Source: Haloferax volcanii DS2 | Lineage (GTDB): Archaea; Halobacteriota; Halobacteria; Halobacteriales; Haloferacaceae | Assembly: GCF_000025685.1 (NCBI RefSeq) | Contig: NC_013967.1 | Span: 1,290,001-1,322,000, forward strand | Length of the DNA: 32,000 bases | Direction: 5' to 3' | Part shown: in pieces, positions 1 to 32,000 of the stretch | Layout of the letters: each line of letters opens with the position of its first letter | Numbering within the stretch: position 1 is the first letter of the stretch | The notes under the pieces: generated by a model | What the model was told of the DNA's origin: nothing | Seen by the model: the letters and a program-made list of their open reading frames with translations, nothing else | Database searches by the model: none | Made by a program: the position numbers and the translations under genes

Positions 1-150
1 GTGGACGGAGCCCACCGCGCCGGTCTCGACGCCGCGTGGTGCCCGGTCGAGACGGGCGACGAAGGCGACCCGGACCCGACCTCGTACGCCCCGGCGTACG
101 TCCTCCGGTCGCTCACCGAGTTCTCGACGATTCTCGACGGCGGGCCGTGA
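1..150 (+). CDS. 3' end of an unidentified CDS entering from upstream of the window (HAD-like hydrolase C-terminus is only a weak guess)
   Basis: Frame 1 is open from base 1 to TGA at 148-150 with GC-rich third codon positions. Tail reads ...HRAGLDAAWCPVETGDEGDPDPTSYAPAYVLRSLTEFSTILDGGP. It is too short for a firm family call. Confidence 0.3.
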   Translation: MDGAHRAGLDAAWCPVETGDEGDPDPTSYAPAYVLRSLTEFSTILDGGP

Positions 151-241
151 CTCGGCTCCCGCGGCGTCGCCGTCGCCATCGCCATCGGCCGCCGCGAGCC
201 GTCCGCTGGACCTTTGTTCGCGTCACCCGTAGAGTGGTTCC

Positions 242-1246
242 ATGAACCCCGTCGAGGGCGTGCTCGCCCGCGAGTTCCCCGAGCGACGCGTCGCGGCGAC
301 GGCCCGCGTTCCGAACGGGAACCACAAGCAAACCGCGGTCGCGACGTTCGCCGACGGCGGGGAAGTCGTCGTCCAGACGGCGGCCGACGCCGCGGCGCTG
401 GCCGTCGAAGCCGCCCTCTCGCGGGCGGTCCGCGAGCGCACGTCGATTCCGGTCCCCCGCGTCCTCGCGTCGGGCGCGCTCGACGGGGCCGGCTACGTCG
501 TCACGGAGCGCGCCGCCGGCGACGAACTCCACGAGCGGTTCGTCTCGCTCGATGCGACGGCCCAGCGGCGGGTCGCCCGGTCGTTCGGCGTCGGCCTCGG
601 CCAGCTCCACGAACAGTTCACTTTCGACGGCTACGGTCGGCTTGCGGGCTCTCCTCGCGGCGGACAGCGAGCCGACGGTGGCGAAGCGACCGCGGGCGGA
701 GCCGGGTTCGAATCGGAACCGGCGACCAACCGCGGATTCGACGCCACGAGCGCCGACGACAGCGATTGGGAGGCGTGGTTCTCCGCCTACGCCCGCGAGG
801 GAATTGCCGCGCTCCCGGCCGCGTTCGACGGGTGTCGAAAGCGGTTAGCGGACGCCGTCGCGGCCGCGTCGCTCCCCGCGAACCCGCCGGTGCGGCTCTA
901 TCCGTGGGACTTCAGACCGGGGAACGCGCTCGTCGAGGACGACCGGGTCTCGGCCGTCCTCGACTGGGGACAGCCGATGGCCGCCGCGCCGGGACTCGCC
1001 GTCGCCAAAGTCGAACACCTCGTCGCTGACTGGTACGTCGAAGACGGCGCGCCGCTCCGCCGGGCGTTCCGCGCGGGCTACGAGTCGGTCCGGCCGCTCC
1101 CACCGGTCCCGCGCGCCTATCGGGTCGCCGCCGTCGTCCACTCGGCCGTCGATTCGGCGGGCGAGGTGACCCGCCCCGGCTACCCCGAGCGAACCGGCGC
1201 GGCCGCGGTCGACTTCCACCGAGCGCGACTCGACGCGTGGTTGTGA
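242..1246 (+). CDS. Aminoglycoside/choline-kinase-type phosphotransferase family protein (APH fold)
   Basis: 334-aa ORF. The catalytic-loop-like segment LYPWDFRPGNALVEDDRVSAVLDWGQ resembles the APH family H/DxDxxxxN...DW pattern. Composition is acidic and haloarchaeal. Confidence 0.65.
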   Translation: MNPVEGVLAREFPERRVAATARVPNGNHKQTAVATFADGGEVVVQTAADAAALAVEAALSRAVRERTSIPVPRVLASGALDGAGYVVTERAAGDELHERFVSLDATAQRRVARSFGVGLGQLHEQFTFDGYGRLAGSPRGGQRADGGEATAGGAGFESEPATNRGFDATSADDSDWEAWFSAYAREGIAALPAAFDGCRKRLADAVAAASLPANPPVRLYPWDFRPGNALVEDDRVSAVLDWGQPMAAAPGLAVAKVEHLVADWYVEDGAPLRRAFRAGYESVRPLPPVPRAYRVAAVVHSAVDSAGEVTRPGYPERTGAAAVDFHRARLDAWL

Positions 1247-1353
1247 GTCGTGGGGGGAGTGGCGTCGACCGGGACGAACCGCCCCGTCGACGGCGCGCTG
1301 TGACCGTCGCGGCGACACGAACTACTAATTCTGAGTGCGTGGTATAGTCACGC

Positions 1354-1661
1354 ATGGTACGAGAAGACGGCAAGCGAAACTTCGTCCACTTCGAGGACGG
1401 CGAGGAGACGAGCGTGTTCAGCGGAACGTATCCCCGGCAGGCGGCGCTGAAGGCCGCCCGCCGACTCCATCCCGCACCCAGCCCCGACGACATCGACGGG
1501 AAGGCGACGCTCAGCCTTCGCGAGCGCGGCACCGACCGCGTCCACATCTACGAGGGCTGGCGTGGACCGAGGAGAAAGACGACGACGCCCCCGAGTGGAT
1601 GGACGACCACGTCACCCGGGCGAACGTCTCGAAGCAGGGCATCGAACATCTCGAAGCGTAA
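1354..1661 (+). pseudogene. Archaeal chromatin protein MC1, reading frame broken by an apparent 1-nt deletion near 1558-1562
   Basis: The N-terminal half (frame of 1354) reads MVREDGKRNFVHFEDGEETSVFSGTYPRQAALKAARRL...LRERGTDRVHIYEGW. The C-terminal half (frame of 1335 ORF) reads AWTEEKDDDAPEWMDDHVTRANVSKQGIEHLEA and ends at 1661. Together they match the MC1 pattern (..RNFVLR..G.E..VFTG..PRQAALKAA.R....LRERGT.KVH.F..W......P.WM......V.K..IE.LE). The halves sit in different frames and switch at ctggcgtgg. Confidence 0.7.
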
Positions 1662-1745
1662 GCCGGGGGTTCGGCGGGGCCGGTGGACCCCGGCTTCGGT
1701 TTTTCGGGCTGTTTCGGACCTGCGTCGCGCACGCGCACCGACGGC

Positions 1746-3083
1746 TCAGTCGCCGGCCTGCGCCGCCTCGCCGTGACCGCCGTGGCCGTCATCACCAACA
1801 GACTCCGAGCGGTGGAGCCAGTAGAGGACGCCGAACAAGCCGGTCGCGAACACGTTCAACACGAGTTTGTAGTCGGCCTCGATACTCACCTCCGCGATTT
1901 GGACGCTCTCGGGGGCCGGGATGAGCCCCGCGCCGAGGAAGACGAAGTGGATGACGACGCCCGTCAGGACCGCCGCCACGAATATCATCCCCGAGAGGAC
2001 GGCCGCGAACGTCGTCCCGTAGTACTCGCGGTAGGCGTCCACGATGGGCGGGACGATGAGGTCGGCGTAGATGTAGCTCAGGACGCTCCCGAACGGCAGG
2101 CCGTTCGAAAAGAGGACCGCCCCGAACGGGACGTTCCCGACCGAGCAGACGAAGGTGGCGACGCCGATGACGGCCCCGAGGACCGCGGTCCAGAAGACGT
2201 ACACCGGCAGCCCGAACGTCGGCCCCGAGAACACCGAGGTCCACACCGCGTCGGGGATGAAGCCGGCGATGAGGCCGGCGAAGACGAAGCCGATGGCGAT
2301 TTCGTCCCAGAGCATCCCCCACTCCTTCCACTGCTTGTCGGCCAGCGCCTTCCACCCCGACAGCGACGTGGCCCGCTCGCGAACCGTCGTGTTGGCCTCT
2401 TCGGGGTCGAAGCTCTCCTTGCACGACTTCGAGCAGAAGTAGAACGTCCGGCCGTCGCGTTCGACGCTGTACTCCGTCTCGTCGGGGTCGACTTCCATCC
2501 CGCAGACGGGGTCGCGGACGGTCTCGCTTCCCTCGTCTTGGACGTTCCGTCGGGCCTGCTCGACCACCTCGTCGGGCACGAGGTAGACGAAGCCGAACGC
2601 CATCAGCCCGATGAGGATGAACCCGCCGAGGATGTCGGCCACGAGGAACTGCCAGCCGAGCAGAATCCAGATGACCGCGCCGATTTCGATGACGAGGTTG
2701 GTCGAGGCGAACATGAACGCCCCGAGGGTCGCCGCCGCGGAGCCGCCTTTCTTAAAGAGGTTCTTCGCGGTGGCGATGGCGCTGTACGAACACGACGAGG
2801 AGACGAAGCCGAACAGCGAGCCGTAGCCGATTTCGCGCGGGCCGTGGCCCTCGAGCAGCTCAGAGACCTCCTCGCCGGAGGTCCACGCCTCCACGCCGCC
2901 GGCGATGGCGAAGCCGACGACGAGCGCCCACCACGTCACCCACGCCATGGCCGCGGTGGTTGAAAGCGCCTCTCGGGCGCTCTCGACGAGGAACGTCCCG
3001 AGCGGCTGTGTGGTCGTGAACACGCCGAGTCCGACCGTCGCGGCTGCGATGACCGCGAGTATCGCGTATTCGCTCCGGTCCAT
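1746..3083 (-). CDS. Multi-pass permease (COG0701/ArsP-like predicted permease) with an inserted cytoplasmic YHS/TRASH metal-binding domain
   Basis: 445-aa ORF with many hydrophobic segments. The central segment DPVCGMEVDPDETEYSVERDGRTFYFCSKSCKESF is a classic YHS/TRASH CxxC...C motif. Confidence 0.8.
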   Translation of the reverse strand: MDRSEYAILAVIAAATVGLGVFTTTQPLGTFLVESAREALSTTAAMAWVTWWALVVGFAIAGGVEAWTSGEEVSELLEGHGPREIGYGSLFGFVSSSCSYSAIATAKNLFKKGGSAAATLGAFMFASTNLVIEIGAVIWILLGWQFLVADILGGFILIGLMAFGFVYLVPDEVVEQARRNVQDEGSETVRDPVCGMEVDPDETEYSVERDGRTFYFCSKSCKESFDPEEANTTVRERATSLSGWKALADKQWKEWGMLWDEIAIGFVFAGLIAGFIPDAVWTSVFSGPTFGLPVYVFWTAVLGAVIGVATFVCSVGNVPFGAVLFSNGLPFGSVLSYIYADLIVPPIVDAYREYYGTTFAAVLSGMIFVAAVLTGVVIHFVFLGAGLIPAPESVQIAEVSIEADYKLVLNVFATGLFGVLYWLHRSESVGDDGHGGHGEAAQAGD

Positions 3084-3348
3084 GTGATTGAGTATGAGGG
3101 AAGCCGTACCTAACTGGGTTGTGCCTAGCAGAATCGGGGTCCCGGCGCGACGCGAGTTCTGATTGTGAACTCCGACGGGGCGGAGAGTTCAGAACGTGAG
3201 CCGTCGCGTTCGGCTCGCGCCGTCGGAGCGACGGAGCGTCACCGGCTCGAAACTCGCTCGGGCGTCAAACGTCCCGTAGGAGGCGTAATACGGCCTGTCT
3301 CTCGGGGTACCCAGAAAGTTAACTTCGAGTAGCACCTCCGTTTCTCCC

Positions 3349-4026
3349 GTGACTATCACTACGGAGATCGTTATTCGTTCGTCTGCGCTGCCGTTCGTCC
3401 GTCTCGCGAAATCGGTTCCGTCGAACCAGATCGAATGCGTACACGGCCTCTGCCACGAGGGGAACTCTCGGGTGTTCATGCTCTACGTCGACCCCGACGC
3501 GGACATCTCCGAACCCGACCTGTTGGCCTTCGACGAAGTCGTCGCCGTCGACGCGCTCGGGCGCGCGAGCGGTAAGGACGTCTTCCAAACCACCATCCAA
3601 CTGGACGACGTCGTCTCGGAAGCGTTCGCCCCCGAGCGGTTCACCGCGACCCAGGTGGAGCGGACGGTCGTCACGCCCGACGGCTGGTACGAAAAGAAGC
3701 TCTTTCAGAACTACAACGCGTTCAACGGGATGCGAACCCGCTGCGAGGAGTACGGTATCTCTATCGAGCTGATTTCTATCACGCAGAACCCCCGGGAACG
3801 CGACGAGTCGTCGCAGTACGGACTGACCGAGCGACAACAGGAGGCGCTGACGCTCGCCATCTCCCGCGGCTACTACGAGAGCCCGCGGCAGGTCTCGACC
3901 GAAGAGCTCGCCGAGGAGATGGGTATCTCGCAACCCTCCATGTCGAGTCTCCTCCGCCGCGGCGAGCGCCAGCTTCTCACCTCCGCGCTCGGCTCGCAGT
4001 CGCAGATCAACACGGTCAGCAGATAG
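3349..4026 (+). CDS. Bat-type (HTH_10) helix-turn-helix transcriptional regulator
   Basis: 225-aa ORF with a GTG start. The C-terminus LTERQQEALTLAISRGYYESPRQVSTEELAEEMGISQPSMSSLLRRGERQLL is the typical haloarchaeal bacterio-opsin-activator-type HTH_10 domain. Confidence 0.75.
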   Translation: MTITTEIVIRSSALPFVRLAKSVPSNQIECVHGLCHEGNSRVFMLYVDPDADISEPDLLAFDEVVAVDALGRASGKDVFQTTIQLDDVVSEAFAPERFTATQVERTVVTPDGWYEKKLFQNYNAFNGMRTRCEEYGISIELISITQNPRERDESSQYGLTERQQEALTLAISRGYYESPRQVSTEELAEEMGISQPSMSSLLRRGERQLLTSALGSQSQINTVSR

Positions 4027-4149
4027 CGACGGACCCCAGCTTCGTGTTCCGATGGCCGTGACCCCGAACCGGCGACAGTATTTAAACACCCCATTCCAGA
4101 TAGCATCGAAACCAAGTCATACGACACCCAACTGAGAGGTGAGACAACC

Positions 4150-4863
4150 ATGGATATCACCGAAGGCTGTGCGAACCCGTCCGTCGAAGGACCCGAGGAG
4201 TACTTCACGGGAGACGCCCGACTTGACCCCCTGTTCGACTCTCAGAGCGAGGCCCGCGCGGCGGCCGCGAGCGTCACGTTTGAGCCGGGCGCTCGCACCG
4301 CGTGGCAGGCGCTGGACGCGATTGACGTGGACGCCGGTGACCGCGTTCTCATCCACGCCGCGGCCGGCGGCGTCGGTCACTTCGCCGTCTAGTTCGCACG
4401 GGAGCGGGACCTCCACGTTATCGGCACCGCCTCGGGGTCGAACGAAGAGTATCTCCGAGAACTCGGCGTCGACGAGTTCGTCAACTACCGCGAACAGCGC
4501 TTCGAAGAGGTGCTCGAGCCGGTCGACGGAGTTATCGACGGCGTCGGCGGAGAGACCTTCGACCGGTCCCTCGAAATCCTGAACGAAGGCGGTACCATCG
4601 ACAAGCTCCCGAGTCCGCCGACCGACGAGCAACAGGAACTGGCGGACGAACAGGGCGTCGAAGCGATCATGACGACCGTCCGCTGGAACGGTGAGTGGTT
4701 CGAAGACATCACCGAGCTACTCGCAGACGGCACCGTCTCGGTGACGCTCGACACGGTGTTGCCGCTCTCCGAAGCGACGGAAGCCCACCGGCTGAGCGAG
4801 GCGAAACACGCCCGCGGGAAGATTATCCTCACACCCGGCGACGACGAGTCCGCGTCGAACTAA
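4150..4863 (+). pseudogene. Chimeric pseudogene: cupin N-terminal fragment fused to the C-terminal two thirds of an MDR-family NADPH:quinone oxidoreductase, with an in-frame TAG at 4390-4392
   Basis: ORFs 4150-4392 and 4510-4863 share one frame and read continuously except for the TAG (..AAAGGVGHFAV*FARERDLHVIGTASG..). The first ~52 aa (GPEEYFTGDARLDPLF...ASVTFEPGARTAW) look cupin-like. The sequence from TAWQALDAIDVDAGDRVLIHAAAGGVGHFAV onward is a zinc-independent MDR quinone-reductase Rossmann part, ending ...AHRLSEAKHARGKIILTP. Confidence 0.6.
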
Positions 4864-4958
4864 TCGTCGCGTCCTACCCCGGGCGTCGATTCGGACGAAC
4901 GTGAGGCAGCTCCGCCGCACAGGGATGCTTCTCCGCTCACGTTGTCCGCCGAAAAATC

Positions 4959-4972
4959 ATGGGCGCTACAGG
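4959..4972. repeat. attR core: displaced copy of the tRNA-Arg 3' end
   Basis: Exact 14-nt match to 17486-17499. On the minus strand it is followed by GATTTTTCGG, a T-tract expected of the original tRNA terminator. Confidence 0.6.
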
Positions 4973-5034
4973 GGTTCCGTGAACGGGGTATATAAACCAC
5001 CTCTCGCGTTCGGATATGTCGAACACTCATTGTT

Positions 5035-6081
5035 CTACCACGGGAGGTGATTCCGCCGCTGTTCGGCCCGCTCACGCTCTCCACGGCGGTCATAGTGCTT
5101 ATCGAGCACCAGGTCACTCGCGTCGAGGCGGTCAGACACCACCCGACGCGGCACTTCCTCCCGCCGATAGAGCGTAACCACCCCCTTCCGAACGTCGTGG
5201 GGAGACCGAGAAGACGGACACGTACTGACGTGATTCAGTTCCACCGCCTCGCACGTCTCGATGTCTCGATTGTGCGGGCAACCCTGATTCAGCCAGCACG
5301 GGCGAGTAACCACGTACACGTCCTGCCGAATCGTACTCGCGGAAACCCGTCCGTGAGAAGTCGTCAGTAGCGGCTTCCGACCGAACTCGTCGGTCTTGTC
5401 GACACGCGGGCCGTCGATGTACGCCTGTAACATCGTGCCCACCCGGTCAGACACCGAGTTGAACCGCTCCCCTTTCTCGCCGTTCTTGATGGGCGTGCCC
5501 TGGTCGGGCCGGTGCTTGTACCGGACGACCGGCGTCCGGCCGTCGAGGTCGAGGTCGCGCAGGTCGAGGCCACGAATCGCGCCCATCCGCGCGCCCGTCT
5601 CCCACAGCAACGCGAATTCGACGTGCCGCCGGGAAGCGTAGTGGTAGCGGTGGAGGTATTCGAGGATGTCAGTCGCCCGGTCCGGTTCGAGCGTCGAATC
5701 ACTCACGTCGTCCGTCCCGGACAACTTCGGCAGCGGCACCCGCTCGTAGAAGTCCTCGGGAACCGCGTGGATGTTCGCCGCGAACCGGAGGAACGCCCGA
5801 AGCGTAGTGAGCTGTGATTTGAGCGTGACCGGCGCGATTTCCTCCGGCGTCTCGCCGTCCTCCACGCCGAAGTTCCCTTCGCGTCTCCAGACGCGGAACT
5901 CGTAGAGGTCCCGGCCGTCGAGCTCGGTCAGGTCGTCGACGCCTGATTCTTCGCACCACTCGACGAACGCCCGGAGTCGGTACTTGTGGGACTTCAACGT
6001 CCAGTCCGCGAGTTCGTCCTGGCGGGCCTCCAGGTACATTCGGACCGCGCGAGCAGGTTCGAGCGATTCGAGCTCACTCAT
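5035..6081 (-). CDS. int: Tyrosine recombinase / phage-type integrase
   Basis: 348-aa ORF with an N-terminal SAM-like core-binding region (LKSHKYRLRAFVEWC). The catalytic pattern is Arg in ETGARMGAIRGL, HxxR in SPHDVRKG, and the tyrosine region LDKHYDRR. It lies next to the att repeat. Confidence 0.9.
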   Translation of the reverse strand: MSELESLEPARAVRMYLEARQDELADWTLKSHKYRLRAFVEWCEESGVDDLTELDGRDLYEFRVWRREGNFGVEDGETPEEIAPVTLKSQLTTLRAFLRFAANIHAVPEDFYERVPLPKLSGTDDVSDSTLEPDRATDILEYLHRYHYASRRHVEFALLWETGARMGAIRGLDLRDLDLDGRTPVVRYKHRPDQGTPIKNGEKGERFNSVSDRVGTMLQAYIDGPRVDKTDEFGRKPLLTTSHGRVSASTIRQDVYVVTRPCWLNQGCPHNRDIETCEAVELNHVSTCPSSRSPHDVRKGVVTLYRREEVPRRVVSDRLDASDLVLDKHYDRRGERERAEQRRNHLPW

Positions 6082-6386
6082 CGAATCACCCCCGAATCGG
6101 GTTCACTTCCGGTCCATTCGCTACGCTTACAACCGCGGTGCGATAACTCAATCATGGCTTCCATTGTGAGGCCGCGGTCCGGGTCGAGGACGCCAACCCT
6201 GCCAGAAGCAGCGTCCTCGAAAGGGACCGTCAGCCGGGTAATCCATTCGATACCCCTACTTAAAGTCCTGAGCCATAGCCGCGGAGTGAAAGTGTACGTT
6301 TGAGCGAAAGTAAAACCCATTTCTGTCAGTCTGTCAACAGCCGTCCGTCGTGGGGCTTCAATAGCCCGAGTCGTGTAGGCAAACAT
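6078..6386 (-). CDS. Hypothetical protein upstream of and overlapping the integrase start (ATGA overlap)
   Basis: 102-aa ORF whose TGA (6080-6078) overlaps the integrase ATG (6081-6079). I recognise no motif, so the call rests only on the coupling geometry and ORF length. Confidence 0.3.
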   Translation of the reverse strand: MFAYTTRAIEAPRRTAVDRLTEMGFTFAQTYTFTPRLWLRTLSRGIEWITRLTVPFEDAASGRVGVLDPDRGLTMEAMIELSHRGCKRSEWTGSEPDSGVIR

Positions 6387-6602
6387 GCTTCCGTACCTGT
6401 ATTACGGGAGCCACCGCGGGCCAGCGTGGCAGCGCTGGGTCCGCTTCTGACGCCGACTGAACAACAGTCAGCGTCGCGTGTAGCTTCCGTTGGCCGATAG
6501 AACAGATTGTCTGTACTTAATTCTACCTGCGATATTCGTATCTATAGATAAGGATTAGATTTTTTCAGAGTGGGATTAAATAAGTGAAGTCGCCTTATCG
6601 GG

Positions 6603-6893
6603 ATGATAATCACATTCCGGCGTATTCAGAATTGTATGAGAAGACGGGCAGACTGGTGGGTCTTGGCAGATGACATGATCCTAGAGTATATCTCAGACGA
6701 AGGAACAGGAACACCGAAGGTCATCAGCAAAGAGATCGACAGGAGTCAGGGCTACGTCAACCAGCGGTGCAGTCTGCTCGAGTCGTACGGCCTTCTGACG
6801 AAAGTTGCCCGCGGAGTCTACACGTTATCTGAAGCAGGAAAGCAGTACCTTTCTGAGGATTTGGACGCTTCAACGTTAGAGAAAAGCGAGTAA
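6603..6893 (+). CDS. Winged-helix DNA-binding protein, resembling small haloviral repressor-type (phiH1-repressor-like) wHTH proteins
   Basis: 96-aa ORF in the AT-rich island. The pattern DWWVLADDMILEYI..GTPKVISKEIDRSQGYVNQRCSLLESYGLLTKVARGVYTLSEAGKQYL has typical wHTH architecture (helices followed by a G.Y.L wing). The true start may be the internal Met at 6636. Confidence 0.6.
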   Translation: MIITFRRIQNCMRRRADWWVLADDMILEYISDEGTGTPKVISKEIDRSQGYVNQRCSLLESYGLLTKVARGVYTLSEAGKQYLSEDLDASTLEKSE

Positions 6894-6900
6894 GGTAGCA

Positions 6901-6950
6901 CCCACCACCCTTACCCGTAAGGGGGCGGGTGGATGGGTGGTTTGTTGTTT
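6901..6950 (+). terminator. Putative terminator: stem-loop followed by a T-rich tract
   Basis: CCCACCACCC (6901-6910) can pair with GGGTGGaTGGG (6927-6937, one bulge). An inner hairpin CCCTTA-cccg-TAAGGG lies at 6908-6923. The structure is followed by TTTGTTGTTTG, directly after the wHTH stop codon. Confidence 0.3.
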
Positions 6951-7043
6951 GAATTTGTCAGTCAATTCAATAACTGAATTCTTAGTGAGGTTGAAACAGT
7001 TCTAGACATAACGACTTTTACTACAGAAGCATATCCAACAATA

Positions 7044-8123
7044 ATGAAGAGAGGAATTGACACTTCTGAGGTTGAACAAAAACTACCGATCACCACAGAA
7101 TTATATGGTCGTGCGATTCCATCTGGAATAATATATGATCCAGACTATGAAAATGATGCACTCCCAGAATTCCTGGATGATGAAGACTGGATAACGTATA
7201 TACCAAACCAAGATGGCGAACTGAGTTTTGTCAAAAGTGAACCAATTACTAGTGTGTACTTCGGGAAAGAGCCAGAGAACCCAGAGACAGACATAAATTT
7301 GCAATTTTTTGATGTTTATTATCAACATCTTTCCTTCCCAAATATTATGGGTCTTATGCCGAGTCTACTAGATGACATCAGAAATTTAGCCACGGTATTA
7401 TCAAAAGTCGCATACTACCAGTCAGATCTTTCAGATCTTAATGCAGCGATCCAGCAATTCATTCGCACAGAGTTGGAGTATCTATTTATGGTCTCAAGAA
7501 GCGCATATGACAACCTTCAATTCATCATTGCGAATACGTGGGAAAAGTTACACACTATAGACGGAGATGAAGACTATAGTGCCCAATTGCCAACCAGCTC
7601 TTTTAAAGACGTGGCACTTAGCGGGAATGATCCTGTTCCAGTAGAAGACCTTGAGGACAAATATGGGCTCCCAAAAGCGCTAGCGGAATTCTATTCTGAT
7701 GAAGCCGTGTTCTTTTCAAAGATTCGTGAGTTCAGAGATTCGGTCACCCACCAAGGAGACTCTCCAAAAACTATATTCATTGCGAGTGATGGGTTAGCAG
7801 TTGACACGACCAAAGAACCGTACTGTAATTTTAATGTATGGGAAGATGAGCACATCGTTAATAATGGAATAGCACCGCTTTGGCCATTCATCGCACACGT
7901 AGTTGATCAGACGGTGTCTGCTCTCAAGCGATTCATAGTTGGTCTCTTTGATCAGAGAATCAAGGTACTACCACCGATAGCAAAGGGATATGATGTTTAT
8001 ATTCGCGGAGGGAATGTCGGGAATTTGAACCACTTGGACAGTCTAATGCATGATGACCGATGGGGAAAAGAGTTCATCAAGTCTGTAGAAGAAAGAGTCC
8101 AACATTCACCACCCTCTAACTGA
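7044..8123 (+). CDS. Hypothetical acidic protein with an HEPN-like Rx4H motif (candidate RNase/abortive-infection-type effector)
   Basis: 359-aa ORF, the longest in the AT-rich segment. The protein is still acidic and halophile-like (DPDYENDALPEFLDDEDW). The motif IREFRDSVTHQG resembles the HEPN [LF]R[ND]xxxH signature and is preceded by predicted helical segments (ELEYLFMVSRSAYDNLQFIIANTWEKL). Confidence 0.65.
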   Translation: MKRGIDTSEVEQKLPITTELYGRAIPSGIIYDPDYENDALPEFLDDEDWITYIPNQDGELSFVKSEPITSVYFGKEPENPETDINLQFFDVYYQHLSFPNIMGLMPSLLDDIRNLATVLSKVAYYQSDLSDLNAAIQQFIRTELEYLFMVSRSAYDNLQFIIANTWEKLHTIDGDEDYSAQLPTSSFKDVALSGNDPVPVEDLEDKYGLPKALAEFYSDEAVFFSKIREFRDSVTHQGDSPKTIFIASDGLAVDTTKEPYCNFNVWEDEHIVNNGIAPLWPFIAHVVDQTVSALKRFIVGLFDQRIKVLPPIAKGYDVYIRGGNVGNLNHLDSLMHDDRWGKEFIKSVEERVQHSPPSN

Positions 8124-8225
8124 TTGTTTTTGAAGAATCCTATGTAACTCCGCCCAGTCTTCGAACGGGTCCTGAGACAGGTCATTCGGAAGATGCCACA
8201 CCCAGGGCGCGGCGTCGTCCAAGTC
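8124..8225 (-). pseudogene. Remnant of the 3' end of a second, diverged pleolipovirus NTPase gene
   Basis: The minus-strand translation DLDDAAPWVWHLPNDLSQDPFEDWAELHRILQ aligns without gaps to the C-terminus of the intact NTPase (DPDDAAPWAWNLPSDLFQEQFENWSEFHKILQ). By hand count, 21/32 aa and 72/96 nt are identical (8130-8225 vs 9321-9416). No upstream part of the gene is present. Confidence 0.65.
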
Positions 8226-8229
8226 GGAG

Positions 8230-9027
8230 CTACTCGTCCTCAGCAAACTCCAGATTCGAGTGCTTGTATGTGTAGAGCCGGATGTTCTGATCGTAGCAGT
8301 ACGAGGCATACAGCGCCGGGTGAATCGTTTCCCAGTTCCCCGGACCTTCGTCGAGGCTGGACGGGAACGCAACGCTGACCGCTTCGCCTTCCATCTCCAC
8401 ACCGTACGCGCCGGTGTTCTGTTCCGGTGGCAGCACCTCTACGACGATTGCAACTGACGCATCTTTGTCGCCCTTCTTTTTCACGCGGTCGCCGGGCGAG
8501 AACGGATTCTCCGGCTTCTGGTTCATGTACGCCGTGTTCGGTCCGAGGTCGATGAGTTCGTTCATCGGCCGGGCCGCGAGGTGATCCAGTTTCTCGGGTG
8601 CCTCGCCGGAATACTTCTCTTGCGAGGCCGCTTTCGATTTCAGCGTCTCGGTGCGCTCCCAGCCGAGCAGGATGAGACTGTCTTCGTTGTCCCGATGCCA
8701 GACCATCACGATGATGTCATCGTCCGGGTCGTTGTCGAGGAGGGTTTCGGGAAGGAACGCGGATACGTCGCGAGAGGTCTTCACGTCGACCTCGTAGCCG
8801 AACACTTCGAAGTCGTACGACGAGAAACTTTCAGGGTTGCATCGCCGCATCGCTTCTTCGTTCTTCCACTCCCAGAGTTCGACTGGGAGGTATTCGCGGC
8901 AGAACTGTTCGAACGCGAGTTCTCCAAGGTTCCCGATTCGCTTTACGTCGAGGTTCTTTCGGTCTTGGACCTTCGCCTGGTGGTTGGCGCGTTCGTAGTC
9001 GATTTCGTCCGGGGTATAGCGGTACAC
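8230..9027 (-). CDS. PD-(D/E)xK-like nuclease domain protein with a C-terminal beta-rich (SH3/KOW-like?) extension
   Basis: 265-aa ORF. The N-terminal half has GNLGELAFEQFCREYL ... SYDFEVFGYEVDVKTSRD, a D...(D/E)xK arrangement typical of the restriction-endonuclease fold. The C-terminal half reads FSPGDRVKKKGDKDASVAIVVEVL...GAYGVEMEGEAVSVAF. Confidence 0.6.
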   Translation of the reverse strand: MYRYTPDEIDYERANHQAKVQDRKNLDVKRIGNLGELAFEQFCREYLPVELWEWKNEEAMRRCNPESFSSYDFEVFGYEVDVKTSRDVSAFLPETLLDNDPDDDIIVMVWHRDNEDSLILLGWERTETLKSKAASQEKYSGEAPEKLDHLAARPMNELIDLGPNTAYMNQKPENPFSPGDRVKKKGDKDASVAIVVEVLPPEQNTGAYGVEMEGEAVSVAFPSSLDEGPGNWETIHPALYASYCYDQNIRLYTYKHSNLEFAEDE

Positions 9028-9119
9028 TATCTACGAGAGGACATGGTATGGAATTGAATCTTTCTCGAAGTATTAATATCACAGTCTTTGTTGATATTTA
9101 CAAGTGATTTTAATAGGTA
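9028..9119. promoter_or_regulatory. AT-rich divergent promoter region between the nuclease-like gene (-) and the zinc-finger ORF (+)
   Basis: The 92-nt spacer is very AT-rich (…TATTAATATCACAGTCTTTGTTGATATTTACAAGTGATTTTAATAGGTATTG…) with several TATA-like elements on both strands. Confidence 0.35.
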
Positions 9120-9308
9120 TTGTTGAGAAGGATACATATGGCAGGTGACTACTGGTGTGAGGAGTGCCAGAGATGGATTGATAGTGGTGAAGTTACTGAA
9201 ACCTCTGAAGAAACAAAGCCAGGAGCCCCAATGAGGACGAAGTATGAACACAATCTATGTGGGATGGAGGTTCAAAAAGCACAAACGGAGGACGAAGGCC
9301 CGCGATAA
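9120..9308 (+). CDS. Small zinc-finger/zinc-ribbon protein
   Basis: 62-aa ORF (alternative start Met at 9138). It has CxxC (YWCEECQRW) plus a distal H..C (YEHNLCG). Its stop codon abuts the NTPase stop codon tail-to-tail (9306-9308 / 9309-9311). Confidence 0.4.
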   Translation: MLRRIHMAGDYWCEECQRWIDSGEVTETSEETKPGAPMRTKYEHNLCGMEVQKAQTEDEGPR

Positions 9309-10286
9309 TCAATTACTATTTTGCAATATTTTGTGAAACTCGCTCCAGTTCTCGAACTGCTCCTGAAACAGGTCGCTCGGCAGGTTCCACGCCCACGGCG
9401 CGGCGTCGTCCGGGTCGTACGTCTCCAGCGTCGGTTCGAGGTTCACGAGCGAGCCGCCGAACAGCTCACCATCAGGCGAGTCTGAATCGGCGTCCCAGTC
9501 GCGGTAGAACGTCACTTCGTCCTGCGCCTCTTTGTAGAACGACAGCGTCGAGAGCCGTTTCTGTTCGGGATGCACGTCCTTCCCGGTGTGGCTCACCACG
9601 CCGACGGACTCGACGCCGAGCTTCGAGAACCGCTTAATCGCGGGCGTCCACTGGGACGCCACTTCGCGGCTGAACGTCCGGGCGTCGAAGTGCGTCGAAC
9701 CTTCGTCGATAGTGACGGTCTTCGGCCGCTCGCGGTGGGTCAGCAGTACGTCCATGAGGTCGTACATCGACCGCACCACGATGTCCGCGCCGTCCCACGT
9801 CCCCACGTTCGAGATGACCAGCAGGTCATCACCGAAGTGCGCCCGCGCGAGGTCGCCGTTCAAGAGGAACATCGTGTTCGTCTTCCCCGTGTTCGGGTTC
9901 CCCGCGCCGGTGATGGTCGTGAGACCACCGCCGTTTTCGAGCTCGTCGACGAGCCGAAGCGGCAGTGTCAGCGAACTGGCGTCGAGGTCCTGTTGAGTCA
10001 CGCCGACGAGGTACGAAAGCGCGGTCGCGTGCGACGACTGCACCGCGCGGGTCGCGGCTTGGGTCCGCAGCGACGAATCGACGAGGCGACCGAGCGAGGT
10101 CTCGGCGAACGAGTCGGCCAGCTCGTCGTCCTCGGTGAGGTCGAGCGAGTTCAGGAACGACAGGTTCGCGTGGTCGCCCTTCGAGACCGGCAGTCCCGCG
10201 TGGTCGAGCAGCCGGTGGTCGCCGTCGATGCGCCCGCGTACTTGTTCGTACAACTTCGCCGCCGTCAGCAGCCGTTCGTCGGTCAC
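9309..10286 (-). CDS. Pleolipovirus-type P-loop NTPase (HRPV-1 VP8/ORF8-like)
   Basis: 325-aa ORF with a GTG start. Walker A is GAGNPNTGKT and Walker B-like is KTVTIDEGS. It occupies the last position of the structural operon, as in pleolipoviruses. Confidence 0.85.
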   Translation of the reverse strand: MTDERLLTAAKLYEQVRGRIDGDHRLLDHAGLPVSKGDHANLSFLNSLDLTEDDELADSFAETSLGRLVDSSLRTQAATRAVQSSHATALSYLVGVTQQDLDASSLTLPLRLVDELENGGGLTTITGAGNPNTGKTNTMFLLNGDLARAHFGDDLLVISNVGTWDGADIVVRSMYDLMDVLLTHRERPKTVTIDEGSTHFDARTFSREVASQWTPAIKRFSKLGVESVGVVSHTGKDVHPEQKRLSTLSFYKEAQDEVTFYRDWDADSDSPDGELFGGSLVNLEPTLETYDPDDAAPWAWNLPSDLFQEQFENWSEFHKILQNSN

Positions 10287-10411
10287 AGCCGGTCACCCAC
10301 CTGAATGTCGTGGAGGCAACGCCGGCAGAGGTGTCCCTTCGCCGTGGGGTTTCGGGGAGTCATCGACCATCCGCAGTACATGCACTTCGCGGAAGTGTCC
10401 GAGTCGGTCAC
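10283..10411 (-). CDS. Small zinc-ribbon protein (42 aa), absent from the supplied ORF track
   Basis: My translation is (V/M)TDSDTSAKCMYCGWSMTPRNPTAKGHLCRRCLHDIQVGDRL, with CxxC...CxxC. Its GTG start (10411-10409) overlaps the upstream TGA (10410-10408). Its TGA (10285-10283) overlaps the NTPase GTG start (10286-10284). Confidence 0.45.
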   Translation of the reverse strand: MTDSDTSAKCMYCGWSMTPRNPTAKGHLCRRCLHDIQVGDRL

Positions 10412-10797
10412 GCGGATTCACCTCCGTCGAGGGGATGCGGGCCGAACTCGCTGGTCGAACTGCCGTCGAGGTCGTGAGCGGAGTCGCGCCCATCTCCGTC
10501 ACCGTCGGAGCGGTCAGGCATGAGCTCGTCCGCGTCGTCCGTCCCGTCGTCCCGCGCGTGGTTCCGCACGAGGTACGCCGTCGCCAGTGGCAGGGCCGCC
10601 GATACGAACAGGTGTGTGTTCGTCACCGGGTAGTACGACGCAGACACCGCGCCGTCGTCGAGGAAGCGCATCGGCACGTCGAGCGCCCGCGGCGGTATCA
10701 TCAGGATACCGAACCACAGGCCAGCGACGATGCCAACCGACAGCGAGAGGGCGATGATGTACTGTTCGCGCGTCGAAAGTTCGAGTTCGAGTTTCAT
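10408..10797 (-). CDS. Provirus membrane protein (two predicted TM helices, acidic tail)
   Basis: 129-aa ORF with hydrophobic segments YIIALSLSVGIVAGLWFGILMI and LFVSAALPLATAYLV. Its start forms an ATGA overlap with the upstream gene. Confidence 0.6.
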   Translation of the reverse strand: MKLELELSTREQYIIALSLSVGIVAGLWFGILMIPPRALDVPMRFLDDGAVSASYYPVTNTHLFVSAALPLATAYLVRNHARDDGTDDADELMPDRSDGDGDGRDSAHDLDGSSTSEFGPHPLDGGESA

Positions 10798-11657
10798 TCT
10801 GATTCACCGTTGGCCGCGTGTTGCTTCCGCCGCTGGTCGAGGTCGGCCAGCGGGTCCGGTGCCGGGTCGCCGTCACCTGGTGCCCACTCGGTCGGGTCCT
10901 CGTCGAAGATGGAATCCGAGCCGTCCAGGTCGAAGTCTTCGAGCACGCTATCAATCTCTGCGTGCAGCGCGTCGCCGTCGTCCGGCAGCGCGCCTTTCTC
11001 GAACGTCCGCACGACGTGTTTCACGGTCTTGACCGCCGCCGCCCGGACGATAGCGAAGGAGTTGATTTCGAGCGATTCGCCTTTCCGGGCCTTCGGTTCC
11101 AACTGCTTGCGGTTGTACCGGAGGTATTCGAGCGCCCGCGCCAGCACCGGGTCCGGCAGCGAGCCGACCCACGTCCCGGCGACTTCCCGCGCGTCGAGGT
11201 CGACGCCACGGCCGAACGCGAGGTTCGGCGTCGCCCACCACAGTTGGCCGTCGACGACTGTCCACTCGGACCACCGCGGCGTCGGGCAGGTGTAGACACC
11301 CGCGCCGTCGCGGTCGAGCAGGTCGACGTCGACGAGCCACATCATCTGCGGGCCGCCCATCAGGTCGACGGCCTGCCCGCCGACCCAGCGCCCGGCGATG
11401 ACCGCCGAGAGGCCAGCCGTCAGGCCGATGATTTGGAGCGAGCGAGGTACGCGCACGTCGAAGACGAGCACGAGGCCGACGAGCAACAGCGAGCCAGCGA
11501 CAGCGAGGTGAACGCCGTATCGCATCACCCACACGAACGCTGTCACGAGTCGTCCCGCATCGCGGTCCGGCGCGACCGTCGTCGAGGCCGCGCCCATCTC
11601 TGGTTCGTCGGGAGTTTCCCGCTGAGCCTCAGCTGAGCTTTCGGCGTCGTCGCTCAT
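10794..11657 (-). CDS. Provirus conserved membrane-associated protein (pleolipovirus ORF7 position)
   Basis: 287-aa ORF. Two N-terminal TM segments (LVTAFVWVMRYGVHLAVAGSLLLVGLVLVF, IIGLTAGLSAVIAG) precede a soluble domain. ATGA overlaps occur at both ends. Confidence 0.65.
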   Translation of the reverse strand: MSDDAESSAEAQRETPDEPEMGAASTTVAPDRDAGRLVTAFVWVMRYGVHLAVAGSLLLVGLVLVFDVRVPRSLQIIGLTAGLSAVIAGRWVGGQAVDLMGGPQMMWLVDVDLLDRDGAGVYTCPTPRWSEWTVVDGQLWWATPNLAFGRGVDLDAREVAGTWVGSLPDPVLARALEYLRYNRKQLEPKARKGESLEINSFAIVRAAAVKTVKHVVRTFEKGALPDDGDALHAEIDSVLEDFDLDGSDSIFDEDPTEWAPGDGDPAPDPLADLDQRRKQHAANGESE

Positions 11658-12247
11658 GCGACACGCTCCATGTCACGGTGAAGGCCGAAGCGCCGCCGGA
11701 CGATTATCAGGAGCGCACCGAACGACGTGCCGAGCGCGCCGCCGATAGCCGCGTCTCGCACGTCCGTTCCAGTGAACGGACCGGCGATAAGCGCCGAACC
11801 GCCGTCGTCAAACCGGATTTCGGTATATCGGCCGTTCTCGACGGAGTACGACGTGACGAGAGTCACCCGCGGTTCCGGGGAGTCGATTCGAATCGTCGTC
11901 CGTCCTGGCGGAATCGGTCTGCGAACCAGATTCCCAGCCGCGGCACCGGTCGAGGTCGAGCCGGTCGGCGCGGTCACGGTGACCGTCCGCGGCAGGTCCG
12001 ATTCGAGTACGAGCACGGCGGTCCCGTCGACGTACTCGGCGGAGACGATTCGCACCGCGCGGTCGCCGGCCACGTCGCCGTAGTACGTCGTCTCGTTCGA
12101 CGACTCCGAAGCCGTGGTCGGAGCCGCGGCTGTCGTCGTCTCTGTCGGAGCAGACGCGGTCGCGGTCTCTTGGGCGGCGACTGTGCCAGAGGCAGCGAGC
12201 AGCAGAGCGATACAACTGACGAGTATGATAGTGTGTATTCGAGTCAT
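11654..12247 (-). CDS. Provirus secreted/anchored protein (signal peptide plus C-terminal TM anchor)
   Basis: I prefer the ATG at 12247 (MTRIHTIILVSCIALLLAASGTVAAQE, signal-peptide-like) over the 12391 start given in the track. The protein has a T/A-rich linker and a C-terminal anchor AAIGGALGTSFGALLIIVRRRF. Confidence 0.6.
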   Translation of the reverse strand: MTRIHTIILVSCIALLLAASGTVAAQETATASAPTETTTAAAPTTASESSNETTYYGDVAGDRAVRIVSAEYVDGTAVLVLESDLPRTVTVTAPTGSTSTGAAAGNLVRRPIPPGRTTIRIDSPEPRVTLVTSYSVENGRYTEIRFDDGGSALIAGPFTGTDVRDAAIGGALGTSFGALLIIVRRRFGLHRDMERVA

Positions 12248-12281
12248 ACGGGTAGGGGTAGGGAAGGGAGGTTGGCGAGCG

Positions 12282-12455
12282 TTACAGCAGCGACCCGAAC
12301 CAGTCGCCCGACCAGTCGGGCACGCCGAGCAGGTCGAGCAGCAGGTCCGAACCCATCCCGACGAGGTCGATGCCCGCGAGTTGCAGAGCACCAGCGAGCA
12401 CGACCGCGCCGGCGATGGTCCCGATGGGCAGCTGCTTCAAGAACCAGAGGAGCAT
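12282..12455 (-). CDS. Small provirus membrane protein (57 aa)
   Basis: The ATG at 12455 lies 1 nt after the spike stop codon (12457-12459). The sequence is MLLWFLKQLPIGTIAGAVVLAGALQLAGIDLVGM... The upstream extension in the track overlaps the spike gene and is not protein-like. Confidence 0.5.
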   Translation of the reverse strand: MLLWFLKQLPIGTIAGAVVLAGALQLAGIDLVGMGSDLLLDLLGVPDWSGDWFGSLL

Positions 12456-12456
12456 C

Positions 12457-13970
12457 CTACTCGTTGCCCTCCCGCTGGATGAGTAGCACCGCAGCAGCGC
12501 CAACCAGCAGCGCGATACCGAGCGCCTGCGAGTCGAGGCCACCGGAGCCACCGGAGCCGCCACTTGACTGCTCCCGCTCCTCGATGTCTTGGCGAAGGGA
12601 TTCGAGTTCGTTCGTCATGTTGACGAACTCACTCGTGTTCGTCGTTTTGTACACGTACTGCGTCGTGTTCTGCGACTGCACCGAAGACCCGTCGCGAGCA
12701 GTTATCTCGGTGATGGTGAAGGTACCGTCGAGGTCGACCTTCTCGCCGGTCGCGGTGGCGATGAACACCGGGCCGTCGATGGCCGAGGCGTTGTAGGTCG
12801 TGTTCGCGGACCACGACCCGTTAGGCGCGGAGCGAGCCAGCACGAGACCCTGATAGGTAACGTTCGCCGTCCCCGATTGGTCGGTGACGTTCATCAGCCC
12901 GGACGACTGCATGTCCGGCACATCGAAGCCCATCAGAGCGAGCGCCGCCGTCGAGTCGTACAGCGAGGTCGAGTCGGAACCCGACTGGGTACCGTATTCG
13001 AACATCGCCGTGTTCGCGCTAATCACGTCGGACGAGTTGATGTTTCCAGCCGCGAAGTCGTCGTAGGTCGCATTCACGAAGTTCGACGCCTCCGCTTGGA
13101 GGTCGTCGTTCTTCGTCTCGTAACGCGCCCAGCGGTCAGCGAACGACTGGTGTTCGATGAAGGTCATCGAATCGTAGTTGCTGTTCGGCGCGGCGATTTC
13201 CCAGCCGCGGAAGCCCCAGCCGAAGTTCCCGTCTATCTGCAACCACTCGTGCCGGGCCGGAGTCACGTAGTACGTCTCGTACGTGTTGACGCTGTTGTAA
13301 CCGTCTCCGATAGTGTAGTTGTAGGCGAGCACGTCAGCAGACGAATCGTTGACGAGAGTCACAGACGATGTGTTCAGGCCTTCGTAGGTCTTCGAGACCG
13401 ACCAGCCACTCCCGCTATCGACTTGTGCGAAGTCGTCTTTCGTGACGAATGTCGAGTTGTTAATCGGCTCCGACTCGGAGCGTTCTTCGATACTCACCTC
13501 AGCGGCAGAGACGGTCGCATTCCACCGCGCAATGTCGTTCTTCTGCTTGACAGCGTAGTAGTCAGCAATCGCCCGTCTCGCGTCGATACGGGCCTGCTCT
13601 TTCGTCTTGCCGTCCTCGTACGCTTCAGCGACAGCTACCTGCGCTTTCATCCACGCGACCGACTCGGTGTCGTTCAGGTAGTTGTCCATCGCCGTGTTGT
13701 ACGAGTCGAGCGAGGTCTTCTCAGCCGACGCCGCAGAATACAGTTCGACTTTATCCTGCGTCCCGTCGAGGTCGAGCGTCGAGTCGGTCGGGTTGAACCG
13801 ACACTCGTCGCCGTTCGGGTTAATCAGACTGTTGATGAACGCCGATATCGCGGAATCGGAGACATCGCAGTCTTGGAACCCGAGCGTCGCGGACACTGGA
13901 CCCGAAGCACCTGCTGTCACGAGCAAGACAGCAAACAGGACAGCGAGCCCGCGTCGAGCGAACTCGCGCA

Positions 13971-13971
<1 letters not shown>
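12457..13971 (-). CDS. Pleolipovirus VP4-like spike/fusion glycoprotein
   Basis: The start is taken at ATG 13971, giving the signal peptide MREFARRGLAVLFAVLLVTAGASGPVSA. The large ectodomain has many N-x-S/T sequons. The C-terminus has a heptad-like LESLRQDIEEREQ, a GGS linker and the TM anchor ALGIALLVGAAAVLLI. It sits after the VP3-like gene. Confidence 0.8.
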
Positions 13972-14858
<887 letters not shown>

Positions 14859-14879
14859 TACAGCTAGAACATGTTGATA

Positions 14880-14900
14880 GTAGGTACTAGCCGTACCTAC
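14880..14900. promoter_or_regulatory. Hairpin in the Rep / structural-module intergenic spacer
   Basis: GTAGGTAC-tagcc-GTACCTAC forms an 8-bp perfect stem within the 86-nt spacer between the Rep stop (14945) and the next ATG (14858). It could be a terminator or operator. Confidence 0.25.
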
Positions 14901-14944
14901 CAGCCGTATGAAAGTGGAATCACCAGGCAGGGTAGGTTCCTACG

Positions 14945-16849
14945 TCATCCCCACACGTCAGCGACCGGTGGGGGTTTCTCGCCGCCGACATCGGGGTATT
15001 CCGGCTGTCCTCCCGAAGCAACGTAATCTTCGACGTGTTCGAGATTCGTAGCCGTCGCGTCGGCTGTCGGCATGTCCCAGTAGGCGTAGCAGCCCAGGTA
15101 GTCGATGTGGCAGTAGAAGTCGGCACTCTCTGGGAGCGTCGATTCTACGCCTGGAGTCACAACGTCATCGAGGGCGAGTTCTTCGACCGTTGCGCCATCG
15201 CACGCGAGCTGGAGAGAGTCGATAGAGAGCTCTCGAACGGCGTGCCGAACGTCCGGGTCTTGCAGGTGTTCGGGTCTCTCTATCGCTTTCTCGATATCTC
15301 GCGAGATGGACCAGAATCGCCTGCCAGTCGCCCAGTAGAGGCCGAGTTTCCACGTCGCCGCCTTGTCAGCGTACGAATCCGACTCTTTCGCGTCCTCGAA
15401 CGACTCGGAGGCTTCGAGCAGGGAGCCGAAGGTGGCCGAGAGGTACTTTCCGAGGTACGCGCCAGCCGTCCGGCTTTGCATCTGTTCGTCGCCGTCCTCG
15501 CCGCTCTCGTCGTCGTAGAACTCGATGAGGTCGTGAGACCTCGCGTTCTTCGCTATCCACTCGTCGCTGTGGTCGTGGTCGCCGTAGCGGTACCAGTCCA
15601 CAAATCCTTTCGAGACCGGAACTTCGAACTGGTCGCCGTCGTCGTCGACGAGCGTTTTCGTTCCGAAGTTCCCCACTTCGTCGAGGTCCTCCCGAAACAC
15701 GAGTGGATAGAGATCGACGATTTGACCCTGGCCGTAGTCCTTCCACTTCCGTTCCAGCTCCGCCTTGTCTATCAGGAACGGCATCCCGTCACTCTCGCGG
15801 GTCGGAACGTCGAACATCAGGACGTGCAGGTGCGCGTAGCCCTTCTCGGTGAACTCCAGAGCTTTCAGGTACGGCGGCCGGTAGCGAGGTCGCCCGGTCA
15901 CTTTGCCGTCGAGCGCCGGTGACCAACTGGGAACGCCGTCCCTCCTGGTGTCGTCTTTCGTCGACGGGTCCGAGTCGAAGTACGAGAGGAGCCGGTTGAA
16001 GTTCGGGTTTATCGACGAGATGCCGTCGTACAGCGAGCGCGGGTCGGGTCGAGTCGGGTCGTCGTACGTGCCGGGGTCCGTCGTCAGCGTCATCAAGACG
16101 GCGTTGTCGTACTTCTCGTACGCGTGTTCGAGCGCGCTGTTGTAGCGCGCCCACGTCTTTCGGAGCCGTCCCTGGGAGTTGAAGCGGGTATTGTACTGTT
16201 TCGTCATCCGGCGGGTGGTGTCGCCGCCGCGTCGCCCGCAGAAGTGGACGTCGAACAGCAGTTGGTAGTTCTCGATGCGCTTCAGGTACCGATGTAAAGA
16301 GTCTTCCAGCAGGTCCCGACCCCAGTCATCGACCTTATTCGCGGTTCTCAGGTAGTTCTCGCAGAAATGCCGGTCATACAGCAAGTCGTCGCGTTCCCTG
16401 GTTGTTTGAGTAATGCCTTCTGATATCAAGTCAAGTAGACGAATTGTCGGGGTGACCATCGTCATGCCGTCAGACTGGCGTTTTTCGATGAGCTGGGGGT
16501 CGTGCCCGTCGAGGTCGTTCAGGAACCGGTAGACGAACTGGTAGTCCGGGTCGCTCCCGTCGAACCGCTCGCACTGCCCGATGTACTGACCCTTGACGCA
16601 CTCGGAGACGAGCGTCGGCAGGTAAATCCCCTCTGGCGAGGTCGAGATGCGCTTTACCAGCCGTACGCGGTCCCGGTCGCGCCCGCGAAGTTCGAGGTCG
16701 TCGTCCGGGTCTGCCGGGTCGTACCCGTAGGCCAGCAGGCCGAGGTCGCCCAGGTAGTCCACGAGGTAGGTATCTTTACATCGGTCTGGGCGGAGCCGTG
16801 AGCCCCATACGTCAGCGATTTCGGACGATGAGCGTTTTCCGACGCTCAT
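14945..16849 (-). CDS. rep: HUH-superfamily rolling-circle replication initiation protein (Rep)
   Basis: 634-aa ORF with the three RCR motifs in the correct order. Motif I is VLMTLTT (about aa 251-257), motif II is YAHLHVLMF (HUH, about aa 339-346) and motif III is AGAYLGKYLS (YxxKY, about aa 465-470). Confidence 0.8.
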   Translation of the reverse strand: MSVGKRSSSEIADVWGSRLRPDRCKDTYLVDYLGDLGLLAYGYDPADPDDDLELRGRDRDRVRLVKRISTSPEGIYLPTLVSECVKGQYIGQCERFDGSDPDYQFVYRFLNDLDGHDPQLIEKRQSDGMTMVTPTIRLLDLISEGITQTTRERDDLLYDRHFCENYLRTANKVDDWGRDLLEDSLHRYLKRIENYQLLFDVHFCGRRGGDTTRRMTKQYNTRFNSQGRLRKTWARYNSALEHAYEKYDNAVLMTLTTDPGTYDDPTRPDPRSLYDGISSINPNFNRLLSYFDSDPSTKDDTRRDGVPSWSPALDGKVTGRPRYRPPYLKALEFTEKGYAHLHVLMFDVPTRESDGMPFLIDKAELERKWKDYGQGQIVDLYPLVFREDLDEVGNFGTKTLVDDDGDQFEVPVSKGFVDWYRYGDHDHSDEWIAKNARSHDLIEFYDDESGEDGDEQMQSRTAGAYLGKYLSATFGSLLEASESFEDAKESDSYADKAATWKLGLYWATGRRFWSISRDIEKAIERPEHLQDPDVRHAVRELSIDSLQLACDGATVEELALDDVVTPGVESTLPESADFYCHIDYLGCYAYWDMPTADATATNLEHVEDYVASGGQPEYPDVGGEKPPPVADVWG

Positions 16850-16915
16850 TCGTCTCTCCGAGAGACCGCACGCGCAGCTGGTGAGTCGTGAGCGCCGGGG
16901 GCGCGAGTGCCCGCG

Positions 16916-17311
16916 TTACTCACGGGAACCCCCGTCTGTGCGGATGAAATCGCTCAGACGGCACTGGGCCTTACCGCCACTCGTTTTCGGCCGACGGCCG
17001 TCGGCCTCATGCGGACCGGCTTCCGGGTCAGGGGCAAGCCCCTGCTTCCGGCCGCTCCGGGCGGACTGGGACCCGCCCTCCGCTGTTCCGGTCCTTGCGG
17101 TGGTTTCTGCGGCCAGTTGGTGTGCCCACAGGAGCGAGGTGAGTCGGTGGTCCCGAATCTCGTCCTCGATGGCGGGGATGCGCGCGCAGTCCTTGCACTC
17201 GCGCATCTTCGCGGCGCGCTCCGCGTGGTCGACGAGACACCACGCTTTGCAGCTGCCGCAGGCGTAGCGGACGTACCGCCATAGATGTCTCTCGCGACGA
17301 ACGTGAGACAT
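16916..17311 (-). CDS. Putative zinc-finger protein, first ORF of the provirus leftward transcription unit
   Basis: 131-aa ORF whose N-terminal 60 aa contain CGSC...C...CKDC (YACGSCKAWCLVDHAERAAKMRECKDCARIP). The C-terminal half is low-complexity and overlaps GC-rich palindromes, so the true extent is uncertain. Confidence 0.4.
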   Translation of the reverse strand: MSHVRRERHLWRYVRYACGSCKAWCLVDHAERAAKMRECKDCARIPAIEDEIRDHRLTSLLWAHQLAAETTARTGTAEGGSQSARSGRKQGLAPDPEAGPHEADGRRPKTSGGKAQCRLSDFIRTDGGSRE

Positions 17312-17485
17312 CTACCATGCACCCCCCTTGGCTTCTAATTTCGCCCGACAGCGGCGACCCGTTGCATGAAAGCTGAGGGAATAATTTTCTCGGTGATTTT
17401 GAGAAAGCGCCGATTTGGCCGATATCGACGGCGTAGAGCCATCTCTCGGCTTTTTAATTCTGGCCCCGAAGGACCTAAATTTTGG

Positions 17486-17499
17486 ATGGGCGCTACAGG
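17486..17499. repeat. attL core overlapping the 3' end of tRNA-Arg
   Basis: Exact copy of ATGGGCGCTACAGG (4959-4972). It covers the 3' acceptor strand and the start of the T-arm of the tRNA on the minus strand. Confidence 0.6.
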
Positions 17500-17561
17500 A
17501 TTTGAACCCGTGGCAACTTGGTCCGAAGCCAAGCACTCTGTCCAGACTGAGCTAAGCGCCC
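17487..17561 (-). tRNA. tRNA-Arg (anticodon UCG)
   Basis: The reverse complement folds as a cloverleaf: GGGCGCU-UA-GCUC-AGUCUGGAC-AGAGU-G-CUUGG-CUUCGGA-CCAAG-UUGCC-ACGGG-UUCAAAU-CCUGU-AGCGCCC-A. It has a 7-bp acceptor stem, a GGUUCAAAU-type T-loop and anticodon loop CU-UCG-GA. Confidence 0.9.
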
Positions 17562-17623
17562 TACATGACTTCGTCTGTCGTGGATTGCTTTAAATGGATT
17601 GATTCGAGGCGGCGACTCCGCGC

Positions 17624-17632
17624 GATTTATAC
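17624..17632 (+). promoter_or_regulatory. TATA-box-like element for a leaderless DGGGP synthase transcript
   Basis: GATTTATAC is centred about 27 nt upstream of the ATG at 17656, the spacing typical of haloarchaeal leaderless mRNAs. Confidence 0.4.
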
Positions 17633-17655
17633 GCGGTCTCCGAACAGTACGGGGT

Positions 17656-18510
17656 ATGTCTCTCGGTACGCGAGCGCGCGGGTTCGTCGAACTCACCCGA
17701 CCGGGAAACGCCGTCGCTGCCGGCGTCCTCACGTTCACCGGGGCGTTCGTCGCCGGGGCGGCCCCGAGCGACGCGCTCGTCGTCGTCGCGGCGATGCTCG
17801 CCACCGTGTTCGCCACGGGCGCGGGCAACGCCATCAACGACTACTTCGACCGCGATATCGACCGCATCAATCGCCCGGACCGTCCGATTCCCCGCGGCGC
17901 GGTGACCGCGCCCGAGGCCAAGTGGTTCAGCGTCGCGCTGTTCGGCGGCGCGGTCGTCTCGGCGCTCGTCCTCCCGGTCGTCGCCATCGCCATCGCCGTG
18001 GTCAACCTCGTCGCGCTCCTCGCGTACACGGAGTTCTTCAAGGGTCTCCCGGGCGTCGGCAACGTCGTCGTCGCCGCGCTCACCGGCTCGACGTTCCTGT
18101 TCGGCGGCGCGGCCATCGGCGAACCGTTGGGCGCGGCCGTCCTCTGTGTGCTCGCCGCGCTGGCGACGCTGACCCGCGAAATCGTCAAAGACGTCGAGGA
18201 CATCGGCGGCGACAGAGAAGAGGGGCTTCGGACACTCCCCATCGTCGTCGGCGAGGCGGCGTCGCTGTGGCTCGGCGCGGTCGTCCTCGTGGTCGCCGTC
18301 GGCGCGAGCGCGGTGCCGTTCGTCCGGGGGGAGTTCGGACTGGCGTATCTCGGCGTGGTCGTCCCCGCCGACGCGCTCATGCTCGCCGCCACCGCGCAGT
18401 CGTTCGGTAATCCGGCCGCGGCCCAGCGCCGACTCAAACACGGGATGTTCTTGGCGGCGTTCGCGTTCATCCTCGGACGGGCGACGGCGCCAGCGGGAAG
18501 TCTCTTATAA
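17656..18510 (+). CDS. Digeranylgeranylglyceryl phosphate (DGGGP) synthase, UbiA prenyltransferase family
   Basis: The sequence MSLGTRARGFVELTRPGNAVAAG... contains NAINDYFDRDIDRINRPDRPIPRG (the UbiA NxxxDxxxD motif) and a second Asp-rich motif KDVEDIGGDRE. It has multiple TM helices. I prefer the start at 17656 over 17599. Confidence 0.85.
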   Translation: MSLGTRARGFVELTRPGNAVAAGVLTFTGAFVAGAAPSDALVVVAAMLATVFATGAGNAINDYFDRDIDRINRPDRPIPRGAVTAPEAKWFSVALFGGAVVSALVLPVVAIAIAVVNLVALLAYTEFFKGLPGVGNVVVAALTGSTFLFGGAAIGEPLGAAVLCVLAALATLTREIVKDVEDIGGDREEGLRTLPIVVGEAASLWLGAVVLVVAVGASAVPFVRGEFGLAYLGVVVPADALMLAATAQSFGNPAAAQRRLKHGMFLAAFAFILGRATAPAGSLL

Positions 18511-18697
18511 GTGATCCTGGACGGACAATCGGCAAGTTCCCGGAGAACGTCCCGACGAGCCGGAACTGTTCGATCCTCCAATCAAAAAGGATATTACCGG
18601 CTCACTGTATCATCGTACTATCCGATGACCCCCGGCGAGCGGAAGCGTCACGCGAGCGCGTTCCTCGGAGTCGACGACATCGAGTCGAGGTACCTGT

Positions 18698-19309
18698 ATG
18701 TATAATCTGGGCGCTGATCTCGACGTCGAGGTCGAACCGGGCACGAACCTCCTCCTCGTCGGACCGGCGTTGACCGGCAAGCGTTCGCTGGCGCTCGACA
18801 TCCTCGCGGAGGGGACCCGGAGCGGTGAAGGGGCGGTCATCGTCACGACCAAAGACGGCGCGGACCGCATCCTCAACGACTTCGGCAAGCGACTCGACTA
18901 CGAGGGCAAGCCCGTCGCGGTCGTCGACTGCGTCACGAAACAGCAGGGCGTCGGCGAGGTCCGCGACGACGACCGAATCCGGTACACGTCGTCGCCGGTC
19001 GACATGACCGGAATCGGAATCAAGCTCTCGGAGATCCTCCAGGAGTACTACCAGGACCGCGGGCTGCCGGAGAACCGCATCATGCTCCACTCGCTTTCGA
19101 CGCTGCTGATGTACGCCGACCTCCAGACCGTCTTTCGGTTTCTGCACGTGTTCACCGGCCGCATCCAGAGCGTGGGCGGCCTCGGCGTGTTCACCATCGA
19201 CGCCGACGCTCACGACGACCGGACGATGAACACCATCAAACAGTTGTTCGACGGCATCATCACGACCCACGAGGACGCGCCGCCGGACATCCGCATCGCG
19301 GACCACTAG
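18698..19309 (+). CDS. KaiC/RecA-superfamily ATPase-like protein (degenerate Walker A)
   Basis: 203-aa ORF with GTNLLLVGPALTGKRSLALDIL (GxxxxGKR), then a beta-strand/Asp VAVVDC and the overall KaiC/RAD55-like single-domain layout common in haloarchaea. Confidence 0.5.
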   Translation: MYNLGADLDVEVEPGTNLLLVGPALTGKRSLALDILAEGTRSGEGAVIVTTKDGADRILNDFGKRLDYEGKPVAVVDCVTKQQGVGEVRDDDRIRYTSSPVDMTGIGIKLSEILQEYYQDRGLPENRIMLHSLSTLLMYADLQTVFRFLHVFTGRIQSVGGLGVFTIDADAHDDRTMNTIKQLFDGIITTHEDAPPDIRIADH

Positions 19310-19380
19310 CCGGTTCGGCGCGCGCGCCGGACTGGGGACTGGGGACTGGGACGGCGGCCGCGCCGCACAGCCGCCTGACG

Positions 19381-19387
19381 TTTTTAT
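19381..19387 (+). promoter_or_regulatory. TATA-box-like element for a leaderless CoA-binding protein transcript
   Basis: TTTTTAT is centred about 27 nt upstream of the ATG at 19411. Confidence 0.4.
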
Positions 19388-19410
19388 CCGCAGACGGCCA
19401 CGTCGTAGGT

Positions 19411-19830
19411 ATGCCCATCACCAGCGACGACGACATCCGCGCGCTGTTCGACGCCGAGACCATCGCGGTCGTCGGCTGTTCGGCCACGGCCGGCAAGCCC
19501 GCCCACGACATCCCGGCGTACATGCAGCGCCACGGCTACCGCGTCGTCCCGGTCAACCCCTTCCACGACGAAATCCTCGGCGAGACGGCGTACGACTCGC
19601 TGGCCGACGTGGACGAAGACGTCGACCTCGTGGACGTGTTCCGACCGTCCGAGGAGGCGGGCGACATCGTCGACGCCGCAATCGAGCGCGCCGCCGACCG
19701 CGGCGACGTGGAGGCGGTCTGGCTCCAACTCGGCATCCGCGACGACGACGCGGCCGCCCGCGCCGAGGAAGCTGGACTCTCGTTCGTTCAGGACAAGTGC
19801 TTCAAGGTCGAGCACTCGCGGCTCGCCTGA
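19411..19830 (+). CDS. CoA-binding domain protein (YccU/YneT family)
   Basis: 139-aa ORF with IAVVGCSATAGKPAHDIPAYMQRHGYRVVPVNP and VDLVDVFRP, typical of the CoA_binding_2 Rossmann fold. Confidence 0.8.
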   Translation: MPITSDDDIRALFDAETIAVVGCSATAGKPAHDIPAYMQRHGYRVVPVNPFHDEILGETAYDSLADVDEDVDLVDVFRPSEEAGDIVDAAIERAADRGDVEAVWLQLGIRDDDAAARAEEAGLSFVQDKCFKVEHSRLA

Positions 19831-19881
19831 GCGCCCGCTGAACCGGCGATTCGACCGGAGTCAGCTTCTGGCCGGCCTGTT

Positions 19882-20862
19882 CTACCCTTCCCACGACTCG
19901 AAGTCGCCGTAGACGCCCTTCGAGAGATATCGCTCCGAGGAGTCGGGGAAGACCGTGACCACGGCGTCGTGCGGGAGGTCGAGGTCGCCGGCGGCGGCGC
20001 GCTCGGCCACGTCGATGGCGGCCAGCGAGTTGGCGGCGGCGCTCGACGCGACGAGGTGGCCTTCCTCGGCGGCGAGGCGCTGCATCTCGCCGTGAGTGTC
20101 GCGGTCGGCGATTTGGACGAGTTCGTCCACCAACTCGGGGTCGAACAGCTCGTTCGTCGCGGGGTCGTGCGTGCCGATGCCCTCGGTCTTGTACGACGCC
20201 TCCGCCACGTCGCGGCCGTGGAGCCGGGCGTAGAGCGACCCCTCGGGTTCGACGGCGGTGACGAACGTGTCTTCGTTGCGCTCGCGGCCGTAGCGCGCCA
20301 TCCCCATCAGCGTGCCCGCGGTACCGCAGCCGGCGACGAGCGCGCCGACCTCGCCGTCGAGCGCGTCGTACACCTCGGGCGCGGTCGTCTCGTAGTGCGC
20401 CTCGGGGTTGAGCGGGTTGGAGAACTGCTGGGGGACGACGGCGTCGTCGAGTTCGTCGGCGAGCTTGTGGGCGCGGTCGATAGCGCCGCCCATCCCGTCT
20501 TCGGTGGGCGTGTTCACCACGTCGGCTCCGAGCGCGCGCATGAGCGTCTGTTTTTCGACGCTGAACCGCTCGGGGACGACGAACACCGCGCGGATGCCGA
20601 GCTGTCCGGCCGCGACGGCGAAGCCGATGCCGGTGTTGCCGGCGGTCGGCTCGACGATGGTGCCGCCCTCGGGGAGTTCGCCGGATTCGAGCATCCGTTC
20701 GAGCATGTACTTCCCGATGCGGTCTTTGACGCTCGCGCCCGGATTGAACGATTCGAGCTTCGCGTAGACGGGCACTTCGTCGGGCGACGCGTGGACCCTG
20801 ACGAGCGGCGTCTCCCCGACGGTGTCGAGCACCGAGTCGAAGGGTTCGCGGTGCGTGGTCAT
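19882..20862 (-). CDS. cysK: PLP-dependent cysteine synthase (O-acetylserine sulfhydrylase)/CBS-family enzyme
   Basis: Starts at ATG 20862 (MTTHREPFDSVLDTVGETPLVRV...). It has LESFNPGASVKDRIG (the PLP-lysine motif), TAGNTGIG and GCGTAGTLMG. The 34-aa extension in the track is not protein-like. Confidence 0.85.
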   Translation of the reverse strand: MTTHREPFDSVLDTVGETPLVRVHASPDEVPVYAKLESFNPGASVKDRIGKYMLERMLESGELPEGGTIVEPTAGNTGIGFAVAAGQLGIRAVFVVPERFSVEKQTLMRALGADVVNTPTEDGMGGAIDRAHKLADELDDAVVPQQFSNPLNPEAHYETTAPEVYDALDGEVGALVAGCGTAGTLMGMARYGRERNEDTFVTAVEPEGSLYARLHGRDVAEASYKTEGIGTHDPATNELFDPELVDELVQIADRDTHGEMQRLAAEEGHLVASSAAANSLAAIDVAERAAAGDLDLPHDAVVTVFPDSSERYLSKGVYGDFESWEG

Positions 20863-21048
20863 ACGCGGGCAAAAGTTGCCCCTGACCCTGAACGTTTTCA
20901 TCCCGTTGTCCCCCCTTCGTCGGAGGTCGGTGCGTGGGTGGGTCGAGCCGAGTCGGTCGAGCACAGTCGTCTCTCGGGGACTCCGAGACGAGGCTAGGGC
21001 TGGGTGCGAAACCGACAGAAAACGGGGAGCGTCGGAGAGTCGGCGTGC

Positions 21049-21372
21049 TTACGCGTCGTCGGTGGTGGCGTCACTCGACGCGTCGGCATCGGCGTCGGCG
21101 GTCTCGTCGCCGGCCGCGTCGTCCTCGGCCTCGGAGATGTGCGCCTGCGCGATGGCGGCGTCGAGGTCGACGCCCTGTTCCTCCGCGATGGCTTCGAGAA
21201 TCGCCCGCTGTTCGGCGTTTTCGGCTTCGAGCCGGTCGACGCGCGACTTCGTCTCGTTGACCGTCTCGCGGACCTCGACGACCTGCTCGCGCAGTTCGTT
21301 GAGCTTCTTGTACACGTCTTCGGCCATCTCTGCGACCTTCTGGAGCTTCTTCGCGGTGCCTCCGAGTGCCAT
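21049..21372 (-). CDS. Small coiled-coil protein with an acidic tail, function unknown
   Basis: 107 aa from ATG 21372: MALGGTAKKLQKVAEMAEDVYKKLNELREQVVEVRETVNETKSRVDRLEAENAEQRAILEAIAEEQG.. then a D/A/T-rich tail. The longer 255-aa track ORF overlaps the neighbouring permease and is Arg-rich shadow sequence. Confidence 0.55.
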   Translation of the reverse strand: MALGGTAKKLQKVAEMAEDVYKKLNELREQVVEVRETVNETKSRVDRLEAENAEQRAILEAIAEEQGVDLDAAIAQAHISEAEDDAAGDETADADADASSDATTDDA

Positions 21373-21467
21373 GTGTCGCCTCTCGGACTCGGGGCATGTA
21401 CGACTTCCGGTGCGGTGTCGCGAGAAAACCGGCCACGAACACCGAGAGCGGGTGGAGACACCGGGTC

Positions 21468-22526
21468 TCAGCCGAGTTCGTTCGGGTCCACCCGGTCGAC
21501 GACGACCCGGAGGCCGACGAGCGCGACGACGCCGACGAAGACGAGCCCCGCGACGGCGGCTCTCGCGCCGACGCCCGCGGTCCCGAGCGCCAGTCGCGCG
21601 GCCGTGTTCGCGGGGTTCAGCGGCAGCAACGACGTGCCCGCGAAGACGAGGAGCACGCCGATGGAGTACAGGAGCTGTGCGACCCGGCGGTCGGGCGACG
21701 TAATCGCCACCGCCGCGCCGAGGGTGACGACGACGGCCGAGAGCCCGGCGACCATGCCGAACAGCCAGGGCACGCTCTCGATGGCCGTCCCGTTCAGGTG
21801 GAGGAGCAGCATCCACGCGACGGCCTGCACCGGAGCCAGTCCGCCGGCCGCGAGGAGCTTCCCGTCCACGACGGCCGCGAAGCTCACGGGCGCGACTCGG
21901 AGGAGTTCGAGCGTCCCGCGGGCGACCTCCTCCGTGAGCGAGTCGACCACCAGCGACCCCGAGATGAACACGGGCAGGAACAACAACAGCGGGACGAGCA
22001 CGGTGTAGGTGAAGCCGAAGTACGGGCTCGACTCCGCCGCCGGCGGGAGGGAAAGCGGGTCCGTTTCGAGGAACGCGCGCCGTTCCGCGCGCTCGGTGCG
22101 CTCCAGTTCGCGGAGCGCGTCGCGGAGGCGGGTGACGACCGCCGTCGTCTCCACGCCCGTATCGGGCGCGACCGCCGCGACCCGTATCCTGCCGTCCTCT
22201 CCCGTGGACGCCTCTAAGACGGCATCGACCTCCCGCTCGTGGAACGCCGTCATCGCGGCCGGCGTGGAGGCGTACGGTCGCCCGCTGAGCCCGTCTTCGG
22301 TCCCGACGGCGCGAAGCAGGTCCTCGACGGCCTCCTCGTCGCCCGCGACGGCCACGTCCACCTGATAGCTCGCCGCGCCGGGGTCGTACAGCGAGACGAG
22401 GCCGACGACGAGGAACGACGAGAACACCGCGACGAACAGCTGGATAGCCAGCGCCAGCACGATGGTTTTTTCCTTACGGAGACTGCCGAGTTCGCGCCGG
22501 GCGATGGCGAGTCGCGGGCTACCCAA
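21468..22526 (-). CDS. ABC-2 type transporter permease subunit
   Basis: 352-aa ORF. An N-terminal TM after RRELGSLRKEKTIVLALAIQLF is followed by a large extracytoplasmic loop and then about five C-terminal TM helices, the typical ABC-2/NatB-like layout. It is the last gene of the ATPase-permease-permease operon. Confidence 0.7.
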   Translation of the reverse strand: MGSPRLAIARRELGSLRKEKTIVLALAIQLFVAVFSSFLVVGLVSLYDPGAASYQVDVAVAGDEEAVEDLLRAVGTEDGLSGRPYASTPAAMTAFHEREVDAVLEASTGEDGRIRVAAVAPDTGVETTAVVTRLRDALRELERTERAERRAFLETDPLSLPPAAESSPYFGFTYTVLVPLLLFLPVFISGSLVVDSLTEEVARGTLELLRVAPVSFAAVVDGKLLAAGGLAPVQAVAWMLLLHLNGTAIESVPWLFGMVAGLSAVVVTLGAAVAITSPDRRVAQLLYSIGVLLVFAGTSLLPLNPANTAARLALGTAGVGARAAVAGLVFVGVVALVGLRVVVDRVDPNELG

Positions 22527-24390
22527 GGGCGTTCACCACCTGAAGGTTGTAGCCGAGGTGAATGGCGATTGCACCCACGAGCGCGACGCCGTAGGCCGAG
22601 CGCCCCCGACTCGCCCCGAGGGCGGTCACGCTGGCGGTCACCGCGTGGAGCACGAGCGGCGCGAGGAACAGCCCGAGGACGACGAGGGCGCTCACGCCGG
22701 TGCCGCCGGCGATGCCGACGCCGGAGGGCGCGAAGGCGGTCTGGCCGAGCGTGAGCGACTGCAACCCGGCGAGTTGAGCGATGGCGGTGAACTTCTCGCC
22801 GACGAAGAAGCCGAGGCCGGAGAGCCCGCCAAGGACGAGCGACGACCGGAGCGTCCGCGAAAAGCGCGCCTTCTCGAAGGCGGCGAGGACGTGGAGGCTC
22901 TTTGCCAACTCCTCGATGACCGCGACCGCGACGAGCACCATCGGGACGGTCAGGTCTACCGGGAGGACGAACAGCACGGCGATGGCCAGCAGTTCCGCGA
23001 TGAAGACGAACGGAATCGACAGCGCCGACAGGGTCGCAACCGAGCGCGCCCGCGAGATGCGACTGTCGAGCGCGTCGAGGAACTTCAGCGGGACCGGTCG
23101 CTGGGTGAACATGTCCTCCTCGCGGTAGACGCCGACGCCGAGGAGGAACAACACGGCCGCGGCGAGGAGAATCGGCCCGACGGAAAACAGGAACTCGCCG
23201 AGCGGAATCGACTCGCCCGCGAGGTCGCGCACGACGAGCGTCAGCGGCGAGATGAGCGCGATGGGCGTGACGTTCGTGAAGATGGCCGGGACGAACGTGT
23301 ACGTCGTCAGGAACACCGACACCGTCACCGTGACGAACGTGAGTTCCTTGAACGAGCGGGCGAACATCGCGCCGACGAACGTCGAGGCGAGGAACAGGAG
23401 GCCGACGGGGACGACCGCGGCCACCGAGACGACGCCGCCGCCGACCGCCGCCGCGATGGCGACGGTGATGCCGACCGTCCCGAGCAGGTACGGGAGCGTC
23501 TTGCCGGCGACGATGTCGCCAGGCGAGATGGGCGCGACGAGGAGCAGTTCGCCGCGGCGGTTGATGCGCTCGTTGAGGACGCTCGACCCGTAGGCCTGAA
23601 TCACGAAGTTCATCGGCACGAGGAAGGCGAAGGCGAGGACGAGCGAGGCGAACGGGAACGGCGGGCTGATGCTCGCCGGCGACCCGCTGCTGTCGCCGCC
23701 GAAGAGGCCCGCCATCCCGCCGAGCGACGGGGCGTCGACGCTGCCGTCGTCGGCCGCCGCGGCGTCGGACGCGTCAGGGTCGCCGCCGGCTGTCCCGCCC
23801 GCACCGTCACCGGCACCGGACGCGCCGCTCTCGGCTCCGGTTCCGGCGTCGGCTCCGCCGCCGTCACCGGCTCCGGCTCCGCCACCACCCCCGCCCGCGC
23901 CGCCGTCGACGCGGCTTCCGGCCGGGACGAGCGCGTCGCGCTCGCGGTACTGGAGGTCCACGACGACCGGGAACGCGGCCGACCGGTTCTCCTCGCGGGC
24001 CATCTGTCGTTCGTTGTACGACCGGACCGCGTCGCGGAACGCGGCGTAGGCGGCCCGGCCGGTCTGCGTGTCGACGACCGAGACGTGCGTCTCGCTGACG
24101 ACGAGTTCGACGTTCGGGTCCGAGACGGGCCGCGGGTCGAGCGTGGATGACTGGTCCACGGCGTCGTAGTAGGGGCTGTCGCCGGCGATGCCGACGCGGT
24201 AGAGGTCGCGGTCGAGCGCGACCCCGCCGCCCGCCGCCCCGGCCGCGATGCCGCCGGCGACGAGGACGGCGACGAGACCGATGACGGCGGTCCGGCGGTC
24301 GAGCGTCCCCGCCGAGCGCGACACCTCCCAGCGGGCGATGCGGAGGATAGTCCGGGCGTGCTCGACGAGTCGGGTTCGGAGGTCGGTCAC
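22519..24390 (-). CDS. ABC-2 type permease fused to a C-terminal PrsW/CPBP-like intramembrane protease-like domain
   Basis: 623-aa ORF. An N-terminal TM plus loop contains a Gly/Ala/Asp-rich low-complexity stretch, followed by an ABC-2-like TM bundle. The C-terminal TM region carries VIEELAKSLH (EExxK), GLGFFVGEKF (GFxxxE), LVLHAV and AIHLGYN (HxxxN). Its ATG overlaps the ATPase stop (ATGA). Confidence 0.6.
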   Translation of the reverse strand: MTDLRTRLVEHARTILRIARWEVSRSAGTLDRRTAVIGLVAVLVAGGIAAGAAGGGVALDRDLYRVGIAGDSPYYDAVDQSSTLDPRPVSDPNVELVVSETHVSVVDTQTGRAAYAAFRDAVRSYNERQMAREENRSAAFPVVVDLQYRERDALVPAGSRVDGGAGGGGGGAGAGDGGGADAGTGAESGASGAGDGAGGTAGGDPDASDAAAADDGSVDAPSLGGMAGLFGGDSSGSPASISPPFPFASLVLAFAFLVPMNFVIQAYGSSVLNERINRRGELLLVAPISPGDIVAGKTLPYLLGTVGITVAIAAAVGGGVVSVAAVVPVGLLFLASTFVGAMFARSFKELTFVTVTVSVFLTTYTFVPAIFTNVTPIALISPLTLVVRDLAGESIPLGEFLFSVGPILLAAAVLFLLGVGVYREEDMFTQRPVPLKFLDALDSRISRARSVATLSALSIPFVFIAELLAIAVLFVLPVDLTVPMVLVAVAVIEELAKSLHVLAAFEKARFSRTLRSSLVLGGLSGLGFFVGEKFTAIAQLAGLQSLTLGQTAFAPSGVGIAGGTGVSALVVLGLFLAPLVLHAVTASVTALGASRGRSAYGVALVGAIAIHLGYNLQVVNALG

Positions 24391-25379
24391 GACTGCCCGC
24401 GACCTCCGGCGACGCGCTGTTCGCGCTCGTCGTCGGCGTACTCGCGCTCGCCGTCAGCGGCCTGCCCGCGGCCGCCCTCGGCTTCGCTTGTCGTCGGTGC
24501 CTCGCGGGCGAGGCGGAGGAAGATGTCCTCCAGCGATGCCTCGTCGGTTCGGATGTCGGCGACGCGGCCGCCGGCGGCCTCGGCGCGCTCGCGGAGCGAC
24601 TCGACGGCCGACATCTCGTCGACGACGGCGACGTGGCGCTCCTCACCGTCGATTTCGTCGTCGTCGGGCAGGGTCTCCGCGAGCGGGACGGTCGTGAACA
24701 CGCGGTAGGTCGTCTCGCCGTGTTCCGCGCGAATCTCGGGGACCGTCCCGCGGGCGATGATTTCCCCGCGGTTCATGATGACCACGCGGTCGCAGATGGA
24801 CTCGACGTGAAAGAGGTTGTGCGCGCTGAAGACGACGGTCTTGTCCTCGTCGCGGAGTTCGCGGACGAACTCCAAGACGACGTTCGTCGTCAGCGGGTCG
24901 AGGCCGCTGGCCGGTTCGTCGTAGATGAGCAGGTCGGGGTCGTTGACGAGCGACCGGGCGATGGCGACCTTGCGCTTCATCCCCTTCGACATGTCCCCGA
25001 GTCGGCGGTCGCGGTATTCGAGGCCGAGGCGGTCGAGCACCGCGCCGGTGCGCTCGTCGGCCACGTCGCGGGGCACGTCGTAGAGGTCGGCGAAGAATCG
25101 GAGATACGACCGCGCGGTCATGTCCTCGTACAGCGGCGACTCCTCGGGGAGAAAGCCGAGTTTGCGCCGCATCGCCGGCTCCTCGGGGTCGTATCCGAGC
25201 ACCGATGCCGACCCGCCGGTCGGTTCGACGAGTCCGGCGAGCATCTTCAGCGTCGTCGTCTTCCCCGCGCCGTTGGGGCCGACGATGCCGAACACCTCGC
25301 CCGACTCGACCGAGAAGTCGCTTCCCACGACGGCGGGGAAGTCGCCGTAGGTCTTCCGCAGGTTCTCGACCGTAATCAT
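24387..25379 (-). CDS. ABC transporter ATP-binding protein
   Basis: 330-aa ORF with Walker A GPNGAGKTT, Q-loop, signature-like MSKGMKRKV, Walker B LLIYDEPASGLD and an H-loop SAHNL. It has an acidic/Gly-rich C-terminal tail. Confidence 0.9.
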   Translation of the reverse strand: MITVENLRKTYGDFPAVVGSDFSVESGEVFGIVGPNGAGKTTTLKMLAGLVEPTGGSASVLGYDPEEPAMRRKLGFLPEESPLYEDMTARSYLRFFADLYDVPRDVADERTGAVLDRLGLEYRDRRLGDMSKGMKRKVAIARSLVNDPDLLIYDEPASGLDPLTTNVVLEFVRELRDEDKTVVFSAHNLFHVESICDRVVIMNRGEIIARGTVPEIRAEHGETTYRVFTTVPLAETLPDDDEIDGEERHVAVVDEMSAVESLRERAEAAGGRVADIRTDEASLEDIFLRLAREAPTTSEAEGGRGQAADGEREYADDEREQRVAGGRGQS

Positions 25380-25526
25380 TGAGAGAGTTTCACGCGGGAC
25401 GGCATAAAAAGCGTTCGCGCAGGGTTTCAGGATTGATAGTCTTCCCCTTCGCGGGGCAACAGTTTCACCGCCCCGCGGCCGGGAGTGAACGAATGCCCGC
25501 GCCGCCGAGAACCGACGCTCGTCTAC

Positions 25527-26387
25527 TTAGTCGTACTCGTAGAAGCCCTTGCCCGTCTTCTTGCCGAGGTCGCCCGCCGCGACCTTGCGCTTGAGCAGGT
25601 ACGCCGGTTTGTAGCGGTCACCGAGCTCCTCGAACAGCGTCTCGGAGGCGTCCAGACAGATGTCGAGGCCGATGTGGTCCGCGAGGGTGAGCGGCCCCAT
25701 CGGGACGTTCGTGCCGAGGGTCATGCCGCGGTCGATGTCCTCCTTCGAGGCGACGCCCTCGTCGTAGGCGCGGATGCCCTCGTTGAGCCACGGCATGAGG
25801 ATGCGGTTGGTGACGAAGCCGGGCTTGTCGTCGGACTCCCACGTCTCCTTGCCGAGGGCCTCCGAAAAGTCGTGGGCGAACGCGACGACGTCGTCGTCGG
25901 TCTTCTCGCCGCGGACGACCTCGACGCCCTTCATAATCGGCACGGGGTTCATGAAGTGGAGGCCCACGACGAGTTCGGGGCGCTCGGTCGCGGCCGCGAT
26001 GGTCGTGATTGAGAGCGTGCTGGTGTTCGTCGCCAGCACGACGCCCTCCGGGACGATGTCGTCGAGGTCGGCAAAGATGTCGCGTTTCACGTCCATGTTC
26101 TCGACGGCCGCCTCGACCACGAGGTCGCAGTCCCCGAGGTCCGCGAGCTCGGTCGTCCCCGCGACGCGCGCCTTCGCGGCGTCGGCCTCGTCCCCGGTCA
26201 GTTTCTCCTTCGAGACGAACCGCGAGAGGCTGTCGTCGATGGCCGACAGGCCGCGCTCGACGTACTCGGGTTCGAGGTCGCGCATGACCACGTCATAGCC
26301 GGCCATCGCGGCCACCTGCGCGATGCCGTTGCCCATCGTTCCCGCGCCGACGACGCCCACCGTGTCGATATCTTCGGTATCGTACAT
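25527..26387 (-). CDS. 3-hydroxyacyl-CoA / 3-hydroxybutyryl-CoA dehydrogenase
   Basis: 286 aa from ATG 26387: [38 protein letters not shown] (NAD Rossmann GxGxxG), then [15 protein letters not shown] and GFVTNRIL motifs. The upstream extension in the track is discarded. Confidence 0.85.
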
Positions 26388-26502
26388 ATCGGGGTCTGCG
26401 CGAGGGAGGGTGGTAAAACTTGCCGATGCGTTCGGAATAGTGACAGACTCGTGACTACCACGGGAAGACTCAAGTCGGGGGCAAGAATGGGGATATGCAA
26501 CG

Positions 26503-27474
26503 GTGACTGGGGTGAACGACGCCGGCAGATACGACGAAGACGACGCGGGCGGGGGCGGAGGGGAAGCCGTCTCGGACGCGCGCCCGAGCGACGCCGAGGG
26601 CGCAAAGCGGGGGAACGGGCCGGACGAGGGACCGAAAAACCCTGCTGAGGCGCTGACCCACCTGCTCAGACCGCGGGGCGACCGCGCGAGCGACGGCGTC
26701 CCGACCGAGTTAGAGGCCTTGAAATACGTCGGCCCGGCGACCGCCGACAGTCTCGCCGAGGCGAACATCGACGCGGCCGCTATCGTCGACGGCGAGGTGT
26801 GTTACCGGGACCTCGTCGCCGCCGGGACGAACCCCGGCGTCGCGGCGAAGATTCGGCGCTGGCACTCGCTTTCGTGGTCGTTCAACTCCGGCGACGACCT
26901 CGACCGCCGCTCCTCGCAGGTCCGCGGACTGGGCGACGACGAGCGCGCGTGGGTCGCCGCGAGTTCGGGCGACTGGGACGCGAGTGACGATGCCGACACC
27001 GGCGACAGCGACGACAGCGACGACAGCGACGGCGACAGAAACAGCAACACCGGCGATTGGATCCCGGACGGCCGGGGCGGGGCGACGGAGACGAGCGGCC
27101 CGGCGCGAGACGGAGACTGGACTCCGTCGGGGTCGGGGACGACTACGAGACCGGAGAGCGAAGCGGACGCCCCCTCGGAGCCCACGGAGTCGGGCGATTG
27201 GACGCCGACCGGGCGGGGGGCGACCGACGCGTCGACCGACGGTTCGGGAGACGCGCTCGCGGCCGAAGAAGCGTGGCGCGAGCGGTCGAAGCCCGAACCG
27301 CTTACGACGCTCGCCGGGGTCGACGAGGCCGACGCCGAACTGCTCGCCGAGGCGGGCGTCCGCTCGGTCAGGCGACTCGCCACCGCCGACCCGGAACACG
27401 TCGCCGACGCCCTCCAAATCGACCCGACCGTCGTCAGCGCGTGGAAGGGGCAGGCGCGCGACGCCATGGAGTAA
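26503..27474 (+). CDS. Highly acidic helix-hairpin-helix (HhH) protein with internal GDW-repeat region
   Basis: 323-aa ORF with HhH-like motifs [17 protein letters not shown] and [17 protein letters not shown] at the two ends. The central D/S/T-rich region has repeated GDW(I/T)P(D/S/T)G(R/S)G. Confidence 0.55.
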
Positions 27475-27612
27475 ACCGCCGGTTCTGACTGCCGTCCGAT
27501 TTTTTACTATCTGAGTAGTAATTTCTATTCGAACCGTGTTTTCCGTAATATTTTGTTACGACCCTCATAACGCTCGAATTCAGCAATATATCCTAAACCA
27601 CTCTAGACGCAG

Positions 27613-27622
27613 TTTTTATATA
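27613..27622 (+). promoter_or_regulatory. TATA-box-like element upstream of a possible leaderless uORF-fbp transcript
   Basis: TTTTTATATA lies within the only AT-rich stretch of the 300-nt spacer. It is centred about 29 nt upstream of the ATG at 27647. Confidence 0.35.
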
Positions 27623-27768
27623 GGTAGTTACACCATTTTGAATCAGATGATGCCCGGTTCCGACACGGCCGTCGACTCCCCGCAGACGGTATCTCCCACC
27701 CCGACGACGCTCGGGGTCAGCGCTCGACTCGCCGACGACTCGCCGACGACCCGCCGACGCCCGGAGGG

Positions 27769-28671
27769 ATGGGCCTGATGGCGACGACCGACGTCAACAC
27801 CGCCGACACCGCCCGCGCCGTGCGGACCATCGACGGCGTGGTCGACATCATCGCGAGCACCGCGCCCGAGATTCGGACCGGCCTCCCCGGTCGCCGTGTC
27901 ACCGCCGAAGACGAGAACCCGAGCGGCGAGACGCAGATGGCCGCCGACGTGTTCGCCGACGACCTCCTCTGCGAGCGCATCGGCGCGCTCGACGGCGTCG
28001 GCGAGTACGCCAGCGAGGAGCGCCCCGAGTCCGTGGACGTGGGCACCGGCCGGCTGTCGGTCGCTGTCGACCCGCTCGACGGCTCGTCGAACCTGAAGCC
28101 GAACAACACGATGGGGACCATCTTCGCGGTGTACGATGGCCCGCTACCGGCCCACGGGCGCGACCTCGTCGCCGCCGGCTACGTCCTCTACGGCCCCGTC
28201 ATGACGATGATTGTCGCCCGCAACGGCACCGTCGACGAGTACGTCCTCCACGACGACGCGAGCCACGAACTCGTCCGCGAGGACGTTTCGCTCCCCGACG
28301 AGGGGTCGGTGTACGGCTTCGGCGGCCGCGTCCCCGACTGGACCGACGACTTCGAGGCGTTCGCCCGCGAGGTCGAACAGGACGCCTCGCGCAAGCTCCG
28401 CTACGGCGGCTCGATGATCGGCGACGTGAACCAGATTCTCACCTACGGCGGCATCTTCGCGTATCCGACGCTGGAGTCCGCGCCCGAGGGCAAACTCCGC
28501 GTCCAGTTCGAGGGCTACCCCATCGGCTACGTCATCGAGACGGCCGGCGGCGCGACCTCCGACGGCACGAAGTCGCTCCTCGACGTGGACAAGGACGGAC
28601 TCCACGCGCGGACCCCGATGTACGTCGGCAACACCGAACTCGTGGCGAAACTCGAAGCCGCGCTGGACTGA
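27769..28671 (+). CDS. fbp: Fructose-1,6-bisphosphatase, class I
   Basis: 300-aa ORF (alternative start ATG 27778). It has [31 protein letters not shown] (metal-binding DPLDGSSN), [16 protein letters not shown] and GGIFAYP motifs. Confidence 0.9.
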
Positions 28672-28791
28672 GCGAACCGAACCGACCGGGCACCTCGTTT
28701 TCTCCGAACTCCGCAGTCGATAGCGACCGGTCTCCAAACGGACGACGGCCGGACTGCCGCCGCCCCCGTTCGACCGACCGGCAAATCGTGC

Positions 28792-30576
28792 ATGGAAAAC
28801 CATTTTGAATACGGTGGTGCATCACCGAGTATGAAGGTCAGAATCGGTGACGGCGCGACCGGCGACGAGGCCGAGGCCATCGCCAACGCGCTGGCGCGAC
28901 ACCTCGGGACGGACGTGAACGTCTTCGTCGGCGACGGCGAGGAGGCCGTCGCGGACGCCGAACCGCCCGCGGACACCTTCCCGCTGGACGACGACATGGG
29001 TCCCACCGAGCGCGAGGAGCAACTCCGCGAGGAAATCGCGGACATCCTCGGCGGCGGCCCCGAGAAGTACAAACAGCGCCTGCCGGAGTCGGGAAAGCTG
29101 TTCGTCCGCGACCGTCTCGAACTCTGGTTCCCCGACGGACTGGCGTTCGAAGACGGCAAGTTCGCCAACTTCGACTCGTGGCACGAGAACTCCCCCGAGG
29201 TCGACGAGGCGGACCCGAACACTCGCCTGCCGGGCGACGGCCTCCTCACGGGAGCCGCCGAGTTCGAGGGCCGCGACCTCCACGTCATGGCCAACGACTT
29301 CACCGTCAAGGCCGGGTCGATGGCCCGCCGCGGCGTCGAGAAGTTCCTCCGCATGCAGCAGCGCGCCCTCAAGACCGGCAAGCCGGTGCTCTACCTGATG
29401 GACTCCTCGGGCGGCCGCATCGACCAGCAGACCGGCTTCTTCGCCAACCGCGAGGGCATCGGGAAATATTACTACAACCACTCGATGCTCTCGGGGTACG
29501 TCCCGCAGATTTGCGTCCTCTACGGGCCGTGTATCGCCGGCGCGGCCTACACGCCCGTCTTCGCCGACTTCACGGTCATGGTCGAGGGGATGTCCGCGAT
29601 GGCCATCGCCTCGCCGCGCATGGTGAAGATGGTCACCGGCGAGGAGATTTCCATGCAGGACCTCGGCGGCGCGCGGATGCACACCGAGGAGTCCGGGAGC
29701 GCCGACCTCGTCGCCCGCGACGAGGCGCACGCCCGCGAACTCGTCTCGCAACTCGTCACCTACCTCCCCGACAAGGCCGGCGAGAAGCCGCCGCGCGCCG
29801 AGTCGAAACCGCCGCGGTACTCCCCCGACGGCATCGACGAACTCATCCCCGAGTCACCGAACCGCCCCTACGACGCCCACGACCTCATCGAGCGCGTCGT
29901 CGACGCCGAATCGGTGTTCGAACTGAAGCCCGACTACGGGAAGGAAATCGTCACCGCGTTCGCCCGCATCGACGGTCGGCCGGTCGGCATCGTCGCCAAC
30001 CAGCCCACCGAGCGGTCGGGAGCCATCTTCCCCGACGCCGCCGAGAAGGCCGCGGAGTTCATCTGGACCTGCGACGCCTACGAGATTCCGCTCCTCTACC
30101 TCTGTGACACGCCCGGCTTCATGGCCGGGTCGCAGGTCGAAAAGGACGCCATCCTGGAGAAGGGCAAGAAGTTCATCTACGCCACGTCGTCGGCGACGGT
30201 GCCCAAGCAGACCGTCATCGTGCGGAAGGCCTACGGCGCGGGCATCTACGCCATGGGCGGCCCCGCCTACGACCCCGAGAGCGTCATCGCGCTCCCCTCG
30301 GGCGAAATCGGTATCATGGGCCCCGAAGCCGCCATCAACGCGGTGTACGCGAACAAGCTCGCCGACGTCGACGACCCCGAAGAGCGGGCGCGGATGGAAG
30401 ACGAACTTCGCGAGGAGTACCGCGAGGACATCGACGCCCACCGGATGGCGAGCGAGGTGGTCATCGACGAAATCGTCCCGCCGTCGACCCTCCGCGACGA
30501 GCTTGCGGCCCGCTTCGAGTTCTACGCCGACGTGGAGAAGTCGCTCCCGGACAAGAAGCACGGGACCGTCATCTGA
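28792..30576 (+). CDS. Acyl-CoA (propionyl-CoA/methylmalonyl-CoA) carboxyltransferase beta subunit
   Basis: 594-aa ORF (start may be ATG 28831, MKVRIGDG). It has the two-domain crotonase-like carboxyltransferase pattern: FVRDRLELWF, ANDFTVKAGSM, LMDSSGGRI, VLYGPCIAGAAYTP, PDAAEKAAEFIWTCDAYEIPLLYLCDTPGFM and RKAYGAGIYAMGG. Confidence 0.9.
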   Translation: MENHFEYGGASPSMKVRIGDGATGDEAEAIANALARHLGTDVNVFVGDGEEAVADAEPPADTFPLDDDMGPTEREEQLREEIADILGGGPEKYKQRLPESGKLFVRDRLELWFPDGLAFEDGKFANFDSWHENSPEVDEADPNTRLPGDGLLTGAAEFEGRDLHVMANDFTVKAGSMARRGVEKFLRMQQRALKTGKPVLYLMDSSGGRIDQQTGFFANREGIGKYYYNHSMLSGYVPQICVLYGPCIAGAAYTPVFADFTVMVEGMSAMAIASPRMVKMVTGEEISMQDLGGARMHTEESGSADLVARDEAHARELVSQLVTYLPDKAGEKPPRAESKPPRYSPDGIDELIPESPNRPYDAHDLIERVVDAESVFELKPDYGKEIVTAFARIDGRPVGIVANQPTERSGAIFPDAAEKAAEFIWTCDAYEIPLLYLCDTPGFMAGSQVEKDAILEKGKKFIYATSSATVPKQTVIVRKAYGAGIYAMGGPAYDPESVIALPSGEIGIMGPEAAINAVYANKLADVDDPEERARMEDELREEYREDIDAHRMASEVVIDEIVPPSTLRDELAARFEFYADVEKSLPDKKHGTVI

Positions 30577-30764
30577 GCCGAGTCGGCGGTTAATGCTCCG
30601 TTTTTCCGGCGGGTAATCTCACGGTAACTGACCTAAGCGGTTCGTACTGAGGACGGCGGGGGTGGTACGGACCTCATCGTCGGCCGACTCCCGCCCGTTC
30701 CGCCCATCGCGTCTCGACCCGTCTCGCCGCGACATCGGGAATCGTCGCTTGCCGATAGCCCGCC

Positions 30765-31124
30765 ATGAGCCACGAACTCCCCCTTCCCGAGACGTCCCGC
30801 GCGGCACTCGCACACGCGGTGAGCGACGAGCACGTCCTCTGGACCGTGACGATGCTGGCGTTCGTCCTCGACGTGCTGACGACGCTCTACGGGCTCGGCC
30901 GGGGGCTGGCCGAGCTCAACCCCGTGGTCCTCGCGCTCATCCCCGCGTTCGGGCCGGTGGGCGCGCTCATCTCGCTGAAACTCGTCGTCCTCGCGGTCGC
31001 GGTCGTCGCGTGGCGCGTCCTCCCGAGTCGCTACCGCGGGGCGATTCCCATCGGCGTGGCCGTCCCGTGGGGCGTCGCCGGGCTGATGAACACGCAACTC
31101 ATCCTCGTTACGGTGTTCGGGTAG
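30765..31124 (+). CDS. Small integral membrane protein (DUF5658-like; tentative)
   Basis: 119-aa ORF with about four TM helices. LDVLTTLYGLGRGLAELNPVV resembles the conserved E-x-NP segment of that archaeal family. Confidence 0.5.
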   Translation: MSHELPLPETSRAALAHAVSDEHVLWTVTMLAFVLDVLTTLYGLGRGLAELNPVVLALIPAFGPVGALISLKLVVLAVAVVAWRVLPSRYRGAIPIGVAVPWGVAGLMNTQLILVTVFG

Positions 31125-31563
31125 GCCGCCGGAGCGAGTCGATAAGCACGGCCCACGCGAGCCCCGCAAGTCCGATGTCGCGGGCGAGCACGTCACCAAA
31201 CAGGCCGCCTTCGACGACGAACACGACCGCGAGGTAGAGACACGTCGTCGACAGCGAGACGGCAGCGACGGCGCTCGCGGGGGCGGTGTAGCGGTCCGCG
31301 ACGATGGCCGCGCCGAAGCCGACTTCGAGAACGCCGTTTGCGAGCACGAACGTCACCGGCGAGACGACGAGAACGGGCGCGAGCCACGGGACGACGTACG
31401 CCGACCACGAAAGCGGGTCCAGAAGCTTGTGGACGCCCGCGGCGAACACCATCGCGCCGAGGCCGACCCGGGCGACGGTCGTCGGTTCGGGGGCCCGGGC
31501 GGCGACCGAGGCGGCCCAGTCGGCGACTGACGTGGCGCGCGCGGAGAGGCCGTCGAAAGCCAT
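31108..31563 (-). CDS. DoxX-like membrane protein (tentative)
   Basis: 151-aa ORF with four hydrophobic helices. GAMVFAAGVHKLLDPLSW is reminiscent of the DoxX GxxHl..p motif. Confidence 0.45.
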   Translation of the reverse strand: MAFDGLSARATSVADWAASVAARAPEPTTVARVGLGAMVFAAGVHKLLDPLSWSAYVVPWLAPVLVVSPVTFVLANGVLEVGFGAAIVADRYTAPASAVAAVSLSTTCLYLAVVFVVEGGLFGDVLARDIGLAGLAWAVLIDSLRRPTRTP

Positions 31564-31659
31564 GTCCCGGCTAGCGACGCCGGGGAGAAAACGGTGCGGG
31601 TGGGTTACGGAGACGCGGGGCGACGCGCCGTGGCTCGGCCCAACCCGACCCGGCCCAGC

Positions 31660-32000
31660 TCAGGCGTCGTCCGCGTCGGCGGCGAACTCGCGTTTCAGCG
31701 ACAGCGCTGTCCGCTCGAACTCGCAGACGAGGTCGTCGTCCTGATTGAACGCCTCGACTTTCATCGTCACCACGCCGCGCTCGCCGTCGGAGGTCTCACG
31801 CTTGTCGAGGACGGTCGTCTGCGCGCGGAGCGTGTCGCCGTGGAACACCGGGTTCGGGTGGGACACGTCGTCGTAGCTGAGGTTCGCCACGATGGTCCCG
31901 TCTGTCGTGTCGGGAACCGAGAGACCGACCGCGAGGCTCATCGTGTAGAGGCCGTTGACCAGTCGCTCGCCGAACTGCGAGTCGGCCGCGAACTCGGCGT
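31660..32000 (-). CDS. MaoC-like (R)-specific enoyl-CoA hydratase / hot-dog fold dehydratase, 5'-truncated by the window edge
   Basis: The frame stays open to base 32000. The sequence ..AEFAADSQFGERLVNGLYTMSLAVGLSV...VSHPNPVFHGDTLRAQTTVLDKRETSDGERGVVTMKVEAFNQDDDLVCEFERTALS is the typical MaoC C-terminal hot-dog pattern. Confidence 0.75.
   Translation of the reverse strand, partial: AEFAADSQFGERLVNGLYTMSLAVGLSVPDTTDGTIVANLSYDDVSHPNPVFHGDTLRAQTTVLDKRETSDGERGVVTMKVEAFNQDDDLVCEFERTALSLKREFAADADDA

Follow-up and report, generated by a model that had tools for sequence, protein, structure and literature searches.

A swappable low-GC cargo slot in the Haloferax volcanii provirus Halfvol3 carries a mosaic of single-gene cassettes

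Introduction

The provirus Halfvol3 of Haloferax volcanii DS2 and its exclusion phenotype are both already in the literature: deletion of Halfvol3 leads to an HFPV-1:host ratio that is ∼10-fold higher (PMC9436352). The transcriptional response to HFPV-1 within the provirus is restricted to HVO_1422 and HVO_1423, both of which are lowered (PMC9436352), and the authors of that work favour the repressor HVO_1423 as the best candidate (PMC9436352, PMC13612827). Mass spectrometry has identified two further proteins, HVO_1424 and HVO_1425 (PMC12091111, Table 5). A preliminary description of this region proposed a low-GC accessory island in which a repressor-like regulator, an RNase-like and a DNase-like effector and a zinc-finger protein form one defence or superinfection-exclusion module. 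Here we compare the locus with its relatives and consider what its genes may be for.

Results

The provirus and its backbone

The window is the whole stretch of Hfx. volcanii DS2 DNA that was analysed, 32,000 nucleotides in length. Exact-sequence look-up matched proteins of its ORFs to Hfx. volcanii records, HVO_1423 and HVO_1424 among them, and the size and att site of Halfvol3 as published agree with the element in the window (PMC12091111, PMC7911831), in which the copies of a 14-nt att repeat are spaced 12,527 bp apart at a tRNA-Arg. Halfvol3 is a temperate, pleolipovirus-type provirus, and positions 6490-9310 of the window are its swappable cargo slot. The ends and the flanking backbone are:

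4959..4972, no strand: att repeat ATGGGCGCTACAGG, an exact 14-nt repeat at the left end of Halfvol3
17486-17499, no strand: partner copy of the att repeat, within tRNA-Arg(TCG) at 17487-17561
5035..6081, minus strand: tyrosine integrase HVO_1422, backbone, with Pfam Phage_integrase and SAM-like domains
6078..6386, minus strand: homologue of pHK2 ORF12, 102 aa, backbone, upstream of the integrase gene and overlapping its start
6387..6602, no strand: AT-rich intergenic region separating the divergent integrase operon and winged-helix (wHTH) gene, GC 0.34-0.46 at 6450-6600
6603..6893, plus strand: winged-helix regulator HVO_1423 of the phiH-repressor type, a 96-aa ORF (annotated start 6636, 85 aa)
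9309..10286, minus strand: NTPase HVO_1426, VP8-like, backbone (phrog_1979, E 4e-106)

The integrase is 98.6% identical to that of Halfgib1, and the NTPase shares 96-98% identity with its Halfgib1 and pHK2 counterparts. The 102-aa ORF has a homologous ORF in Hfx. denitrificans (L009 11891-12199) and a Halfgib1 counterpart annotated HfxHg1_095.

Composition of the segment

The abrupt fall in GC reported in the preliminary description was confirmed, and its two sampled lines are exact (23/60 at 7081-7140 and 40/60 at 18001-18060). The segment has a GC content of 0.475 against a mean of 0.662 (sd 0.031, minimum 0.598) over all windows of 2821 bp lying outside it, a dip of ∼6 sd with sharp edges at ∼6450-6500 and ∼9300-9350, and it is the lowest-GC 2.8 kb anywhere within the window. 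All four of the proposed ORFs are present (wHTH, 6603-6893; 359 aa, 7044-8123; 265 aa, 8230-9027 on the minus strand; zinc finger, 9120-9308), and their proteins are, as had been stated, all acidic (pI 4.4-5.2). Composition within the island is nonetheless non-uniform, with GC3 sharply unlike between cassettes: 0.39 in the 359-aa gene, 0.44 in the zinc-finger gene, 0.60 in the wHTH gene, and 0.77 in the 265-aa gene, which is near the 0.80-0.86 of the backbone. The features between the wHTH and NTPase genes are:

7044..8123, plus strand: HVO_1424, 359 aa, member of a large unannotated stand-alone family
8128..8226, minus strand: vestige of the 3' end of the NTPase gene, without function, forming the first copy of a 99-nt direct repeat
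8230..9027, minus strand: 265-aa protein with Pfam DUF7961_N and DUF7961_C (precomputed), HVO_1425 judging by gene order
9028..9137, no strand: divergent intergenic region between the DUF7961 and zinc-finger genes, very AT-rich (GC 0.31)
9138..9308, plus strand: acidic 56-aa zinc-finger protein, CxxC...HxxC (ORF from 9120, annotated ATG 9138)

A variable slot between conserved borders

The slot is bordered on one side by the wHTH gene, at its 3' end (∼6840-6944), and on the other by the NTPase gene, likewise at its 3' end (∼9319-9445). On both sides the backbone of Halfgib1, pHK2 and Hfx. denitrificans is 91-96% identical to the window, and the content between the borders is unlike in all four elements, as expected of the variable accessory slot of a temperate pleolipovirus that had been proposed. 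DNA similarity to Halfgib1 ends at 6495, and a block at 6840-6944, the 3' end of HVO_1423, marks one border of the slot. In Halfgib1 a DUF7961 gene in the slot is surrounded by genes for a REase_II (E 3e-30), a Dcm methyltransferase (E 5e-107) and a SIR2-TPR protein (Aga_SIR2, E 1.5e-52); given these recognised defence genes, the slot is a defence-cargo hotspot. The earlier suggestion of anti-virus cargo gains from this and from the effect of the provirus on HFPV-1 (PMC9436352), though not in the form of one module.

The wHTH protein HVO_1423 matches phrog_2440 (E 3.7e-29) and, weakly, HTH_24 in Pfam, and it has homologues in pHK2, Halfgib1 and Hfx. denitrificans, being a divergent allele with 41% identity to the Halfgib1 and pHK2 versions. 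The protein is repressor-like, as described, but it is the conserved backbone lysogeny regulator of the virus lineage and lies outside the cargo that it was thought to regulate. This, together with the NTPase fragment at 8128-8226, contradicts the claim that the segment is free of pleolipovirus core genes. The intergenic region 6387..6602, with a perfect palindrome ATCTATAGAT at 6540-6549, is a probable lysogeny switch or operator.

A 355-aa homologue of HVO_1424 in Hfx. mediterranei belongs to a degraded provirus that occupies the same tRNA-Arg site, and is likewise preceded by a wHTH gene, but because the wHTH gene keeps this position in relatives that are without both effectors, the adjacency is positional. 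The 359-aa and 265-aa genes occur together in 0/38 and 0/8 loci, so that the co-occurrence survey returned no joint locus among the 46 others examined; pHK2 has neither gene, and most homologues of HVO_1424 and HVO_1425 lie on chromosomes or plasmids and not within a provirus. With co-occurrence absent, the zinc finger an orphan, the wHTH gene part of the backbone and no neighbour conserved beside the bacterial homologues of HVO_1424, the segment is a mosaic of independent single-gene cassettes.

The cargo genes

HVO_1424 belongs to a family of 575 clusters (at 50% identity) in haloarchaea and many bacterial phyla, which has no match in Pfam, PADLOC, PHROGs or NCBIfam and was not found in any of 50,697 phage records. 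Only Y72, R231 and H236 are invariant among 41 sequences of 22-59% identity, and the latter two residues delimit RDSVTH (R231-x4-H236) within the family motif F..lR.[FY]R[DN].[IV].H.G. AF2 predicts four long helices, the third of which is closed by the Rx4H motif, and the only thematically consistent Foldseek matches, all non-significant, were HEPN proteins (1wwp, AbiV 9bj7, 7bxo). The invariant motif on a predicted four-helix core suggests an RNase-like protein of the HEPN type. Comparison of the surroundings of 30 bacterial homologues revealed no recurrent neighbour; these neighbourhoods are mixed, with a few mobile or defence genes (GmrSD, resolvase, reverse transcriptase, SoFic) and also housekeeping genes. 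Haloarchaeal homologues keep a GC3 of ∼0.40 regardless of location, and one is found on contigs with a uniform GC of 45% and acidic encoded proteins. A low-GC halophile as the likely donor, previously put forward for the island as a whole, is thus supported by composition for this gene.

The second cargo protein, HVO_1425, is probably a DNA nuclease of the PD-(D/E)xK type, its N-terminal domain carrying the family invariants E36, D72 and D81-V-K83 and a predicted order of alpha-beta-beta-beta-alpha-beta. The C-terminus has a single small beta-barrel domain, where most relatives have two. The best Foldseek matches were NaeI, PA endonuclease, HincII and Cas4, and the top of the list also held Agenet, Tudor and chromo barrels, none of them significant; the fusion of nuclease and small beta-barrel suggests a restriction-like enzyme that targets nucleic acid. 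DUF7961 genes are often next to restriction or BREX genes: on pHLAC01 with an R-M system, an AAA ATPase and DUF4268, on a Halomontanus plasmid with BrxL, REase, NucS and DUF4268, and in Hbt. jilantaiense with HNH_2 and a DEAD/MZB helicase. Elsewhere the gene adjoins TnpB or conjugation genes (some genomes) or keeps to a syntenic position in the chromosome where mobile genes are absent (Natronorubrum, Natrinema), and only one virus record contains it. Relatives show a flat 71-82% identity to the window copy across orders. Such conservation is unusually high for a defence gene. Of the sequence upstream of the gene, just the nearest 39 bp accompany it in other viruses, with a block boundary at 9066 against both Halfgib1 and Hfx. 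denitrificans; promoters are presumed to lie within 9028..9137.

Foldseek searches against PDB and BFVD gave E values of at least 0.1 throughout and no viral-protein structural matches, PDB sequence profile searches gave no matches, and neither protein could be tied significantly, by profile or by fold, to HEPN or PD-(D/E)xK families or a defence model; the AF2 models are moderate (pLDDT 72 and 78). What holds of the HEPN-like and PD-(D/E)xK-like readings is the motifs, Rx4H and D...DxK, both real and invariant in their families, while the fold matches are non-significant; for this reason we infer the HEPN and nuclease assignments rather than assert them.

The 56-aa zinc-finger gene, convergent with the NTPase gene and abutting its stop codon, is an orphan with no homologues found in the sequences searched. 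NCBI records for 55 contigs carry an annotation of exactly this sequence, and from its position it is probably HVO_1425A, a Ribo-seq-supported sORF (PMC10117724). Together with HVO_1425 it is flanked by the two copies of the 99-nt direct repeat (8128-8226 and 9319-9417, 76% identity). The translation of the first copy, DDAAPWVWHLPNDLSQDPFEDWAELHRILQ, was compared with the NTPase C-terminus, and a spurious ORF at 8106-8402 on the minus strand stems from this remnant. NTPase-end remnants also lie 3' of the 355-aa gene in Hfx. mediterranei and of DUF7961 in Halfgib1.

Discussion

On balance we lean towards a slot with independently acquired single-gene cassettes, the cargo of which is probably for competition with viruses or mobile elements. 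Related viruses would swap the content between the borders by recombination at the wHTH 3' end and the NTPase 3' end, an exchange that may leave behind duplicated NTPase-end remnants. Into the slot of Halfvol3 the HVO_1424 cassette would have been brought from a low-GC halophile, with HVO_1425 and the orphan 56-aa zinc finger each acquired separately. What the comparison establishes is how the locus is built, that it arose as a mosaic of mutually independent genes, how large the families are and which motifs they conserve, and published work establishes that both proteins are expressed. For HVO_1424 and HVO_1425 we infer the enzyme activities and a role against viruses; rivalry with other viruses or mobile elements is their most likely use, and it is plausible that they, beside the repressor, are candidate causes of the Halfvol3-dependent restraint on a second virus, HFPV-1.

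It is possible, if rather less likely, that exclusion is exerted by the phiH-type repressor HVO_1423 alone, with HVO_1424 and HVO_1425 riding along as selfish or neutral passengers that have no role in competition; DUF7961, for example, might act as a mobile nuclease akin to homing endonucleases, with the 3' end of the NTPase gene as its insertion site. The limited transcriptional response to HFPV-1 and the preference of its authors for the repressor (PMC9436352, PMC13612827) would fit, as would the sharp edges of the DUF7961 cassette (gene plus 39 bp) with its flanking, target-like duplication, a flat identity across orders that resembles horizontal spread, and the TnpB or conjugation genes beside some copies. 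Yet strong purifying selection acts on both families, whose catalytic-type residues are invariant, and expression of the two proteins is documented (PMC12091111). In Halfgib1 the corresponding slot is full of bona fide defence genes, and DUF7961 recurs near R-M and BREX genes; such conservation or syntenic chromosomal persistence is rare for homing endonuclease genes.

We consider it improbable that HVO_1424 and HVO_1425 are ordinary pleolipovirus life-cycle proteins, whether virion-associated or replication or packaging factors. Their spectral counts in the CsCl fraction of the supernatant (16 and 10) are the highest of Halfvol3 proteins after the spike (PMC12091111, Table 5), but the same fraction held cytoplasmic R-M and Avs2 proteins and, according to its authors, abundant cell debris (PMC12091111). 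In addition, pHK2 does without both genes, the absence of HVO_1424 from the phage records and PHROGs, the single virus record with DUF7961 and the mostly chromosomal or plasmid location of homologues argue against such a role, and profile and fold searches assigned no virion or replication function to the cargo genes.

Least credible of all is the single co-evolved system first proposed, with the wHTH protein controlling RNase and DNase effectors and a zinc-finger accessory, for although the four genes are contiguous in a segment of low overall GC, the provirus has an antiviral phenotype (PMC9436352) and a wHTH gene also lies upstream of the Hfx. mediterranei homologue, the two effector genes are never together elsewhere, the zinc finger is an orphan, the wHTH gene holds its place in relatives that have neither effector, the cassettes differ in GC3 (0.39 vs 0.77) with an NTPase-gene remnant in between, and no partner is conserved beside the bacterial homologues of HVO_1424.

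In the sister virus Halfgib1 the equivalent slot combines DUF7961 and a SIR2-TPR protein with a type II R-M system. HVO_1424 itself may be likened to those abortive-infection proteins in which an RNase of the HEPN type works alone.

A cargo hotspot in provirus Halfvol3

The low-GC island at 6490–9310 (unlabelled coordinates are those of the window) is a cargo hotspot of a known provirus, Halfvol3, and not the four-gene defence or superinfection-exclusion system that a preliminary description had proposed. Most likely it holds two independent single-gene effectors and an orphan zinc finger, acquired at different times beside the virus's own repressor. Exact-sequence look-up identified the 359-aa protein as HVO_1424 (D4GY13_HALVD) and the winged-helix (wHTH) protein as HVO_1423, annotated from an internal start at 85 aa, and returned the record name 'homolog to virus protein HRPV1-VP8' for the NTPase. 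All three are encoded on the Haloferax volcanii chromosome (2.85 Mb), and from gene order the 265-aa protein is HVO_1425.

5035–6081 (−), integrase, HVO_1422
6603–6893 (+), wHTH protein, HVO_1423
7044–8123 (+), 359-aa protein, HVO_1424
8230–9027 (−), 265-aa DUF7961 protein, HVO_1425
9138–9308 (+), 56-aa zinc-finger protein
9309–10286 (−), NTPase, HVO_1426

A 14-nt direct repeat, ATGGGCGCTACAGG, occurs at 4959 and 17486 (spacing 12,527 bp), with its second copy inside tRNA-Arg(TCG) at 17487–17561, and the published size, att length and tRNA of Halfvol3, which spans HVO_1422 to HVO_1434, are exactly those found here (PMC12091111; PMC7911831). An Rfam scan of the provirus returned nothing besides the tRNA.

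The GC counts reported for two sampled lines (23/60 and 40/60) are exact, and the abrupt drop is real: the 2821-bp segment has a GC content of 0.475, against 0.662 ± 0.031 (minimum 0.598) for all non-overlapping stretches of the same size, and its edges are sharp. All four ORFs were found, as were both motifs, RDSVTH and D...DxK, and the proteins are acidic. What does not hold is uniformity of composition within this dip, as GC3 differs from gene to gene (HVO_1424 0.39, zinc finger 0.44, wHTH 0.60 and HVO_1425 0.77, with backbone genes, those of the virus lineage, at 0.80–0.86), and only part of the island is compositionally foreign. Nor is it free of core genes as had been described, for the wHTH gene belongs to the backbone and a 99-nt copy of the NTPase 3′ end also lies inside.

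Slot borders and proposed exchange of cargo

In BLASTN comparisons of the window with Halfgib1 (a Haloferax virus), the plasmid pHK2 and a provirus of Hfx. denitrificans, the backbone was 91–96 per cent identical to these three relatives on either side of the slot. Similarity ends at 6495, returns briefly at 6840–6944 (the wHTH 3′ end) and resumes at about 9333 (the NTPase 3′ end). Both borders are common to the four relatives, and the cargo sets are four different ones.

Slot contents in four related elements
pHK2: one 200-aa ORF
Hfx. denitrificans provirus: 72-aa ORF, DUF7961 and a 158-aa protein
Halfgib1: five genes
Halfvol3: HVO_1424, HVO_1425 and the zinc finger

Three genes of the Halfgib1 cargo are relevant here. 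HfxHg1_070 (Halfgib1 8994–10115 (−)), deposited as 'hypothetical protein', matches the PADLOC model REase_II (E 3e-30) and pairs with an adjacent Dcm methylase (Dcm methyltransferase match, E 5e-107), and HfxHg1_085 (Halfgib1 12552–14219 (−)), deposited as 'TPR protein', has an N-terminal SIR2 domain (Pfam SIR2_2, E 1e-13) and matches PADLOC Aga_SIR2 (E 1.5e-52), a SIR2 of the Argonaute-associated type. Both deposited annotations appear to understate function; according to an independent survey, no other archaeal virus has a sirtuin than Halfgib1 (PMC9503650). The slot is thus a hotspot in the usual sense, a fixed place between conserved genes whose variable content includes recognised defence genes, here the restriction–modification (R-M) system and SIR2-TPR gene of Halfgib1. 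Because these are defence systems, slot cargo includes defence, and the prior for the same role in Halfvol3 is raised.

The borders also preserve traces of how cargo might be exchanged. DUF7961 forms a block, the gene with 39 bp upstream, that has sharp borders and is present in three proviruses with differing upstream genes. In Halfvol3 a diverged direct repeat of the NTPase end flanks DUF7961 and the zinc finger on both sides, one copy at 8128–8226 (99 nt, 76 per cent identical) and the other at 9319–9417. Remnants of the NTPase end likewise follow DUF7961 in Halfgib1 (locus 12395–12509) and a 355-aa gene in Hfx. mediterranei (locus 9115–9258). The latter belongs to a low-GC relic at the same tRNA-Arg site (CP007551, locus 7413–10338), in which a wHTH gene nearly identical to that of Hfx. 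denitrificans is followed by the 355-aa HVO_1424 homologue and then directly by the NTPase-end remnant. This relic further encodes a multi-pass membrane protein of 254 aa and has a zinc-finger ORF of 80 aa; with neither integrase nor structural genes found in it, it has the look of a provirus that decayed but retained its cargo. Its gene order indicates that the ancestral junction placed HVO_1424 beside the NTPase end, with DUF7961 and the zinc finger arriving later. Cargo would then be swapped by recombination at the two slot borders, imprecise events leaving nested NTPase-end remnants. Recombination between the two repeat copies in the window would delete DUF7961 and the zinc finger and recreate the mediterranei-type junction.

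The remnant bears on one apparent gene. A 98-aa ORF at 8106–8402 (−) is almost certainly an artefact, its last 37 codons being the NTPase remnant; it overlaps the DUF7961 3′ end in another frame.

Independence of the cargo genes

If the four proteins formed one module, they might be expected to travel together. TBLASTN of six proteins against 47 fetched loci gave no such association: of the 38 loci that carry an HVO_1424 relative none has DUF7961, and of the eight other DUF7961 loci none has such a relative. HVO_1424 and DUF7961 are therefore never together elsewhere in this set, and the single module, for which lack of co-occurrence had been named beforehand as counting against it, is not sustained. 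The regulator assigned to the module is the virus's own repressor, whose homologues in pHK2, Halfgib1 and the provirus of Hfx. denitrificans occupy the same position. The view that no named system is present did hold, as PADLOC-DB v2 gave no matches for the 359-aa, 265-aa and zinc-finger proteins, and for the wHTH protein only weak ones to the HTH portions of CARF, CasR and AbiEi models. Across Pfam, PADLOC, PHROGs and NCBIfam there was likewise no significant match for HVO_1424, the zinc finger or, its own PHROG aside, the 265-aa protein.

HVO_1424 and its family

The size of the HVO_1424 family depends strongly on how it is searched for. A word-indexed search returned just 10 relatives, and a profile word-index search with a diverse alignment added almost none; an exhaustive HMM search returned 575 cluster representatives. 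Of these, 260 score below 1e-30, and almost all have 320–360 aa and align over their full length. Relatives turned up by a genome scan belong to Planctomycetota, Bacteroidota, Verrucomicrobiota, Cyanobacteria and many Proteobacteria (Burkholderia, Pseudomonas, Sphingobium and Sorangium among them). A scan of genome contigs with the close alignment found no relatives, even in the Hfx. volcanii and Hfx. mediterranei carriers, the stretches probably being masked, such that this absence is uninformative. The family is present on two of 72,556 plasmids and in none of 50,697 phage records.

Across 41 members of 22–59 per cent identity only Y72, R231 and H236 are invariant, and two of these three columns make up the Rx4H motif, which conforms to the Rx4–6H pattern. 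The local consensus, F..lR.[FY]R[DN].[IV].H.G, resembles the HEPN RNase motif in form: R is followed by D or N in most of the 41 sequences (by T, V or E in a few), and a G usually stands two positions past the H, as it does in many HEPN families. By our estimate Rx4H would occur by chance in about one quarter of single proteins, so the weight rests on its invariance across the family. An AF2 model (pLDDT 72, pTM 0.77) has four long helices, the third of which carries the motif at its end. Foldseek returned nothing significant for this model, the HEPN proteins 1wwp, AbiV and the 7bxo toxin appearing at E > 3. HVO_1424 itself has no Pfam match, and its 41 family members gave a single one, to HEPN_Cthe2314 at the noise level (E 0.037); the family matched nothing in PADLOC, NCBIfam or PHROGs, and its profile had no real match among PDB sequences. 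HVO_1424 is a stand-alone, enzyme-like protein and most probably a HEPN-like one, a putative member of that superfamily and probably an RNase.

Clustering of the 169 proteins that neighbour 30 bacterial loci yielded no recurrent family; the neighbours are mixed, with genes of mobile or defence type (GmrSD, resolvases, a reverse transcriptase, SoFic and a terminase) as well as housekeeping genes. A toxin–antitoxin pair, HEPN-MNT or other, was rejected, there being no conserved adjacent antitoxin at these 30 loci, and the wHTH protein is no better a candidate in Halfvol3 or Hfx. mediterranei, where the gene upstream is the backbone regulator of the virus.

It had also been suggested that the island came from a low-GC halophile, and for HVO_1424 this is supported. 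Haloarchaeal copies have a GC3 near 0.40 in hosts of 60–66 per cent GC, and a 42 per cent identical homologue lies on contigs of uniformly 45 per cent GC (L051/L052) that encode acidic proteins. These contigs come from a halophile of low GC whose composition the gene shares, which makes that lineage a possible donor. On a metagenomic contig (L007) a convergent 264-aa protein (2871–3665 (−)) comes after the HVO_1424 homologue; it has an Rx4H of its own (RETCAH) and no Pfam or PADLOC match, and may add a further HEPN-like gene to this low-GC patch.

HVO_1425 and the DUF7961 family

HVO_1425 matches phrog_18072 (E 1e-175) and is one of a family that numbers more than 320 clusters and carries the Pfam domains DUF7961_N (PF25902) and DUF7961_C (PF25903). 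Precomputed matches to both domains exist for a 99 per cent identical Hfx. denitrificans protein and for all 120 homologues listed; the two models were missing from our local Pfam scan of the window proteins. Residues E36, D72, D81, V82 and K83 are invariant in 28 sequences, and in the predicted structure (pLDDT 78) they fall on helix 23–46 and strands 73–75 and 78–85. An acidic residue on the first helix, a D at a strand start and (D/E)xK in the next strand are the catalytic signature of PD-(D/E)xK enzymes. The predicted core runs alpha-beta-beta-beta-alpha-beta and is followed by a small C-terminal beta-barrel domain, single in the Haloferax provirus copies and a tandem pair in most relatives. 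Foldseek matches were all non-significant, with NaeI at the top (E 0.12), then influenza PA endonuclease, HincII and Cas4 SSO0001, and Agenet, Tudor and chromo barrels for the C-terminal part; Pfam and PADLOC nuclease models gave no match, and a profile search of PDB sequences was empty. HVO_1425 is most likely a nuclease of the PD-(D/E)xK type with a barrel domain, its activity being predicted from sequence and model. Most DUF7961 proteins are 335–346 aa long (for example those labelled P0013 and P0015), and the single-barrel form of 263–267 aa occurs in Haloferax proviruses and a few metagenomic copies.

Genomic context of DUF7961 genes
Halfgib1: between the R-M system and the SIR2-TPR gene
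Hrr. lacusprofundi pHLAC01: adjoins restriction endonuclease, adenine methylase, AAA ATPase and DUF4268
Halomontanus plasmid: adjoins DUF4268, NucS-domain nuclease, restriction endonuclease and BrxL
Hbt. jilantaiense: adjoins HNH_2 and DEAD/MZB helicase
Other genomes: adjoins TnpB, conjugation genes or an RHH pair
Natronorubrum (L011 6608–8023) and Natrinema (L049 5620–7014): syntenic chromosomal site without mobile genes

Identity to the window copy is flat, at 71–82 per cent, across families and orders, which on the alignments looks like horizontal spread under strong constraint. The Natronorubrum and Natrinema copies, with a 46-aa ORF upstream and Cob_adeno_trans and DUF7838 nearby, have the appearance of stable inheritance, in contrast to the mobile contexts elsewhere. 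Two restriction roles were rejected: a type II R-M system, as 6490–9310 holds no methyltransferase, and a partnership with the Halfgib1 Dcm methylase, whose restriction enzyme is HfxHg1_070.

The wHTH and zinc-finger genes

HVO_1423 matches phrog_2440 (E 4e-29). Its longest ORF has 96 aa (start 6603) and the public annotation 85 aa (internal ATG at 6636); homologues have 86–87 aa, and translation probably begins at the internal ATG. Between the integrase operon and this gene lies an AT-rich divergent region that contains, within 6534–6555, a perfect 10-bp palindrome, ATCTATAGAT, that sits exactly where similarity to Halfgib1 stops and is a candidate operator of an immunity switch.

The zinc finger is annotated in NCBI records in its 56-aa form (ATG at 9138) and, lying between HVO_1425 and HVO_1426, is probably HVO_1425A, which was first termed an sRNA and later shown by Ribo-seq to be translated (PMC10117724). 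No match to it was found in the 47 fetched loci by TBLASTN or in the phage and plasmid collections. A 74-aa ORF at 9027–9251 (−) was dismissed as its alternative, being basic, hydrophobic and annotated nowhere.

Bearing on the restraint of HFPV-1

Haloferax volcanii is the main genetic model for archaea and has, to our knowledge, one culturable virus, HFPV-1. Deletion of the whole Halfvol3 provirus made HFPV-1 infection more severe, with virus:host ratios up to tenfold higher (PMC9436352). The serious rival to a role for the cargo is that the repressor HVO_1423 alone accounts for this effect: it is the candidate favoured by those authors, HFPV-1 down-regulates it together with the integrase (PMC9436352), and a 2026 paper keeps the repressor account (PMC13612827). 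A repressor would explain homo-immunity naturally; restraint of HFPV-1 would require that it cross-recognise HFPV-1 operators.

The cargo genes are expressed. In a CsCl fraction HVO_1424 and HVO_1425 ranked directly behind the spike in abundance among the Halfvol3 proteins, and since cytoplasmic R-M and Avs2 proteins as well as cell debris were present there too (PMC12091111), this speaks for expression and not for virion association. The literature searched assigns neither protein a function. From the context and the whole-provirus phenotype, an antiviral role of the cargo genes is a reasonable inference. A bolder joint reading, which we hold to be possible and rather doubtful, is that HVO_1424 is the first, experimentally tractable representative of a large stand-alone HEPN-like abortive or exclusion family (some 575 clusters across bacteria and archaea that carry no Pfam or defence-database annotation), that HVO_1424, alone or with the DUF7961 nuclease, causes the restraint of HFPV-1, and that pleolipoviruses own a recombination-defined NTPase/repressor defence hotspot, the archaeal counterpart of P2/P4.

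The alternatives to the repressor are narrowed to two expressed, enzyme-like genes in a slot that is a defence hotspot in a sister virus, and the cause of the Halfvol3 effect is therefore directly testable with existing strains. Were HVO_1424 active, several hundred unannotated bacterial and archaeal proteins would gain a function, as would, were DUF7961 active, the gene of more than 300 haloarchaeal protein clusters. Both the provirus and its phenotype had been published before; new are the characterisation at family level, the comparison of the hotspot and the revised annotation of the Halfgib1 cargo, all of which can be tested directly in a model organism.

Comparison with known systems

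In its R-[DN]-x3-H followed by G and its predicted core of four long helices, HVO_1424 is like the HEPN Abi proteins (AbiD/F, AbiU2, AbiV) and the DUF86 and HEPN-MNT toxins; it further resembles them as a single gene with no conserved partner and a patchy distribution across domains, and AbiV and HEPN toxin structures are among its weak fold matches. Unlike them, it matches no HEPN family significantly by profile or by fold, is a much larger protein (about 330–360 aa) with insertions between helices, and has a conserved, beta-rich N-terminal region (Y72, D83); in contrast to HEPN-MNT, no MNT or other antitoxin gene lies beside it.

DUF7961, with its E...D...DxK core and one or two barrels, recalls PD-(D/E)xK nucleases fused to a reader or binding domain (type IIE NaeI, type IV); NaeI is its top, non-significant, Foldseek match, and the gene often adjoins R-M and BREX genes. 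It departs from these fusions in that Halfvol3 has no methyltransferase partner and the Halfgib1 Dcm has its own restriction enzyme, and its sequence conservation is far above that usual for restriction enzymes. HVO_1423, a small wHTH protein divergent from the integrase operon, is like the repressor of phiH-type immunity, but as a backbone regulator it stands outside the imported cargo.

The P2 and P4 hotspots of temperate phages and their satellites are fixed, bounded sites of variable content that hold stand-alone or small defence systems. The pleolipovirus slot is likewise fixed, is bordered by conserved genes and varies in content between close relatives, with R-M and SIR2 in Halfgib1 and two uncharacterised enzyme-like genes in Halfvol3. 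It differs in that its host element is an archaeal pleolipovirus with chronic, non-lytic infection, that its borders are the 3′ ends of a wHTH repressor and a VP8-like NTPase with nested NTPase-end remnants, and that for the Halfvol3 cargo a defence role is putative.

Follow-up and report, generated by a model that had tools for sequence, protein, structure and literature searches.

A candidate HEPN-like RNase encoded by the low-GC cargo that fills a hypervariable slot in Halfvol3, a provirus of Haloferax volcanii

Here we describe an open reading frame (positions 7044..8123, plus strand, ATG start) located in a window of 32,000 nucleotides of the Haloferax volcanii DS2 genome, the 359-aa product of which we interpret as a stand-alone RNase with a divergent HEPN domain, carried as provirus cargo and acting in virus–virus or virus–host conflict. 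We assign to this reading a probability of about 0.6. By gene order with respect to the HVO numbers given in PMC12091111, the target gene corresponds to HVO_1424 of the H. volcanii provirus Halfvol3. An alternative public gene call, P0001, starts at M102 and yields a protein of 258 aa; since residues 1–101 are conserved, the 359-aa reading is the correct one.

The base composition of the target gene is foreign. Specifically, it is the AT-richest gene of the window, as the initial annotation had noticed, with 41.7% GC and a GC3 of 38.6%, compared to 58–68% and 77–86%, respectively, for its neighbours. At seven out of seven loci, the flanks are higher in GC than the family gene.

The protein had also been regarded as an orphan, a view overturned by a profile search, which retrieved 575 representative clusters at E ≤ 1e-3, with 260 at E ≤ 1e-30. 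The family members span Bacteria and haloarchaea and all lack annotation, and the target itself was assigned to no family in Pfam, NCBIfam, PADLOC or PHROG. PADLOC-DB 2.0 has no model for it and returned, across 136 members, only scattered matches at E ≥ 7e-4. No relative emerged from a tblastn search of 50,697 deposited phage and archaeal-virus genomes (including Halfgib1 and HRPVs), from a search of IMG/VR viral contigs with the haloarchaeal clade, or from a scan of genome contigs with the clade alignment; a metagenome search led to seven loci only, mostly short.

The segment FSKIREFRDSVTHQGD, which had been singled out as a HEPN-type signature, is indeed present (FRDSVTH) and contains a putative catalytic R-x4-H motif, R231-D232-S-V-T-H236 (7734..7751, plus strand), with R231 encoded at 7734–7736 and H236 at 7749–7751. 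The R-x4-H pattern occurs only once in the protein, and its spacing of four falls within the Rx4-6H range of the HEPN superfamily. Shuffling the protein generated a bare R-x4-H in 23.6% of the cases and the stricter [LF]R[ND]xxxH in 0.56%, so that its occurrence in one protein says little; what makes it significant is its conservation in representatives that are 23–44% identical. In the alignment of 136 representatives, H236 is found in all (136/136), R231 in 135/136, and D or N at position 232 in 124/136 (D in 103, N in 21), which places a polar residue right after the arginine. The arginine and the histidine, whose lack of conservation had been set out as grounds for abandoning the HEPN idea, are the most conserved positions of this alignment, and both are invariant in the haloarchaeal clade.

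In the AF2 model of the core (pLDDT 92.9, pTM 0.90), predicted helices 1 and 2 span residues 105–127 and 135–166 (7356..7541, plus strand). They are followed in the AF2 models by an H2–H3 insert of 44 residues (7542..7673, plus strand) and by predicted helix 3 (residues 211–237; 7674..7754, plus strand), which carries the motif at its C-terminal end and stops, in two AF2 models, one residue past H236; the loop that follows (residues 237–242) is modelled at low confidence in the full-length prediction. Helix 3 is linked to predicted helix 4 (residues 280–302; 7881..7949, plus strand; core model) by 42 residues that include a beta-hairpin (residues 244–254). Conserved residues are D111, N114 and K121 on helix 1, and E143 (127/136), E145 (134/136), R152 (129/136), S153 and D156 (133/136) on helix 2, the spacing of the latter being E-x6-R and R-x3-D and not Ex3[KR]. 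As had been suggested for the C-terminal part, the C-terminal two thirds of the protein are mostly helical in prediction.

The N-terminal region (residues 1–85; 7044..7298, plus strand) is conserved, predicted to be beta-rich, and acidic, with strands at residues 49–54, 60–64 and 68–74 of the full-length model, and with R23, W49, Y72 and D83 among its conserved positions. It had been described as an extremely acidic, separate domain. The acidity was borne out, with 22 D+E versus 6 K+R in residues 1–110 and 27% D+E in the most acidic stretch (residues 41–85), and it looks like an ordinary halophile adaptation. On the other hand, the region belongs integrally to the protein, being preserved family-wide, non-halophilic bacteria included (W49; Y72, 134/136; D83, 131/136). 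It may represent a sensor or regulatory part.

The HEPN anatomy defined in PMC3710099 comprises an H1–H2 hairpin, a variable H2–H3 insert typical of these domains, an H3 ending with R[DN]xxxH into a loop, and an H4, with acidic residues on H2; a polar N, D or H right after the motif arginine is a criterion of that study (PMC3710099). The topology of the target fits this description in helix order, in the H2–H3 insert and in having the motif close H3; acidic residues are conserved on H2 as well, in a spacing other than the typical Ex3[KR]. Compared to the HEPN families PF18730 (Cthe2314), PF18735 (RiboL-PSP), PF18737 (MAE_28990), PF18733 (LA2681) and PF18739 (Apea) (Anantharaman et al. 2013, PMC3710099), the target has in common with them R[DN]xxxH ending the third core helix, conserved acidic residues on helix 2, the H2–H3 insert, a long-helix domain of about 200 residues, and mobile, toxin–antitoxin (TA) and defence neighbourhoods. 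It differs from them in falling below every curated cut-off, in its extra conserved beta-rich N-terminal part and its C-terminal part, in the long H3–H4 connection with a beta-hairpin, and in lacking their recorded partners (TPR, ParB/methylase, R-M). The hairpin-bearing H3–H4 connection and the helix-2 residues outside Ex3[KR] are atypical features for a HEPN domain.

At the profile level, the 136 members touch 40 Pfam families at E ≤ 1, and five of these 40 are HEPN families, all matched below threshold: LA2681 three times, MAE_28990 twice (best 2.2e-4), RiboL-PSP twice (best 2.6e-4), Cthe2314 twice and Apea once. If HEPN families account, as we assume, for about 45 of the 24,736 Pfam families, the binomial probability of five in 40 is about 1e-8. 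In addition, HEPN_Cthe2314 leads for four out of seven family consensus sequences, with alignments extending from helix 2 across the insert into helix 3 and its motif; its best match (E = 0.0022) reached 18.5 bits versus a cut-off of 27.1, and no curated HEPN model was hit above its cut-off. Weak PADLOC matches were found to CARF_HEPN (three), Cas13-ApeA, Csx1 and RTasHEPN. The commonest weak Pfam match was tRNA-synt_2 (6/136, best E 0.026–0.047), which we rejected as a helical-segment artefact because of its poor E-values, its 60-residue stretch and its biological incoherence. Searching PDB sequences with the protein alone, and again with two family profiles, yielded de novo coiled-coil designs only, which were likewise discarded as low-complexity helical noise.

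Structure comparison gave a mixed answer to the question of a HEPN-like helical bundle: four long helices are predicted in the HEPN order, but Foldseek, run three times (the full-length model versus PDB, then the core versus PDB and versus BFVD), returned nothing at E < 0.2, all PDB and BFVD entries having E > 1. The HepT toxins 7bxo, 7ae6 and 7ae9 recur as the best, non-significant matches, with the top Foldseek probability (0.30–0.33), a TMt of 0.51–0.53 and an rmsd of 5.6–7, barely above the generic four-helix bundles (TMt 0.40–0.43). HepT is itself an Rx4H RNase and a growth-arresting toxin; it differs in being about 130 aa long, MNT-paired and AMPylation-regulated, whereas the target, with its added domains, is larger by a factor of about 2.7, and no MNT or NTP_transf gene was found beside the target or any homologue examined. 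Foldseek matches to dUTPase, translin, LXR, primase PriL and BAR-domain structures were rejected at TM 0.1–0.2 and rmsd >15 Å. In conclusion, since the profile matches are all sub-threshold and no Foldseek neighbour is significant, HEPN membership of the family is likely but unproven.

The window carries Halfvol3, an active, alphapleolipovirus-like provirus of H. volcanii, and the primers used for its published deletion match exactly at positions 5001–5021 and 16856–16874. The 14-nt direct repeat ATGGGCGCTACAGG forms attL (4960..4973), where the Halfgib1 attP aligns, and the identical repeat forms attR (17486..17499) at the 3' end of a tRNA-Arg(TCG) gene (17487–17561, minus strand). All neighbours of the target are pleolipovirus genes in a PHROG search, rep being 97% identical to that of Halfgib1, a close sister virus of Halfvol3. 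Among them are the tyrosine integrase HVO_1422 (5035..6081, minus strand; Pfam, phrog_1 and Halfgib1 int) and HVO_1423 (6603..6893, plus strand), which encodes a phiH-repressor-like winged-helix (wHTH) regulator of 96 aa (phrog_2440 at 3.7e-29). The latter gave weak matches to Pfam wHTH families and to AbiEi and CasR-type wHTH proteins, and is 35% identical to the corresponding neighbour in H. mediterranei.

A GC-rich hairpin with a T-rich tract behind it (6897..6940, plus strand; dG −30.4 kcal/mol, z −2.97), which probably serves the wHTH gene as terminator, marks the left edge of a cargo slot, and a remnant duplicating the 3' coding end of a VP8-like NTPase gene (8142..8226, minus strand) marks the right edge. 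Between them lies a cassette of 40.6% GC (6945..8141) which in a blastn map has no similarity to Halfgib1. The hairpin is near-invariant at three loci and occurs in five further Haloferax genomes. The possibility that a 99-nt repeat at 8128–8226 is a scar of cassette insertion was rejected, because the NTPase-tail remnant is present also in Halfgib1 and H. mediterranei.

In place of the cassette, Halfgib1 carries HfxHg1_085, a SIR2_2+TPR gene according to Pfam. Five other Haloferax proviruses also show the slot to be hypervariable: in Halfgib1 and in these five, the wHTH gene and its downstream hairpin are kept, and the slot holds other genes or is empty. The target is absent from Halfgib1 and from four to five other related Haloferax proviruses; it is thus not in the pleolipovirus core gene set and is dispensable for the virus life cycle. 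In H. profundi the slot is occupied by an MCM-type AAA+ gene, so that we softened an initial view of it as strictly a defence slot. A decayed remnant at the same tRNA-Arg in H. mediterranei has lost all of the viral core genes and kept the wHTH gene and a homologue of the target, and this retention after the loss of the viral functions points to an advantage for the cell or to addiction.

Outside this provirus context, most family members reside in bacterial chromosomes and plasmids, adjoining TA or defence genes, and bacterial members are found among TA modules, nucleases and recombinases. No conserved partner gene was detected in the upstream and the convergent downstream ORFs flanking eight loci, which are not homologous, with the exception of the wHTH gene common to H. 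volcanii and H. mediterranei; two other haloarchaeal loci (L007 and L018) and the bacterial members have unrelated upstream genes.

[quoted passage not shown] Its deletion leads to a more acute infection, with an about 10-fold higher virus:host ratio (PMC9436352), and, given the positions of the primers, that deletion removes the target. Halfvol3 is active, with chronic release, and the HVO_1424 protein was detected by mass spectrometry in a CsCl fraction with 16 spectral counts (PMC12091111). The same fraction also held restriction enzymes and Avs2 (PMC12091111), and for this reason the detection indicates expression, not virion membership. Upon HFPV-1 infection, only HVO_1422 and HVO_1423 change expression; HVO_1423 is down-regulated and HVO_1424 is not, and the authors favour the repressor HVO_1423 (PMC9436352), phiH-type repressors being known to confer immunity (PMC9436352). 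Because the deletion that worsens HFPV-1 infection includes the target, HVO_1424 is a further candidate for the protective effect of Halfvol3.

Three other explanations were weighed against the one that we prefer. An unlikely one is that the family is a different enzyme, with a non-HEPN core of the metal-dependent phosphohydrolase or nuclease type (an all-alpha bundle like those of NTP-pyrophosphatases, dUTPases or MazG) or with a new fold, in which D83, D111, K121, E143, E145, R152, D156, R228, R231 and H236 would form the site and R-x4-H would be convergent. In its favour, no structural or curated-profile HEPN match is significant, the conserved acidic residues exceed the needs of a minimal HEPN site, and dimeric all-alpha dUTPases came up at noise level in the first of the Foldseek runs. 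However, the dUTPase matches had a TM of 0.12–0.19 and disappeared with the better model, and HEPN is the only recurrent profile signal, with five Pfam families and several PADLOC models aligned over 70–120 residues. A HEPN domain is also consistent with the way helix 3 ends in the motif, with the D/N after the arginine and with the H2–H3 insert.

The two remaining explanations concern the role of the protein. A HEPN-like RNase could serve the virus itself, by tuning host or viral transcripts for a chronic, non-lytic infection or by counteracting defence, with the protection against HFPV-1 coming from HVO_1423. The chronic activity of Halfvol3, the presence of HVO_1424 in the CsCl fraction, the response of HVO_1423 to HFPV-1 and the immunity given by phiH-type repressors are compatible with this idea, as is the finding that provirus deletion alters CRISPR RNA levels (PMC12091111). 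Nevertheless, we consider it improbable: Halfgib1 and related proviruses do without the gene, the H. mediterranei remnant retains it without viral functions, most members sit by TA or defence genes in bacteria, and, given the company of restriction enzymes and Avs2 in the CsCl fraction, the detection there speaks for expression and not for virion membership. Finally, the target could be the toxin of a two-gene addiction module, repressed or neutralised by the upstream wHTH protein, the pair persisting since its loss is harmful. TA systems commonly employ HEPN toxins (PMC3710099), the two genes are adjacent on the same strand in both H. volcanii and H. mediterranei and outlast provirus decay, and the wHTH protein has its weak AbiEi and CasR-type matches. 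On the other side, the wHTH gene is a backbone gene that accompanies the hairpin in Halfgib1 and five other proviruses lacking the target, the terminator-like hairpin lies between the two genes, and L007, L018 and the bacterial members have unrelated upstream genes, which makes such a module very unlikely.

For the preferred reading, that of a HEPN-type RNase carried as cargo, we propose the following mechanism. The protein would be an effector of about 330–360 aa, the helical core of which is most likely a divergent HEPN domain working as a metal-independent RNase. H236 would be the catalytic histidine, R231 and D232 would stabilise the transition state, and a polar stripe on helix 2 (E145, R152 and D156) would complete an active site that, by analogy with other HEPN enzymes, is probably formed across a dimer. 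Pending a trigger, the enzyme would be held inactive by its conserved beta-rich N-terminal part together with its C-terminal part. As accessory cargo with an upstream region of its own, in a hypervariable slot downstream of a phiH-type repressor gene, it would probably cleave the RNA of either a superinfecting virus or the host cell and thereby curb the replication of a competitor, in a superinfection exclusion or abortive-infection-like manner. More speculatively, HVO_1424 might be the Halfvol3 determinant restraining chronic HFPV-1, the first stand-alone HEPN-like RNase for virus–virus exclusion encoded by an archaeal virus. It might also be the first experimentally tractable representative, and the founder, of a new family of antiviral proteins or toxins that comprises several hundred sequence clusters in Bacteria and Archaea and has a fold derived from HEPN but structurally distinct, while the slot might be a recombination hotspot shuffling effectors (HEPN-like, SIR2-TPR and others) between viruses; this extended picture is tentative, and we regard it as somewhat doubtful.

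The family, with at least 575 clusters and near-invariant catalytic-looking residues, is unnamed, is covered by no model in Pfam, NCBIfam or PADLOC and lacks a significant structural neighbour; it is a concrete candidate for a new family of HEPN-type RNases. Halfvol3 and HFPV-1 constitute one of the very few archaeal virus–host systems with genetics, a challenge virus and a deletion phenotype, to which our analysis adds the target as a second candidate beside the published favourite, the repressor HVO_1423. In addition, the hypervariable low-GC slot with conserved flanks in alphapleolipovirus-like proviruses, defined by comparison with Halfgib1 and five other Haloferax proviruses, offers a way to study the exchange of accessory and defence genes among archaeal viruses.

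SIR2 and HEPN are common effector domains in antiviral systems. With regard to the slot, the target resembles the superinfection-exclusion and abortive-infection 'moron' genes of prophages in its place in a variable position. It also resembles HfxHg1_085 of Halfgib1, which lies in the very same slot, bounded by the hairpin and the NTPase-tail remnant, shares its strand and has a similarly low GC content (38% versus 42% for the target). The two products differ in that the former is a predicted NADase and the latter a predicted RNase, and they have no sequence similarity.

The 359-aa open reading frame that the initial annotation had placed at 7044..8123 (+) is real: it starts with an ATG and contains FSKIREFRDSVTHQGD, the codons for R231 and H236 mapping to 7734-7736 and 7749-7751, respectively. 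The AT-richness claimed for it was also borne out: the window reaches its lowest GC here, and the gene has 41.7% GC (GC3 38.6%) against 58-68% (GC3 77-86%) in the adjoining genes. A public gene call, P0001, is only 258 aa long and begins at M102. Sequence comparison indicates that this call is too short and that the 359-aa start at 7044 is correct, because conservation extends through residues 1-101 (7044-7346), both in the haloarchaeal clade and in the whole family (R23, W49, Y72, D83).

The protein had been described as an orphan, which proved wrong. A HMMER profile search over 1.84 billion representatives recovered 575 representative clusters at E<=1e-3, of which 260 reach E<=1e-30; the majority are 320-350 aa long and span query positions about 40-340. 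A word-indexed search returned only 10 close relatives, none of them annotated and one a Haloferax mediterranei 'hypothetical protein', in all of which K226, R228, R231, D232, H236 and G238 are invariant. A second search, in which bacterial-type members were used as query, led to relatives from sources including Salinicola, Leptospira yasudae, Sorangium and Rhizobiaceae, all named 'hypothetical' and none with a Pfam domain; relatives also occur on Bradyrhizobium and Rhizobium plasmids. The family is thus widespread and lacks annotation.

The segment around R231 and H236 had been read as the catalytic motif of HEPN, a superfamily of Rx4-6H RNase domains. In shuffled versions of the sequence a bare R-x4-H appeared in 23.6% of cases and the stricter [LF]R[ND]xxxH in 0.56%; at these frequencies the motif in one sequence is weak evidence, so that conservation decides. 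In an alignment of 136 sequences, 23-44% identical to the query protein, H236 is the sole invariant column (136/136), R231 is kept in 135, position 232 is D or N in 124 and G238 is present in 116. In addition, the long helix preceding the motif helix carries E143 (127/136), E145 (134/136), R152 (129/136), S153 (125/136) and D156 (133/136), and an earlier helix D111 (128/136) and K121 (131/136). Conserved residues are found in the N-terminal part as well (W49; Y72, 134/136; D83, 131/136), and therefore the first 100 residues belong to the conserved protein.

[quoted passage not shown] 2013, PMC3710099). We obtained two AF2 models, one of the whole protein from 10 sequences (pLDDT 71.8, pTM 0.77) and one of residues 86-310 from 78 diverse sequences (pLDDT 92.9, pTM 0.90). 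Both show helices at 105-127, 135-166 and 211-237, the third of which carries R231 and H236 in its final turns, and an H2-H3 insert of 44 residues; a beta-hairpin (244-254) and then a helix at 280-302 come after the motif. As modelled, the motif, its polar residue, its position, the insert and the acidic residues of helix 2 all appear to fit a HEPN domain.

Independent confirmations from profiles and Foldseek are weaker than this anatomical fit. The protein matched no Pfam, NCBIfam or PADLOC model. Across the 136 members, 40 Pfam families were touched at E<=1, and five of these are HEPN families: LA2681 (three matches), MAE_28990 (two, best 2.2e-4), RiboL-PSP (two, best 2.6e-4), Cthe2314 (two) and Apea (one). 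Assuming that roughly 45 of the 24,736 Pfam families are HEPN, the probability of this by chance is about 1e-8; the enrichment would thus be far beyond chance, though every match is sub-threshold. When seven consensus sequences of the family or its sub-families were compared with Pfam, HEPN_Cthe2314 came out on top for four (best E 0.0022; 18.5 bits, where the cut-off is 27.1) and RiboL-PSP for another two, with alignments spanning helix 2 through the motif. Weak PADLOC matches among the members were to CARF_HEPN, Cas13-ApeA, Csx1 and RTasHEPN. Foldseek gave no significant match in PDB or BFVD; the HepT HEPN toxins 7bxo, 7ae6 and 7ae9 recurred at non-significant best probabilities of 0.30-0.33 and TMt of 0.51-0.53, generic helical bundles reaching 0.40-0.43.

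All together, these data favour a divergent HEPN domain as the core of the protein, with a probability of about 0.7, and we lean towards the protein being an RNase. The observations of the initial annotation stand for the reading frame, the motif and the base composition but not for the orphan status, and its HEPN interpretation is supported in part: motif conservation and helix order agree with it, whereas a curated-model match at cut-off and a significant structural neighbour are missing. The protein is predicted to be a stand-alone HEPN-like RNase whose active site would combine H236 as general base, R231 and D232 for transition-state stabilisation and, to complete it, a stripe on helix 2. 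It is probably dimeric, and its additional N- and C-terminal parts may hold it inactive until a trigger. Such an enzyme would either restrain a competing virus or arrest the cell.

The gene resides in a provirus. Its right-hand neighbours all strongly match PHROG families, and the 96-aa winged-helix regulator just upstream (6603..6893, +) matches a phage-regulator PHROG at 3.7e-29; the 359-aa protein itself matched no PHROG family. A 634-aa ORF shares 97% identity with the Rep protein of Halfgib1, a pleolipovirus of Haloferax, and blastn showed the region from 4960 to 17486 to be colinear with Halfgib1 save for a few segments. A 14-nt repeat, ATGGGCGCTACAGG, lies at 4960-4973 and 17486-17499, its second copy being the 3' end of tRNA-Arg(TCG). 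The published provirus Halfvol3 of H. volcanii DS2 comprises 12,527 bp at tRNA-Arg-TCG with 14-nt att sites, carries HVO_1422-HVO_1434 and shares >90% nucleotide identity with Halfgib1 (PMC7911831, PMC12091111); the provirus in the window is exactly this element. By counting genes between landmarks (HVO_1422 integrase, HVO_1423 winged-helix regulator, HVO_1426 VP8-like ATPase, HVO_1431 spike, HVO_1434 Rep), we infer from gene order that the 359-aa ORF is HVO_1424 and a 265-aa ORF HVO_1425. A single paper mentions HVO_1424; it lists the product as a 'conserved hypothetical protein' and reports 16 spectral counts for it by mass spectrometry (PMC12091111).

Halfvol3 and Halfgib1 also differ elsewhere. 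The centre of the VP4-like spike gene (12515-13915) has no blastn similarity to Halfgib1 between flanks 92-94% identical, which marks it as a divergent receptor-binding region, in keeping with host-range variation. A second variable site, between the NTPase and 265-aa genes (9067-9332, against 8205-11557 in Halfgib1), holds only about 270 nt in Halfvol3 and three extra genes in Halfgib1. One of these encodes a Dcm cytosine methyltransferase and another a 373-aa protein that faintly matches SacI endonuclease, so that they possibly form a restriction-modification module.

At HVO_1424 itself, blastn similarity to Halfgib1 stops at 6944 and restarts at 8142, enclosing a 1.2-kb cassette of 40.6% GC with HVO_1424 as its only gene. 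SIR2 plus TPR is an architecture typical of NAD-depleting antiviral effectors, and the same interval of Halfgib1 holds HfxHg1_085 (12552-14219), annotated 'tetratricopeptide repeat protein', which combines SIR2_2 (51.6 bits against a Pfam cut-off of 24.5) with TPR. Halfgib1 has been listed with a sirtuin representative, among the few outside caudoviruses (PMC9503650). On the left, just past the stop codon of the winged-helix gene, the slot is bounded by a GC-rich hairpin of 44 nt (6897-6940; dG -30.4 kcal/mol, z -2.97) with a T-rich tract behind it. Its sequence hardly varies among Halfvol3, Halfgib1, an H. mediterranei remnant and five other Haloferax genomes. The hairpin is probably a terminator, and cargo exchange has its left breakpoint here. 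On the right lie 85 nt (8142-8226) left over from the VP8-like NTPase gene, namely from the 3' end of its coding sequence. This remnant directly follows the stop codon of the 265-aa ORF and is out of frame; Halfgib1 has a counterpart at 12406-12497 and H. mediterranei one at 11106-11255 (L001). It is part of a direct repeat of about 99 nt with 76% identity (8128-8226 and 9319-9417). The 265-aa protein aligns to positions 1-265 only of the 335-position phrog_18072 profile; compared with related genes, its own may carry a truncation or a frameshift.

With the hairpin as probe, the slot was found in five further Haloferax genomes (L027-L031): it is empty in H. chudinovii and holds a SIR2-TPR gene in H. 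gibbonsii, a 158-aa gene in H. denitrificans, a 168-aa gene in H. massiliensis and, in H. profundi, a 420-aa MCM-type AAA+ gene whose paralogue lies one gene further on. The occupants all have 38-46% GC in proviruses of 55-66% GC. The occupants vary so widely that the slot counts as a hypervariable hotspot for accessory genes, two of which resemble conflict effectors while others do not. HVO_1424 is most likely a divergent HEPN variant carried as cargo by a well-studied archaeal provirus.

The H. mediterranei homologue (CP007551.1), 58% identical to HVO_1424, is separated from tRNA-Arg(TCG) by 1.5 kb, with the same orientation. The remnant at this tRNA (L001, 8900-12700) keeps the winged-helix gene (35% identity), the hairpin, the HVO_1424 homologue, the leftover tail of the NTPase gene and a 254-aa gene rich in AT; integrase, Rep and structural genes are absent, as is a second copy of att. 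It is a decayed Halfvol3-like provirus in which just the regulator and the HVO_1424 homologue were kept; this retention suggests a benefit to the cell or addiction and speaks against a role in virion production.

Deletion of Halfvol3 led to a more acute infection by the virus HFPV-1, with a virus:host ratio about 10x higher; the authors favour the repressor HVO_1423 and assigned no gene (PMC9436352). Four published H. volcanii primers match the window exactly (5001-5021, 16856-16874, 16578-16597, 17642-17661), and therefore the window is from H. volcanii and the deletion took out about 5022-16855, HVO_1424 included. That HVO_1424 is the determinant of this phenotype seems to us rather unlikely; it is a candidate as testable as HVO_1423, at once, in the existing genetic system.

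Across the family, gene GC is below that of the surroundings in all seven loci compared (L001, L007, L009-L012, L015), by 2 to 18 percentage points, which is anecdotal yet typical of mobile conflict genes. No conserved partner gene was found in seven further loci. Neighbours are a serine recombinase, MvaT and an HNH protein in Salinicola, BrnT/CopG, RelE and PemK modules in Leptospira, and HicA, MazE, a YhcG nuclease and a T5orf172-ResIII helicase on a metagenome contig; the remaining loci had no recognisable neighbour genes. On the haloarchaeal metagenomic contig L007, the second gene downstream of the homologue (2871-3665, -) is unannotated and encodes 264 aa with an R-x4-H segment of its own near the C-terminus (IRETCAHPEE); it could be another HEPN-like protein.
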